In this document: one piece after another, positions 1 to 64,000 of the stretch
Layout of the letters: every line of letters starts with the position of its first letter
How positions within the stretch are numbered: the first letter of the stretch is position 1
Assembly (NCBI RefSeq): GCF_006345805.1
Contig: NW_021835993.1
Coordinates: 1-64,000, forward strand
Source: Octopus sinensis
Taxonomy: Eukaryota
Direction of reading: 5' to 3'
DNA length: 64,000 nt
The notes under the pieces: model-generated
Seen by the model: the letters and a program-made list of their open reading frames with translations, nothing else
What the model was told of the DNA's origin: nothing
Databases searched by the model: none
Program-made: the position numbers and the translations under genes

Positions 1-504
1 TAGGACAAGCTTAACAATAGGTAAAATAACTCCACGGCGTAAAAATCTTTCGACTTGAAACTCTCCTGTCAACTTTGTTTTGGAAAATCTTTTAATTCAT
101 CCAATCTCTATCCATGTCGGAACATTTTTTAGAATAATAGAGGAAGGAGGAAGCTTAACTTCCGCCACCTCATGTCCACCTTGTCCAAAGGACTACTACC
201 TCCAAAGATTGTTTGAACTCTTCAGGTCGTCCAAATTCTAAACTGCAGAATAAAATCGCCAGTATGCCGTCGAGAAAATCCTCGCTCCTCTAAACAATCC
301 ATTCCATTTAATATGTTAATAATTGTCAAATTACCAAGTTTAGAATTTTGGTACTTTTGTCGAAGTGGTCGCAGTTTTTTTAGAAAATAATTAAAATTAA
401 TTAATTTTTTTAGTGAAAAATAGATTATTTAATTTATAACCCTCTATCAATAATTAAATGGTTATTAAAATTATTTAAAAATTTATTTAACCAATTTAGT
501 CATT

Positions 505-2200
505 TTAGTACGCGGCATCAAATTCCAGGACTGTAGAAGGAATTTATGTCTTTTACAATCTGCTGCAAAAGATTCCTTATAGTTCTGTATTGTTTCGCCA
601 CATAAATTCTGAAAAAATAACTAACTAAAAAAACCTGCGAAATAATGATCCCAGATGATGTCGTACAGCTCCTCTTTGAAGCTTTATTCTTGCATTTTGC
701 ACCCCACATTCGTTCTACTGTCTGGGTGTGCACTCCCGTCGTTGGATCCAAAAAAAAAAAAAAATGCACTGCATCCTCCTTACTTATTGGGAGCTGTCGG
801 AATTTGATGTTGCATAAGTCCACAACAGAATTTCCATGTGACTATAGTGCCAGTTTATATCATATTAGGTACATGCTAGCCATAATATTAAAAAAAATTA
901 GAAATAAATTAGTAAAAAATTTAATAATTTTTAAATTATTGATAGAGCGACTTAAATAAAATATAATATATTCCACCTCAAAAATTATTAGATTTTTTAA
1001 AAGGCCTAAAAAACTGCGACCATTCGACAAAAGTACCGAATTTTTAATACACAACCTAACCTGAGTGAATACATACACAACCTGACAAACAACTTTTTTA
1101 TAGTTGGTTAACTTATTATTCTAAATAAAATCTTGTTAACTAACGTGTCAGAACATTTGATGTGTGTCTTTGTTGTTTTCTAATTTCACCATAATTATTT
1201 TCAATATTTTTTGTAATATTGAATTACAAATTCCCAGGCCATATTAAACATCGACTGACACCAATATTTTCGAGCCATCATATGTCGACACGTAAGTCGA
1301 GGGTTTTTGGCAGCAATCCTCCCGAAATAAATTATACCTCCTCAATGTACGTCTAGCTGTATCTATACTCACGGAATTATCAATATTGATCTATTTTTGA
1401 GTTCAGAAGCTGTTTTCTTGGGATATTTTTCGATGTCCTGACAAGAATCCTTCATTTCTAGGAGATAATTTCCTCTTCGCTCCAGTGTGAATACGGTCAA
1501 AATAGCCAAAACCAGATATGTAACGTTGAAATATTTTTGGCCTCTTTTCATTGGAACACGTTTTAGTTAGATTAAATGGATATTTAACAAAAATAATGTA
1601 ATTAAATCTAAATATATTTTAGATAAATAAAGTGGCCTCTTTTCATTGCATGGCCTAGAAAAGGTCAAATTAATAATTAAATAAATTGGCATTATAATGA
1701 AAAATAACTTTTATATTTAGTTTTTTATGGATAATTAAGACGAAGAAAAAGAGTTTGCTGAATTTTTTAGAAAATTTCATACTTTAATTTTCGAGTATTC
1801 TATTTTTAGAAATATTCTTTAGGTGGCCGCTTTCATTGCACGGGACTGTAGTTTAAGGATGACTTACTGGAAAACCAGCTGTTCGTTCTTATACTTCGAG
1901 AAGTTTTGCATGGAATGCATAACCAAATTGCGTTGTCCACGTTTCTTTTTGACTTAGATAAACGACAGCGTCTCTATTTTTGAGAATATAGGTTTTACTT
2001 TACAGCGAACGCATTTCATTGTGTTAGAGATCAACCGCCTCTCTGCGCACCAAATTACACACTCTTCTATATTATCGCCGAAGAGCCTGTTTAGAGACGA
2101 AAACCGGTTATATTCCTGCATTATTTGCTCATCAGACTTGACTGCGGCCCGCATCAACAATAGACAAACCCATTTAAATTTAAACAATCCCATTAAAATT
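505..2200 (-). mobile_element. Merlin (IS1595/ISXO2-like) DNA transposon remnant, internally deleted
   Basis: Minus-strand fragments: N-terminal LISNTMKCVRC and W-C-C-SIRTNSWF (1850-2190), VVDLCN (~815), and DPTTGVHTQTVERMW (~720-760). Ends not resolved. Confidence 0.7.
1140..1848 (-). mobile_element. Tc1-like element, 5' fragment, nested in the Merlin remnant
   Basis: TIR CAGTCCCGTGCAATGAAAGCGGCCAC next to TA at 1849-1850, with internal repeats at ~1540 and ~1632. Frameshifted N-terminal transposase (KKTASEL...LFGRIAAKNPRL). Confidence 0.7.
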
Positions 2201-3269
2201 AACTTAAATTAATAAAAAATGAAAAAATAATAAAATCTATTGCTTATACGTCGAGATTTATACCATGACTAAAATTGGAGATTACCTGTTTGACATCATG
2301 TTTCGCCATTCTGAATTAGGGCAAGCATATTTTTCCTAAATTTTTGGCTTTCTATACATTTTTCTTGACCGTTGTACGGGGCACGGCATAACCTCACCAA
2401 ATATTTTATTGGTTAAATAAATATTAAACAGTCGTTGGGTTAAATTTACCAGTGTTTTTGCAAAGAGCTATCCGAAATAAATGGCCTATCCTTACTACCT
2501 CCTAAAAGAACTGTTCGGAATGAAAGAGATATTAGTAGGCATTTCTCTTTTATCTCTCTTGGGTGACAACGTAGACAGTTACATCAATCGTACCATATTT
2601 TACCTAATTTGCAGAGTCATTGGAGAAAACCTCTCTATTTGTGAGTTTAGTCCAATGAGAACTGAAAAAATCGCTTCTTAGATAGTCTCTGGAAAGGCCG
2701 CGAACTGAGAAATTAATGATATAAGCAATGGAGTCAAAGACAAGACTCCCTTTGGTGCGTACTGTCGGTGTAAGAGACGTGTTCGAGCAAAGATGGAAAA
2801 ACTAATCTTTGTTTATTATAAGAAACTTATTTCTTCTCATTGAAAATTGTGAATAATCCAAGATTCAATGAGCTATCGAACAGTTTACTTATTCATTTAT
2901 GACATCTATACCACCGAGCACACGTGTGCATCACGATGCTAAAAATTAATTTTAATTGCATTAACCCAAATAGGGTATAAACATAATCATTTCGAGTAAT
3001 CTAACAAATTAGGTTGGTAATCCACGTTGATTACTTTTCTTTCATAGGGTGAGTCTCACCAAGTATGAAAATCCACGTCATTTGAATGTGTTGAGTCGGA
3101 AAATTGTCATTAAATAAAAACAAATAATTAAAACTATATCGGGAACCACCCATGAGGCTAACCACATACCCGCCCAAGAATTTTCACGCGTTCAAATCAG
3201 TGTTCACGTGATTAAAATTATAAGAAAATGTAAAATGCTTTATATAAAAGGAATATATGAAGTTCTTAT

Positions 3270-3897
3270 TTAACTTTTCTGTTTTTTGTGTTTGTTTTGG
3301 ACGTGTTTGGATAAATGGTCAGAACGAATGTATTTCAACTGACAGTAAGGACACGTGTAGTTCCTCTCTCCCGTATGCATGCGGCGGTGTCTCCCCAGCT
3401 CATCTGAGCGCGAGAAACATTTGCTACAATTTTCAAAATTGCATTTGTATGGTTTCTCCCCTAAAGTTGTTATTTTGGATTTCTCACCTGTGTGCTTCCG
3501 ATAATGAGTTTTTAAGTGAGAATTTTTAAAATAGGCCTTTCCACAGTTTTCGTAATGACATACGAATTTTCGAACTCTCATATTTTCTCCCTGAGTTTCT
3601 TGATTGACTGTTTGTGTTCAAAAGGAGCCAAAATGAGCGGATTGGGTGGCTCAGTATCAGAAGAGTACACAGAGGAAATGTCCGAATTAGTTCCCAATAT
3701 GCTCTCTATGCTGAAGCTATTGTTAGACTCCGGACATTTCTTTGTCTGCCAGTAAAAATTATTCGTTCTACCTTTGTTGCGAAATTTTGATAAACAAAAT
3801 TGTTATTAAAAAAATAAGAATTTAATCGATGATTTACGGATTTGTTCATTAAAGAGAGATATTCTGCAGCCACAAGGACATCTCGATCTAAAACCAT
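3270..3897 (-). CDS. KLF10/11: Krueppel-like factor, KLF10/11 (cabut)-like, three C2H2 fingers
   Basis: Fingers [19 protein letters not shown] / RSDELGRH / RSDHLSKH, and an N-terminal SID-like [12 protein letters not shown]. One ~26-nt intron near 3745-3770 and a 27-nt intron at 3461-3487 in the HTG|EKP linker. One apparent 1-nt frameshift near 3585 in a short A run. Confidence 0.85.
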
Positions 3898-4365
3898 GAT
3901 GCTTTTTATATACGACCGAATAACATTTTCGATAAATGTTAGGCACATCGCTTTTATAGTCAACCTGATGCGCTTTTCACGTGATAAATTAAAGGAAATT
4001 CTAGCAAACCAGGCCATGATCACGTGTTCAGCAGATGATAGATAAAATTTTATGTCGTTATATACTCCGGGTTTCATCATCAATAAAAGCAACAGGAAAT
4101 ATTCACATTTTACTGAAAAATAAATATGCCTCAGTTCAACGCGACAGTCAAATAAAGAATATCTTCTGGTTAAATTGAAAACATAATTATTTGCTCATCA
4201 TTTTCTTGTGATAATTCTTTGTGCTTGCTTAGTAGTACAGTGGGTCAAATTAGTCTTGGGACACTTGTTTTTTTTAATAAAATTTTATTTTCGTTAACAT
4301 AGCTGTTTTTATTTAATTTTTTCCAATAGTATAATAGTGCTCCTAGTTTTCTTTACATCCTAGAT

Positions 4366-5462
4366 CAGCGGTTCTCAACCTTTTTTAGACTGGGGACCAC
4401 TTTTGCACTATAAAATTTTGTGGGGACCACCTTAAATAAATAAACATTTTTGGTATTAGCGCACAATTTTTGGCCTCGCCAGGGCCAGGTTTAGACATGT
4501 TCGAATATTTATTATAAAAATAACATGAACATTATGAAAATAACAGAAATTTAATAGTAATTTAGTGAGATTTCTGATCTTGTTTGCTCAGAATAATTTT
4601 ACTTATATCAGGCTCTATGTTCGACAAAGCTACTCGCATATCATCTTGTACCCGTAGTCTATTTCTATATTTTGTTTTTAGAAAAGTCAGACACGACATC
4701 GCCATTTCACAGTGATAAGTAGTGGGGAATGCAAGTATTGATTCCAATGCAGTTTTACTCAAAATGGGGAATTCTTTCGCCATCTGACACCTAACAATAA
4801 AAGTAATTATTAATGAGAATACCAAAAATCTAATAATGAAGTACATTTGAAAATAATCTGAGCAGACTGATTACATTGAAGTTCAATCAAGCTCTGCTGA
4901 AAATTGAGTTCCTGATATTCTTTAAATGAGGTCAAGAAAGGTTGAACGATCCAGTTTGGAATTGGGTCTTCAACAGGAATTTTCTGGGTGTACAGACTCT
5001 TTGTGGCGCCTAAGTTGAGAAGGTTTCAGTGAATTGTTTCCCAAAATTTTATGGCAAATCATGCATTTGCCTTTATTTCATTATTTGGGGCAATGAATTT
5101 AGTGAATCCAAATTGTACGTAAGAATCCGACCAAAGACGACGATTCTTGTTAACCATAACTAGAATGATAAACCACGCTAATCAAATCAGATTAATTTCA
5201 ATGTTTTTGATTTATACTTAATTGTACAATTAGTTTTAAATTTAATATATTGTTATTTTGCGAAAATTCCTGGGGACCACTAAAAATTTTCTGGGGACCA
5301 CGATTGAAAACCGCTTGATTAATTTCAATGTTTTTGATTTATACTTAATTGTACAATTAGTTTTAACTTTAATATATTTTTATTTTTCGAAAATTCCTGG
5401 GGACCACTAAAAATTTTCTGGGGACCACTAGTGGTCCCGGGGACCACGGTTGAGAACCGCTG
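4366..5462 (-). mobile_element. Non-autonomous hAT (Buster/Charlie-like)
   Basis: TIR CAGCGGTTCTCAACC at both ends and 8-bp TSD TCCTAGAT (4358-4365, 5463-5470; NNNTANNN pattern). ORF 4562-4846 is a hAT C-terminal dimerisation fragment (FPTTYHCE...KTKYRNRL). Confidence 0.95.
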
Positions 5463-5688
5463 TCCTAGATCATAAAAAATTACAAAATTCGTTTTATTTA
5501 TAGAAAAATTTCACATTTATTTCCAACAGATAGAATATCATGTTCCAATTAGTCTTGGGACAGTTAGTTATTTATTTACTTTTTGATAAAATAATTGAAT
5601 TGATCTACATATCGATCAACGAAATTATACTAATTCCGGATTAATTCGTATATTTAACTGATTATTAGCATTATTTGCGATTAATATT

Positions 5689-6712
5689 TTGTACATGCTT
5701 AAGCGAAAGAAACATTCAGAAGAAATAAAAAAAAACTTATACTTCTTGAATATAATGCAGGAAATCCTAAAAATTTCCGAAAGTGTTCATATTCCGAAGA
5801 GTACAGTATTAAACATTATCAATAAATCGAAATTATTTAAAACTACCAAAAATAAGCCAAGATCAGGACAACCAAAAAATATCATCTCGATCAATTTCCA
5901 TAATTAGACGAAAAGTGCTTGATAATCCGAGATTATCTCGTAAACAACTCTCTACTTACTTGGGTGAGATAGGAACACCAGTATGCTCACAGACTGTTAC
6001 AAATGCCCTAAGAAAAGAAGGGTTCCATAAATGTCGTCCACGTAAAGTTCCGCTGGTTACTAAAAAACACGTCCATGCACGGCTAAAATATGCCAAAAAA
6101 AATTTACTTAAAGACGACGACTTTCTAAATAATATTATTTGGTCGGATAAAACAAAGATAGAAATATTTGGACACAATTATACAAGCTACGTGTGGCGTA
6201 AATCGAAGGATGAATATCGGCCAAAAAATACCATACCAACAGTTAAACATGGAGGTGGCAGTATTATGCTATGGGGGTGTTTTTCTTCTTGGGGCGTTGG
6301 AGAACTTCATGTGATTGACGGAATATTGAATGCTTCTAAATACTGTGATATTTTGGAAAAAAATCTATTTTCGTCAATTGAGAAATGTGGTATTGCAGGA
6401 AATTGGACATTTCAACAAGACAATGATCCAAAGCACACCGCAAAAAAAACTCAAAAATGGCTAGAAGAACATTTGATTGATACCCTTGAATGGCCAAGTC
6501 AGTCCCCAGATCTTAATCCGATTGAAAACTTTTGGAAAGAATTAAAAGCCAAAGTATGGGCGCATAATCCAAAAAATATCGCGGAATTAAAATCATTTTG
6601 TTTTGAAGAATGGAATAAAATTCCTGTTGAAACTTGTAAGAAGCTTGTTAACAATTATAAAAATCGCTTAAATGCAGTTTTGGAGAATAACGGATACTTT
6701 ACAAAGTATTAA
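5689..6712 (+). pseudogene. Tc1 DD34E transposase, frameshifted
   Basis: HTH region in 5689-5907, then 5915-6712 with WSDKT, FQQDNDPKH and SPDLNPIENFW. Frameshift near 5890-5915. Confidence 0.9.
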
Positions 6713-7489
6713 GTAATTTGTCCCAAGACTAATTAGCATTTGATTTTGTGACTGTTTGTTTAAAATGTCAAAATTTTTTTAAAATAAAATTTTCTTTGGA
6801 TTATTTTTAAATGTTTTATTATGTAAAAAACTTTGTTTAATTTTTTAGCCTTTGGAAAAAATGAGATAAAAACAGGTATGTTTAAAAAAAGAAAATTTTA
6901 TAAAAATACAAGTGTCCCAAGACAATTTGTAGAAACTCGTCACTTGAATAAAGCAAGTTAAAATAGAAAGAGTTTTTTCACAGCTTTAAAAATTTGTTTA
7001 ATAATCTAACCCTAATAAATAAAATATTTACAGTTAAATTTGTGGGCTTGAATTCAATAATTCACCTTATTTCTATATCAGTTTTTTCTATTTGTAATTT
7101 GTTTTCTTAATAATTTGCGGAAATTGGTAATCAGCAGTTAAATATTTAAACAATAGTGTGTTGAAGGCCATAAAAAATTAAAAATATTAATATCAATGAT
7201 AAGAGCAAAACCAATTTTTAGGAATCGTATTAGTTTTCATGTTCACACATTCATTATGTTATCATTCAAGGCACTAATCACATCCAATCATCTTTAGTTG
7301 CTAAATGTCAGCTCCCACATATTTGAGCAAATTGAAATTGACACTTCTCTGAATCCGTTAAAAAATATTTATAGACCAATACTCTTTTTTAACTACTGCT
7401 TTAACTAATTACTGCTCTTTTTCTCATCTAGCATGTCATTTGTTTTCCAATTTGTGTTAAATATCAAATTGGAGTATGCTTTATATTCT

Positions 7490-8040
7490 TCCAGGTGCCG
7501 ATTTTTAAGTTTAGTGTATATCTTTGCTTGAATGATGACAAGCTACTCATTTGTTGCCATTTTGATGAAACTCAACTACGACACGACCGGGGAGCATCCC
7601 TCTCGTTTTCTTTGCCGGTGATCGGAACGCAAAAGTTTAAATGCGCCACAAACTTTGTCGGAACTCACACTAGAGGAAAGAGAAATTAGAAATTGCAGAT
7701 AATATTGCTGCTTACTTTGAATATCTCTTCAGAAGAGATAAAAACAACACTTAAAAAACTGAAAAGCAACGCAAGTCCAGGAATCAATGATATTCACGGG
7801 AAACTTTTGAAACGCCAACGTCACTGATGTATCACTAACTAGGCAACATTTTCAATGAAATATTAAAAACACACACTTGTTTCGCTATGCTAGAGAATTC
7901 CGATGTCCATACAAAAACCCGCGAAGCCGGCTGGACCTGTGGAAAACCTATGTGGGACATTGCGGCGACAGTATCTTTGAGGGACTCTCCGAGTTGGCCA
8001 AAGTCTTGTAACCTTCCTCTTTAATAGGGATATTTATTGC
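7490..8040 (+). mobile_element. RTE-like LINE fragments (APE and RT pieces), mostly deleted in copy B
   Basis: FFAGDRNAKV (APE-like), EEIKTTLKKLKSNASPGINDI and IQKPAKPAGPVENL (RT-like). Confidence 0.7.
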
Positions 8041-8057
8041 TTTTGAATGTGACTGCA

Positions 8058-8413
8058 TTAAATAGTTAATAATTTATGGAGTATTTGAGTGGGAGTGTGT
8101 GAATACTCGAACTAGTGAGTAAAGCAAATGTCCTACGCGCTGGACGACGTACTTGAACATTTGTTTGCAATCCTCCCCCGAGTACTCCCCGAATTTGACG
8201 TCCTCCCAATTCACCGCCCATTCCACCAAAATGAGGGAATTCCTAGCACTCCCTTCATGCCCAGCACATTCCTGACCAATCTACGAGTCGATGATATTGT
8301 CCACTCTAGAATAACTGTGGAATGTACCCTTCGTGGTGATTGGGTCATGTCCTCCACTGAATAGTCATATCCGTCCACATTAGTCAGCCAGTCTGCCCCA
8401 CATCACTACTCAT
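8058..8413 (-). CDS. Small protein resembling the UBF/UBTF N-terminal SANT-like domain, copy A (two 1-nt homopolymer frameshifts)
   Basis: Same structure as copy B. Lacks one A at ~8360 and one G at ~8235 relative to B. Confidence 0.45.
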
Positions 8414-8599
8414 CTTCTATTATTATTATTTAAAGTATGTTTACACAATCAAAGAATTTAAATTAACTAAGGTCACCTTTGTGCCACACGTTAAGAGATT
8501 TTATTCACCAAGCTTCGAGTCTGCTCACAATAAATCTTTTAATTTAAGAAAAGTTTTTACTTTTTAAATATCTATCAGAATTCGACAGAATTTTCAATT

Positions 8600-9330
8600 T
8601 GCACCCCGTTTTTTAAAGCTACTCTTTTCTCCAATCCAGCTTAGATATTTTTCTGAAAAGTTCGAAAAATTCCATTTTCTCCACATTTAGATTGACGAAC
8701 CGCTTAGCAAGTTTATTTGGCATTACCTTCAATAGGCTTTCCAGAACATTTCTGTCGGACCGATGTTGTTTCAAATGGCTTAGAGCACATGACTGACCGA
8801 TAGATAGGTTTCTGATAAGAGATTTCTTCTCTTGAAAAAATTGTGTGGCTGGCACGAACAAAACCTTAGTCACTTAAGTGCTTATAGCAACGCGGAAGTG
8901 CTATTTACTACTAATACTTACATCAATCAATTTTTGACGTATGATTCAGTAAAAAACTTTTTGTCGCACTTTTAAACCTCTGAATAGTGGAATATCGCCA
9001 GAAGTCGATCTTCCTACATGAAAACCGCTATGGAAACCGGATAGAAATAGTTCCTTCGAGGCTTTATTCTCTGTGGAGTGATAATTGCCAGAACTTTCGG
9101 TAGGCAATTCATATTTATTAGCCTGAGGTTCTCCACTTTTTCTTTAGCTTTGTTCGGCTTTTAGACAGGGACCAGTATTCCTCGTCCCAGGGGTGAATAA
9201 TCGTTTGTTGTAAACATCTCATTGAAAAGGTCAGTAATGATTATTTTGAGCAGGGCAAAAAAGTTTTTTGAGAAAAACAAGCCGACGTGACTGCCCCAAG
9301 TTGTAAGGTTGTCTAACAAACGAACGAGTG
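8600..9330 (-). mobile_element. Degenerate RTE-like LINE RT (copy B ~34640-35370)
   Basis: GILIPV*KPNKAKEKVENLRLINIMNCLPKVL and SGFHVGRSTSGD parallel the RT at 30309-31160 (GTLIPIQKTNK...VENLRPVILLNTLRKL; SGFRAGRSTAD). Many stops. Confidence 0.75.
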
Positions 9331-10033
9331 TCAATGTTTAATACAAATATCAGTCTTAGGTTAGAACTAAAGTTAGTTTTAGGGTCAAAGTTTGGTTTTT
9401 CTCATATAGAAATTAAATCATATCCTGAAACATCAGAAGCAATAAAATTTCTTTAAAACAATAGAATTCCTCAGGGTGATGAGAAAAAAGCGCATAACAA
9501 TAAAATATTTTTAGAATAAAAAAGTTTACGTAAGTTTTAAAGTTCTCTATGTTAACAGAATCCGCGGCCGTAGAGACTACATTGGGGGACTAGTTAAAAT
9601 TTTATATCAAACTCTTTTGGGTTAGGAATGTTCCTTATTGAGCAGTTCTTTTAAGATTTAATTTTTAGAATTTAATCAAAATATTAGGTCCGAATTTATT
9701 AAATAAAAATCGAATGTTTTTAATATGTGTGGCTTCGGCTATCAAGTCCCTTAGTCTAAATTACCTTATTTCTTAGTTCGTTTTCTTGACGTAGTTTTTG
9801 TATTTCCAACTGTTAGATTGCCAATTCGGCACTATTGAGTGTGTTTCGTGGGTTTACCTTGAGTTTTCGGTCAGAAAAAAGGTCTCGTTTTCTTCTCTTC
9901 TTGTTTCTGTAATTCCTCTTTTAGGAATTTAATTGCCTTAAGGCTGCCTGCTTATATTTGGATATTAATTCAACTTTTAAGCCATACTGATAATGTTCTT
10001 ACAGACTCCCATCCAGTAAACATAGGAGCCATA

Positions 10034-10670
10034 CAGTCAACCCTCTATTTATTGCAACTAATGGGACCGACAAAATAGTGGGAAAAATGGAGGTAGTAAA
10101 AAAGAAGGTTTAAAGTTTGAATGTCATCTTATCATGTTTTTTTAACTAGTTTGCTATTTTTTGTTTCGAAAGGATTTATTAGTCAAAATAATGTTTTTAT
10201 TTGAGAATATTTTTAAGAACAACAGTTGGATAATCTAATGATTTTTTTTCGTTCTTTGTTTAGTATGTTTTCGTTAGTTTTCAATGCAACTAGCAATCAT
10301 TCGAAAAATGTTCGATTCAACAAAAAATGTTTTGAAATTGTTTAAGTTGTTCACAGCATCTTCCAATTCAATTTTTTAATTTCCAGTATCTTCATTTTCA
10401 ATATCTTCTAGTTCCATTTCACATTTCTCCAAGTTTTCATAATTGTTAAGAATGCTGTCGTCAATACATGGATTTTTTTCTGATCTGATCGTGTAAGTCG
10501 ATCCTTTATTCTTAAGTCGAGCTCTTGGATTTTTTTCTGATCAGCTACATCAATAATGTTTAGTTCATTTAGCAATTTTCCGAATCCCTCGATTTGACAC
10601 GAAAATCATCAATAATTCCACTTGTGAAGATTATTTTATTCTAGCAATTTTTGATAATCTTAAAAGAAAT
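10034..10670 (-). mobile_element. pogo/Tigger 3' remnant (copy B from 36068)
   Basis: TA followed by CAGTCAACCCTCTATTTA TIR, and a decayed C-terminus ISFKIIKNC*NKI. Truncated by the CRE fragment. Confidence 0.6.
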
Positions 10671-10671
10671 A

Positions 10672-10998
10672 TTCTGCCTCCCGCCCTGGCTCAGCCTCCG
10701 CACATGCCGAAACAAAAAAAAAACAAAGTATGCCTCATTGGAGAACACCTGCCTTTTCGTCCCCCTGGCTTTCGAAACGAGCGGGATAATCGGCCCAAAA
10801 GCTCTTGAGTTCCTTTCGGAAATCGGCTTGATGATCTCAAGGAAGAGTCACGAGAAACGTGAGTCTAGTTGGCTTTTTCAGCGCATTTCGCTCGCGATAT
10901 TGCGCGGAAGCTGCCTATCTATTCGCGCGTCCTCTCAATCAAAGAATTAACATCATAAATTTACTTAATTAAAAAAAAATAATAAAAAAAAAAAAAAG
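10672..10998 (+). mobile_element. CRE-clade retrotransposon, 5'-truncated 3' end (copy B ~36706-37028)
   Basis: RLE C-terminus FVPLAFETSG...WLFQRISLAILRG, then stop, short UTR and poly(A). Confidence 0.9.
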
Positions 10999-12275
10999 CA
11001 TACGATTTAAAAATTACTGCATCTTTTATATTAACCTGTTTAAGTAGCGATTCAGCATGTGTTGGGAAATCAATTTCGTTCACAACATGAGAGAGTAAAT
11101 AATGATTACATATCAAGACTTGAAGCACTTAATTATTCCCGCATCTAATGGTTGTGATCTTGAGTTTTTTGGAAGAAACAATAGCTCAATAAATTTACTC
11201 TGATTACTAATTTTATGATTGCGAGGTTTTAAAATATTAATAAATTTTAATAAAAATTACATTTCTGAGATTCTTTGGTTGTTCTCTTCAGTAAATATCT
11301 AAAATTATTAATTTTTTCTTTACTATTTGAGAGATTGAGCTTTTCCGCAAACCAGCATAGCATCAAAATCATTAATTGAACGTAGCGTTTTATGATTTTA
11401 TTCAAAAGTTCACGTAAAATGGTTAATCAAACTATTTTTAGCGATAAAATTTATTAAAAAATGTTAATTAAAATTTTTAATTTTCATTATTAAAAATAAT
11501 TGTCTTGCTATTCGTGAAGCGGAATTAAACATAGAACATGTTTTTGTGTTAACTTAAAACTAATTTAAATCAGCAATCAGCAAATATCAAACTTCAATGT
11601 ATTTTAGCATTTAAGCATTAATACAGCTTCCTCAAAACAATAGTATTGCAACTCTCTTTCCTTGAGGATGGCATCATTATAAAAGGCACCACCGGATTGA
11701 CAAAAACACGTGATTAATTTTTTAATCAATCAAGCACTTAACTTTATCTATTTACGACCGCAATCTATTATTAATTTATATTCAATTTGGGTTAGCTAAT
11801 ACTTCTTTAACTTCATTCATAAAAAAATAAATATTTTTTCAGATACATTTTTATTAAATTTTTGATTTTCTTAATTGTTTTACTAATTGATTAAAGTTTG
11901 TTTTTCAAATTAATCTAGCTTGGTGATTTGTTTTGGTTTTCTCAGTTTTAAAGTTAAAAAAGTTGAAAAAATAAAAAGTACTCTTGAGCAAATATGTATT
12001 TCAGAAATGGTTTTGCTAAATATTGACAATAGTCAATATTTATACTCAAATTGGGCCGTTTCGACTTAATAAAGTCGGCATTTTAAACAATTTTTTATCC
12101 TGAATGAAAATCAAAGTAAAAATCTGGCATTGACGCGTAACTTAATTTTATTGTAAGAAAATATTTTTAAAGAATATATTTTTAAAAGAACCTATTTAAG
12201 TAATATTATCTGACTTTCTCGGGCAAACTGGTCAATGAATTAACAAAAAATTAGATTTTAGATTAAACTGATATA

Positions 12276-14365
12276 CAGTCAACCCTCTCTATAGTGAACC
12301 CTCTCTATAGTGAACAGGCCATATTATGCAATCTACAATAACAAATATTAGTAATTCTCATTAATATATTTATTATAAAATGAATACCACGTTTAAAAAT
12401 GTATAATATCATTTATTTAAATATTTTTGTGTTCACTATTAAAGAATAATGAACGTCAAATTTTTGTGAACATAAAAATATTAAATTTAATATTTTTACA
12501 TATATATTTAAAATTCTTTAAAATGAATAAACTACACGTTCTACAGTTGTTAGCAGGGTGGAAAATCGAAAACGCCTGTCATTTTTTCAAAAGAAGGAAA
12601 TAATCGAATTTTATCATAAAAATAGACATTACACACAGCGCGATTTATCCCTTTATTTCAATGTTTCTCTGGGCTGCATAAACAAAATTTTGAAAAATTC
12701 TGAAGGAATACTTAATGTTCAAGATGACCAAAAAAAGAAGAAAATTTAATTGCCAAGTCTCAACCATTCGACAGAGATTTATTTGAATGGTTCGTTAAAA
12801 AACGATCATTTGGATTTACAATCAATGAATATCTTTTGAAGTCCATGTCTCTAAAAATGGCGAAAGTTTGTAATATTCAAGGATTTCAAGCATCAAATGG
12901 ATGGCTTGAGAAATTTAAAAATCGATATTGCATTGCTTCCCGTGCTTTATGTGGGGAAAATCAATTTGTTGAAACCTCTGTGATTGAAAATTTTACAGAA
13001 AGCCTCAATAGAAAATTAGAACAATATTGTTCAAAAAATATTTTTAATTTGGACGAAACTGGATTGTTTTTTAAACTTTTGTCGAACAGAACATTAGCTG
13101 TTGACTCGGACAAAAATCTGTCTAATAAACCGATAAAAGAAAGAGTAACTGTTATGTTTTGCGTTAGTATGATGGGAGAAAAACTTGACCCATTTGTTAT
13201 TGGAAAAGCCAAAAATCCACGCTGCTTTAAAGGAAGAATAAATTTAATTAATAATTTACAAGTGGAATACAAATCAAATAAAAAAACATGGATGACATAT
13301 GGCTAGTGAATATGAAGCTAGTGAATATGCGAAGGCGCTTGAAATGGTTTCTTGAGAATGATTATGAACAAAGAGGAAAAGTATACGAAATACAAAAAAT
13401 TTTAAGAAATTATCAAACTAATCATTCTCAAAAAATCACCGATTACATGATTAAAATCTCTAAATAATCTTTGTAATTATACTTCAATATTGTTTATTGT
13501 TATTTTGATTCCTTTTGTTCACTATAGAGTCTATAGTGACAGCGCAATCAGAAGAATTTGCGTAAAAATATTAGCTATTTAGTTAAGTTTTTCGTGAAGA
13601 TAGAATTTATTTTCGGTATGCCTCTTTTTCCTAAATTTTTTTATTATTCAAAAATAATTTTTTCAATAGATAACCGAAAGAGGGAAGACGACCTTAAGAA
13701 AAGAAGTTTTTCGTAAAGATAGAATTTATTTTCTGTATGCCTCTTTTTTCCTAATATTTTTTATTATTCAAAAATAATTTTTTAAATAGATAACCGAAGG
13801 AGGAAAAATGAAGCTGAAGAAAGATGGCTAACGTAATAGAGGCGACGATATTAACAGGTAAGTATTGAGGTGAGGATGTTTATATTCCACGAATTCCGAT
13901 AATTTCTGATGAATTACCATTTAGATTTAAAAGGCTGCAATTTCCTTTGAGGATGAGTTTTGCAATGACAATAAACAAGGCCCAGGGACAGTCATTAAAG
14001 GTAGTTGGGTTATTTTTAGAGAGTGAGTGCTTTTCACATGGACAGCTGTATGTGGGATGCTCGAGGGTAGGCAGAAGAGAAAATTTATTCATATATGCCA
14101 AGGAAGGACGGACGACAAACATCGTTTATCAACAGGCGATAGAATAGGGTTACATTAAACCAGGTAGTTTTATACATCTACATAAACTTATAGTTGTTTG
14201 ATGAAACAGGCCCTCCGCAGGAGCTAGTCGCGGTGAGCGAAGCGAGCTGCCGAGCTAGTACTTCAATATTGTTTATTGTTATTTTGATTCCTTTGTTCAC
14301 TATAGACAATAGTGAACATGATGTTTTGACGTGGACATTTTGTTCATTATAGAGAGGGTTGACTG
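12276..14365 (+). mobile_element. Non-autonomous pogo/Tigger element, copy A
   Basis: TIR CAGTCAACCCTCTCTATA with TA duplications. Broken transposase with HTH, ASNGWLEKFK, NLDETGLF and KERVTV; C-terminal half deleted. Contains a Helitron piece. Confidence 0.92.
13537..14258 (+). mobile_element. Helitron 3' portion with PIF1-helicase C-terminus
   Basis: [13 protein letters not shown]...[13 protein letters not shown], followed by a GC-rich subterminal segment and terminal CTAG|T. Confidence 0.92.
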
Positions 14366-14549
14366 TACTGTAAACTCTCTCGAATCCCCCATTTTTAAAA
14401 TAAAATACAAATTTCTTAGAAAAATTCTCGAATCCACCACGTTTACAAAAATTTAAATGTAACAGAGTGTAGGGTTCTAACGGAATAGGAAGGTTTCCAT
14501 TCTTTTTTGTCTCTTACTATCACCTCGGTCGAAACCGGCTCGTTTGAAA

Positions 14550-14960
14550 ATTGAAGGGAATTCAGATTGGGAATCTTGATTGCGGGCTTTTTAGAAATTT
14601 TGAGGCAGAAAGGTGGAAATACTTTAAGAGACTTAAGAACCGGAATACAGCGTTTTTGTCCTCGACAAGTTCCATTGATGTCTCGTTGATTCAGTCGCAC
14701 ATTGATTACCAACATCTATTGCAATACTTGTTACGGTACTCTCTTCCATAGCTAAAAGTTTATATTCCAGACGCATGCTCTCTAATGTCTTTTTAATACA
14801 ATCGTCTGGACATAGACACAGATTGAATCCGCGAATTTTAGAGATTTTTGGTGATGGGTGTAAAATTCAGGTACTATTCCATAATAAGAGAACTTGTGAT
14901 GTGATGGCTGATGTGGGGTTGAATTTTGCTGTGAATAAACAAGAAACTTTGATGCTTACG
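14550..14960 (+). mobile_element. Degenerate LINE RT C-terminal remnant upstream of the CRE element (copy B ~42480-42890)
   Basis: The stop-interrupted frame YLLRYSLP*LKVYIPDACSLMSF*YNRLD...IREF*RFLVMG resembles the post-RT region of LINEs. The first ~70 aa of track ORF 14775 are probably an off-frame reading of this remnant. Confidence 0.45.
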
Positions 14961-14984
14961 GACAACTACAATGAAGAACAATGC

Positions 14985-17965
14985 ATGTTGTTAAGTGAAA
15001 CTATCATTCCGAACATCATTCCAAAAAGAGAGAACACGATATGCTCTTCCTGCGAACTGAGCAACAAACGCCGGTTTGGCATGAACTGTTCATCTTGCGG
15101 TGAATTTTTCCATCTTTCATGTGTTAAAATCACCAACAAAGCAGCAAAGACGCTATACAAATGGGACTGTCGTCGATGCATGAGTTCTTGTACAAACCGA
15201 AATTTCTATCCTCCTGAAATAAATATGGCGCCTAACCCGCCTGATCTTCCCTCAAATACAGATCTCATCCTTCTACACCTATCGAAGCTACGGAAGTCCA
15301 GGAAGATTCCTCTAAGGATTCCGAAATCCGCCCGTATTTCTGCTGCTTCATGTCTTAGCCAGCTAATTGATAATGCTCTCTCCACTAACAGCTTGGCTTC
15401 TTGGGTTCAATTGCTGAGCTTTGCACCTCTTGCTCTTGGAATACAATTCAAAAACGCTACGCAGAATGAGTCCATATCCTGTATTATCAAGAGAAATATA
15501 AAATCAATTGATGACAAAGTACACCACACAAAGCTGAATGAAAGACGAAATATAACTCTAAACCAGGATAGCATAAAAGACAGAGTGAATAGGAAACTCA
15601 TTGAGGGTGATATTCGTGCTGCTTTGCGCGTCGTGAGCAACGACGATACGGTTTTAGCCCCGACTCCTTCAGTGATCGAACATCTGATACGTAAACACCC
15701 TTACCCACCTACGGACTACCAAGAATTCACTATGCCGGAAAATTTGCCCAGCATTATCATCACCGAACAGGAGGTGATTTCCGAAATCGTGTCGTTTGCT
15801 CCAAGCAGCAGTGGAGGCTTGGAGGGCCTGCGACCGGGACATGTCAAAGATCTTACTGCGAGATCAGTTCATAGTTCAAATTTGGTTAAATCCATTACGT
15901 CGCTGATTTCTAAAATTGTCAATGGAAAGATCCCTTCTTATGCAAGGGAACTACTATTCTCCGCGCACCTATTGGCCTTTAAAAAGAAGGACGGGGGAGT
16001 AAGACCGATCGCAGTTGGTAATTACTTCAGAAGACTTGTGGCAAAGATTGTCGCTAAAAGAGTCTGCCCGCGGATAAGCGGAGAACTTTCGCCAGTTCAA
16101 TTGGGAGTCAGAATTACAAATGGATGTGAGGCCTCTGTGCATGCGACAAGATGCTACTTTGGCTGTAGTGCGAAAACCCCCCGCATGGGGCTCAAAATAG
16201 ACATATCTAATGCTTTCAACACACTGCGACGAGATCGACTTATGGAATCGTGCTGGAAGAGAGTTCCGGAGATAATTCAGATAGTTAACCTCTCTTATGG
16301 GAAAGAATCGTCTCTAGTCTTCGGTAACGAAATTATAAAGTCACGAACTGGAGTACAGCAAGGAGATCCACTAGGACCTTTACTGTTTTCGTTGGCCATC
16401 GATGATGTTGCACGTTCAACTGGAACTGAACTCAATCTCTGGTATCTCGACGATGCCACTATCGGTGGAACTTGGGAATCTGTTTACGAAGGAATTTCGC
16501 AAATTGCTCCTGCTTTGAAAAACCTCGGTTTGGAAATTAATACAAACAAATCGGAATTGATCAATATTACGTACTCCAATGACGAATTCATGCGAATTAC
16601 TCAACAGTTCAACCATTTGCTTAAAGGGATTTCTACCACGGCTCGGGACGAGGTATATTTCCTCGGTGATCCACTTGGTGACGCAGAATTGCGTAAACAC
16701 CTTCGGAAGAAGGCAGAAAACCTATCACTATTTACACAACGAATATCCCTCCTTGATGCGCATACTGCGTTTTTTCTCATGAGAGCGAGTATCTGCATGC
16801 CAAGACTTCTTTATGCTCTAAGGAGCTGCCCTTGCTATGCACAACGAGACAGCCTTTCATTACTTGATCAGACACTGAAAGACACGGCCGAAACTATTTT
16901 AAACGTTTGTTTTGATGATCTGAGATGGATTCAGTGTAAACTGCCAACGAAATTGGGTGGAGTTGGCCTCAGGTCCGCATTGGAAGTAGCAGCACCAGCT
17001 TATCTCTCGTCGCTCTCAAGCAGCTGGGATCTGGTCCAGGAAATTCTACGTAACCCTTCTGAATTTTCCTTGGAGCCAGAGTTCGCTAGAGCTTGTGAAC
17101 GGTGGAGTGGAACTGGGTTGATGATTCCGGCGGAACATTCAAACAGACTAACTGGGATTCGATTTTATGCAACGACATCGTCCAAAAATGCAAACAGAGG
17201 GCCAATCAGCATCGACTCACATGTTTCTTGTCCGGAGCACGCCATCATAGTGGCGCGTGGCTTGATGCTCTCCCGTATCCTGCCCTTGGCAATCTATTGG
17301 ACAATAATTCTATGAGAATCGGTGTAGCACTTCGTCTGGGACTGGATATTTGCCAAGTTCACGGCTGTCGTTGCGGAGGCCTTGTTGATGCCAAAGGACT
17401 GCACCCTCTATCCTGCGGAAGAAGTGCAGGTCGAACCCCTCGACATGCCGCATTGAATTATGTGATACGACGTGCCCTAGAGGCAGCAGGATTCCCAGCA
17501 AGACTGGAACCTGCGGGTCTTAACCGTAATGATGGGAGAAGGCCAGATGGAGTGACTCTTTTCCCCTACTCTGGGGGAAAACCACTAGTTTGGGAATCGA
17601 CATGCGTGGACACTTTCACTCGAAAGAACATCAACATTTCCTTGCGTTCACCTGGATCGGCCGCTAACTTTGCTAAAAAAGCAAAAATTGCCAAATATTC
17701 AAAAATCGGGGATTCGTACCGCTTTGTTCCTGTGGCAGTCGAGACTTCGGGTGTCACAGGAACTGTAACTGAGTCATTCCTTAAAGAAATCGGACGAAAA
17801 ATTGCTCATGTAAAAAACGATTGGAGGGAACCAACATGGCTTCGACAAAGAATAGGTTTGGCCGTTGTTCGCGGCAATGCCTATTCGATTATGTCGTCAG
17901 CCGCGGAAAACTAGCCTGTCTTATAATTAACTCGTTTCTGAAATAAATTAGCTGGTTAAAAAAAA
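14985..17965 (+). mobile_element. CRE-clade non-LTR retrotransposon: PHD finger, RT, zinc knuckle and RLE, copy A
   Basis: GGVRPIAVG, QLGV...GCEA, LKIDISNAF, GVQQGDPLGP, LWYLDD, CRCG...HPLSC, RPDG, PVAVETSG, and an A-rich tail. One frameshift at ~17134. Confidence 0.92.
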
Positions 17966-18299
17966 TAAGAGAACTAGTGGTACAACGTTCAAGTTTGCAT
18001 TGTGCATTAACTTCAATTTGCTTTCCGAAAGATTGTATTTATAGTCTTTTCGAAAAGAATTGAATTGTTTAATTTACTTTTTTTGTTAAGTATTCGGTCA
18101 ATTTTGTATTGATTCAGTTGCAATATTTGTATTTTTCCTCGCAATTTTTCTTAAATCTTCGACTGCTGTTTAAGCTACAAGTCGATCTATCTCATTGTCG
18201 TTTATTTCCACTTCAGGTCCTATACTACTGGAGAATGCAACATGTATTTCTTGTTGAATTTTCTTGGTTCTTCAAGTTTATAAATATAATTAATATACT

Positions 18300-18500
18300 T
18301 GAGGGCATGCTTAACAATGTCGTTCAGCCCCGAATGGCGTGGGAGTCGACCTCCACTCATCCGGCAAGAGAAAGAGTGGAAGCCCTTTACCTCGACGATA
18401 TTCCCACATCGGCATTCGTGAGGAGTGTACATGGCCAAGCCGAGTCGAAGGAAGATCTTAAGCACTCTGCTGGGCTCCGCCCACTTCCGCATTTAAAGTG
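18300..18500 (-). mobile_element. CRE-clade internal fragment (copy B ~46230-46430)
   Basis: LRLGLAMYTPHECRCG...HSFSC...RHSGLNDIV matches the zinc-knuckle region of the full CRE, but the sequence is distinct. Confidence 0.8.
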
Positions 18501-18653
18501 ATATTAGTTATTAAAAGGACTATTAAAAAGCAATAACTTGTGTCTTATTTTTGTGACAGTTAATTTCTAAAAATGGTTGTTGCGAGTTTTAGGAAACAAA
18601 ATCTTATCTATAAAAGTCCAAATAAATTATCTATCTAGCTAGCGATTATTAAA

Positions 18654-19644
18654 ATGTTTGTCTTACTATTATTGTTTTCATCTTCAATTTGTTGGTTGTT
18701 TGAAACATACAAAGGTAATTTGTTTACAATCAGTTTTTATTAGAGTTACTGTTATGGGAGAATCAATATATGTACAATGACCCAGAATGTTTTGATCGTG
18801 AGGGTTAGAATTTTTAAATAAAATGTTAATTTTAGAATTACGTAAAGAATTACACAGCAATTACTATCATTATGCAACAAGGTATTGTGAAGATCAAGAA
18901 TATCGTATTCATTACATTGGTTTGAGATTTCGAAATATAGTATAGAATATCCATACGCAAATTATTATTTGAAGGAAAACGGAAGCATTGAGGCTTGTTT
19001 CGATAGGAAAATTTTTGGACTTCTAACTAGAGACAGGATAATAATAGTTTGTATGTTGCGTATATATTTTAAAGGTAAAAAACGAAACTGAATATACATT
19101 TACAGATCCCAGATTGTTAGTAAAAATAGAGAAATCTGATGATTTTTGGTTCAGATATCATGTACGTAGCAAAGACCTTTCAATATATCTTGGTATTTTA
19201 TACAAGATTAAAAATAGTTTTTCCTTATATTCTTAAAAAAGTCGAAATATACTACCATCAAAACAATTTTATTAATTTCCACCTGGAAACAAAGGATCAT
19301 GAATTCGATTGGGCTCGTGTTTGTATTTATATCTACGACTACGAACTTTGTAAAGAATTAGAAAATAGTTGTAGATTTTAAATTCATTATTAGATTTCGC
19401 TTCTATAGAATTATGGAATCTGAAATTAGACAAAATTTATGTAACTTTAGAATTCAAATTTTCTCATGGGACTAGAGAAATTTATTATATGAATAAAACC
19501 TTTCATAGAGTTGGCGAATATCTTCCTGAGAACGATGACAATAAAAAAAACTTATACAGAATCGAATCAGGAATGAAGGAATCGAAAAAAAATATTAGTT
19601 CACTAGGAAAAACAAAATTTGAATCAAAATGTTTGTTTAATTAA
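18654..19644 (+). CDS. Orphan secreted protein, multi-exon, copy A
   Basis: Signal-peptide-like start MFVLLLLFSSSICW. At least six GT-AG introns of ~23-32 nt, mostly phase 1, splice to an open, Tyr-rich frame of ~270 aa ending ...ESKCLFN*. Confidence 0.7.
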
Positions 19645-19879
19645 ATGAAATTGTAGATTTATATATATTTGTGGCTTCATCAGTTGGCGCTGCAATTCTT
19701 ATTACCATTTTCATTGAAGGTAATAAAAAATATTTTATATAAGTTTTAATTCACTGGACCAAATCAAAAAAATCTAAAGAATTATATGATAAAATGAATA
19801 CTTACCTAACTGGATTTTCAACTCGTACTCGTAATTAACTAAGACAAATAAAATTGGATTTTAAATTATTTATTAGTTA

Positions 19880-20080
19880 AAAATATTGGATGAATCATCG
19901 GTTAAGATAATTAGACTACTACTTGAGAACACAAGACTATCTGTGCGGACAGAAGGAGCAACTTTCCGGAGTTTAAAACCAACGATTGGGACACTCCAGG
20001 GTGATTCCCTCGTCCTTTTTTCTCAGCGTAAATGTAAACAAAACCGAAATCACGGAAATCAAAAGAGGAGAGGATATTAC
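19880..20080 (+). mobile_element. RTE-like LINE RT fragment (copy B ~47810-48010)
   Basis: IIRLLLENTRLSVR...IGTLQGDSL and KTEITEIKR parallel the RT at 31000-31320. Confidence 0.75.
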
Positions 20081-20844
20081 TCATGAGTAGGGCAACCAAA
20101 AGTCATATAAGTCATATTATTTTTTATTGGTAATATTGATGTTATTTCTATAATTAATAAACTATTATTATATTTTTTAATAGTTTTATTAATTTTTTTA
20201 GGTCTTATAGGTCATATTTTATGCCGTTAGGTCATATTATTTTTTTAGGTCATATTTTTTTTGTTAGGTCATATTTATATTTATTAAATCATACATTTTT
20301 ATTAATCTTTGTTTAAATTTTGACAATAACACGTTTTCACACGTTTTGGTAGTTGGCCGCTTAAATATTATAGATTTTTACATGCCGAAACAAAAGCAAT
20401 CTAACAATCAAAAGTTAAATAAAATAATTAAACGATACCCGTCTGAATTTCAGATTGATTCAGCTGGACGTTTATTTTGTTCGAAATGCTCAGTTTTTGT
20501 TAATTTTACGAAAACGTTTAATGTTGTGCAGCACAGGGAAACTACCCGGCATAAAAAGGAACAGAAAAAATTTCAAACCCAACTCAACACTTTTCCGAAA
20601 CTTGAAGCAAAGAAAAATTTCGGAATTTGCTTAGTCGAAATGATGACGAAGGCGAATATACCTCTTTACAAAATAAGAAATGAACACTTTATTAATTTTT
20701 TTAATAATCTCGGATTTACTGTTCCCAGCGAAAGTTGGTGCAGAAATATAGTTCCAGATTTGCAATATCAATTGATTGAAATGCTTAAAACAATTATTTC
20801 TGGAAAGAATATATTCATATTTATTGATGAAACGGAAATCAATA

Positions 20845-22588
20845 CAGTCCGACCCCCAAATGGGGCACCAAGTGCCCCAAAATGCGGGGGTGCTCCAAAA
20901 ACAGGGGTTTGTTATTTTTTTAAAAATTAAACCATTAATAAACATCAAAAAACATTTTTACTAAAATATTCAGTTATTTTCTTTTTATTTGTAGAGTTTT
21001 GTCTGATATTGTTCGTCAATTTCAGCCGAAAATCAAAAAAATCTCGGAGCATACTTGGTGCAACATTAGAAATTTTTTCTTCTAAATTGTTAAGCAGATC
21101 TTTTGTTTTTGCTACGACATTTTCACTATTTTCGGTTTCTGAATATGTATCATAAACATTATTGTTCATGTCTTCGCATTCTCCATCAATTGTTTCGTTA
21201 ACAACTTGATCTAAATGTTCATCTGTTAGACAGTTTTTTGTTGCATAAGAATCACGGTTCCTGTCGATTTTCTTCCAACAATTAACAATACTTTTAGCAT
21301 CTATTTTCTCCCATCCTTTTGAAATTAGCATCATAACCTGACGCAAATTTAATTTACCAATAGAATGTGTAAAATCGTTTTCGAAATCTTGAAAACATAA
21401 AAATTCCATTAAGAAAGAGGAATAATAATCTTTAAAAATCTTGATTATTCCCATATCCAAAGGTTGTAAATAGGGCGTTGTATTTTTCGGCAAAAATAAA
21501 AATTCGATGTTCGAACATTCGGCAGTTTTATGGCATCCCGCATTGTCAAGTATTAATAATATTTTTCTGTTGTTTTTGCAAAACGATTCATTTATAAGTG
21601 TAAGCCAACTCATAAAAGTCTTTCCAGTCATCCATGCATTTTGAGAAGATGAATACAATAACCCAAAATCTTGAACATCAAAATTTTTTAGACACCGAGG
21701 TTTTTTATATTTTCCAATAATCAATGGATTAAGTTTTTCCCCGATTAAACTGCAGCATAGAAGAACAGTGAGTCTTTCTTTCCCTTGTTTATAACCAAAA
21801 CACGGTTCGCCTTGTTCAACAAATGATTTTTGAGGAGTTCTTTTTATAAAAAGCGCAGTTTCATCACAATTAAATATATTCTCAGGTCCATATTTTAATA
21901 CTTTCTGGTCATATTTTTCAAAATAATTTTTCACATAAGATAAATCACATGAAGCTTTTTCACCACATATTGACTTGAATTGAAGTTCATGCCGCAATTT
22001 AAATCTATCAAGCCACCCATTGGAAGCTTTAAAAGAAGTAAATCCAATTTTTGAAGCTGTAACTAAGGCAATTTTTTTCAAAATAGGGCCTGAAATCGGA
22101 ATTTTATCTACGCGTAGTCTTTGAAATATTTCAAAGACTTGATCATCAAATTTATCTTTATCGGCTTTAAATGTGTCATATTCCTCAGAAATAGTATTGC
22201 CGTGTTGCAAGAAAGGTACAATATTTCGTTTTATTCTTGATATTGTTCCTTTACTTGTGTTGTACTTTTTCATTAGTTGCCTCTCAGATAAATTTTTCTT
22301 CAAAATTTCTTTAGCAATCTTCAATTTAGTTTCGTAATCCATAACCACAACAATAAAAATATAAATTGAAAATAAAACAAAAAATAATTAATTTATTATA
22401 ATTTTATTTTATTTTTAATTCCTTATAAATGATTTTATGGTGCCCCAAAAATTCCATAATTTTTTATCGATTTTTATTTTTTTTCTGCCAAAATGTACTT
22501 TTGGAATAAAGTGCCCCAAATTGCGGGGGTGCCCCAAAATCCGAGGGTGCCCCACCCCTGGGGTCTGCCCCATTTTGGGGTCGGACTG
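20845..22588 (-). mobile_element. Young pogo/Tigger element, copy A only
   Basis: TIR CAGTCCGACCCC(C/A)AAATGGGGCA with TA TSD. Copy B has the empty site AATCAATAAACAG at ~48736-48748. Confidence 0.97.
20945..22348 (-). CDS. pogo/Tigger transposase (CENP-B HTH plus DDE_1), intact 467 aa
   Basis: ASNGWLDRFKLRH, NCDETAL, KERLTVLLCC, LDNAGCH, LQPLDMGII. Confidence 0.95.
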   Translation of the reverse strand: MVMDYETKLKIAKEILKKNLSERQLMKKYNTSKGTISRIKRNIVPFLQHGNTISEEYDTFKADKDKFDDQVFEIFQRLRVDKIPISGPILKKIALVTASKIGFTSFKASNGWLDRFKLRHELQFKSICGEKASCDLSYVKNYFEKYDQKVLKYGPENIFNCDETALFIKRTPQKSFVEQGEPCFGYKQGKERLTVLLCCSLIGEKLNPLIIGKYKKPRCLKNFDVQDFGLLYSSSQNAWMTGKTFMSWLTLINESFCKNNRKILLILDNAGCHKTAECSNIEFLFLPKNTTPYLQPLDMGIIKIFKDYYSSFLMEFLCFQDFENDFTHSIGKLNLRQVMMLISKGWEKIDAKSIVNCWKKIDRNRDSYATKNCLTDEHLDQVVNETIDGECEDMNNNVYDTYSETENSENVVAKTKDLLNNLEEKISNVAPSMLRDFFDFRLKLTNNIRQNSTNKKKITEYFSKNVF

Positions 22589-24551
22589 TAAACAGAAATT
22601 TGTTAACGTTCTTTGTGGGACTATTGAAAGTCCTGAAAAAATTTATTTATTAAATTGTTTGGAAATTGAAATTTGTGATGCATCTGCAATTTGTAGAATT
22701 GTGGATGACACAATTCGAATTTATGATATAAAAAGGGAAAATTTTTTGTTATTTATTTCTGATGCTGCCCGTTATAGGACTTTAGCAGCGAGTACATTGA
22801 AGGTCATGTATATTAAAATGATTCATATAACTTGTTTTGCTCATCTTCTGCACAATTTTGCATTAAAAATTAGAGCACATTATAAATATATTGACGACTT
22901 AATCTCGTCTATCAAAATGTCGATTGTAAAAAATCCCTCCCGGAGGAGTCTTTTTACAGTTATTGGACTTCCACCTGATGTTGTTCTAACAAGATGGGGC
23001 AGCTGGTTGGACGCAGCAAAATATTATAGTCAACATCTTTCAAGAGTTCGCGAAATTGTCTTATCCTATCCAAATTGTGGAAAGATTGTGATGAATGCGA
23101 AAAATGCTGTTAGCACTGAAAATTTGGAGAAAAATCTGGCAGAGTTAATGGCTTCATACAACCCTATTATTGATGAAATCAGAAAATGCCAAGAAAAATT
23201 TTATACAATTAAAGATGCAATTGAATTCATTGATTCCGTTAATTTTGGTGAGGATAATTGTGACTTTAACAAGTATTTTTTAAAGCGGATAAGTATGTTA
23301 CCATGGACGAATATCAAAAATGCTAGAATTTTTAGTATTTCTCCAGAAACATTTATTTACTTATGGAAATGTTCTTCAACATCAATATCTGCAGAAAGAA
23401 GCTTTTCTATGCTGAATAAATTGCTCGAAAAGGATAGAAACTTCAAGCCAGAAAATATTAAATATTATATGATGCAATATTATAATAAATTCATTGATTG
23501 AAATGTTTAATTTTTTCATATTTTCAAATTCAGAATATCTATAAATCAAAATTCGATAGGTCATATTTTGATTTTTTAGGTCATATTTTAATATTTTTAA
23601 GTTATATTTTAGAATTTTAAAGTCACAAAGTCATATTTTTTACGGTCATATTTAACTTTTTTAAGGTCATATTTCTGGTTGCCCTACTCATGAGGAGAGG
23701 ATATTACTTGACAAATCCTTTTTCGGTAGGCGTTAAGTGCCTTCTGAGCGTTTCTATATTCGATTGGAAGTTCCAACTGACCATAATGCCATGCTAAGAC
23801 CAAAAAGAAGGTAAATGATCCCCATTTTTCAACGGTGTTGTGCCAGAAGGACTCTTCGCCTTACAGGCAGTGGAACGATAACGAGAATTGAACCCGTCTA
23901 GAAAACTAGCCTCCTTCGGATTCGAACTCACAATTGTCCAGATCCATTATCCATAGCTAGAGCTTGTAAAGTATTTGCCATCGAAAGTGTTCGTGTCGAG
24001 GATGTCCATGCTTATTTTTACTGCCAATCAGTTTTTAATGACTCTGGAAAAAGTTAGTCCACATTTGTAATTGTAGGAGGCTGTCAATTCGGTGGTGAAT
24101 TATACATACAGGTTGTGCTATAGCAGTCAACTGAAGGAAAATGAGCAGGATTGTCAGCAGAAGTCGGTTTGTGTCTTTTTACATTTGTCGTAAAAATCCT
24201 CACTTTCGGTAGTCAGTAATTAGATTATTTTGATTATTATAAACATTTCGACTGAAGGAATTTACACTAAAATGTAATTTGTTTTTTAAATATGGGAAAA
24301 ATCTTATAATCACTGCTTTTTGACAAAGAAGGCAGTTGATCATTTTGCTAAAAAAATTTTCAATAGTTCTATTCAACTACCTCCGAAATTAGATTGCAGA
24401 TACACGAAAAAGACATTTGAATATTTTTATTTATCATTTAATAATATTTTTCAAGTTATGTTAAATACAGAAATAATACATTTGCATGGCAAACATGGTT
24501 CATGTTGTTAATTAGTCAATTTTATATCCCAATTATTACTAAATAATGTAG

Positions 24552-24960
24552 ATGCCACTGTCAATATTAAAAAATGCCACAAACAATCCGATGGTATTCC
24601 TAATGTATTAAAATTCAGCTTATTGAACTCAAAAACGGTGATACGTACAACGGCCATTTAATCAGATGTGACAACTTTATGAATATTTATTTGAAGGAAG
24701 CTATCTGCACGTCGAGAGTACACACTGTTTATATATTTAGGGACGGAGACGAGTTTTGGAAACTCAACGAGTGTTACATTCGTGGGAATGCTATCAAATA
24801 TCTCCGAATTCCCGACCAAGTACTCCATCACACACAAAGTGACGCATCCCGCCGAAATGACCAAGGAAAGGGAAAACGGCCTCCCAAAAAAACTCAAAAG
24901 GCTAAGCCAAAACGTACTTTGCTTGATTTTTTATTTTTAGCAAAGTACCAGAAGACCTAA
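24552..24960 (+). CDS. LSM4: U6 snRNA-associated Sm-like protein LSm4, copy A
   Basis: [14 protein letters not shown]|[33 protein letters not shown]|[25 protein letters not shown]. Introns of 25, 23/24 and 27 nt lie at positions recalled for vertebrate LSM4. A 1-codon upstream exon is possible. Confidence 0.95.
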
Positions 24961-25891
24961 TTTTTTGATTGATTTGTTTTTCCCATATTTGTTAAGACTA
25001 TTATTTCTTATAACGAAAAATGCGCTTTTCTAGGCTTATTCGTTTATTTCGAGTTTTTTATTAGTCCTTCTAATAGAATATACCAGATCTAGATTATTAA
25101 AATTATTTTGTGGGTTTTCTGTGTCCCTGAACTAGTATGTGAATAAATGGTAGGGAAATTACTATTCTGTAATAAGAATTAAACCGAATTCTAAATTGAT
25201 TTTGCTAGAAAGGATTATTCTAAATAAACAGTCAGTTAGTATTACATATTTTGTAGGGGAGACACAAAAGGAGTAATTCACATAGACATGTCAATTTGGA
25301 ATGAAATGCTTTACTCTTCAAAGATGAAAAATACACCTGGAAAACTCCTGACTGTCTTCGATAAGATCTTATTTTAAAAAATATCGAAATTTCCAAGATT
25401 AAAAAATAATAAGAAGTGTAGATATGTTCGGATAAGTTAAATGCAGACTTCCGCAATAAGTCATATTCCAGAATATTTGAACATTTTATCCTCGATGAAC
25501 ATGAGTAATATGTATTACTAAATTACTAGAAATTGTCATTTCACAACAATTACTCGTTAAAATTCAAATTAGATCAATTACGCACAAAAGAAAGTTTAGC
25601 GATGTCCTATTCTAGGTGAGGTATCCTTTGAGACCAAGGAATACTGACTGCCTGAGATCTACTTTACTCCTGACGAGGGAGGTCAAAGAGACGAATGGGG
25701 ATATTCCAGTAGGGGGTGGGACTGCAGTCCACTCACGTGTATTGATGATTTAGGTGTTGAATTGATCAATAATACACATTTTGAAAAATGAATTAATTTA
25801 TGTTATTTTTGTATATATTTTGTTTATTAAAATTAATGTGTCAACCCTTTTTATAAATCCGGAAATTAAGAATAAAGGAATAATTCTACGC

Positions 25892-26419
25892 ATGCCCCCC
25901 GCCGTATTTCCATCGTTCTGATATTACTTATAGAAGAAACAGCCTGCAAAAAACGACAAATCAAAGTCCGGCAAAGGCGGAAATGTCCAGAAAGGAGCTA
26001 AAAACTTAAAGACCACTGGGAAGAAAGCCCCTCTAATGCCGGCAAAGAGCGTCAGCAAAGCCAAAAAGAAAGTAATCCAGTTGATGTCTACAGTTAGAAA
26101 TGGAATAAGAAACAAGAAAAGGAAAAGCTCAACAGCCAATTCCTATTCACAGCCGATAACTATCAAAAACTGCTCAAAGAAGTTCCCAAAATGAAAATCA
26201 TCACACCAAGCATGTTGGCAGAGAAATTCAAAATCACCGTTTCTCTTGCCAACCTCGCTCTCAAAATGCTTCTAGAAAAAGGTCAGTTCGACTGCCTGAG
26301 GCTTAGGCTTGATTCAGCAGGAAATAAAACACTCGACAATAAAAGTGTATAGCACAATCAAGAAGGAGGCAGCGTCGACGAATATTCCTTGTGGCGACAC
26401 TGTTCTCCAAACGACTTAA
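25892..26419 (+). CDS. RPS25: 40S ribosomal protein eS25, copy A
   Basis: Introns of 30, 26 and 25 nt. MPPA|KKQ...KAKKK|KWNKK...KLLKEVPKMKIITPSMLAEKFKITVSLANLALKMLLEKG|LIQ. Confidence 0.92.
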
Positions 26420-27019
26420 TTAATTTTACTTTCTGGTTAAATCGATGTGTTTAGTCTACTTCCTAAGTTATCAGACTGGTTAGAATTCAGATTTATTTAA
26501 GCGTTCTTGTGGTTTGTTTACATTTTATGGTTTAGGTTAGATCTATATTATATATCATATCATTTTTGTTTATTATAAAGACGGTCTGAGTGTTGAAAAA
26601 AAAATAAGGGAGTTGTTCAATGGCATCCCAAACCAAGGACTTCCCTAAAAGGAAAGGTACTCATAAAGCAGGATGCTTTCTTTCACTCCGGCAGAGACCG
26701 ACTGGGTCTAGAATGAAAGGGAAAGCTGCCTACTTTAGAGTTCTTTTGACAACGTCGTTGAGTTGAGTCTGACGATTAATTTTACCAGCACTTTTTTTGC
26801 ACGGGAATCTGTCTAGCGGGTGGATATTATATAGAGGTAACTAAAGCTTTTATTCGTTTTAAAAAATCGTTGATTACTTTTTGAATTGTTTACTTTAACA
26901 TATTTTTCGAATATGGAATATTTGGGACTTATATTTATTGAAGAGCGTCAAATTTTATATTATTCAAAGTTTCAAAAATATTGTTTTTGTTTGAATAATT
27001 GAAATAATGTTCCCACGTT

Positions 27020-30000
27020 TTATGGGGCTTCAGGCCCTTCTAATGCTGTCCGGTCCACAATAAGGTCACTGGGGGAATTGTTATCGTGGAGGTCCACATC
27101 GTTTGCAGACAGTGGAAGTGACGAAAAAGAGGAATTATGACCTCCTTGAACGAGTTAGGGCTGATGCACCAAAGTCCATGTCACATTCCCTGTGTGATTA
27201 CATAAAATAACTGGTCACAAAATACCACACGGGGTACTTAAGACAGTTTGGTGTAAATAACTGTATATTCAGTCAACTGTTCTTAAGAGGACTCTGGAGA
27301 GTATGTCGTTTGATACCCGTCAATCCAATTCTTTCCTGATATTTAGTTAGCAAGAGTGGCAGGACTGCATTTTTTCGGAGGTCTACAGAGTCAGAGAAGG
27401 ATGAGAAGAAGGGAAGGAGGTGCGTAGAGTGCCACCGCTTGGTCACTTCGAAGAGTCAGGACTTACAATAGTAGTAGCACTTTCACAGGACCCAAGAAAG
27501 TTATGTTGAATTGAATATAGATGTCTCGCTTAGAACGTCCATCCAATCAGTGACAATCAAGAAAAGGATGTAGAACATGGGCGCTAAACACAGACATGGC
27601 ACAAAAGTTGACAACCACCTAGTTTCGAATGAGACAAATAGTCGTATCGATAGAAGAAAGAAACTGGAAATATCAGTAAACCCGTCAGAGGAGTTGACTT
27701 TCATACTACAATACAAAAAGAAGAGGTGTCTATAGGTGACCTCTCTGTTGAAGATAATTGTTTGATTTAACAATCATTCGAACTATCTATTATGTCTTTC
27801 AATGTAAGAGGCCTTAAATCGACTTGGAAACAACATGCACTATGTGAGGACATGAAGAAATACAGGATCTCGGTTGGATATCTACAAGAAACCAAAGTGA
27901 AACTCGGGGATGAGCAAGTCTATGGGGACTATCGCCTTATTCTGCTGCCCTCTGAATGCGGACACTATGGCCAAGGCTTTGTGGCACACAAACACTTATC
28001 TACTTGTATTCATCGCTGCTGGAGACTCACCGATCGAATATCTGTACTACAAATAAATACCGGACACAAATCCGGAATGCTTTCCATCATTAATGTCTAT
28101 GCCCCCCAAAGTGGCAGGATTGCCAAGAATCTCGACGAACTAGACTCCTTTTACGAGGAGCTAGTTAGGATACTCACAAGTCTGGAGGATTCGTCCATTC
28201 TATTCATTGGATTGGAATGCCAAAGTTGGCATCCGCTTTGGGGACGAGGCCGATAAGGCTGCCTTATTTGATTCCCGATCATATGGAGGATCTCGGGTTG
28301 ACAGTGATCATAAAATGGTCGTTGGACGTTTCTACATCAAGAAACACCATGCGCCGCTCAAGACGCTCATCTGGTACAAGGAAAAGATATCTCACGGAAA
28401 AACTGTTGTACTCCTCCCTCACTCGGGAAAACTATCAAAAATCATTGGAGAGCTATATCTCTTGTATAGGAACGGGTCTCTCCTCGAAGAACACATGGGA
28501 TTCCATTATGAATGGTATCTATATGGCTGCTGACGAGCACATCGGGAAGCAACCAAATAATAATCAGTCCGGGAGATGCTGCCACCCAGATGTTCGGGCG
28601 AAAATCGTTGAGCAAAAGGATCTAAAGCTCAGAATCGAAAACAAGAACGATCATAATAACAAACAGGCACTGAGGAGGAAACTTATTAAGAAACTTATGA
28701 GCGACCAATTATTTTTTGTTTTCAAGTTTGAGAATACTATCTGTCGAATATTTATAAAAACTTTGGAAATGTTTAATTTCCTTTAAAAACTTAATTTATT
28801 CTTTAAAATCTTTCGAAAAATAATAAATAAGTGCCTTTTTAGGGAAAAAATAGGGTGCCTCTAACATTTGGACGGGACTATAATTACAAAAGAATGTTGG
28901 ATTCATCCTTAATATTATTTAAAAAATTACCGGAACATTTTTTAATACAATTTTTTTATTACCTAAAAAATAGTGCTATAGAAACCCAAATGTTAGAGTC
29001 TTCAAATGGAAAAACATTACAACGAATCAAACAGATAAATCAAGTAAGAATAGTTAAATAAACACAAAAATCATAATAATTGGAATAATTATAACTAGAA
29101 TTTGACGAATTCTGATCAAATGAACATGATACACATTACCCATGATTTGCTAAATTCAGAAAAGAGTAACAATGTGCCACCTGAAGCTCGGGAACAAATA
29201 AGCGCAGATAAATGGATACATAAATATGGGTTAGTCAACAATAAGCTGTCATGGGACTTTATTCTTAAAAAAATTGGATTCAAAAAAAGCGAGGAATATG
29301 TTTACTCTTTGAAAAAACCAGTCTGTTCTCGATACAGTATAGACTTGTTTGTGGAAGTTTTTTCTTCAATCGACGGTAGAACATATAACGTGACAAGAGA
29401 TAATAAAAAAATGTTATATTTATTTAATAAATTGAAAAAAATTCAAGAACTATATCAAAAACGTATCGAACGTATCTATATTCCGGTAGTCGAAGAGTTT
29501 TTGGGCTAATTGTCGAAAATTTTGTGATTATTGTTTTTGACATGAAAACTCAATCTTATGAAAAATTTAACCTATATAAAGCCGTAGCCACAGATATAAT
29601 AAGAAGTCAACTAATAAATATAAATAAATTTAATTTAATCTGGTAAAATTTTTGAAATTAATTTAAGGGTTGCAGCTAAACCGATAGTATTTTCAAAAGA
29701 AATAGTTCAGTATAGGAAAGACTATTAAATGGATTGAGAACAAAAATTCTTTATCAGAAAGGAATGTAGAATACACTGTCACAGCATTAGAATTGGCTGC
29801 AAATGAAAAAGTTTAAATTTAATATTTGAATCTTTAGACCGAAGCAGTTTATTTATTCACTGAAGGAGACTCATCTCAAAACTGTTCAAATTTTATTAAC
29901 GATAAGGTTTTAATTTAAACCTTATATATCTAAATAATTTTTAGTTAAAAAACAATATTGTTCTTAATATTGTTATGTTTGATTCAATAAACTTATAAAA

Positions 30001-31980
30001 AACTTATTTTTAAACTTAAACTTATTTTATATAAACTTATAAAAAGAAAAATTAATATTATAAAAATAAAAATTATTCTTAAAAACTTATACTTTGACTC
30101 TATTCCAACAAAAACTTAAACCATATCCGAACCCTAACCATTTATTAATTTAAACTCTAACCTTAATGCCTACTCTAACGCCAACCCTAACCCTATCTTG
30201 AGGAGGAAACTCATTAAGAAACTAAACCGTCAGCACACTCTAGACACTCTGGAAACCCTTCTAAACGAAGTCGAAGGGCTCAAGAACGGCGCAAAAATGT
30301 TTTAGGCCATGCGTCTTCTCAAAAGAAGAAAACCCACCAAACTCAAAATTATCGATGGCATGGGAAAAACCATCTACAAACCTGCAGAGCAAGCCGAAAT
30401 AATTGCTGATCACTTCGAACGTCAATTTAATCTGAACACTGACGATATTGACCCCTTTACATGCACATCAGCACCTCTCAATAAGCCAATCGCAGTTGAG
30501 GAAGTCATCCAAGCTGCCAAAAAGCTTAAGAATTGTCGGGCAGCTGGACCTGATAATATCAATGCAGAACTGATCAAGTATGGCCCAATGCTACTCATGG
30601 AAAAACTGACGACCTCGTTCAATGAGATGTTCGCAACCAATGACCTGCTCCCACTGGGCTCAGGCACACTCATCCCGATACAAAAGACCAACAAAACCTC
30701 CGGACCGGTGGAAAATCTCCGTCCCGTAATACTACTGAACACTCTGAGAAAACTTTTCTCACTCATTACACTCGGTCCCATAACCCGAACTGTTAATGAA
30801 TATCTCTCTCCCAGTCACAGTGGATTCAGGGCTGGAAGATCCACAGCTGATATAGTCTGGAGTCACAGATGGCGTGCGCTGTCCAGCAAAAATTTAAAAA
30901 ATCTACGGCTATCCTTGGTATCGGCTTTTGACTGTGTCCGTCGTGACCTACTTATCGGGGTTCTGGAAAGCTTCCTAGAGGTAGATGAAGTGAGAATGAT
31001 ACGATTACTACTTGCTAAGACAGAACTTTCTCTTCGTATTGGGTCAGTCTCCTCAAGGCGGTTCAAAACGAATGTCGGCACGCCTCAGGGAGACTCTCTC
31101 TCCCCTGCTATTTGTAATCTATCTGGAAGCCGCCTTGAGAGATTTGAGAACTTTCTATAATGATTCTATCACCGAAATTGCATATGCCGACGATGTGGAC
31201 TTTGCCTCGGACAACATAGATGATCTAATTCATCTACTAAACAATTCCCCACGGGTGCTTAACAAATGGTTCCTGATAATTAACACTTCCAAAACTGAAT
31301 TGACGGAGATAAAACGAATGGACACCAGAATTGGCGAAACATGGAGGAATGCCAACAAACTCGGCTCCCTACTTGAAGATAGCGAAGACATTTCTCGTAG
31401 AAAGATGCTTGCTACTGCGGCTCTGAGCAGAATACGTAAAAAATGGCTCCAAGCTTGGCCGATAAATCGGGCTCTCAGATCAAGGCTCTATAATGCATTC
31501 GTAAAGCCCGTTCTACTATACAACTCGTCAACATGGGAGATCTCGGACACTGAACTGAAGACTATAGACTCTTTTCACCGTAAACAACTACGTCTTTTAC
31601 ACGGAATACACTGGCCATCAAAATTAACAATCTATCTCTGTATAAACATTACGATGCTACGCCGTTGTCTCAAGAAATCGTTGGAGGTCGGTGGAAATTA
31701 TTTGGCCATATTTTGCGAATGGACCCCAGAGCTCCGGCCAATCGGGCAATGGACGATTATTTCTTTGAACATGGAGACAAATATCGTGGAAGACCTAGAT
31801 CCACTCTTCCGGCAGTTCTGGAGAGGGATCTCAAACTTCATGGCAAAAGTTTCAAAAACTTGGACGACCTAGAATCTTTGCGGGATCTCGCCTCCACAGA
31901 GAGGCATGGACAAGGATGGTCCAGAAGATTGTTTCGCTTGTGACACGTGTGGGATTATAACTTTGTTTATGTTCCTACGG
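27020..31980 (+). mobile_element. RTE-like APE-RT LINE, near full length, degenerate, split by a 1.5-kb insertion
   Basis: CCHC-knuckle remnant at ~27420. APE motifs SFNVRG, YLQETK, INVYAP, DWNAK and SDH. RT motifs GPDNI, LRPV, PQGDSLSP and YADD, then GHILR and RGRP. The frame continues across 28695/30224. Confidence 0.9.
28854..29998 (+). pseudogene. VWA3B: 5' fragment of a VWA3B-like gene with introns, embedded in the LINE
   Basis: ISADKWIHKYGLVNNKLSWDFILKKIGFKKSEEYVYSLKKPVCSRYSIDLF...DGRTYNVT matches recalled VWA3B ISSEKWLQLHGLKSNKLTLKQILSQIGF...GRPVASRYADGLF...DGRVYNLT. It continues into the first vWA domain through introns of 55, 25, 27 and 38 nt, with frameshifts at ~29500 and ~29715. 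Confidence 0.85.
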
Positions 31981-31993
31981 AATGTGTTATAAT

Positions 31994-33684
31994 TAGGGGT
32001 GATAAAGTTGATAAAGTTAAATTTTAATATTTAAATAAAAATTTAATAAAACTGTTTTTATATTATTTTTAAACGTTCTATCTTTATATTTTAAAAAATT
32101 ATAAAGTTAAAAAGTTAAAAAAATAAATCGTAAGGTTAAATTTGTTTAACTTTATTTTATTTAATTATTTCAACAAATTATTATTATACGATTAAATAAA
32201 TATTAAGTTTTTGTTGTATGCCGCGTACTTCTATGTCTTATCTAACTAAAGCAAAATTAATTGTTAACGAATTCCCAAAGGAATTTCAGTTAAATAACAA
32301 CGATGAATTGTTTTGTAAACTATGCTTAACGTCAGTAAAGTGCTCGAAAAGCATTTTGTTAACCTCCACAGGATATCAAATAAACATAAAACTTTCGTTG
32401 GTAAGGATTTTCGATAATATATAGATCGTTTGACTACATTTTGCCAACAAAAATTAGATGAATCTGAAATTGGAAACTGGAATTTGAGGGTGACTAAGTC
32501 TTTTCTGAAATGTGACATTCCGCTAAATAAATTATCAATGCCTTTATTTGTTGATCTCTTCGAAAGCAACAAAATTTCCCTTCCTTCGCAATCACAAGCA
32601 AGGAATTTGCAAAATATATTGCAAATGAATACATAGGATCTTTTAGGGACAAATTCAAGTATTCCATCAAAGTTTATTTTCTAGAGAACAAAAAATTTTT
32701 ACAATAACCGATGAAACTTTTCATTTCCGATGCTGCACGGTATATGACATCCGGTATTGTTTTAATTAATTGATGGTTTAGCCGGGAAAATTTTAAAAAA
32801 TTTATATCCCAATCTTTTCATGTTAATTGCGTCACTCATATTTTGCATAATTGTTCAATGGAGGTCAGAAAATCTTATCCGGAAGTTGATGATGTGATAG
32901 CTAGCGTGCAAGCTTCTGTCAGGAAGAACCACAAGCGAAAATTGTTGTTTTACGAAATTGGAATTCCTCCGAAAGTTGTGTTGACGAGATGGGGCACCTG
33001 GTTAAAGGCTGCATCTTTTTATTCAAGAAATTTAATCTCAGTGATTAACATTTTTGATTTGATTGAGGACGAAGGAATACTAGTGACTGCCACAAAAATG
33101 GATTGAAAAGTGAAAAACTAGTAAAAAGCTTATGTGCAATTTCGCATAACTATTCACATATTCCAGGTTTTTCATATAGTAATTAATCTCATAGAGAAAA
33201 TATTACAACTTGAAAGTAACGAATGTACAATAGAATTTGCATATTCGACGTTAAGTACACCTGACTTAGGGAAGGATGAAGCAGGGATCAAAAAATATTT
33301 AGAGAAGAGAATTTTAGAGAGCGATATGACTAAAATTATTATTATGGATAATAAAAATATCTCTCCGGAAGATTATTCGTTACTTCAAAACTGTCAACCA
33401 TCCTCGGCATCTATCGAACGATGCTTTTCGCAATTTAGGAGTTTTATGAGGTCAAACAGAAACTTTGCTACACAAAATTTGGAAAATTATGTTATGTCCA
33501 TTTTCAATAAATAGTCTTTAAAGTATTTTATTGTTTCTTATTTATACTTTACAGGTTTAACCTGAGAATAAATAAAGTTAAATTTTTTTAATTTTAAGGT
33601 TAAAAATTTTGGTTTATAGGTTAATAAAGTTAACTTTTTAAGGTTAAATTTTTCAATTTTTAAGGTTAAAAAAATGTTGGCCCT
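31994..33684 (+). mobile_element. Degenerate CGGBP-like hAT transposon
   Basis: 8-bp TSD GTTATAAT (31986-31993, 33685-33692) and TAGGG ends. Fragments ISDAARY, VLTRWGTWL and SASIERCFS. Confidence 0.9.
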
Positions 33685-34086
33685 AGTTATAATAATAATT
33701 AGTTTGCATGTTCACAAATTCATAATGTTATCATTCAAGGCACTAATCACATCCAATCATCTTTAGTTGCTGATTGTCAGCTCCCACATATTTTGAGCAA
33801 ATATATAAGTTCTTCCATAATTTAAAATCGACACTTCTCTGAATTCGCTTAAAAAATATTTCCCATAAACTAAAACTCTTTTTTAACTACTGCTTTAACT
33901 AAAATACTGCTCTTTTTCTCATCTAGCATGTCATTTGTTTTCCAATTTGTGTTAAAGATAAATTAGAAATTGCAGATAATATTGCTGCTTACTTTGAATA
34001 TCTCTTCAGAAGAGATAAAAAACAACACTTAAAAAACTGAAAAGCAACACAAGTCCAGCAATCAATAATATTCACGGGAAACTGCA

Positions 34087-34445
34087 TTAAATAGTTAATA
34101 ATTTATGGAGTATTTGAGTGGGAGTGTGGGAATACTCGAACTAGTGAGTGATGCACATGTCCTACGCGCTGGACGATGTACTTGAACATTTGTTTGCAAT
34201 CCTCCACCGAGTACTCCCCGAATTTGACGTCCTCCCAATTCACCGCCCATTCCACCAAAATAAGGGGAATTCCTAGCACTCCCTTCATGGCCAGAACATT
34301 CCTGACCAATCTACGAGTCGATGATATTGTCCACTCTAGAATAACTGTGGAATGTACCCTTCGTGGTGATTGGGTCATGTCCTCCACTGAAATAGTCATA
34401 TCCGTCCACATTACTCAGCCAGTCTGCCCCACAGTCACTACTCAT
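34087..34445 (-). CDS. Small protein resembling the UBF/UBTF N-terminal SANT-like domain, copy B (open frame)
   Basis: Three exons with 22-nt and 25-nt GT-AG introns give MSSDCGADW...KEWTISSTRRLV...VNWEDVKFGEYSVEDCKQMFKYIVQRFEYSHTPTQILHKLLTI*. This resembles the recalled UBF segment MDWEKVAFKDFSGDMCK...FRTLTELI. Confidence 0.55.
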
Positions 34446-37163
34446 CTTCTATTATTATTATTTAAAGTATGTTTACACTATCAAAGAATTTAAATTAACT
34501 AATATCACCTTTGTGCCACACGTTAAGAGATTTTATTCACCAAGCTTCGAGTTTGCTCACAATAAATCTTTTAGTTTAAGAAAAGTTTTTACTTTTTAAA
34601 TATCTATCAGAATTCGACAGAATTTTCAATTTGTACCCCGTTTTTTAAAGCTACTCTTTTCTCCAATCCAGCTTAGATATTTTTCTGAAAAGTTCGAAAA
34701 ATTCCATTTTCTCCACATTTAGATTGACGAACCGCTTAGCAAGTTTATTTGGCATTACCTTCAATAGGCTTTCCAGAACATTTCTGTCGGACCGATGTTG
34801 TTTCAAATGGCTTAGAGCACATGACTGACCGATAGATAGGTTTCTGATAAGAGATTTCTTCTCTTGAAAAAATTGTGTGGCTGGCACGAACAAAACCTTA
34901 GTCACTTAAGTGCTTATAGCAACGCGGAAGTGCTATTTACTACTAATACTTACATCAATCAATTTTTGACGTATGATTCAGTAAAAACTTTTTGTCGCAC
35001 TTTTAAACCTTTGAATAGTGGAATATCGCCAGAAGTCGATCTTCCTACATGAAAACCGCTATGGAAACCGGATAGAAATAGTTCCTTCGAGGCTTTATTC
35101 TCTGTGGAGTGATAATTGCCAGAACTTTCGGTAGGCAATTCATAATATTTATTAGCCTGAGGTTCTCCACTTTTTCTTTAGCTTTGTTCGGCTTTTAGAC
35201 AGGGATTAGTATTCCTCGTCCCAGGGGTGAATAATCGTTTGTTGTAAACATCTCATTGAAAAGGTCAGTAATGATTATTTTGAGCAGGGCAAAAAAGTTT
35301 TTTGAGAAAAACAAGCCGACGTGACTGCCCCAAGTTGTAAGGTTGTCTAACAAACGAACGAGTGTCAATGTTTAATACAAATATCAGTCTTAGGTTAGAA
35401 CTAAAGTTAGTTTTAGGGTCAAAGTTTGGTTTTTCTCATATAGAAATTAAATCATATCCTGAAACATCAGAAGCAATAAAATTCTTTAAAACAATAGAAT
35501 TCCTCAGGGTGATGAGAAAAAAGCGCATAACAATAAAATATTTTTAGAATAAAAAAGTTTACGTAAGTTTTAAAGTTCTCTATGTTAACAGAATCCGCGG
35601 CCGTAGAGACTACATTGGGGGACTAGTTAAAATTTTATATCAAACTCTTTTGGGTTAGGAATGTTCCTTATTGAGCAGTTCTTTTAAGATTTAATTTTTA
35701 GAATTTAATCAAAATATTAGGTCCGAATTTATTAAATAAAAATCGAATGTTTTTAAATATGTGTGGCTTCGGCTATCAAGTCCCTTAGTCTAAATTACCT
35801 TATTTCTTAGTTCGTTTTCTTGACGTAGTTTTTGTATTTCCAACTGTTAGATTGCCAATTCGGCACTATTGAGTGTGTTTCGTGGGTTTACCTTGAGTTT
35901 TCGGTCAGAAAAAAGGTCTCGTTTTCTTCTCTTCTTGTTTCTGTAATTCCTCTTTTAGGAATTTAATTGCCTTAAGGCTGCCTGCTTATATTTGGATATT
36001 AATTCAACTTTTAAGCCATACTGATAATGTTCTTACAGACTCCCATCCAGTAAACATAGGAGCCATACAGTCAACCCTCTATTTATTGCAACTAATGGGA
36101 CCGACAAAAATAGTGGGAAAAATGGAGGTAGTAAAAAAGAAGGTTTAAAGTTTGAATGTCATCTTATCATGTTTTTTTAACTAGTTTGCTATTTTTTGTT
36201 TCGAAAGGATTTATTAGTCAAAATAATGTTTTTATTTGAGAATATTTTTAAGAACAACAGTTGGATAATCTAATGATTTTTTTCGTTCTTTGTTTAGTAT
36301 GTTTTCGTTAGTTTTCAATGCAACTAGCAATCATTCGAAAAATGTTCGATTTCAACAAAAATGTTTTGAAATTGTTTAAGTTGTTCACAGCATCTTCCAA
36401 TTCAATTTTTTAATTTTCAGTATCTTCATTTTCAATATCTTCTAGTTCCATTTCACATTTCTCCAAGTTTTCATAATTGTTAAGAATGCTGTCGTCAATA
36501 CATGGATTTTTTTCTGATCTGATCGTGTAAGTCGATCCTTTATTCTTAAGTCGAGCTCTTGGATTTTTTTCTGATCAGCTACATCAATAATGTTTAGTTC
36601 ATTTAGCAATTTTCCGAATCCCTCGATTTGACACGAAAAATCATCAATAATTCCACTTGTGAAGATTATTTTATTCTAGCAATTTTTGATAATCTTAAAA
36701 GAAATATTCTGCCTCCCGCCCTGGCTCAGCCTCCGCACATGCCGAAACAAAAAAATAACAAAGTATGCCTAATTGGAGAACACCTGCCTTTTCGTCCCCT
36801 GGCTTTCGAAACGAGCGGGATAATCGGCCCAAAAGCTCTTGAGTTCCTTTCGGAAATCGGCTTGATGATCTCAAGGAAGAGTCACGAGAAACGTGAGTCT
36901 AGTTGGCTTTTTCAGCGCATTTCGCTCGCGATATTGCGCGGAAACTGCCTATCTATTCGCGCGTCCTCTCAATCAAAGAATTAACATCATAAATTTACTT
37001 AATTAAAAAAAAAATAATAAAAAAAAAAGCATACGATTTAAAAATTACTGCATCTTTTATATTAACCTGTTTAAGTAGCGATTCAGCATGTGTTGGGAAA
37101 TCAATTTCGTTCACAACATGAGAGAGTAAATAATGATTACATATCAAGACTTGAAGCACTTAA

Positions 37164-37640
37164 TTTTTTTTTTTTTTTTTTTTTTTTTGAAATGACAGTT
37201 TATAAGGTAAAGAAATCACTAATTAAGAGGCGGAACCGCAGCCGAGAGGAGGATCGAGGAACAGTTCCCCCTTAGAACTGCGAGAGAGATGCGCTCAAAA
37301 AGCCACATCAGTTCACGGGGGTCGTTCTCGCCCTTCCCAATGACCTTCCGATCTTCGAGAGGAAACGGAGAGTAGACGGGCCAAGTACACCGGAAGTTCC
37401 ACTGACACCGGTTCGAAGATGAAACGGTCCATCAGGGAGGCGTACTTAGATGCCTTCTTCGTCTCCGCCCTCTTGGCTGCTGAGCCAGCCTCGACCGCCG
37501 ACAAGGAAAGACATGATGATGCGAAAGTATCAGAGCATGTCGCATCCCAGACGATTGCTTTCCCGTTCTTGTAGGGAAAGAGTGAGACCCCGTCAGGTCT
37601 CTTACCATCCTCCCTTAGAAGGCCAGGAGGCTCCAGCTGA
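37164..37640 (-). mobile_element. 5'-truncated CRE-clade insertion present only in copy B
   Basis: Poly(T) at 37164-37188. LEPPGLLREDGKRPDG...WDATCSDT...FEPVSVE. Confidence 0.9.
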
Positions 37641-39980
37641 CTTGAGTTTTTTGGAAGAAACAATAGCTCAATAAATTTACTCTGATTACTAATTTTATGA
37701 TTGCGAGGTTTTAAAATATTAATAAATTTTAATAAAAATTACATTTCTGAAGTTCTTTGGTTGTTCTCTTCAGTAAATATCTAAAATTATTAATTTTTTC
37801 TTTACTATTTGAGAGATTGAGCTTTTCCGCAAACCAGCATAGCATCAAAATCATTAATTGAACGTAGCGTTTTATGATTTTATTCAAAAGTTCACGTAAA
37901 ATGGTTAATCAAACTATTTTTAGCGATAAAATTTATTAAAAAATGTTAATTAAAATTTTTAATTTTCATTATTAAAAATAATTGTCTTGCTATTCGTGAA
38001 GCGGAATTAAACATAGAACATGTTTTGTGTTAACTTAAAACTAATTTAAATCAGCAATCAGCAAATATCAAACTTCAATGTATTTTAGCATTTAAGCATT
38101 AATACAGCTTCCTCAAAACAATAGTATCGCAACTCTCTTTCCTTGAGGATGGCATCATTATAAAAGGCACCACCGGATTGACAAAAACACGTGATTAATT
38201 TTTTAATCAATCAAGCACTTAACTTTATCTATTTACGACCGCAATCTATTATTAATTTATATTCAATTTGGGTTAGCTAATACTTCTTTAACTTCATTTA
38301 TAAAAAAATAAATATTTTTCAGATACATTTTTATTAAATTTTTGATTTTCTTAATTGTTTTACTAATTGATTAAAGTTTGTTTTTCAAATTAATCTAGCT
38401 TGGTGATTTGTTTTGGTTTTCTCAGTTTTAAAGTTAAAAAAGTTGAAAAAATAAAATGTACTCTTGAGCAAATATGTATTTCAGAAATGGTTTTGCTAAA
38501 TATTGACAATAGTCAATATTTATACTCAAATTGGGCCGTTTCGACTTAATAAAGTCGGCATTTTAAACAATTTTTTATCCTGAATGAAAATCAAAGTAAA
38601 AATCTGGCATTGACGCGTAACTTAATTTTATTGTAAGAAAATATTTTTAAAGAATATATTTTTAAAAGAACCTATTTAAGTAATATTATCTGACTTTCTC
38701 GGGCAAACTGGTCAATGAATTAACAAAAAATTAGATTTTAGATTAAACTGATATACAGTCAACCCTCTCTATAGTGAACCCTCTCTATAGTGAACAGGCC
38801 ATATTAATGCAATCTACAATAACAAATATTAGTAATTCTCATTAATATATTTATTATAAAATGAATACCACGTTTAAAAATGTATAATATCATTTATTTA
38901 AATATTTTTGTGTTCACTATTAAAGAATAATGAACGTCAAATTTTTGTGAACATAAAAATATTAAATTTAATATTTTTACATATATATTTAAAATTCTTT
39001 AAAATGAATAAACTACACGTTCTACAGTTGTTAGCATGGTGGAAAATCGAAAACGCCTGTCATTTTTTCAAAAGAAGGAAATAATCGAATTTTATCATAA
39101 AAATAGACATTACACACAGCGCGATTTATCCCTTTATTTCAATGTTTCTCTGGGCTGCATAAACAAAATTTTAAAAAATTCTGAAGGAATACTTAATGTT
39201 CAAGATGACCAAAAAAAGAAGAAAATTTAATTGCCAAGTCTCAACCATTCGACAGAGATTTATTTGAATGGTTCGTTAAAAAACGATCATTTGGATTTAC
39301 AATCAATGAATATCTTTTGAAGTCCATGTCTCTAAAAATGGCGAAAGTTTGTAATATTCAAGGATTTCAAGCATCAAATGGATGGCTTGAGAAATTTAAA
39401 AATCGATATTGCATTGCTTCCCGTGCTTTATGTGGGGAAAATCAATTTGTTGAAACCTCTGTGATTGAAAATTTTACAGAAAGCCTCAATAGAAAATTAG
39501 AACAATATTGTTCAAAAAATATTTTTAATTTGGACGAAACTGGATTGTTTTTTAAACTTTTGTCGAACAGAACATTAGCTGTTGACTCGGACAAAAATCT
39601 GTCTAATAAACCGATAAAAGAAAGAGTAACTGTTATGTTTTGCGTTAGTATGATGGGAGAAAAACTTGACCCATTTGTTATTGGAAAAGCCAAAAATCCA
39701 CGCTGCTTTAAAGGAAGAATAAATTTAATTAATAATTTACAAGTGGAATACAAATCAAATAAAAAAACATGGATGACATATGGCTAGTGAATATGAAGCT
39801 AGTGAATATGCGAAGGCGCTTGAAATGGTTTCTTGAGAATGATTATGAACAAAGAGGAAAAGTATACGAAATACAAAAATTTTAAGAAATTATCAAACTA
39901 ATCATTCTCAAAAAATCACCGATTACATGATTAAAATCTCTAAATAATCTTTGTAATTATCTTAATAATAAAATGGTATG

Positions 39981-40045
39981 GTGTGTGTCTGTCTGTGTGT
40001 CTGTCTGTCTGTGTGTCTGTCTGTCTGTCTGTCTGTCTGTGTGTG
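39981..40045 (+). repeat. (GTCT/GT)n microsatellite near the Helitron 5' end
   Basis: Direct reading of the sequence. Confidence 0.9.
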
Positions 40046-40069
40046 CACACCAACTTCAAATTGGCAATA

Positions 40070-41060
40070 CGATGTCCTCGACTTACATGATGAGGTCCTT
40101 AAAACCTTCCCCCCCAAAAAAATTAAAAAAAAATTTTCTGCATTTTGGTTAAAATGAACAACTACAATGTCCTCGACTTACATGATGAAGTCCTTAAAAC
40201 CTTCCCCCCCAAAAAAATTAAAAAAAAATTTTCTGCATTTTGGTTAAAATGAACAACTACAATGTCCTCGACTTACATGATGAAGTCCTTAAAACCTTCC
40301 CCCCCAAAAAAAATTAAAAAAAAATTTTCTGCATTTTGGTTAAAATGAACAACTACAATGTCCTCGACTTACATGATGAGGTCCTTAAAACCTTCCCCCC
40401 AAAAAAAATTAAAAAAAAATTTTCTGCATTTTGGTTAAAATGAACAACTACAATGTCCTCGACTTACATGATGAAGTCCTTAAAACCTTCCCCCCCAAAA
40501 AAATTAAAAAAAAATTTTCTGCATTTTGGTTAAAATGAACAACTACAATGTCCTCGACTTACATGATGAAGTCCTTAAAACCTTCCCCCCCAAAAAAATT
40601 AAAAAAAAATTTTCTGCATTTTGGTTAAAATGAACAACTACAATGTCCTCGACTTACATGATGAAGTCCTTAAAACCTTCCCCCCCAAAAAAATTAAAAA
40701 AAAAATTTCTGCATTTTGGTTAAAATGAACAACTACAATGTCCTCGACTTACATGATGAAGTCCTTAAAACCTTCCCCCCCAAAAAAATTAAAAAAAATT
40801 TTCTGCATTTTGGTTAAAATGAACAACTACAATGTCCTCAACTTACATGATGAAGTCCTTAAAACCTTCCCCCCCAAAAAAAATTAAAAAAAAATTTTCT
40901 GCATTTGGTTAAAATGAACAACTACAATGTCCTCGACTTACATGATGAAGTCCTTAAAACCTTCCCCCCCAAAAAATCAAAAAATTTTTTCTGCATTTTG
41001 ATTAAAATGAACAACGCGAATGTCCTCGACATTCATGATGAGGTCCATTAAAACCTTCAA
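40070..41060 (+). repeat. ~95-bp minisatellite, 10 full units plus a partial unit
   Basis: ATGTCCTC occurs at 40072, 40167, 40262, 40358, 40453, 40548, 40643, 40738, 40832, 40927 and 41020. Units are nearly identical with no spacers. Confidence 0.97.
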
Positions 41061-41269
41061 GGCAAAAATCTCACGTATTAAGAATATCCTTGATGAAAAC
41101 GACAGCGAGAATATTAACAATGATGAACTCCCAATTATTCGCGATAAAGAAATTCAATTCATCCTATGTTTTTTCTCTTTAAAATTAAATGCATATATCA
41201 TTATCGACCATGAATCAAAATTAAAGCTATTATCATATTTGACTTTGACAGAATGTGCAATCACAGATT

Positions 41270-41474
41270 GCACGACTTTGAATAGAGTGTGCAATTAACA
41301 GATTTTGAAAAACCACTTTGATAGTTGAAACCAGATTAGCACAATCATTAACACAATTTACCACCAATTGACGCACGACCTTGAATAGAGTGTGCAATTA
41401 ACTGATTTTGAAAAACACTTTGATAGTTGAAACCACATTAGCACAATCATTAACACAATTTACCACCAATTGAC
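41270..41474 (+). repeat. ~103-bp dimeric tandem repeat inside the Helitron
   Basis: GCACGAC(T/C)TTGAATAGAGTGTGCAATTAAC...CACCAATTGAC occurs twice. Confidence 0.9.
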
Positions 41475-42916
41475 AGCGCAATCAGAAGAATTTGCGTAAA
41501 AATATTAGCTATTTAGTTAAGTTTTTCGTGAAGATAGAATTTATTTTCGGTATGCCTCTTTTCCTAAATTTTTTTATTATTCAAAAATAATTTTTTCAAT
41601 AGATAACCGAAAGAGGGAAGACGACCTTAAGAAAAGAAGTTTTTCGTAAAGATAGAATTTATTTTCTGTATGCCTCTTTTTTCCTAATATTTTTTATTAT
41701 TCAAAAATAATTTTTTAAATAGATAACCGAAGGAGGAAAATGAAGCTGAAGAAAGATGGCTAACGTAATAGAGGCGACGATATTAACAGGTAAGTATTGA
41801 GGTGAGGATGTTTATATTCCACGAATTCCGATAATTTCTGATGAATTACCATTTAGATTAAAAGGCTGCAATTTCCTTGAGGATGAGTTTTGCAATGACA
41901 ATAAACAAGGCCCAGGGACAGTCATTAAAGGTAGTTGGGTTATTTTTAGAGAGTGAGTGCTTTTCACATGGACAGCTGTATGTGGGATGCTCGAGGGTAG
42001 GCAGAAGAGAAAATTTATTCATATATGCCAAGGAAGGACGGACGACAAACATCGTTTATCAACAGGCGATAGAATAGGGTTACATTAAACCAGGTAGTTT
42101 TATACATCTACATAAACTTATAGTTGTTTGATGAAACAGGCCCTCCGCAGGAGCTAGGTCGCGGTGAGCGAAGCGAGCTGCCGAGCTAGTACTTCAATAT
42201 TGTTTATTGTTATTTTGATTCCTTTTGTTCACTATAGACAATAGTGAACATGATGTTTTGACGTGGACATTTTGTTCATTATAGAGAGGGTTGACTGTAC
42301 TGTAAACTCTCTCGAATCCCCCATTTTTAAAATAAAATACAAATTTCTTAGAAAAATTCTCGAATCCACCACGTTTACAAAAATTTAAATGTAACAGAGT
42401 GTAGGGTTCTAACGGAATAGGAAGGTTTCCATTCTTTTTTGTCTCTTACTATCACCTCGGTCGAAACCGGCTCGTTTGAAAATTGAAGGGAATTCAGATT
42501 GGGAATCTTGATTGCGGGCTTTTTAGAAATTTTGAGGCAGAAAGGTGGAAATACTTTAAGAGACTTAAGAACCGGAATACAGCGTTTTTGTCCTCGACAA
42601 GTTCCATTGATGTCTCGTTGATTCAGTCGCACATTGATTACCAACATCTATTGCAATACTTGTTACGGTACTCTCTTCCATAGCTAAAAGTTTATATTCC
42701 AGACGCATGCTCTCTAATGTCTTTTTAATACAATCGTCTGGACATAGACACAGATTGAATCCGCGAATTTTAGAGATTTTTGGTGATGGGTGTAAAATTC
42801 AGGTACTATTCCATAATAAGAGAACTTGTGATGTGATGGCTGATGTGGGGTTGAATTTTGCTGTGAATAAACAAGAAACTTTGATGCTTACGGACAACTA
42901 CAATGAAGAACAATGC

Positions 42917-45896
42917 ATGTTGTTAAGTGAAACTATCATTCCGAACATCATTCCAAAAAGAGAGAACACGATATGCTCTTCCTGCGAACTGAGCAACAAA
43001 CGCCGGTTTGGCATGAACTGTTCATCTTGCGGTGAATTTTTCCATCTTTCATGTGTTAAAATCACCAACAAAGCAGCAAAGACGCTATACAAATGGGACT
43101 GTCGTCGATGCATGAGTTCTTGTACAAACCGAAATTTCTATCCTCCTGAAATAAATATGGCGCCTAACCCGCCTGATCTTCCCTCAAATACAGATCTCAT
43201 CCTTCTACACCTATCGAAGCTACGGAAGTCCAGGAAGATTCCTCTAAGGATTCCGAAATCCGCCCGTATTTCTGCTGCTTCATGTCTTAGCCAGCTAATT
43301 GATAATGCTCTCTCCACTAACAGCTTGGCTTCTTGGGTTCAATTGCTGAGCTTTGCACCTCTTGCTCTTGGAATACAATTCAAAAACGCTACGCAGAATG
43401 AGTCCATATCCTGTATTATCAAGAGAAATATAAAATCAATTGATGACAAAGTACACCACACAAAGCTGAATGAAAGACGAAATATAACTCTAAACCAGGA
43501 TAGCATAAAAGACAGAGTGAATAGGAAACTCATTGAGGGTGATATTCGTGCTGCTTTGCGCGTCGTGAGCAACGACGATACGGTTTTAGCCCCGACTCCT
43601 TCAGTGATCGAACATCTGATACGTAAACACCCTTACCCACCTACGGACTACCAAGAATTCACTATGCCGGAAAATTTGCCCAGCATTATCATCACCGAAC
43701 AGGAGGTGATTTCCGAAATCGTGTCGTTTGCTCCAAGCAGCAGTGGAGGCTTGGAGGGCCTGCGACCGGGACATGTCAAAGATCTTACTGCGAGATCAGT
43801 TCATAGTTCAAATTTGGTTAAATCCATTACGTCGCTGATTTCTAAAATTGTCAATGGAAAGATCCCTTCTTATGCAAGGGAACTACTATTCTCCGCGCAC
43901 CTATTGGCCTTTAAAAAGAAGGACGGGGGAGTAAGACCGATCGCAGTTGGTAATTACTTCAGAAGACTTGTGGCAAAGATTGTCGCTAAAAGAGTCTGCC
44001 CGCGGATAAGCGGAGAACTTTCGCCAGTTCAATTGGGAGTCAGAATTACAAATGGATGTGAGGCCTCTGTGCATGCGACAAGATGCTACTTTGGCTGTAG
44101 TGCGAAAACCCCCCGCATGGGGCTCAAAATATACATATCTAATGCTTTCAACACACTGCGACGAGATCGACTTATGGAATCGTGCTGGAAGAGAGTTCCG
44201 GAGATAATTCAGATAGTTAACCTCTCTTATGGGAAAGAATCGTCTCTAGTCTTCGGTAACGAAATTATAAAGTCACGAACTGGAGTACAGCAAGGAGATC
44301 CACTAGGACCTTTACTGTTTTCGTTGGCCATCGATGATGTTGCACGTTCAACTGGAACTGAACTCAATCTCTGGTATCTCGACGATGCCACTATCGGTGG
44401 AACTTGGGAATCTGTTTACGAAGGAATTTCGCAAATTGCTCCTGCTTTGAAAAACCTCGGTTTGGAAATTAATACAAACAAATCGGAATTGATCAATATT
44501 ACGTACTCCAATGACGAATTCATGCGAATTACTCAACAGTTCAACCATTTGCTTAAAGGGATTTCTACCACGGCTCGGGACGAGGTATATTTCCTCGGTG
44601 GTCCACTTGGTGACGCAGAATTGCGTAAACACCTTCGGAAGAAGCAGAAAACCTATCACTATTTACACAACGAATATCCCTCCTTGATGCGCATACTGCG
44701 TTTTTTCTCATGAGAGCGAGTATCTGCATGCCAAGACTTCTTTATGCTCTAAGGAGCTGCCCTTGCTATGCACAACGAGACAGCCTTTTATTACTTGATC
44801 AGACACTGAAAGACACGGCCGAAACTATTTTAAACGTTCGTTTTGATGATCTGAGATGGATTCAGTGTAAACTGCCAACGAAATTGGGTGGAGTTGGCCT
44901 CAGGTCCGCATTGGAAGTAGCAGCACCAGCTTATCTCTCGTCGCTCTCAAGCAGCTGGGATCTGGTCCAGGAAATTCTACGTAACCCTTCTGAATTTTCC
45001 TTGGAGCCAGAGTTCGCTAGAGCTTGTGAACGGTGGAGTGGAACTGGGTTGATGATTCCGGCGGAGACATTCAAACAGACTAACTGGGATTCGATTTTAT
45101 GCAACGACATCGTCCAAAAATGCAAACAGAGGGCCAATCAGCATCGACTCACATGTTTCTTGTCCGGAGCACGCCATCATAGTGGCGCGTGGCTTGATGC
45201 TCTCCCGTATCCTGCCCTTGGCAATCTATTGGACAATAATTCTATGAGAATCGGTGTAGCACTTCGTCTGGGACTGGATATTTGCCAAGTTCACGGCTGT
45301 CGTTGCGGAGGCCTTGTTGATGCCAAAGGACTGCACCCTCTATCCTGCGGAAGAAGTGCAGGTCGAACCCCTCGACATGCCGCATTGAATTATGTGATAC
45401 GACGTGCCCTAGAGGCAGCAGGATTCCCAGCAAGACTGGAACCTGCGGGTCTTAACCGTAATGATGGGAGAAGGCCAGATGGAGTGACTCTTTTCCCCTA
45501 CTCTGGGGGAAAACCACTAGTTTGGGAATCGACATGCGTGGACACTTTCACTCAAAAGAACATCAACATTTCCTTGCGTTCACCTGGATCGGCCGCTAAC
45601 TTTGCTAAAAAGCAAAAATTGCCAAATATTCAAAAATCGGGGATTCGTACCGCTTTGTTCCTGTGGCAGTCGAGACTTCGGGTGTCACAGGAACTGTAAC
45701 TGAGTCATTCCTTAAAGAAATCGGACGAAAAATTGCTCATGTAAAAAACGATTGGAGGGAACCAACATGGCTTCGACAAAGAATAGGTTTGGCCGTTGTT
45801 CGCGGCAATGCCTATTCGATTATGTCGTCAGCCGCGGAAAACTAGCCTGTCTTATAATTAACTCGTTTCTGAAATAAATTAGCTGGTTAAAAAAAT
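42917..45896 (+). mobile_element. CRE-clade non-LTR retrotransposon with PHD finger, copy B
   Basis: Nearly identical to copy A. Frameshifts at ~44644 and ~45611, and a D-to-Y change in LKIDISNAF (~44132). Confidence 0.92.
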
Positions 45897-46583
45897 AAGA
45901 GAACTAGTGGTACAACGTTCAAGTTTGCATTGTGGATTAACTTCAATTTGCTTTCCGAAAGATTGTATTTATAGTCTTTTCGAAAAGAATTGAATTGTTT
46001 AATTTACTTTTTTTGTTAAGTATTCGGTCAATTTTGTATTGATTCAGTTGCAATATTTGTATTTTTCCTCGCAATTTTTCTTAAATCTTCGACTGCTGTT
46101 TAAGCTACAAGTCGATCTATCTCATTGTCGTTTATTTCCACTTCAGGTCCTATACTACTGGAGAATGCAACATGTATTTCTTGTTGAATTTTCTTGGTTC
46201 TTCAAGTTTATAAATATAATTAATATACTTGAGGGCATGCTTAACAATGTCGTTCAGCCCCGAATGGCGTGGGAGTCGACCTCCACTCATCCGGCAAGAG
46301 AAAGAGTGGAAGCCCTTTACCTCGACGATATTCCCACATCGGCATTCGTGAGGAGTGTACATGGCCAAGCCGAGTCGAAGGAAGATCTTAAGCACTCTGC
46401 TGGGCTCCGCCCACTTCCGCATTTAAAGTGATATTAGTTATTAAAAGGACTATTAAAAAGCAATAACTTGTGTCTTATTTTTGTGACAGTTAATTTCTAA
46501 AAATGGTTGTTGCGAGTTTTAGGAAACAAAATCTTATCTATAAAAGTCCAAATAAATTATCTATCTAGCTAGCGATTATTAAA

Positions 46584-47574
46584 ATGTTTGTCTTACTATT
46601 ATTGTTTTCATCTTCAATTTGTTGGTTGTTTGAAACATACAAAGGTAATTTGTTTACAATCAGTTTTTATTAGAGTTACTGTTATGGGAGAATCAATATA
46701 TGTACAATGACCCAGAATGTTTTGATCGTGAGGGTTAGAATTTTTAAATAAAATGTTAATTTTAGAATTACGTAAAGAATTACACAGCAATTACTATCAT
46801 TATGCAACAAGGTATTGTGAAGATCAAGAATATCGTATTCATTACATTGGTTTGAGATTTCGAAATATAGTATAGAATATCCATACGCAAATTATTATTT
46901 GAAGGAAAACGGAAGCATTGAGGCTTGTTTCGATAGGAAAATTTTTGGACTTCTAACTAGAGACAGGATAATAATAGTTTGTATGTTGCGTATATATTTT
47001 AAAGGTAAAAAACGGAACTGAATATACATTTACAGATCCCAGATTGTTAGTAAAAATAGAGAAATCTGATGATTTTTGGTTCAGATATCATGTACGTAGC
47101 AAAGACCTTTCAATATATCTTGGTATTTTATACAAGACTAAAAATAGTTTTTCCTTATATTCTTAAAAAAGTCGAAATATACTACCATCAAAACAATTTT
47201 ATTAATTTCCACCTGGAAACAAAGGATCATGAATTCGATTGGGCTCGTGTTTGTATTTATATCTACGACTACGAACTTTGTAAAGAATTAGAAAATAGTT
47301 GTAGATTTTAAATTCATTATTAGATTTCGCTTCTATAGAATTATGGAATCTGAAATTAGACAAAATTTATGTAACTTTAGAATTCAAATTTTCTCATGGG
47401 ACTAGAGAAATTTATTATATGAATAAAACCTTTCATAGAGTTGGCGAATATCTTCCTGAGAACGATGACAATAAAAAAAACTTATACAGAATCGAATCAG
47501 GAATGAAGGAATCGAAAAAAAATATTAGTTCACTAGGAAAAACAAAATTTGAATCAAAATGTTTGTTTAATTAA
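46584..47574 (+). CDS. Orphan secreted protein, multi-exon, copy B
   Basis: Nearly identical to copy A with the same splice sites. Confidence 0.7.
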
Positions 47575-48017
47575 ATGAAATTGTAGATTTATATATATTT
47601 GTGGCTTCATCAGTTGGCGCTGCAATTCTTATTACCATTTTCATTGAAGGTAATAAAAAATATTTAATATAAGTTTTAATTCACTGGACCAAATCAAAAA
47701 AATCTAAAGAATTATATGATAAAATGAATACTTACCTAACTGGATTTTCAACTCGTACTCGTAATTAACTAAGACAAATAAAATTGGATTTTAAATTATT
47801 TATTAGTTAAAAATATTGGATGAATCGTCGGTTAAGATAATTAGACTACTACTTGAGAACACAAGACTATCTGTGCGGACAGAAGGAGCAACTTTCCGGA
47901 GTTTAAAACCAACGATTGGGACACTCCAGGGTGATTCCCTCGTCCTTTTTTCTCAGCGTAAATGTAAACAAAACCGAAATCACGGAAATCAAAAGAGGAG
48001 AGGATATTACTCATGAG

Positions 48018-49839
48018 TAGGGCAACCAAAAGTCATATAAGTCATATTATTTTTTATTGGTAATATTGATGTTATTTCTATAATTAATAAACTATTATTA
48101 TATTTTTTAATAGTTTTATTAATTTTTTTAGGTCTTTATTTTTTTAGGTCATATTTTTTTTGTTAGGTCATATTTATATTTATTAAATCATATATTTTTA
48201 TTAATCTTTGTTTAAATTTTGACAATAACACGTTTTCACACGTTTTGGTAGTTGGCCGCTTAAATATTATAGATTTTTACATGCCGAAACAAAAGCAATC
48301 TAACAATCAAAAGTTAAATAAAATAATTAAACGATACCCGTCTGAATTTCAGATTGATTCAGCTGGACGTTTATTTTGTTCGAAATGCTCAGTTTTTGTT
48401 AATTTTACGAAAACGTTTAATGTTGTGCAGCACAGGGAAACTACCCGGCATAAAAAGGAACAGAAAAAATTTCAAACCCAACTCAACACTCTTCCGAAAC
48501 TTGAAGCAAAGAAAAATTTCGGAATTTGCTTAGTCGAAATGATGACGAAGGCGAATATACCTCTTTACAAAATAAGAAATGAACACTTTATTAATTTTTT
48601 TAATAATCTCGGATTTACTGTTCCCAGCGAAAGTTGGTGCAGAAATATAGTTCCAGATTTGCAATATCAATTGATTGAAATGCTTAAAACAATTATTTCT
48701 GGAAAGAATATATTCATATTTGTTGATGAAACGGAAATCAATAAACAGAAATTTGTTAACGTTCTTTGTGGGACTATTGAAAGTCCTGAAAAAATTTATT
48801 TATTAAATTGTTTGGAAATTGAAATTTGTGATGCATCTGCAATTTGTAGAATTGTGGATGACACAATTCGAATTTATGATATAAAAAGGGAAAATTTTTT
48901 GTTATTTATTTCTGATGCTGCCCGTTATAGGACTTTAGCAGCGAGTACATTGAAGGTTATGTATATTAAAATGATTCATATAACTTGTTTTGCTCATCTT
49001 CTGCACAATTGTGCATTAAAGATTAGAGCACATTATAAATATATTGACGACTTAATCTCGTCTATCAAAATGTCGATTGTAAAAAATCCCTCCCGGAGGA
49101 GTCTTTTTACAGTTATTGGACTTCCACCTGATGTTGTTCTAACAAGATGGGGCAGCTGGTTGGACGCAGCAAAATATTATAGTCAACATCTTTCAAGAGT
49201 TCGCGAAATTGTCTTATCCTATCCAAATTGTGGAAAGATTGTGATGAATGCGAAAAATGCTGTTAGCTCTGAAAATTTGGAGAAAAATCTGGCAGAGTTA
49301 ATGGCTTCATACAACCCTATTATTGATGAAATCAGAAAATGCCAAGAAAAATTTTATACAATTAAAGATGCAATTGAATTCATTGATTCCGTTAATTTTG
49401 GTGAGGATAATTGTGACTTTAACAAGTATTTTTTAAAGCGGATAAGTATGTTACCATGGACGAATATCAAAAATGCTAGAATTTTTAGTATTTCTCCAGA
49501 AACATTTATTTACTTATGGAAATGTTCTTCAACATCAATATCTGCAGAAAGAAGCTTTTCTATGCTGAATAAATTGCTCGAAAAGGATAGAAACTTCAAG
49601 CCAGAAAATATTAAATATTATATGATGCAATATTATAATAAATTCATTGATTGAAATGTTTAATTTTTTCATATTTTCAAATTCAGAATATCTATAAATC
49701 AAAATTCGATAGGTCATATTTTGATTTTTTAGGTCATATTTTAATATTTTTAAGTTATATTTTAGAATTTTAAAGTCATAAAGTCATATTTTTTACGGTC
49801 ATATTTAACTTTTTTAAGGTCATATTTCTGGTTGCCCTA
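48018..49839 (+). mobile_element. hAT transposon (CGGBP-like), copy B, uninterrupted
   Basis: Same TIR and TSD as copy A. 1822 bp with a single long ORF. Confidence 0.95.
48281..49654 (+). CDS. Compact hAT transposase, apparently intact
   Basis: First ATG at 48281. Zinc-finger-like LFCSKC...QHRETTRH, then FVDET, ISDAARY, HITCFAH, TRWGSW and SAERSFS. Confidence 0.88.
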   Translation: MPKQKQSNNQKLNKIIKRYPSEFQIDSAGRLFCSKCSVFVNFTKTFNVVQHRETTRHKKEQKKFQTQLNTLPKLEAKKNFGICLVEMMTKANIPLYKIRNEHFINFFNNLGFTVPSESWCRNIVPDLQYQLIEMLKTIISGKNIFIFVDETEINKQKFVNVLCGTIESPEKIYLLNCLEIEICDASAICRIVDDTIRIYDIKRENFLLFISDAARYRTLAASTLKVMYIKMIHITCFAHLLHNCALKIRAHYKYIDDLISSIKMSIVKNPSRRSLFTVIGLPPDVVLTRWGSWLDAAKYYSQHLSRVREIVLSYPNCGKIVMNAKNAVSSENLEKNLAELMASYNPIIDEIRKCQEKFYTIKDAIEFIDSVNFGEDNCDFNKYFLKRISMLPWTNIKNARIFSISPETFIYLWKCSSTSISAERSFSMLNKLLEKDRNFKPENIKYYMMQYYNKFID

Positions 49840-50705
49840 CTCATGAGGAGAGGATATTACTTGACAAATCCTTTTTCGGTAGGCGTTAAGTGCCTTCTGA
49901 GCGTTTCCATATCCGATTGGAAGTTCCAACTGACCATAATGCCATGCTAAGACCGGAAAGAAGGTAAATGATCCCCATTTTTCAACGGTGTTGTGCCAGA
50001 AGGACTCTTCGCCTTACAGGCAGTGGAACGATAACGAGAATTGAACCCGTCTAGAAAACTAGCCTCCTTCGGATTCGAACTCACAATTGTCCAGATCCAT
50101 TATCCATAGCTAGAGCTTGTAAAGTATTTGCCATCGAAAGTGTTCGTGTCGAGGATGTCCATGCTTATTTTTACTGCCAATCAGTTTTTAATGACTCTGG
50201 AAAAAGTTAGTCCACATTTGTAATTGTAGGAGGCTGTCAATTCGGTGGTGAATTATACATACAGGTTGTGCTATAGCAGTCAACTGAAGGAAAATGAGCA
50301 GGATTGTCAGCAGAAGTCGGTTTGTGTCTTTTTTACATTTGTCGTAAAAGTCCTCACTTTCGATAGTCAGTAATTAAATTATTTTGGTTATTATAAAGAT
50401 TTCGACTGAAAGAATTTACTCTAAGATGTAATTTGTTTTTTAAATATGGGAAAAATCTTGTAATCACTGCTTTTTGACAAAGAAGGCAGTTGATCATTTT
50501 GCTAAAAAAATTTTCAATAGTTCTATTCAACAACCTCCGAAATTAGATTGCAGATACACGAAAAAGACATTTGAATATTTTTATTTATCATTTAATAATA
50601 TTTTTCAAGTTATGTTAAATACAGAAATAATACATTTGCATGGCAAACATGGTTCATGTTGTTAATTAGTCAATTTTATATCCCAATTATTACTAAATAA
50701 TGTAG

Positions 50706-51114
50706 ATGCCACTGTCAATATTAAAAAATGCCACAAACAATCCGATGGTATTCCTAAAGTATTAAAATTCAGCTTATTGAACTCAAAAACGGTGATACGT
50801 ACAACGGCCATTTAATCAGATGTGACAACTTTATGAATATTTATTTGAAGGAAGCTATCTGCACGTCGAGAGTACACACTGTTTATATATTTAGGGACGG
50901 AGACGAGTTTTGGAAACTCAACGAGTGTTATATTCGTGGAAATGCTATCAAATATCTCCGAATCCCCGACCAAGTACTCCATCACACACAAAGTGACGCA
51001 TCCCGCCGAAATGACCAAGGAAAGGGAAAACGGCCTCCCAAAAAAACTCAAAAGGCTAAGCCAAAACGTACTTTGCTTGATTTTTTATTTTTAGCAAAGT
51101 ACCAGAAGACCTAA
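50706..51114 (+). CDS. LSM4: LSm4, copy B
   Basis: The three coding differences seen versus copy A are synonymous. Confidence 0.95.
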
Positions 51115-52042
51115 TTTTTTGATTGATTTGTTTTTCCCATATTTGTTAAGACTATTATTTCTTATAACGAAAAATGCGCTTTTCTAGGCTTATTCGTTTA
51201 TTTCGAGTTTTTTATTAGTCCTTCTTATAGAATATACCAGATCTAATTATTAAAAATTTTGTGGGTTTTCTGTGTCCCTGAACTAGTATGTGAATAAACT
51301 GGTAGGGAAATTACTATTCTGTAATAAGAATTAAACCGAATTCTAAATTGATTTTGCTAGAAAGGATTATTCTAAATAAACAGTCAGTTAGTATTACATA
51401 TTTTGTAGGGGAGACAAAAAGGAGTAATTCACATAGACATGTCAATTTGGAATGAAATGCTTTACTTTTCAAAGATGAAAAATACACCTGGAAAACTCCT
51501 GACTGTCTTCGATAAGATCTTATTTAAAAAAAATATCGAAATTTCCAAGATTAAAAAATAAAAAAAGTGTGGATATGTTTGGATAAGTTAAATGCAGACT
51601 TCCGATATAAGTCATATTCCAGTATATTTGAACATCTTATCCTCGATGAACATGAGTAATATGTATTACTAAATTACTAGAAATTGTCATTTCACAACAA
51701 TTACTCGTTAAAATTCAAATTAGATCAATTACGCACAAAAGAAAGTTTAGCGATGTCCTATTCTAGGTGAGGTATCCTTTGAGACCAAGGAATACTGACT
51801 GCCTGAGATCTACTTTACTCCTGACGAGGGAGGTCAAAGAGACGAATGGGGATATTCCAGTAGGGGGTGGGACTGCAGTCCACTCACGTGTATTGATGAT
51901 TTAGGTGTTGAATTGATCAATACTACACATTTTGAAAAATGAGTTAATTTATGTTATTTTTGTATATATTTTGTTTATTAAAATTAATGTGTCAACCCTT
52001 TTTATAAATCCGGAAATTAAGAATAAAGGAATAATTCTACGC

Positions 52043-52570
52043 ATGCCCCCCGCCGTATTTCCATCGTTCTGATATTACTTATAGAAGAAACAGCCTGCAA
52101 AAAACGACAAATCAAAGTCCGGCAAAGGCGGAAATGTCCAGAAAGGAGCTAAAAACTTAAAGACCACTGGGAAGAAAGCCCCTCTAATGCCGGCAAAGAG
52201 CGTCAGCAAAGCCAAAAAGAAAGTAATCCAGTTGATGTCTACAGTTAGAAATGGAATAAGAAACAAGAAAAGGAAAAGCTCAACAGCCAATTCCTATTCA
52301 CGGCCGATAACTATCAAAAACTGCTCAAAGAAGTTCCCAAAATGAAAATCATCACACCAAGCATGTTGGCAGAGAAATTCAAAATCACCGTTTCTCTTGC
52401 CAACCTCGCTCTTAAAATGCTTCTCGAAAAAGGTCAGTTTGACTGCCTGAGGCTTAGGCTTGATTCAGCAGGAAATAAAACACTCGACAATAAAAGTGTA
52501 TAGCACAATCAAGAAGGAGGCAGCGTCGACGAATATTCCTTGTGGCGACACTGTTCTCCAAACGACTTAA
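52043..52570 (+). CDS. RPS25: 40S ribosomal protein eS25, copy B
   Basis: The three coding differences seen versus copy A are synonymous. Confidence 0.92.
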
Positions 52571-53929
52571 TTAATTTTACTTTCTGGTTAAATCGATGTG
52601 TTTAGTCTACTTCCTAAGTTATCAGACTGGTTAGAATTCAGATTTATTTAAGCGTTCTTGTGGTTTGTTTACATTTTATGGTTTAGGTTAGATCTATATT
52701 ATATATCATATCATTTTTGTTTATTATAAAGACGGTCTGAGTGTTGAAATAAAAAATAAGGGAGTTGTTCAATGGCATCCCAAACCAAGGACTTCCCTAA
52801 AAGGAAAGGTACTCATAAAGCAGGATGCTTTCTTTCACTCCGGCAGAGACCGACTGGGTCTAGAATGAAAGGGAAAGCTGCCTACTTTAGAGTTCTTTTG
52901 ACAACGTCGTTGAGTTGAGTCTGACGATTAATTTTACCAGCACTTTTTTTGCACGGGAATCTGTCTAGCGGGTGGATATTATATAGAGGTAACTAAAGCT
53001 TTTATTCGTTTTAAAAAATCGTTGATTACTTTTTGAATTGTTTACTTTAACATATTTTTCAAATATGGAATATTTGGGACTTATATTTATTGAAGAGCGT
53101 CAAATTTTATATTATTCAAAGTTTCAAAAATATTGTTTTTGTTTGAATAATTGAAATAATGTTTCCACGTTTTATGGGGCTTCAGGCTCCTCTAATGCTG
53201 TCCGGTACACAATAAGGTCACTGGAAAATTGTTATTGTGGAGATCCACATCGTTTGCAGACAGTGGAAGTGACGAAAAAGAGGAATTATGACCTCCTTGA
53301 ACGAGTTAGGGCTGATGCACCAAAGTCTATGTCACATTCCCTGTGTGATTACATAAAATAACTGGTCACAAAATACCACACGGGGTACTTAAGACAGTTT
53401 GGTGTAAATAACTGTATATTCAGTCAACTGTTCTTAAGAGGACTCTGGAGAGTATGTCGTTTGATACCCGTCAATCCAATTCTTTCCTGATATTTAGTTA
53501 GCAAGAGTGGTAGGACTGCATTTTTTCGGAGGTCTACAGAGTCAGAGAAGGATGAGAAGAAGGGAAGGAGGTGCGTAGAGTGCCACCGCTTGGTCACTTC
53601 GAAGAGTCAGGACTTACAATAGTAGTAGCACTTTCACAGGACCCAAGAAAGTTATGTTGAATTGAATATAGATGTCTCGCTTAGAACGTCCATCCAATCA
53701 GTGACAATCAAGAAAAGGATGTAGAACATGGGCGCTAAACACAGACATGGCACAAAAGTTGACAACCACCTAGTTTCGAATGAGACAAATAGTCGTATCG
53801 ATAGAAGAAAGAAACTGGAAATATCAGTAAACCCGTCAGAGGAGTTGACTTTCATACTACAATACAAAAAGAAGAGGTGTCTATAGGTGACCTCTCTGTT
53901 GAAGATAATTGTTTGATTTAATTACATTC

Positions 53930-54300
53930 ATGCTCTGATATTAGAATAAGAGTTTTGATGATCATTCTGAGGTCCGGACTTCAGTTACAGTTTCAAATCT
54001 TTTTCTTGGCCCAGAAAAGACAATTATTATTTCAGCGAAACAGTCAGCTGGTTTCCCCGTAGTCATTGATATTCTTCTCAATAAACTCAAGCAACTGTAT
54101 TGTCGATAGATTTTTAGCTTTATTATCTTCTGAGCAGTGTTTTTAATACTTTTTTGACTTTCACAGCACGTCTTCAGAATAGACTTTTAACCAGCCTTTT
54201 GAACATTCCTGATTGGTGGTCGGTATGACTGCTGTTTATACATTTTTCGAGTTTTCTCAAAATTGATATCATAACACATTAGAATACTAGGGAACAAACG
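53930..54300 (-). mobile_element. Possible decayed hAT transposase fragment
   Basis: The stop-riddled frame NLSTIQLLEFIEKN resembles the hAT pre-dimerisation region. Weak. Confidence 0.3.
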
Positions 54301-54862
54301 TGTATAAATCGTATTCAATCTTTTTTCGACTCATGTAAAGGAAAATAATATACTTGATATGTGCAAAGATCCTAAAAGGATTGAGGCGTTTACGTCTTAA
54401 AACAGCAACGTTTTTCACGAACTGACGATATCGAACTGACGATAGGGACCGTCTAATTTCAAAACTCAAAAACAGTCAATTTACCATCAAAGTGGCATTC
54501 GGTCTGAAGCTGAGGTGTCCGCTGAAGGACTTGCATGAGCAAAGTATTGAAACAATAGACGCTATCTTATTCAAAACTTGACTTCATAAAAAAAATAAGA
54601 AAAATCTTCAGGGGTAAAACTGCATTTGAGATCTTTGTGGTTCTCATTTTAAGTCACCTATTCAATGAATATTTTTTGTTGGGGTAATTTTTTTTCATTT
54701 CTTTTTCTCGCTATTGTCTCAATAAAACCATATTCTTCTTTGGAAAATAGAGATCTACCAAAAGAAACTTAAATATCAACGATTGGCAAAAGTTAGACTT
54801 TTGACCATGTGTTTGTAGAACGCCTTCATTGATGAATTCCTATATTTGTGATTAGACATTTT

Positions 54863-54890
54863 GTTTCCAGACGGTCACCCAGCCAAGTAC
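54863..54890 (-). other. 28-nt 5S rRNA-like (box C region) fragment
   Basis: GTACTTGGCTGGGTGACCGTCTGGAAAC versus the 5S consensus GTACTTGGATGGG(A/T)GACCGCCTGGGAA. Flanks do not match 5S. Confidence 0.4.
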
Positions 54891-55013
54891 AAGAACAACA
54901 GTTAGCAGCAACAACAACGCCTTCCCTGGTTACTCCCAAAGGACCTGAGAGACTTAACTTGTAATTTCATATTAATAGAAAATGTTAGAAATTCAGACTT
55001 TAAATAAAAACTA

Positions 55014-55712
55014 TTAATGTTTAGGAGGATCTTGAGTGAGAAAATCTGGAAGGGGAAGATTGAAGCTCTCCTTGGCCTCATAGAATGTATAACTCAGCAT
55101 AATTTCGTTCACATTTAATAAACTCGGATTTTTTACGTAATCTGGATCAATGTAGAAGAACACGGGTAAATCCACCTGTTCATGCGGGTTGAGAAATTGT
55201 TCTTCAAAACAGAAACACTGAATTTTGTTAAAATAGAATCCAGCCGACCCTGGAGTTACATTATATGTTGATATTCCACACACCGTCTTGTCTGTCGGGT
55301 TAGTCGCAGAGAAAAAGGCAAGGGCAGTCTCTCCTGGCCGAATTTTGATTGACTCTTGTTTGGGAGCAAATTTCCAGGCAATATTGGAAGCCTTGTTGGC
55401 ATTGAAGCGGACAGTGATCAGACGGTCATCTACTGGAGTCATTTGACTTATGTCCTTGGTCGATTTGGCATATCGGGGATCCCCGCCCCATCCCATTGAC
55501 TTAGTGGTTACAAATTAAGAGGGAACCCGGCACAGGAGTTGATATAATGGAACAGAGGCTAATGCTACTCCAACCATGAGAGAGACCATTGTGGATATTA
55601 GTATGACGGTTCTTCTTGCTTTGGGATTCGGTCCTGGGGGAGGTTGAGATGAGAAATAGCCCAATTTTGACCGGAAGGATGGTAAGGAACCGAATGCCAA
55701 CAAACGTAACAT
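55014..55712 (-). CDS. COX11: Cytochrome c oxidase copper chaperone COX11
   Basis: ASVPLYQLLCR|SMGWGG, ITVRFNA, PGETALAFF, YFNKIQCFCFEEQ and PVFFYIDP. One 27-nt intron at 55500-55526. Confidence 0.97.
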
Positions 55713-56629
55713 TCGTAGTTTAATTTAAACTTTTAATTCAAAAATTTTTAATTGTAGTAATAAAAAAAAGAAATGAATTGAAAACTTTTATTTTTTACTT
55801 AAAATAAAAAATAAAATTAGAAAATAAGTTTCTGTAGTTAAGTCAGACTCCACATGGGATGCCAATTAACGTCTGAGTTCAAAAAATCATTATTTTAATA
55901 AAAGATAAGACAACGTAGTAAATTGAGTTTTTTATTTTCAAATATTTCGTTACACTTCCAAAGTATGACATTATCTTGTAAAAAATAAATAAATTTCATT
56001 TAATTTTTAAAAATAATCTATTAATGACGTGGTTTAGGGACACAGATTTAGTTTTAAAAATTTTCCTCTAAAGAATGCAATTTGGAGACTAGAAATCGCA
56101 TAAATTACTCTATTAAAATATTTAATTAAATTGAATATTAAGTATTTCATGCTAATAAAATAATAAATTAATATTCACGTGTCTTTGGTTCTTTCTTTGT
56201 TGTGTTTTTTGCAGTTACAGTTCCGGATATTACATTTCGGAGATTCAGCTGCATACATTATTACTGATGCATTACTATGTTATCACACAAAATTTAATAT
56301 AAATTATGAATCCTATAAATCCAGAAATAATGGACTCTAGGTCTGTAAACAAACTAGATTTGTTATTGCTCACATCGGTCTACACAAAATTTATTAGGAG
56401 TTTAAAAAACCATGTTTATATCAGACAAGCTAACGTGATTATAAATGTAAGAAGATTCTACGTTAAATATTGAGCTTTATACTATTTAAGGCTCAAGATA
56501 AATTTGTGGTGGTAGAATCTTTACAACAAATATACTCATCAAAATATCTAAAAAAAATGAAACTTAAACCCGCTATCGGGCGATATTTAAGATTTCGAAC
56601 ATGACTCAAGATAAACGTCGTTGTTAACC

Positions 56630-57035
56630 TCAAACAAATCCATGCAACTGTACCCGACAACACTAGCAGTTTCCACTTTAAAGGTCTAGGTGATCATGGA
56701 TTAAAATATCTCACATCGATACTAAATGAATCTTTTAACAACAAAACCATCCCACGAATATAGAAAATTGGGAAAATTGTCACGAAATTAAAACCACATA
56801 AACGCCGACCCTTTATCTTACAGACCAATCACACTTCTGTGCACCTCTTCAAAAATAATGGAACGTCTAATTTTAAACAGAATATCCCATAAACTTCCAA
56901 TTAGCAAAACGCAACATGGCTTCAAACAATATCATTCGACGATAGCTCTACTCACAAATATGACACAAACAATATCAAAAGGATTAAAAAACATCCTCCC
57001 CTTCGGACAATATTAATCACTCTGGATCTAAGCTA
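56630..57035 (+). mobile_element. Jockey/I-like LINE RT fragment
   Basis: SYRPITLLCTSSKIMERLI, QHGFK, LITLDLS. Contains stops and frameshifts. Confidence 0.8.
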
Positions 57036-57542
57036 AATTCTAAGTCATAAATATGCATTTTTATAAAAGTTAATAAACTAATTTTTCATGTTAACTTTGT
57101 CAAAATTTAAAGAATTTATTTTTTTGCACACATGTTGATATCTTGTCTAAAAAACATTATGGAAAAATACAAATTACTTTTTTTAACACAAACAAAACTT
57201 CGAACGTCATGTAGGTCAAGTTACTGGAACACTTTTGCAGGAATTAGTGTTTGAAATAGTTAATCTCCTGGTTGTACGAAAACTAGAACTTCTATTCTGT
57301 AAAGAATAATTTTATTCCACAACAGAAACCTCAGTTTTATAAGCTAGTAAAGACTGGGAGGAATCAGAAAATAAGTTTCCTCAATAATTCAGTTTATGAG
57401 AAATAACTGGTGGTATTCGTACGGGTTCAATATTATTTTTCACTGTCTGTTGGTTAGGTTAGAACCGATTGATACGAATCAAAAAAAATGGAAAATGTCG
57501 AATGTTAATAAAATATATTTATCTTTAGTGAATATTTGTCTA

Positions 57543-59008
57543 CAGTGGGCGCAAAAAAATCCGGTTTCTTATTTTTCGAATTTTTCAATATAAATTTTAT
57601 ATTATTTTTTTTAATTTAGTATCATTTTGAAATGTAAATCGAGTATGTTTTTAATTTTAAGTATTTTTTTATTTTTCATAGAGATATCTTGAATTTAATT
57701 TTAAAATGCGCAAAAAAAAACTCGGTTTTTTTATTATTGAGTCTTTTATTCTCAAAAATTTGAAATTGTTGTCATTTTTGTTGTTGTTGGATGTCGTGTA
57801 TTTCAGAAATTGTGAAAGGACAAATTATTCAACTTTATTTCCTTAATTGGACATATAAACAAATTTCAGAAGAAGTAGAAATTCCCAGATCAACAGTGGG
57901 AGATTACATACGTAAATACAAAAAATATGGAACAACACAGAGACTGTCCGGTTCTGGAAGACCTAGGACATTAAATAATGATGATATAAATACTTTATTG
58001 ACGCTTGTTTCTGACAATCCGAAAAAATCTTCCCGTTGCCTGTCAAAGGATCTTCATTCTTTGACAGGAAAAATCGTCTCAAAACGAACAATTGGGAATT
58101 ATCTGAAACAAAAGGAAATATATTCACGTGTGTGTCAAAAAAAACCGTATCTGTCTAAAATTAATATCGAAAAACGATATTCCTTGTCAAAAAAATTTAT
58201 CGCACTGAATATGACGTCATGGAAATCAACTATTTTTAGTGATGAATGCTGTTTCGAAATTTTTAATCACAAAAAAAAGGAATTTTGTTATAGGAAAAAC
58301 AACACACGTCTAGAAAAATCGCACTTATCTCCAACTGTTAAATTTGGAGGGGGAAAAATAATGGTGTGGGGATGTTTCGGGTATTATGGAGTAGGCAATC
58401 TAGTATTTATAAATGGAACTATGAACTCAGCAACTTATGTGAACATATTATCAAATAATCTGTGGGAGTCCGCTGCGAAAATGTGCTTGAATGAATTCAT
58501 ATTCCAACAAGACATGGCTCCTCCACACACATCAAAGATCACGAAAGATTTCTTTGCCGAAAGAAGCGTCAAACTATTGGATTGGGCACCGCAATCGCCA
58601 GATTTAAATCCAATAGAACATCTTTGGGCATATATTAAAAGTAAATTGTACGAAAATCCTCCAAAAAATATGCATGAGCTGAAAGATAAAATTATCGAAA
58701 TTTGGGAAAATATGCCGAAAGATCTAATACAGAAACTCATAAACAGCATGCCGAGAAGGGTGTACGATGTTTTTTATGGCTAAAGGACGGCATATTAAAT
58801 ATTAATTTGACATTTTTTTAAAAAACCGGGTTTTTTTTGCGCATTGTAAATTTAAATTGGAAATATCTCTTGAAAAAATAATGAAAATAATCAAAATAAA
58901 AAAATAAGAGTTACTTTTCACTAAAATTTAAGATTAAAAAAAAATATTATATCGCACAATATAAAAAAATAGAGAAATTAGAAAACCGGATTTTTTTTGC
59001 GCCCACTG
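57543..59008 (+). mobile_element. Tc1 element with near-intact DD34E transposase (ORF 57791-58783)
   Basis: TIR CAGTGGGCGCAAAAAAA(A)TCCGGTTT with TA TSD. FSDEC, FQQDMAPPH and SPDLNPIEHLW. Removing one T from the run at ~58770 restores the ending AKGRHIKY*. Confidence 0.96.
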
Positions 59009-59913
59009 TATACTTATTGATATAAAAAACCAATTACTCTTCAGTGGTGTCGAAATTCTTATGAAAGCAGGTAGAAATCCAAGAATTCGTCGTCGACTTT
59101 TTGCATGGGATAATCAAATCAGGAAATTTTTCCACATTAAAATTCTTAAATAGAAAAAACGTCCCTTCCCTCCAATTTATATACAAATCTTTTACTGAGC
59201 TTTTACCTATGCTTGAGAACTCTGTCGAACCCTCGTCGGGATCATCGAATTATTTTAACACGAAGTTACTGTGCAAATAATAATTCAGAATTGACTATAT
59301 TCTCACTAAAGTTATAGTGCTGTTTCCTAATGAATCAAGTCAGTGCATGTCTTCACTCTTTAATCCTTTTAATAATGATTGCAAAATTTTATCGAGTAAA
59401 TTGAATGGACTAATTTTAAATCAAATAAAAAAGCGTTACAATAAGAATATACTCGCATTTTTGGAAATTATGCATCTCTTTTTGCAACTCTAACAACATC
59501 AAAATAAAAAGAATGTCTATAATCAATATTTTTCCACATTGAAATTCTTAAAGAATCTAGGTTTTTTAAGTTTTCCAATCATGAATAGACATTTTTATCT
59601 ATCTGTCAAGTCATGTTGCGCACAGCAACAAAGAAATCTAAAGTACAAGAAATAAAATAAACCGGTCGATTTTTGACAAAACATTTTAAAGGGATTAATC
59701 AGCATGAAAGTGACCTTATCGAGATGTTGATTATTTAGACATATTCTTAGACTTTGTCAAAAACACCGAACAACCGAATAATGGAAAATTATTCTTGCGA
59801 TACATTTTTTAATTTTATTGTATTAACTATAATATTTAATAAAAATATAATTAAATGTCAAACCAACAGTATGAAAAATAAATAAACTTTTAAATATTTT
59901 TAAAGATTAGAAA

Positions 59914-61449
59914 ATGAAAATTTTCTTCATCATTTTAAACATATTTTACATGGGATGTAACTACATAAATTCTCCTCAAATTTCAAGAGACGAACCTTTA
60001 ATTCTTACTGACTACTTAAATAATGGACAAGGAGAATTGGCTAAAGAATTGAGCAGAGTTGAACCTATAATAGGAAATGCTGAACTCTACGCTGGTTTTT
60101 TCAGAGTAAGCAATGAATGTGAAAGAAATACATATTTCTGGTATTTTCCAGCCGAGGTTTAATTATTTTTATGATCACAAAAGAACGGAAACATATCAGC
60201 ACCTATTCTAGTTTGGTTGCAGGGTGGACCCGGAACTTCTTCGATTTATGCTGCTTTTGTTGAAAATGGTCCATACTTTTTTAATTCAGACAACGAATGT
60301 TATTTATTTTTAATTAATTATGCAGTAAAATTAAGAGAGATTTTGTGGACAAAAGAGTTTAGCGTTATTTACATCGACAATCCTGTATATTTTAATTAGT
60401 TACTTCTAGGTCGGATCTGGATTTAGTTTTTCAGATACAGAGTGCTATCTTACAAACGAAGAACAAGTTGGTTATTATTTATCAATGTAATCTTATCAAA
60501 CTGACACGAGTTAGTTTCATGTAACAATTTTATCTGCTTTTCCAGAATTGAGGATTAACCCCCTTTACATTACTGGAGAATCTTATGCCGGAAAATATAT
60601 TTCTGCAATGGTTTCTGCAATAGATCAATATAACCGGAACAATCCAATGCCAATTAATTTAGTTGGAATGGCAATTGGAGATGGTCTTTGTGATCCGTAT
60701 AATGTATGTTAATTGAGCTATAAAAAAGATGTTTGACTATGGAACGTATCTATATAATATTGGACTTATTTTTGATAATCAAATTGGAAAATTTGACGAT
60801 TTAAATTTTTTGGCACGTCAGAACATTGAAGCTGGAAATTTTTATCGAAGCAGTGAGGTTTCTTTTATTAAATAAACAAAGTATTTTGATGAAATATTTG
60901 ACCTATTCTATGAACTAACTGGTCTTACTGACTATTATAATTATATACTCGACGTGGTTTTAGTTCAATAATTCAAAGTTTAGAAAGTTCCCTATCAAAA
61001 TTATATTAATTTTGTAAACAACAATTCTCGTCGATTTAACGCAGGAAATTTAACATTTTGTGATTACTGTGTTCTTCCCAATCCGAAATTATATGAAGAT
61101 ATCCCCAAATCAATGGCCTCCACAATACAAAACATCCTCAATGCAGGCTATAAAGTGATTTAATTATTATTATTATCAGACTCTCTTTTATTCCGGACAA
61201 GTTGACGTAATCGTCCCCTATATTGCGACCAGTGCATTTTTAAGATAACTTAATTGGATTGGAAAAGAAGAATTTTCAAATGCTCCTCAGCAAATTTGGT
61301 ACTCGACAAGCGGCTCTAGAGTGAATGGATATTATAAAACTGCTGGAAATTTAATGCAGGTAATTGTGAGAGATTCTGGACATATGGTTCCAACGGATCA
61401 ACCAGAAGCAGGAGTCGAAATGCTCAAACTTTTCATCTATGGATTCTAA
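59914..61449 (+). pseudogene. CPVL: Serine carboxypeptidase (S10, CPVL-like), 9 exons, two in-frame TAA
   Basis: Signal peptide, WLQGGPG, DNP|VGSGFSF, GESYAG, GQVDVIV and GHMVPTDQP. Eight introns of 24-28 nt. TAA at 60522-60524 and 61246-61248. Confidence 0.85.
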
Positions 61450-62359
61450 TTAATTATTTATTTCTGGTTTCTGGTTTATACTAACATATTTTGTTACTGA
61501 TTACTAAACAATTTTCTGATAATTTTTTGCATGAATTATGCGAAAAATAAAGAGCGATGAAAGTGAGGAACTAATAGCAATTGTTTTGTTTGTAATAATA
61601 TGAATTGTTCAATTTTTTTATTTTAGCTAAAAAAATTCTATTTAATAATCCATTCCCAATCAAATATAATTTCAATATTTGTTCACCAATTTGAAATCGA
61701 TCGTCCCTGGGTAAATAAACAGTTTTCTATCAGAATCTGTTATGAAATCCTCTGCAACAGACATTCCATCTTCTTTCGTATCTAGTGTGGGTTGGAAATC
61801 ATGTTTCCCGGTTTGTTCAAAAGTCACTTTGATTTCTCATCATGAAACCACTCGTTTTAAACAAAAATGGGACGAAATTATACTTTTCGGTAAAAACAGC
61901 GGTATTTCGATTTTTTTGAACCTTAGGTCAGATAATGGCATGTCCGCCAGTTGTCAACTAACTTTTGCAAATCTTTTTTCCGAGTATCCCATAAAATGAT
62001 TTCTCCAAATCACCTGCCTACTTACTCAATTCCAACGTCAAAAACTATTAAATAAATCCAGCTTATTATTAAAAAATAAGTATGATTCAAAAGTATTAAT
62101 AGCCTCAAAATGATGAAATGGACAGAATAGCTCGAATGTCATTTCAAATGGAAGGACCAACAATCCAACAAGTCTTAATCAAATGAATAAATATATCACG
62201 AGCAATCAAATAAGCACACTTCAGCAAATAAGACTCGTCAATAAAATAACAAGAGTGCAAAATGATTAAAAAAATATAAAAGAAGACACCGAACTATAAT
62301 ATTCAGACACAACAAATTATTGCAAACAGATTAGACAGCTCAGCCCCCTGTCTTTACAG

Positions 62360-62826
62360 ATACGCAACACAAGAAGAACAAATATTCCTAATTCTATAAA
62401 TATGTACAAAAACCGACGTGACATTGACCACAAACGAGTGGTTGAGGGCTCTTTTGATAGAAAATGTCTCAAGTCTCCTACGGAAGCCCGGTTTTTACTC
62501 AAGTCAACCCCTTCATGTCTGTTTCGAAAATGAATGGCATCGTAAAGAGCAACATCAACCCTGCTCCCGTCAAAGGATGTCTTGTGTTGAACGAGTCTCC
62601 TCCTTGGATCAGTCCGGGGACTGAAGGAAATGCATTAGTAGTATTCCTGAAGGGCAATACCATCATATCCGCGTTATTCACAACATCTTTAAAATAAAGT
62701 CTCATATTTTCTCAAAGATACGGTCCCGTAAATTTAAAACACATATCAGTACAACACACCTACTACTTGTTACCTACATGAGACTGTAGTTATTGCATTT
62801 CACAAAAACATGATAATTTGCATCTC
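62360..62826 (-). pseudogene. SQLE: Squalene epoxidase fragment, decayed
   Basis: GDSFNTRHPLTGAGLM (SQLE GDAYNMRHPLTGGGM), NLRDRIFEKI and HSFVVNV occur in shifting frames with stops. Confidence 0.8.
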
Positions 62827-62954
62827 GGCAGGTCTAATGCTTGAAAAATTAAAGTCCGAATTTTGTTAAACTAATTTTTCTGATGCGATAACAAATTGAA
62901 AATTAAATTAATCGTGGCCCAAATTATCTTTGATGCAAGTCTTTTATTAAAAAA

Positions 62955-64000
62955 CTAGCTCGGCAGCTCGCTTCGCTCACCGCGACCTAGCTTCTGCGGA
63001 GGGCCTGTTTCATCAAACAACTATAAGTTTATGTAGATGTATAAAACTACCTGGTTTAATGTAACCCTATTCTATCGCCTGTTGATAAACGATGTTTGTC
63101 GTCCGTCCTTCCTTGGCATATATGAATAAATTTTCTCTTCTGCCTACCCTCGAGCATCCCACATACAGCTGTCCATGTGAAAAGCACTCACTCTCTAAAA
63201 ATAACCCAACTACCTTTAATGACTGTCCCTGGGCCTTGTTTATTGTCATTGCAAAACTCATCCTCAAAGGAAATTGCAGCCTTTTAAATCTAAATGGTAA
63301 TTCATCAGAAATTATCGGAATTCGTGGAATATAAACATCCTCACCTCTATACTTACCTGTTAATATCGTAGCCTCTATTACGTTAGCCATCAAATTTTTG
63401 ATAACTAACCTCGTTCCGTTGCATAATTTAGGTGGCGCAAGATTTCGTAATAAAACCACTGGAACGCCTATCTTTAACTTTAAAAGATGATTCGGCATTC
63501 CAGAGGGATCTAAGGAGTTTAAAAATTCAATCCGGTTGAATTTTTAGAAAATAACAAAAAAATAAAGAAAAACAAATAAAAATAAATAATTTAAAAACAA
63601 AAAAATAAAAAAAACAAAAAAAAAACTTTAAAAATTTGTAAAATAGTATAAACAAAAAAAATCTCTGCCGCCACGGCAACAACCAGTCTAATTTTTTAAC
63701 AGCCAATTAAGATAATGCTTAAGAGCCTTTATAGTCCGGAGATTTAGCTTAGTGACCTTGATTAGACAAACCACTGGCGGAAATGGGGCAGCCGGAGATG
63801 CGGCAGGCAGAGTAGAAGCAGAAAAGCGACACACAAAAAAGATTTAATTAATTACCTTAAGCTGACCGTTTTTTCTTCAGCTTCGTTTTTCCTCCTTCGG
63901 TTATCTATTTAAAAAATTATTTTTGAATAATAAAAAAGTTTAGGAAAAGAGGCATACCGAAAATAAATTCTATCTTTACGAAAAACTTAACTTAATAGTT
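62955..64000 (-). mobile_element. Helitron, same family as 39960-42189, with a longer PIF1 fragment; runs off the window
   Basis: Terminal CTAG|T at 62955. ORF 63067-63498 reads [13 protein letters not shown]...NGTRL...TINKAQGQS. 63870-64000 matches the interior of the other copies. Confidence 0.95.

Follow-up and report, generated by a model that had tools for sequence, protein, structure and literature searches.

In grasses, gene fragments reportedly move as filler DNA through the repair of double-strand breaks, as described by Wicker et al. in Genome Research in 2010. In the human genome, templated insertions have been divided into two classes: class 1 shows a target duplication, a poly(A) and a LINE-1 cleavage motif, whereas class 2 lacks all of these and has been attributed to break repair (PMC5110952). 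Breaks can also be filled by telomerase, which has been found to insert interstitial telomeric repeats at such sites (PMC2246262). Here we analyse a 1503-bp insert in a LINE, situated in the first 64 kb (the window) of the "Octopus sinensis" contig VCDQ01007225.1. The insert is real and looks like an ordinary break-repair patch, which alone reveals no new mobilisation route. The first-pass annotation had raised an uncharacterised route of gene-fragment mobilisation, a proposal that went too far given that patches of distant sequence at breaks have been described (PMC5110952, PMC11702581). The features of the insert and of its host LINE are as follows.

27771..28695, + strand: 5' part of the host LINE (APE endonuclease domain and linker), from ORFs and frames and an alignment of APE+RT homologues
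28671..28695, + strand: left copy of the 25-nt LINE duplication, T at position 14
28696..28878, no strand assigned: insert segment i, 183 bp, AT-rich
28879..29994, + strand: insert segment ii, copied from a VWA3B-like locus, on the basis of its match to L002 13232-14358
29995..30198, no strand assigned: insert segment iii (204 bp), AT-rich and containing short repeats of the AAACTTA type
30199..30223, + strand: right copy of the 25-nt LINE duplication, C at position 14, as in the LINE copy on contig L001
30224..31993, + strand: 3' part of the host LINE (linker, reverse transcriptase, C-terminal region and 3' UTR), from Pfam RVT_1
31994..33685, no strand assigned: putative non-autonomous hAT-like element nested in the LINE 3' end, termini TAGGGG...GCCCTA
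33694..33699, + strand: last bases of the (AAT)n tail of the LINE

The insert (28696-30198) lies between two copies of a 25-nt direct repeat, TGAGGAGGAAACT(T/C)ATTAAGAAACT, which are identical at 24 of 25 positions, are spaced 1528 nt from start to start, are not of low complexity and coincide exactly with the break in the LINE reading frame. Cutting out 28696-30223 (the insert and one repeat) brings ...KQALRRKLIKKL and NRQHTLDTLETL... into a single frame that aligns across the junction with APE+RT LINE proteins of ~1000 aa, and a 677-aa LINE query is 43% identical over 96-98% to ~1000-aa proteins with PF03372 and PF00078. The host LINE therefore has the organisation of a non-LTR retrotransposon, possibly RTE- or Jockey-like in clade, with an APE endonuclease followed by a reverse transcriptase in a single ORF. 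This copy has decayed: its 5' part is spread over three frames with an internal deletion within the APE domain, and its 3' part has at least two shifts of frame and is interrupted by an in-frame stop codon at 30303-30305. Contig L001 carries another copy of the family, which differs from the 3' part by 1.3-2.0% substitutions and has no insert at the site, making it a family-level empty site. That copy has an inverted 5' end, classic for twin priming, with 12 nt of overlap and a ~11-bp duplication, and shares with the window copy the 3' end ...GGAATGTGTTATAATAATAAT, beyond which the flanks are unrelated. Within the repeated stretch it also has 18 nt (GTGCCAGAATACAACGAC) that both window repeats lack, a common absence indicating that one and the same LINE sequence gave rise to both 25-nt copies. 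The split LINE frame and the 25-bp repeats were part of the first-pass annotation and are borne out here, with the two LINE halves belonging to one copy rather than to different sources. Two separate LINE fragments that overlap by 25 nt by chance are rejected in view of the common deletion and the continuous frame. Target-primed insertion, moreover, is not expected to give the 3'-truncated LINE that such a pair of fragments would involve.

Towards its 3' end the LINE is interrupted by a second element (31994..33685), which we read as hAT-like from its TIR-like ends and a hAT-like C-terminal ORF; it gave no Pfam match. An 8-bp target duplication, GTTATAAT, borders it at 31986-31993 and 33686-33693, and the L001 LINE 3' end reads GTTATAATAATAAT without the element. 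The LINE as a whole sits precisely where the two copies of a ~20-kb tandem duplication meet, as delimited by self-BLAST:

7229..27770, + strand: copy A, stopping at the LINE 5' end
33700..53921, + strand: copy B, beginning directly after the LINE tail

Homology between the copies stops at 27770, and copy B differs from copy A by 0.18-1.0% substitutions (101/17844 overall, or 0.57%). Copy A contains LSm4, RPS25, a PHD+RT non-LTR element and a hAT transposase gene split by a pogo-like element. Tc1, pogo and hAT elements, several LINEs and one Pif1/Helitron-like fragment are present across the 64-kb window.

Segment ii matches positions 13232-14358 of L002, a different contig of the same assembly that bears a fuller VWA3B-like gene, with 23 substitutions over 1112 aligned nt (2.07%) and 5 gap events. 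It is made up of the following parts.

28879-28912, + strand: final 11 codons of the upstream gene with the stop, followed by intergenic spacer
28990-29043, + strand: candidate short upstream exon, with a 55-nt GT..AG intron (29044-29098) behind it
to 29642, + strand: exon 1, followed by an intron at 29643-29667 (25 nt)
29668-29810, + strand: exon 2, followed by an intron at 29811-29837 (27 nt)
29838-29906, + strand: exon 3, followed by an intron at 29907-29944 (38 nt)
to 29994, + strand: exon 4, broken off mid-exon at this point

The upstream ORF in L002 stops at 13265, and segment ii starts 34 nt ahead of that stop codon. Splicing the three GT..AG introns from the L002 paralogue gives one continuous ORF of 283 aa, and tblastn aligns the L002 gene collinearly with residues 47-656 of amphioxus VWA3B, against only ~48-300 for the window fragment. 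In an exhaustive search, the ORF at 29120-29506 proved 95% identical to XP_029655067.1, 'VWA3B-like [Octopus sinensis]', with 30-39% identity to VWA3B of amphioxus, snail, limpet and whale; phmmer returned E = 2e-19 to 1e-12 against source-named VWA3B proteins (amphioxus, Bulinus, whales and sea star). The similarity is collinear and extends over the N-terminal repeat and the first VWA domain of VWA3A/B proteins. A 245-aa conceptual translation of the insert had no Pfam match at E<=1 and the insert translation had none in the PDB, while the next gene model on L002 has PF13768 (VWA_3) in the precomputed list. A word-indexed protein search with the insert ORF returned nothing, missing even the 95% relative. 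Frame-breaking differences of +2 nt and -14 nt from L002 identify segment ii as a pseudogene, and the copied fragment is dead, without evident function. L002, by comparison, is intact and donor-like, and the direct donor would be either L002 or a closer paralogue.

These results refine the earlier description of the insert as holding five exons of a VWA3B-like gene, copied from DNA rather than from mRNA. The VWA3B relationship and three introns are upheld and the locus is now placed, with both breakpoints mapped, inside a longer intact gene; however, the part derived from VWA3B amounts to just 1116 of the 1503 bp, and the remaining 183 + 204 bp (a quarter) are not from that locus. Four exons are certain, and a short one upstream of the 55-nt intron is possible. 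A DNA-level copy is favoured as the simplest reading, because it retains every intron as well as intergenic spacer DNA and the last codons of the upstream gene; similarly, breakpoints 34 nt before a stop codon on the left and mid-exon on the right suggest that arbitrary genomic DNA, and not a transcript-shaped unit, was copied. Nonetheless, an unspliced, read-through RNA may have served as the template, since introns in this micro-intron genome are only 25-38 nt each.

The insert is thus a three-part composite, of 183 bp, 1116 bp and 204 bp. Segment i showed no homology to L002, no significant match in the 64-kb window or L001-L003, and neither an Rfam family above noise nor a tRNA, on which grounds a snRNA, tRNA or SINE head of a chimeric retrogene was rejected. 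It also had no match among JGI metagenomes, a search made uninformative by the absence of the VWA3B exon control from the same collection. Homology to L002 stops at 29994, and one nucleotide (T) is common to both sides of the junction between segments ii and iii. Towards the end of segment iii (~30127-30198) lies a degenerate C-strand telomere-like tract (..AACCCTAACC..CTCTAACC..CTCTAACG..AACCCTAACCCTA) with 4 CTAAC motifs per 100 nt, a density reached nowhere else in the 64-kb window (mean 0.066); its one TTAGGGTTAGGG match, with 1 mismatch, is not significant alone. The L001 contig has a 330-bp (AGGGTTAGGGTC)n array. The ends of the insert (TATGAG... and ...CTATCT) are linked by no inverted repeat and show no TIRs or Helitron 5'-TC/CTRR-3' ends, in agreement with the first-pass annotation, and they carry neither poly(A) nor an (AAT)n LINE tail, reading ...CCCTAACCCTATCT on the + strand and ...AATAATTGGTCGCTCATA on the - strand. 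No second copy of the insert occurs in the 64-kb window or in 69 kb of other contigs (L001-L003). A poly(A) signal at the right breakpoint (AATAAACT, then T) was also considered; what follows is AT-rich sequence rather than a poly(A) tail, and an AATAAA carries little weight there, being common in a genome with 27-34% GC.

Judging from its genes, the contig most likely comes from a dicyemid, a kidney parasite of the octopus, and not from the octopus itself. This reading follows from introns of 23-28 nt in housekeeping genes, and from a COX11 at most 58% identical to any other protein (55% to that of the octopod Argonauta). Introns measure 27 nt in COX11, 27, 25 and 28 nt in a serine carboxypeptidase gene and 23 nt in LSm4; together with those of the VWA3B-like gene (25, 27 and 38 nt) they are as short as dicyemid introns, reported at 26.2 +/- 1.9 nt for spliceosomal introns (PMC2222250) and at a mean of 38 bp (PMC6736024). 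The VWA3B-like ORF is merely 51% identical to a protein on an Octopus vulgaris chromosome, and divergence this high, seen also in COX11, is what dicyemid proteins would show relative to those of the host. In an exact-protein look-up of five window ORFs, COX11 alone was found. Introns of 25-38 nt in a seemingly octopus context had suggested horizontal transfer from parasite to octopus, which we reject because COX11, LSm4, RPS25 and the serine carboxypeptidase share micro-introns, so that the whole contig represents a micro-intron organism. This context, a micro-intron, TE-rich genome of dicyemid type, had been missed by the first-pass annotation. More broadly, the public Octopus sinensis assembly GCA_006345805.1 appears to include contigs of parasite DNA, several hundred kb to >1 Mb in length, and proteins such as XP_029655067.1 are consequently catalogued as octopus proteins. 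Proteins misfiled in this way can mislead comparative and horizontal-transfer analyses, a larger consequence than the insert itself.

We give about an even chance to the explanation that the insert arose when a staggered break was repaired and DNA, either captured or templated, served as filler, which is a known type of event. The duplication, the restored frame, the donor locus with both breakpoints, the retained introns and intergenic DNA and the lack of transposon hallmarks are observed; that there was a break, that it was staggered and how it was repaired are what we infer. An already defective LINE copy would have been opened by a double-strand break with staggered ends, or by a pair of nicks 25 nt apart, and the two 25-nt overhangs, filled in or serving as primers, would have produced the 25-bp duplication. 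The gap would then have been bridged by a 1503-bp patch from at least two, probably three, pieces: 1116 bp of genomic DNA from the VWA3B-like locus, whose donor was left intact on a different contig, and two short pieces, one of them the degenerate telomere-like tract. Such a patch might be either end-joined loose DNA or the product of a template-switching polymerase. In support of this explanation are the 25-nt duplication, the frame restored on removal of the insert and the origin of both repeats from one LINE; the preservation of the distant template at L002 13232-14358, where the 1116 bp lie within a longer, intact, spliceable gene; and the composite build with unrelated flanking pieces, typical of break patches. 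The insert also lacks TIRs, a poly(A) and an (AAT)n tail like that of the host LINE, and patches from distant loci and of telomere-like sequence are documented (PMC5110952, PMC2246262, PMC11702581). On the other side, a 25-bp duplication without a tail matches neither human class 1 nor class 2 cleanly, and the VWA3B fragment lies in the LINE orientation, as templating by RNA needs, although this has a 50% probability by chance. A 25-nt stagger is also produced by LINE endonucleases, a hint of retroelement machinery. Telomerase healing as the sole explanation was rejected: the polarity fits, yet the tract is too degenerate for an event ~2% old and a single near-perfect dimer carries no significance of its own.

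In an alternative that we consider unlikely, the patch is a reverse-transcriptase product. Either LINE nicks 25 nt apart received a template-switched RNA chimera, which would include an unspliced transcript reading through from the upstream gene into VWA3B, or the enzyme made a detour during the copying of the LINE itself, leaving the LINE RNA, copying other RNAs and returning 25 nt behind, so that the apparent 25-bp duplication would be a re-copy. Duplications of 10-25 bp are a signature of target-primed reverse transcription, and the one flanking the insert (24/25) falls within that range, as a target duplication of the variable length left by LINE-mediated retroposition. L1 duplications have been reported at 12-18 bp, and there is precedent both for template-switching reverse transcription and for templated insertion at breaks made by LINEs (PMC11702581). 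The host LINE family is or was active by this route, as the twin priming and ~11 bp duplication of the L001 copy indicate; the insert is in sense orientation to the LINE; and introns of 25-38 nt in genes ~80-200 nt apart make unspliced read-through RNA plausible. However, neither end of the insert has a poly(A) or (AAT)n tail, and retention of three or four introns and an intergenic spacer is not transcript-shaped. The presence of the 5' part of the gene without its 3' end is the reverse of ordinary retrocopies, and three switches followed by a return to the same RNA within 25 nt would be unparsimonious.

A copy of an unrecognised non-autonomous mobile element, with its ends in segments i and iii and a captured gene fragment between them, is in our view improbable. 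The sharp ends and flanking duplication, the lack of any relationship between segments i and iii and the gene donor, and the transposon-rich genome are all compatible with such an element, but the insert has neither terminal inverted repeats, Helitron ends nor a tail, and no second copy in the sequence searched. In addition, we know of no cut-and-paste superfamily with a 25-bp duplication (range 2-11 bp).

Similarly small is the probability that we assign to a pair of further scenarios, namely that the LINE acquired the gene fragment and then retrotransposed with it inside, or that the patch is a re-integrated small dicyemid DNA circle. The order of fragment first and LINE later is suggested by the 2.07% divergence of the fragment from its donor, against 0.57% for the LINE-bridged 20-kb duplication; if true, dicyemid LINEs would be vehicles spreading intron-containing pieces of host genes, and the same event could duplicate tens of kb of target. 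Dicyemids contain thousands of small DNA circles, with only mitochondrial protein domains found on circular contigs (PMC6543705), and an origin from such a circle (eccDNA), as raised in the first-pass annotation, would fit dicyemid biology; no sequence feature bears on it. An assembly artefact, whether from a chimeric long read or from misjoined sequence in a contaminant contig, is very improbable, for although coverage of parasite DNA in a host assembly may be low and some of the small indels against L002 could be sequencing errors, a chimera would not yield a precise 25-nt duplication with one diverged base, and 2% substitutions indicate a separate, aged copy instead of a misplaced piece of L002.

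As a single event, the insert offers a clean, datable case in which a gene piece, its introns and neighbouring DNA were copied into a repeat, in a group whose genome dynamics are almost unstudied and for which chromatin elimination and thousands of DNA circles have been reported. Like Pack-MULE and Helitron capture it moved an intron-containing gene fragment to a new site, but it has no TIRs or Helitron ends and its duplication is of unsuitable length. As in telomerase insertions, the G-rich strand of the tract would be joined to the 3' end of the right-hand break, with telomerase polarity; the window tract differs in being short and, for an event only ~2% old, heavily degenerate, suggesting that it was probably copied from an already degenerate tract. 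LINE-1-associated rearrangements (PMC11702581) likewise include LINE-type staggered breaks resolved with extra templated sequence, and tandem duplications that span tens of kb and whose junction is LINE-related, comparable to the A-LINE-B arrangement here. Those, however, are experimental or cancer events with a poly(A) L1, whereas the present case is germline-fixed, involves a LINE family whose tail is (AAT)n and not poly(A), and has the LINE as the target of the patch and not obviously as its agent. Grass filler DNA shares the copying of kilobase fragments of genes and introns into breaks, often in or beside transposons, with target duplications that are sometimes short and copies that decay into pseudogenes; it has been described in plants, and we found nothing comparable documented for dicyemids. 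Human TSIPs (PMC5110952), finally, resemble the insert in the use of a distant-locus template at an unrelated site with the donor kept, and they include cases with an intergenic or intronic donor as well as telomere-like patches; the insert described here is set apart by its 25-bp duplication without a tail, its three-piece composite structure and its large size of 1.5 kb.

The host LINE (27771-33699) is a decayed APE+RT non-LTR retrotransposon, and both sides of the 1503-bp insert (28696-30198) belong to this one element. The insert lies between two copies of a 25-nt direct repeat, TGAGGAGGAAACT(T/C)ATTAAGAAACT, at 28671-28695 and 30199-30223, which are identical at 24 of 25 positions. Removal of 1528 nt (the insert plus one repeat copy) brings ...KQALRRKLIKKL in frame with NRQHTLDTLETLLNEVEGLKNGAKMF..., and the resulting protein can be aligned over its full length with APE+RT proteins of ~1000 aa at 43% identity and 96-98% query coverage. 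The element is decayed: it is spread over three frames, the endonuclease has an internal deletion, and the 3' part shows an in-frame stop at 30303 and more frameshifts in the reverse transcriptase. P0028, an 'Octopus sinensis' gene model of chimeric make-up ('T-complex protein 1 subunit beta-like'), is 99% identical to the host LINE in its LINE-derived part, and the locus of that model (L001, on VCDQ01000492.1) holds a further member of this LINE family, inverted at its 5' end by twin priming, that runs uninterrupted through the insertion point (...CACTGAAGAGGAAAC GTGCCAGAATACAACGAC TCATTAAGAAACTAAACC...). One 18-nt stretch of the L001 copy is missing from each of the two repeat copies in the window, so that the 25 nt must have been duplicated from a single LINE sequence already deleted there, rather than representing two LINE fragments that overlap by chance. 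The first-pass annotation had described a LINE frame split by an insert between 25-bp repeats with one mismatch, and had named LINE halves from different subfamilies as grounds for refutation; its description holds, and the halves derive from one LINE. The L001 copy (8837-10701) has a 12-nt overlap at its inversion and a target duplication of ~11 bp.

The insert consists of three segments, of which the middle one (28879-29994) is VWA3B-like. An exhaustive search by phmmer, with the 29120-29506 ORF as query, recovered a single 95%-identical protein, XP_029655067.1 (P0116, 'VWA3B-like [Octopus sinensis]'), and ~60 remoter proteins named VWA3B or VWA3A by their sources; a word-indexed protein search with the insert ORF returned zero matches although P0116 was present in the collection, and its negatives are thus unreliable for short AT-rich ORFs. 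The P0116 locus (L002, on VCDQ01001615.1) is on a separate contig and carries a fuller gene, collinear with amphioxus VWA3B residues 47-656, in which removal of three GT..AG introns (25, 27 and 38 nt) yields an unbroken 283-aa ORF. The alignment of the middle segment to L002 covers 1112 nt and shows 23 substitutions (2.07%) and five gap events, and the homology ends sharply at both edges: the left breakpoint falls 34 nt upstream of the stop codon of a 181-aa upstream ORF, the right one within an exon of a gene that runs ~1.2 kb further. In the window copy the frame is broken by +2-nt and -14-nt differences. These breakpoints, retained introns and frame-breaking differences indicate that the middle 1116 bp is a pseudogenised copy of genomic DNA, made up of the tail of one gene, a spacer, and four or five exons of the next, introns included. 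A fuller locus and the breakpoints, which the first-pass annotation had proposed to map, are located, and its view of copying at the DNA level rather than retroposition from mRNA is favoured by the introns, spacer and upstream gene tail. Its VWA3B-like assignment stands for these 1116 bp and fails for the 183-bp and 204-bp flanks, which lack homology to L002.

Those flanks (28696-28878 and 29995-30198) gave no matches in the window, in Rfam or in the loci L001-L003, and neither of them holds a tRNA. The right piece closes with a degenerate C-strand telomere-like tract of ~70 nt, where CTAAC motifs reach four per 100 nt, a density seen nowhere else in the 64-kb window. A related interstitial telomere-like array, (AGGGTTAGGGTC)27, is found at L001 6988-7317; the twin-primed LINE copy there lies 1.5 kb away from it. 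The tract resembles telomerase insertion at breaks (PMC2246262) in polarity, its G-strand being joined to the 3' terminus of the right-hand broken end, and its degeneracy argues for copying from a pre-existing degenerate tract.

A ~20-kb tandem duplication has the host LINE exactly between its halves: copy A (7229-27770) ends on the base before the LINE starts at 27771, and copy B (33700-53921) starts on the base after the (AAT)n tail of the LINE ends at 33699. Unrelated sequences X and Y lie outside the two copies, and the resulting layout, X-[U]-LINE-[U]-Y, looks like a giant LINE target duplication, or LINE cDNA bridging a tandem duplication; comparable tandem duplications have been linked to LINE-1 in human cells (PMC11702581). 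Copies A and B differ by 101 substitutions in 17844 nt (0.57%; blocks 0.18-1.0%). Since the divergence of the VWA3B fragment from L002 is greater than this, the patch would at face value predate the arrival of the LINE at the site, with LINE and patch having moved together. We regard this as a lead and not as a result, weakened as it is by three possibilities: gene conversion between A and B, a direct donor other than L002, or an L002 that stems from another haplotype or species of dicyemid. The remaining features of the window are as follows.

3273-3617, minus strand, C2H2 zinc-finger protein gene
14775-17914 and 42707-45699, second non-LTR element with PHD finger and reverse transcriptase; APE domain not detected
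20845-22588, copy A only (also L001 20283-22024), pogo/Tc5-type transposon with DDE_1 and HTH_Tnp_Tc5 and an intact 467-aa ORF
24604-24957, LSm4 gene, in the 20-kb duplication
25934-26349, ribosomal protein S25 gene, in the 20-kb duplication
31994-33685, non-autonomous hAT-like element in the LINE 3' end, with ends TAGGGG...GCCCTA and 8-bp duplication GTTATAAT
37165-37640, copy B only, 5'-truncated GC-rich retroposon; 27-nt poly(T) on the plus strand, corresponding to a minus-strand poly(A) tail
39961-41470, copy B only, (TCTG/TGTG)n microsatellite, a tandem array of ~95-bp units (40068-41058), and repeats of ~100 bp
55014-55710, minus strand, COX11 gene
59911-61446, serine carboxypeptidase gene
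63070-63543, minus strand, Pif1-type helicase fragment (Pif1_2B_dom, E=2e-18)

The C2H2 zinc-finger, LSm4, RPS25, COX11 and serine carboxypeptidase genes are compact; LSm4 and RPS25 are each present twice because they lie inside the duplication. The site of the hAT-like element is empty in L001, where the LINE end is uninterrupted (...GTTATAATAATAAT). In copy A, pogo splits a hAT-like transposase gene that copy B keeps whole (469 aa). Only 0.17% separates this pogo from a copy on another contig, so that the family was recently active. The ORF of the PHD+RT element is intact in copy A (846 aa) and broken in copy B. The retroposon at 37165-37640 replaced 22 bp of target that copy A retains at 11138-11159, and is a LINE insertion with target deletion rather than duplication. 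An array at L002 22300-22748 is 80% similar to the repeats at 39961-41470. The Pif1-type fragment is possibly a Helitron remnant, with ~98%-identical non-coding relatives at 13823-14268 and 41755-42199, one per duplication copy.

The window corresponds to bases 1-64000 of the 'Octopus sinensis' contig VCDQ01007225.1 in GCA_006345805.1: an exact-protein match to the COX11 ORF falls there at the window's own coordinates, and the reverse complement of the matched locus agrees with the window base for base. The window, L001 and L002 are very probably dicyemid DNA that was co-assembled with that of its host. Introns of the window genes, whose families are confirmed by Pfam, measure 23-28 nt (27 in COX11, 23 in LSm4, and 27, 25 and 28 in the serine carboxypeptidase gene), and dicyemid introns 26.2 +/- 1.9 nt (PMC2222250); Dicyema japonicum, a resident of O. 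sinensis kidneys, has a LINE-rich genome that is 49% repeat and whose introns average 38 bp (PMC6736024). No known protein shares more than 58% identity with COX11 (55% for the octopod Argonauta), and the VWA3B-like ORF reaches only 51% against a protein encoded on a 41-Mb chromosome scaffold of Octopus vulgaris. Together, the micro-introns, the divergent proteins and the published intron sizes point to a dicyemid and not an octopus contig, L001 being tied to this origin solely via shared transposons (97-99.8% identity). A dicyemid origin makes horizontal transfer needless, and reduces an insert 'with its introns' to one with very small introns only. The contigs of L001 (1.29 Mb) and L002 (279 kb) are likewise filed as Octopus sinensis; if they are dicyemid, then XP_029655067.1 and similar RefSeq entries, among them the chimeric model P0028, are mis-assigned.

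With regard to mechanism, we give roughly an even chance to filler-DNA repair, in which a staggered break in the LINE would have been repaired with DNA acquired via end-joining capture or template-switching synthesis. The main rival, which we consider unlikely, is a reverse-transcriptase product of template switching on unspliced read-through RNA; in its favour, the 25-nt stagger is LINE-like, the insert is sense-oriented relative to the LINE, and twin priming is seen for this family in the L001 copy. Re-integration of circular DNA, raised by the first-pass annotation, would suit dicyemid biology; the one kind of protein domain reported on the circular contigs of the study concerned was mitochondrial (PMC6543705). 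Three features contradict a standard retrocopy: the insert has no tail, it keeps introns and spacer, and it carries the 5' rather than the 3' end of the gene. Cut-and-paste transposons and Helitrons are ruled out by the insert ends, which, as first noted, show neither TIRs nor Helitron termini, and by the 25-bp duplication. Target duplication lengths are superfamily-specific, which is the basis for setting 25 bp apart from cut-and-paste transposons.

The original observation is thus confirmed and its interpretation supported in part. Two by-products may prove more useful than the insert itself: the probable parasite contigs deposited under octopus, and the LINE that bridges the two copies of the 20-kb duplication. 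Plant filler DNA is a further example of distant DNA patched into breaks. The insertion of distant genomic DNA patches at breaks is a described class (PMC5110952, PMC11702581), into which the event fits, and the uncharacterised mobilisation route, suggested earlier for the case that such inserts are common genome-wide, would go beyond what this single event shows. Compared with known break patches, this insert is unusual both in pairing a long target duplication with the absence of a tail and in being a composite of three pieces.
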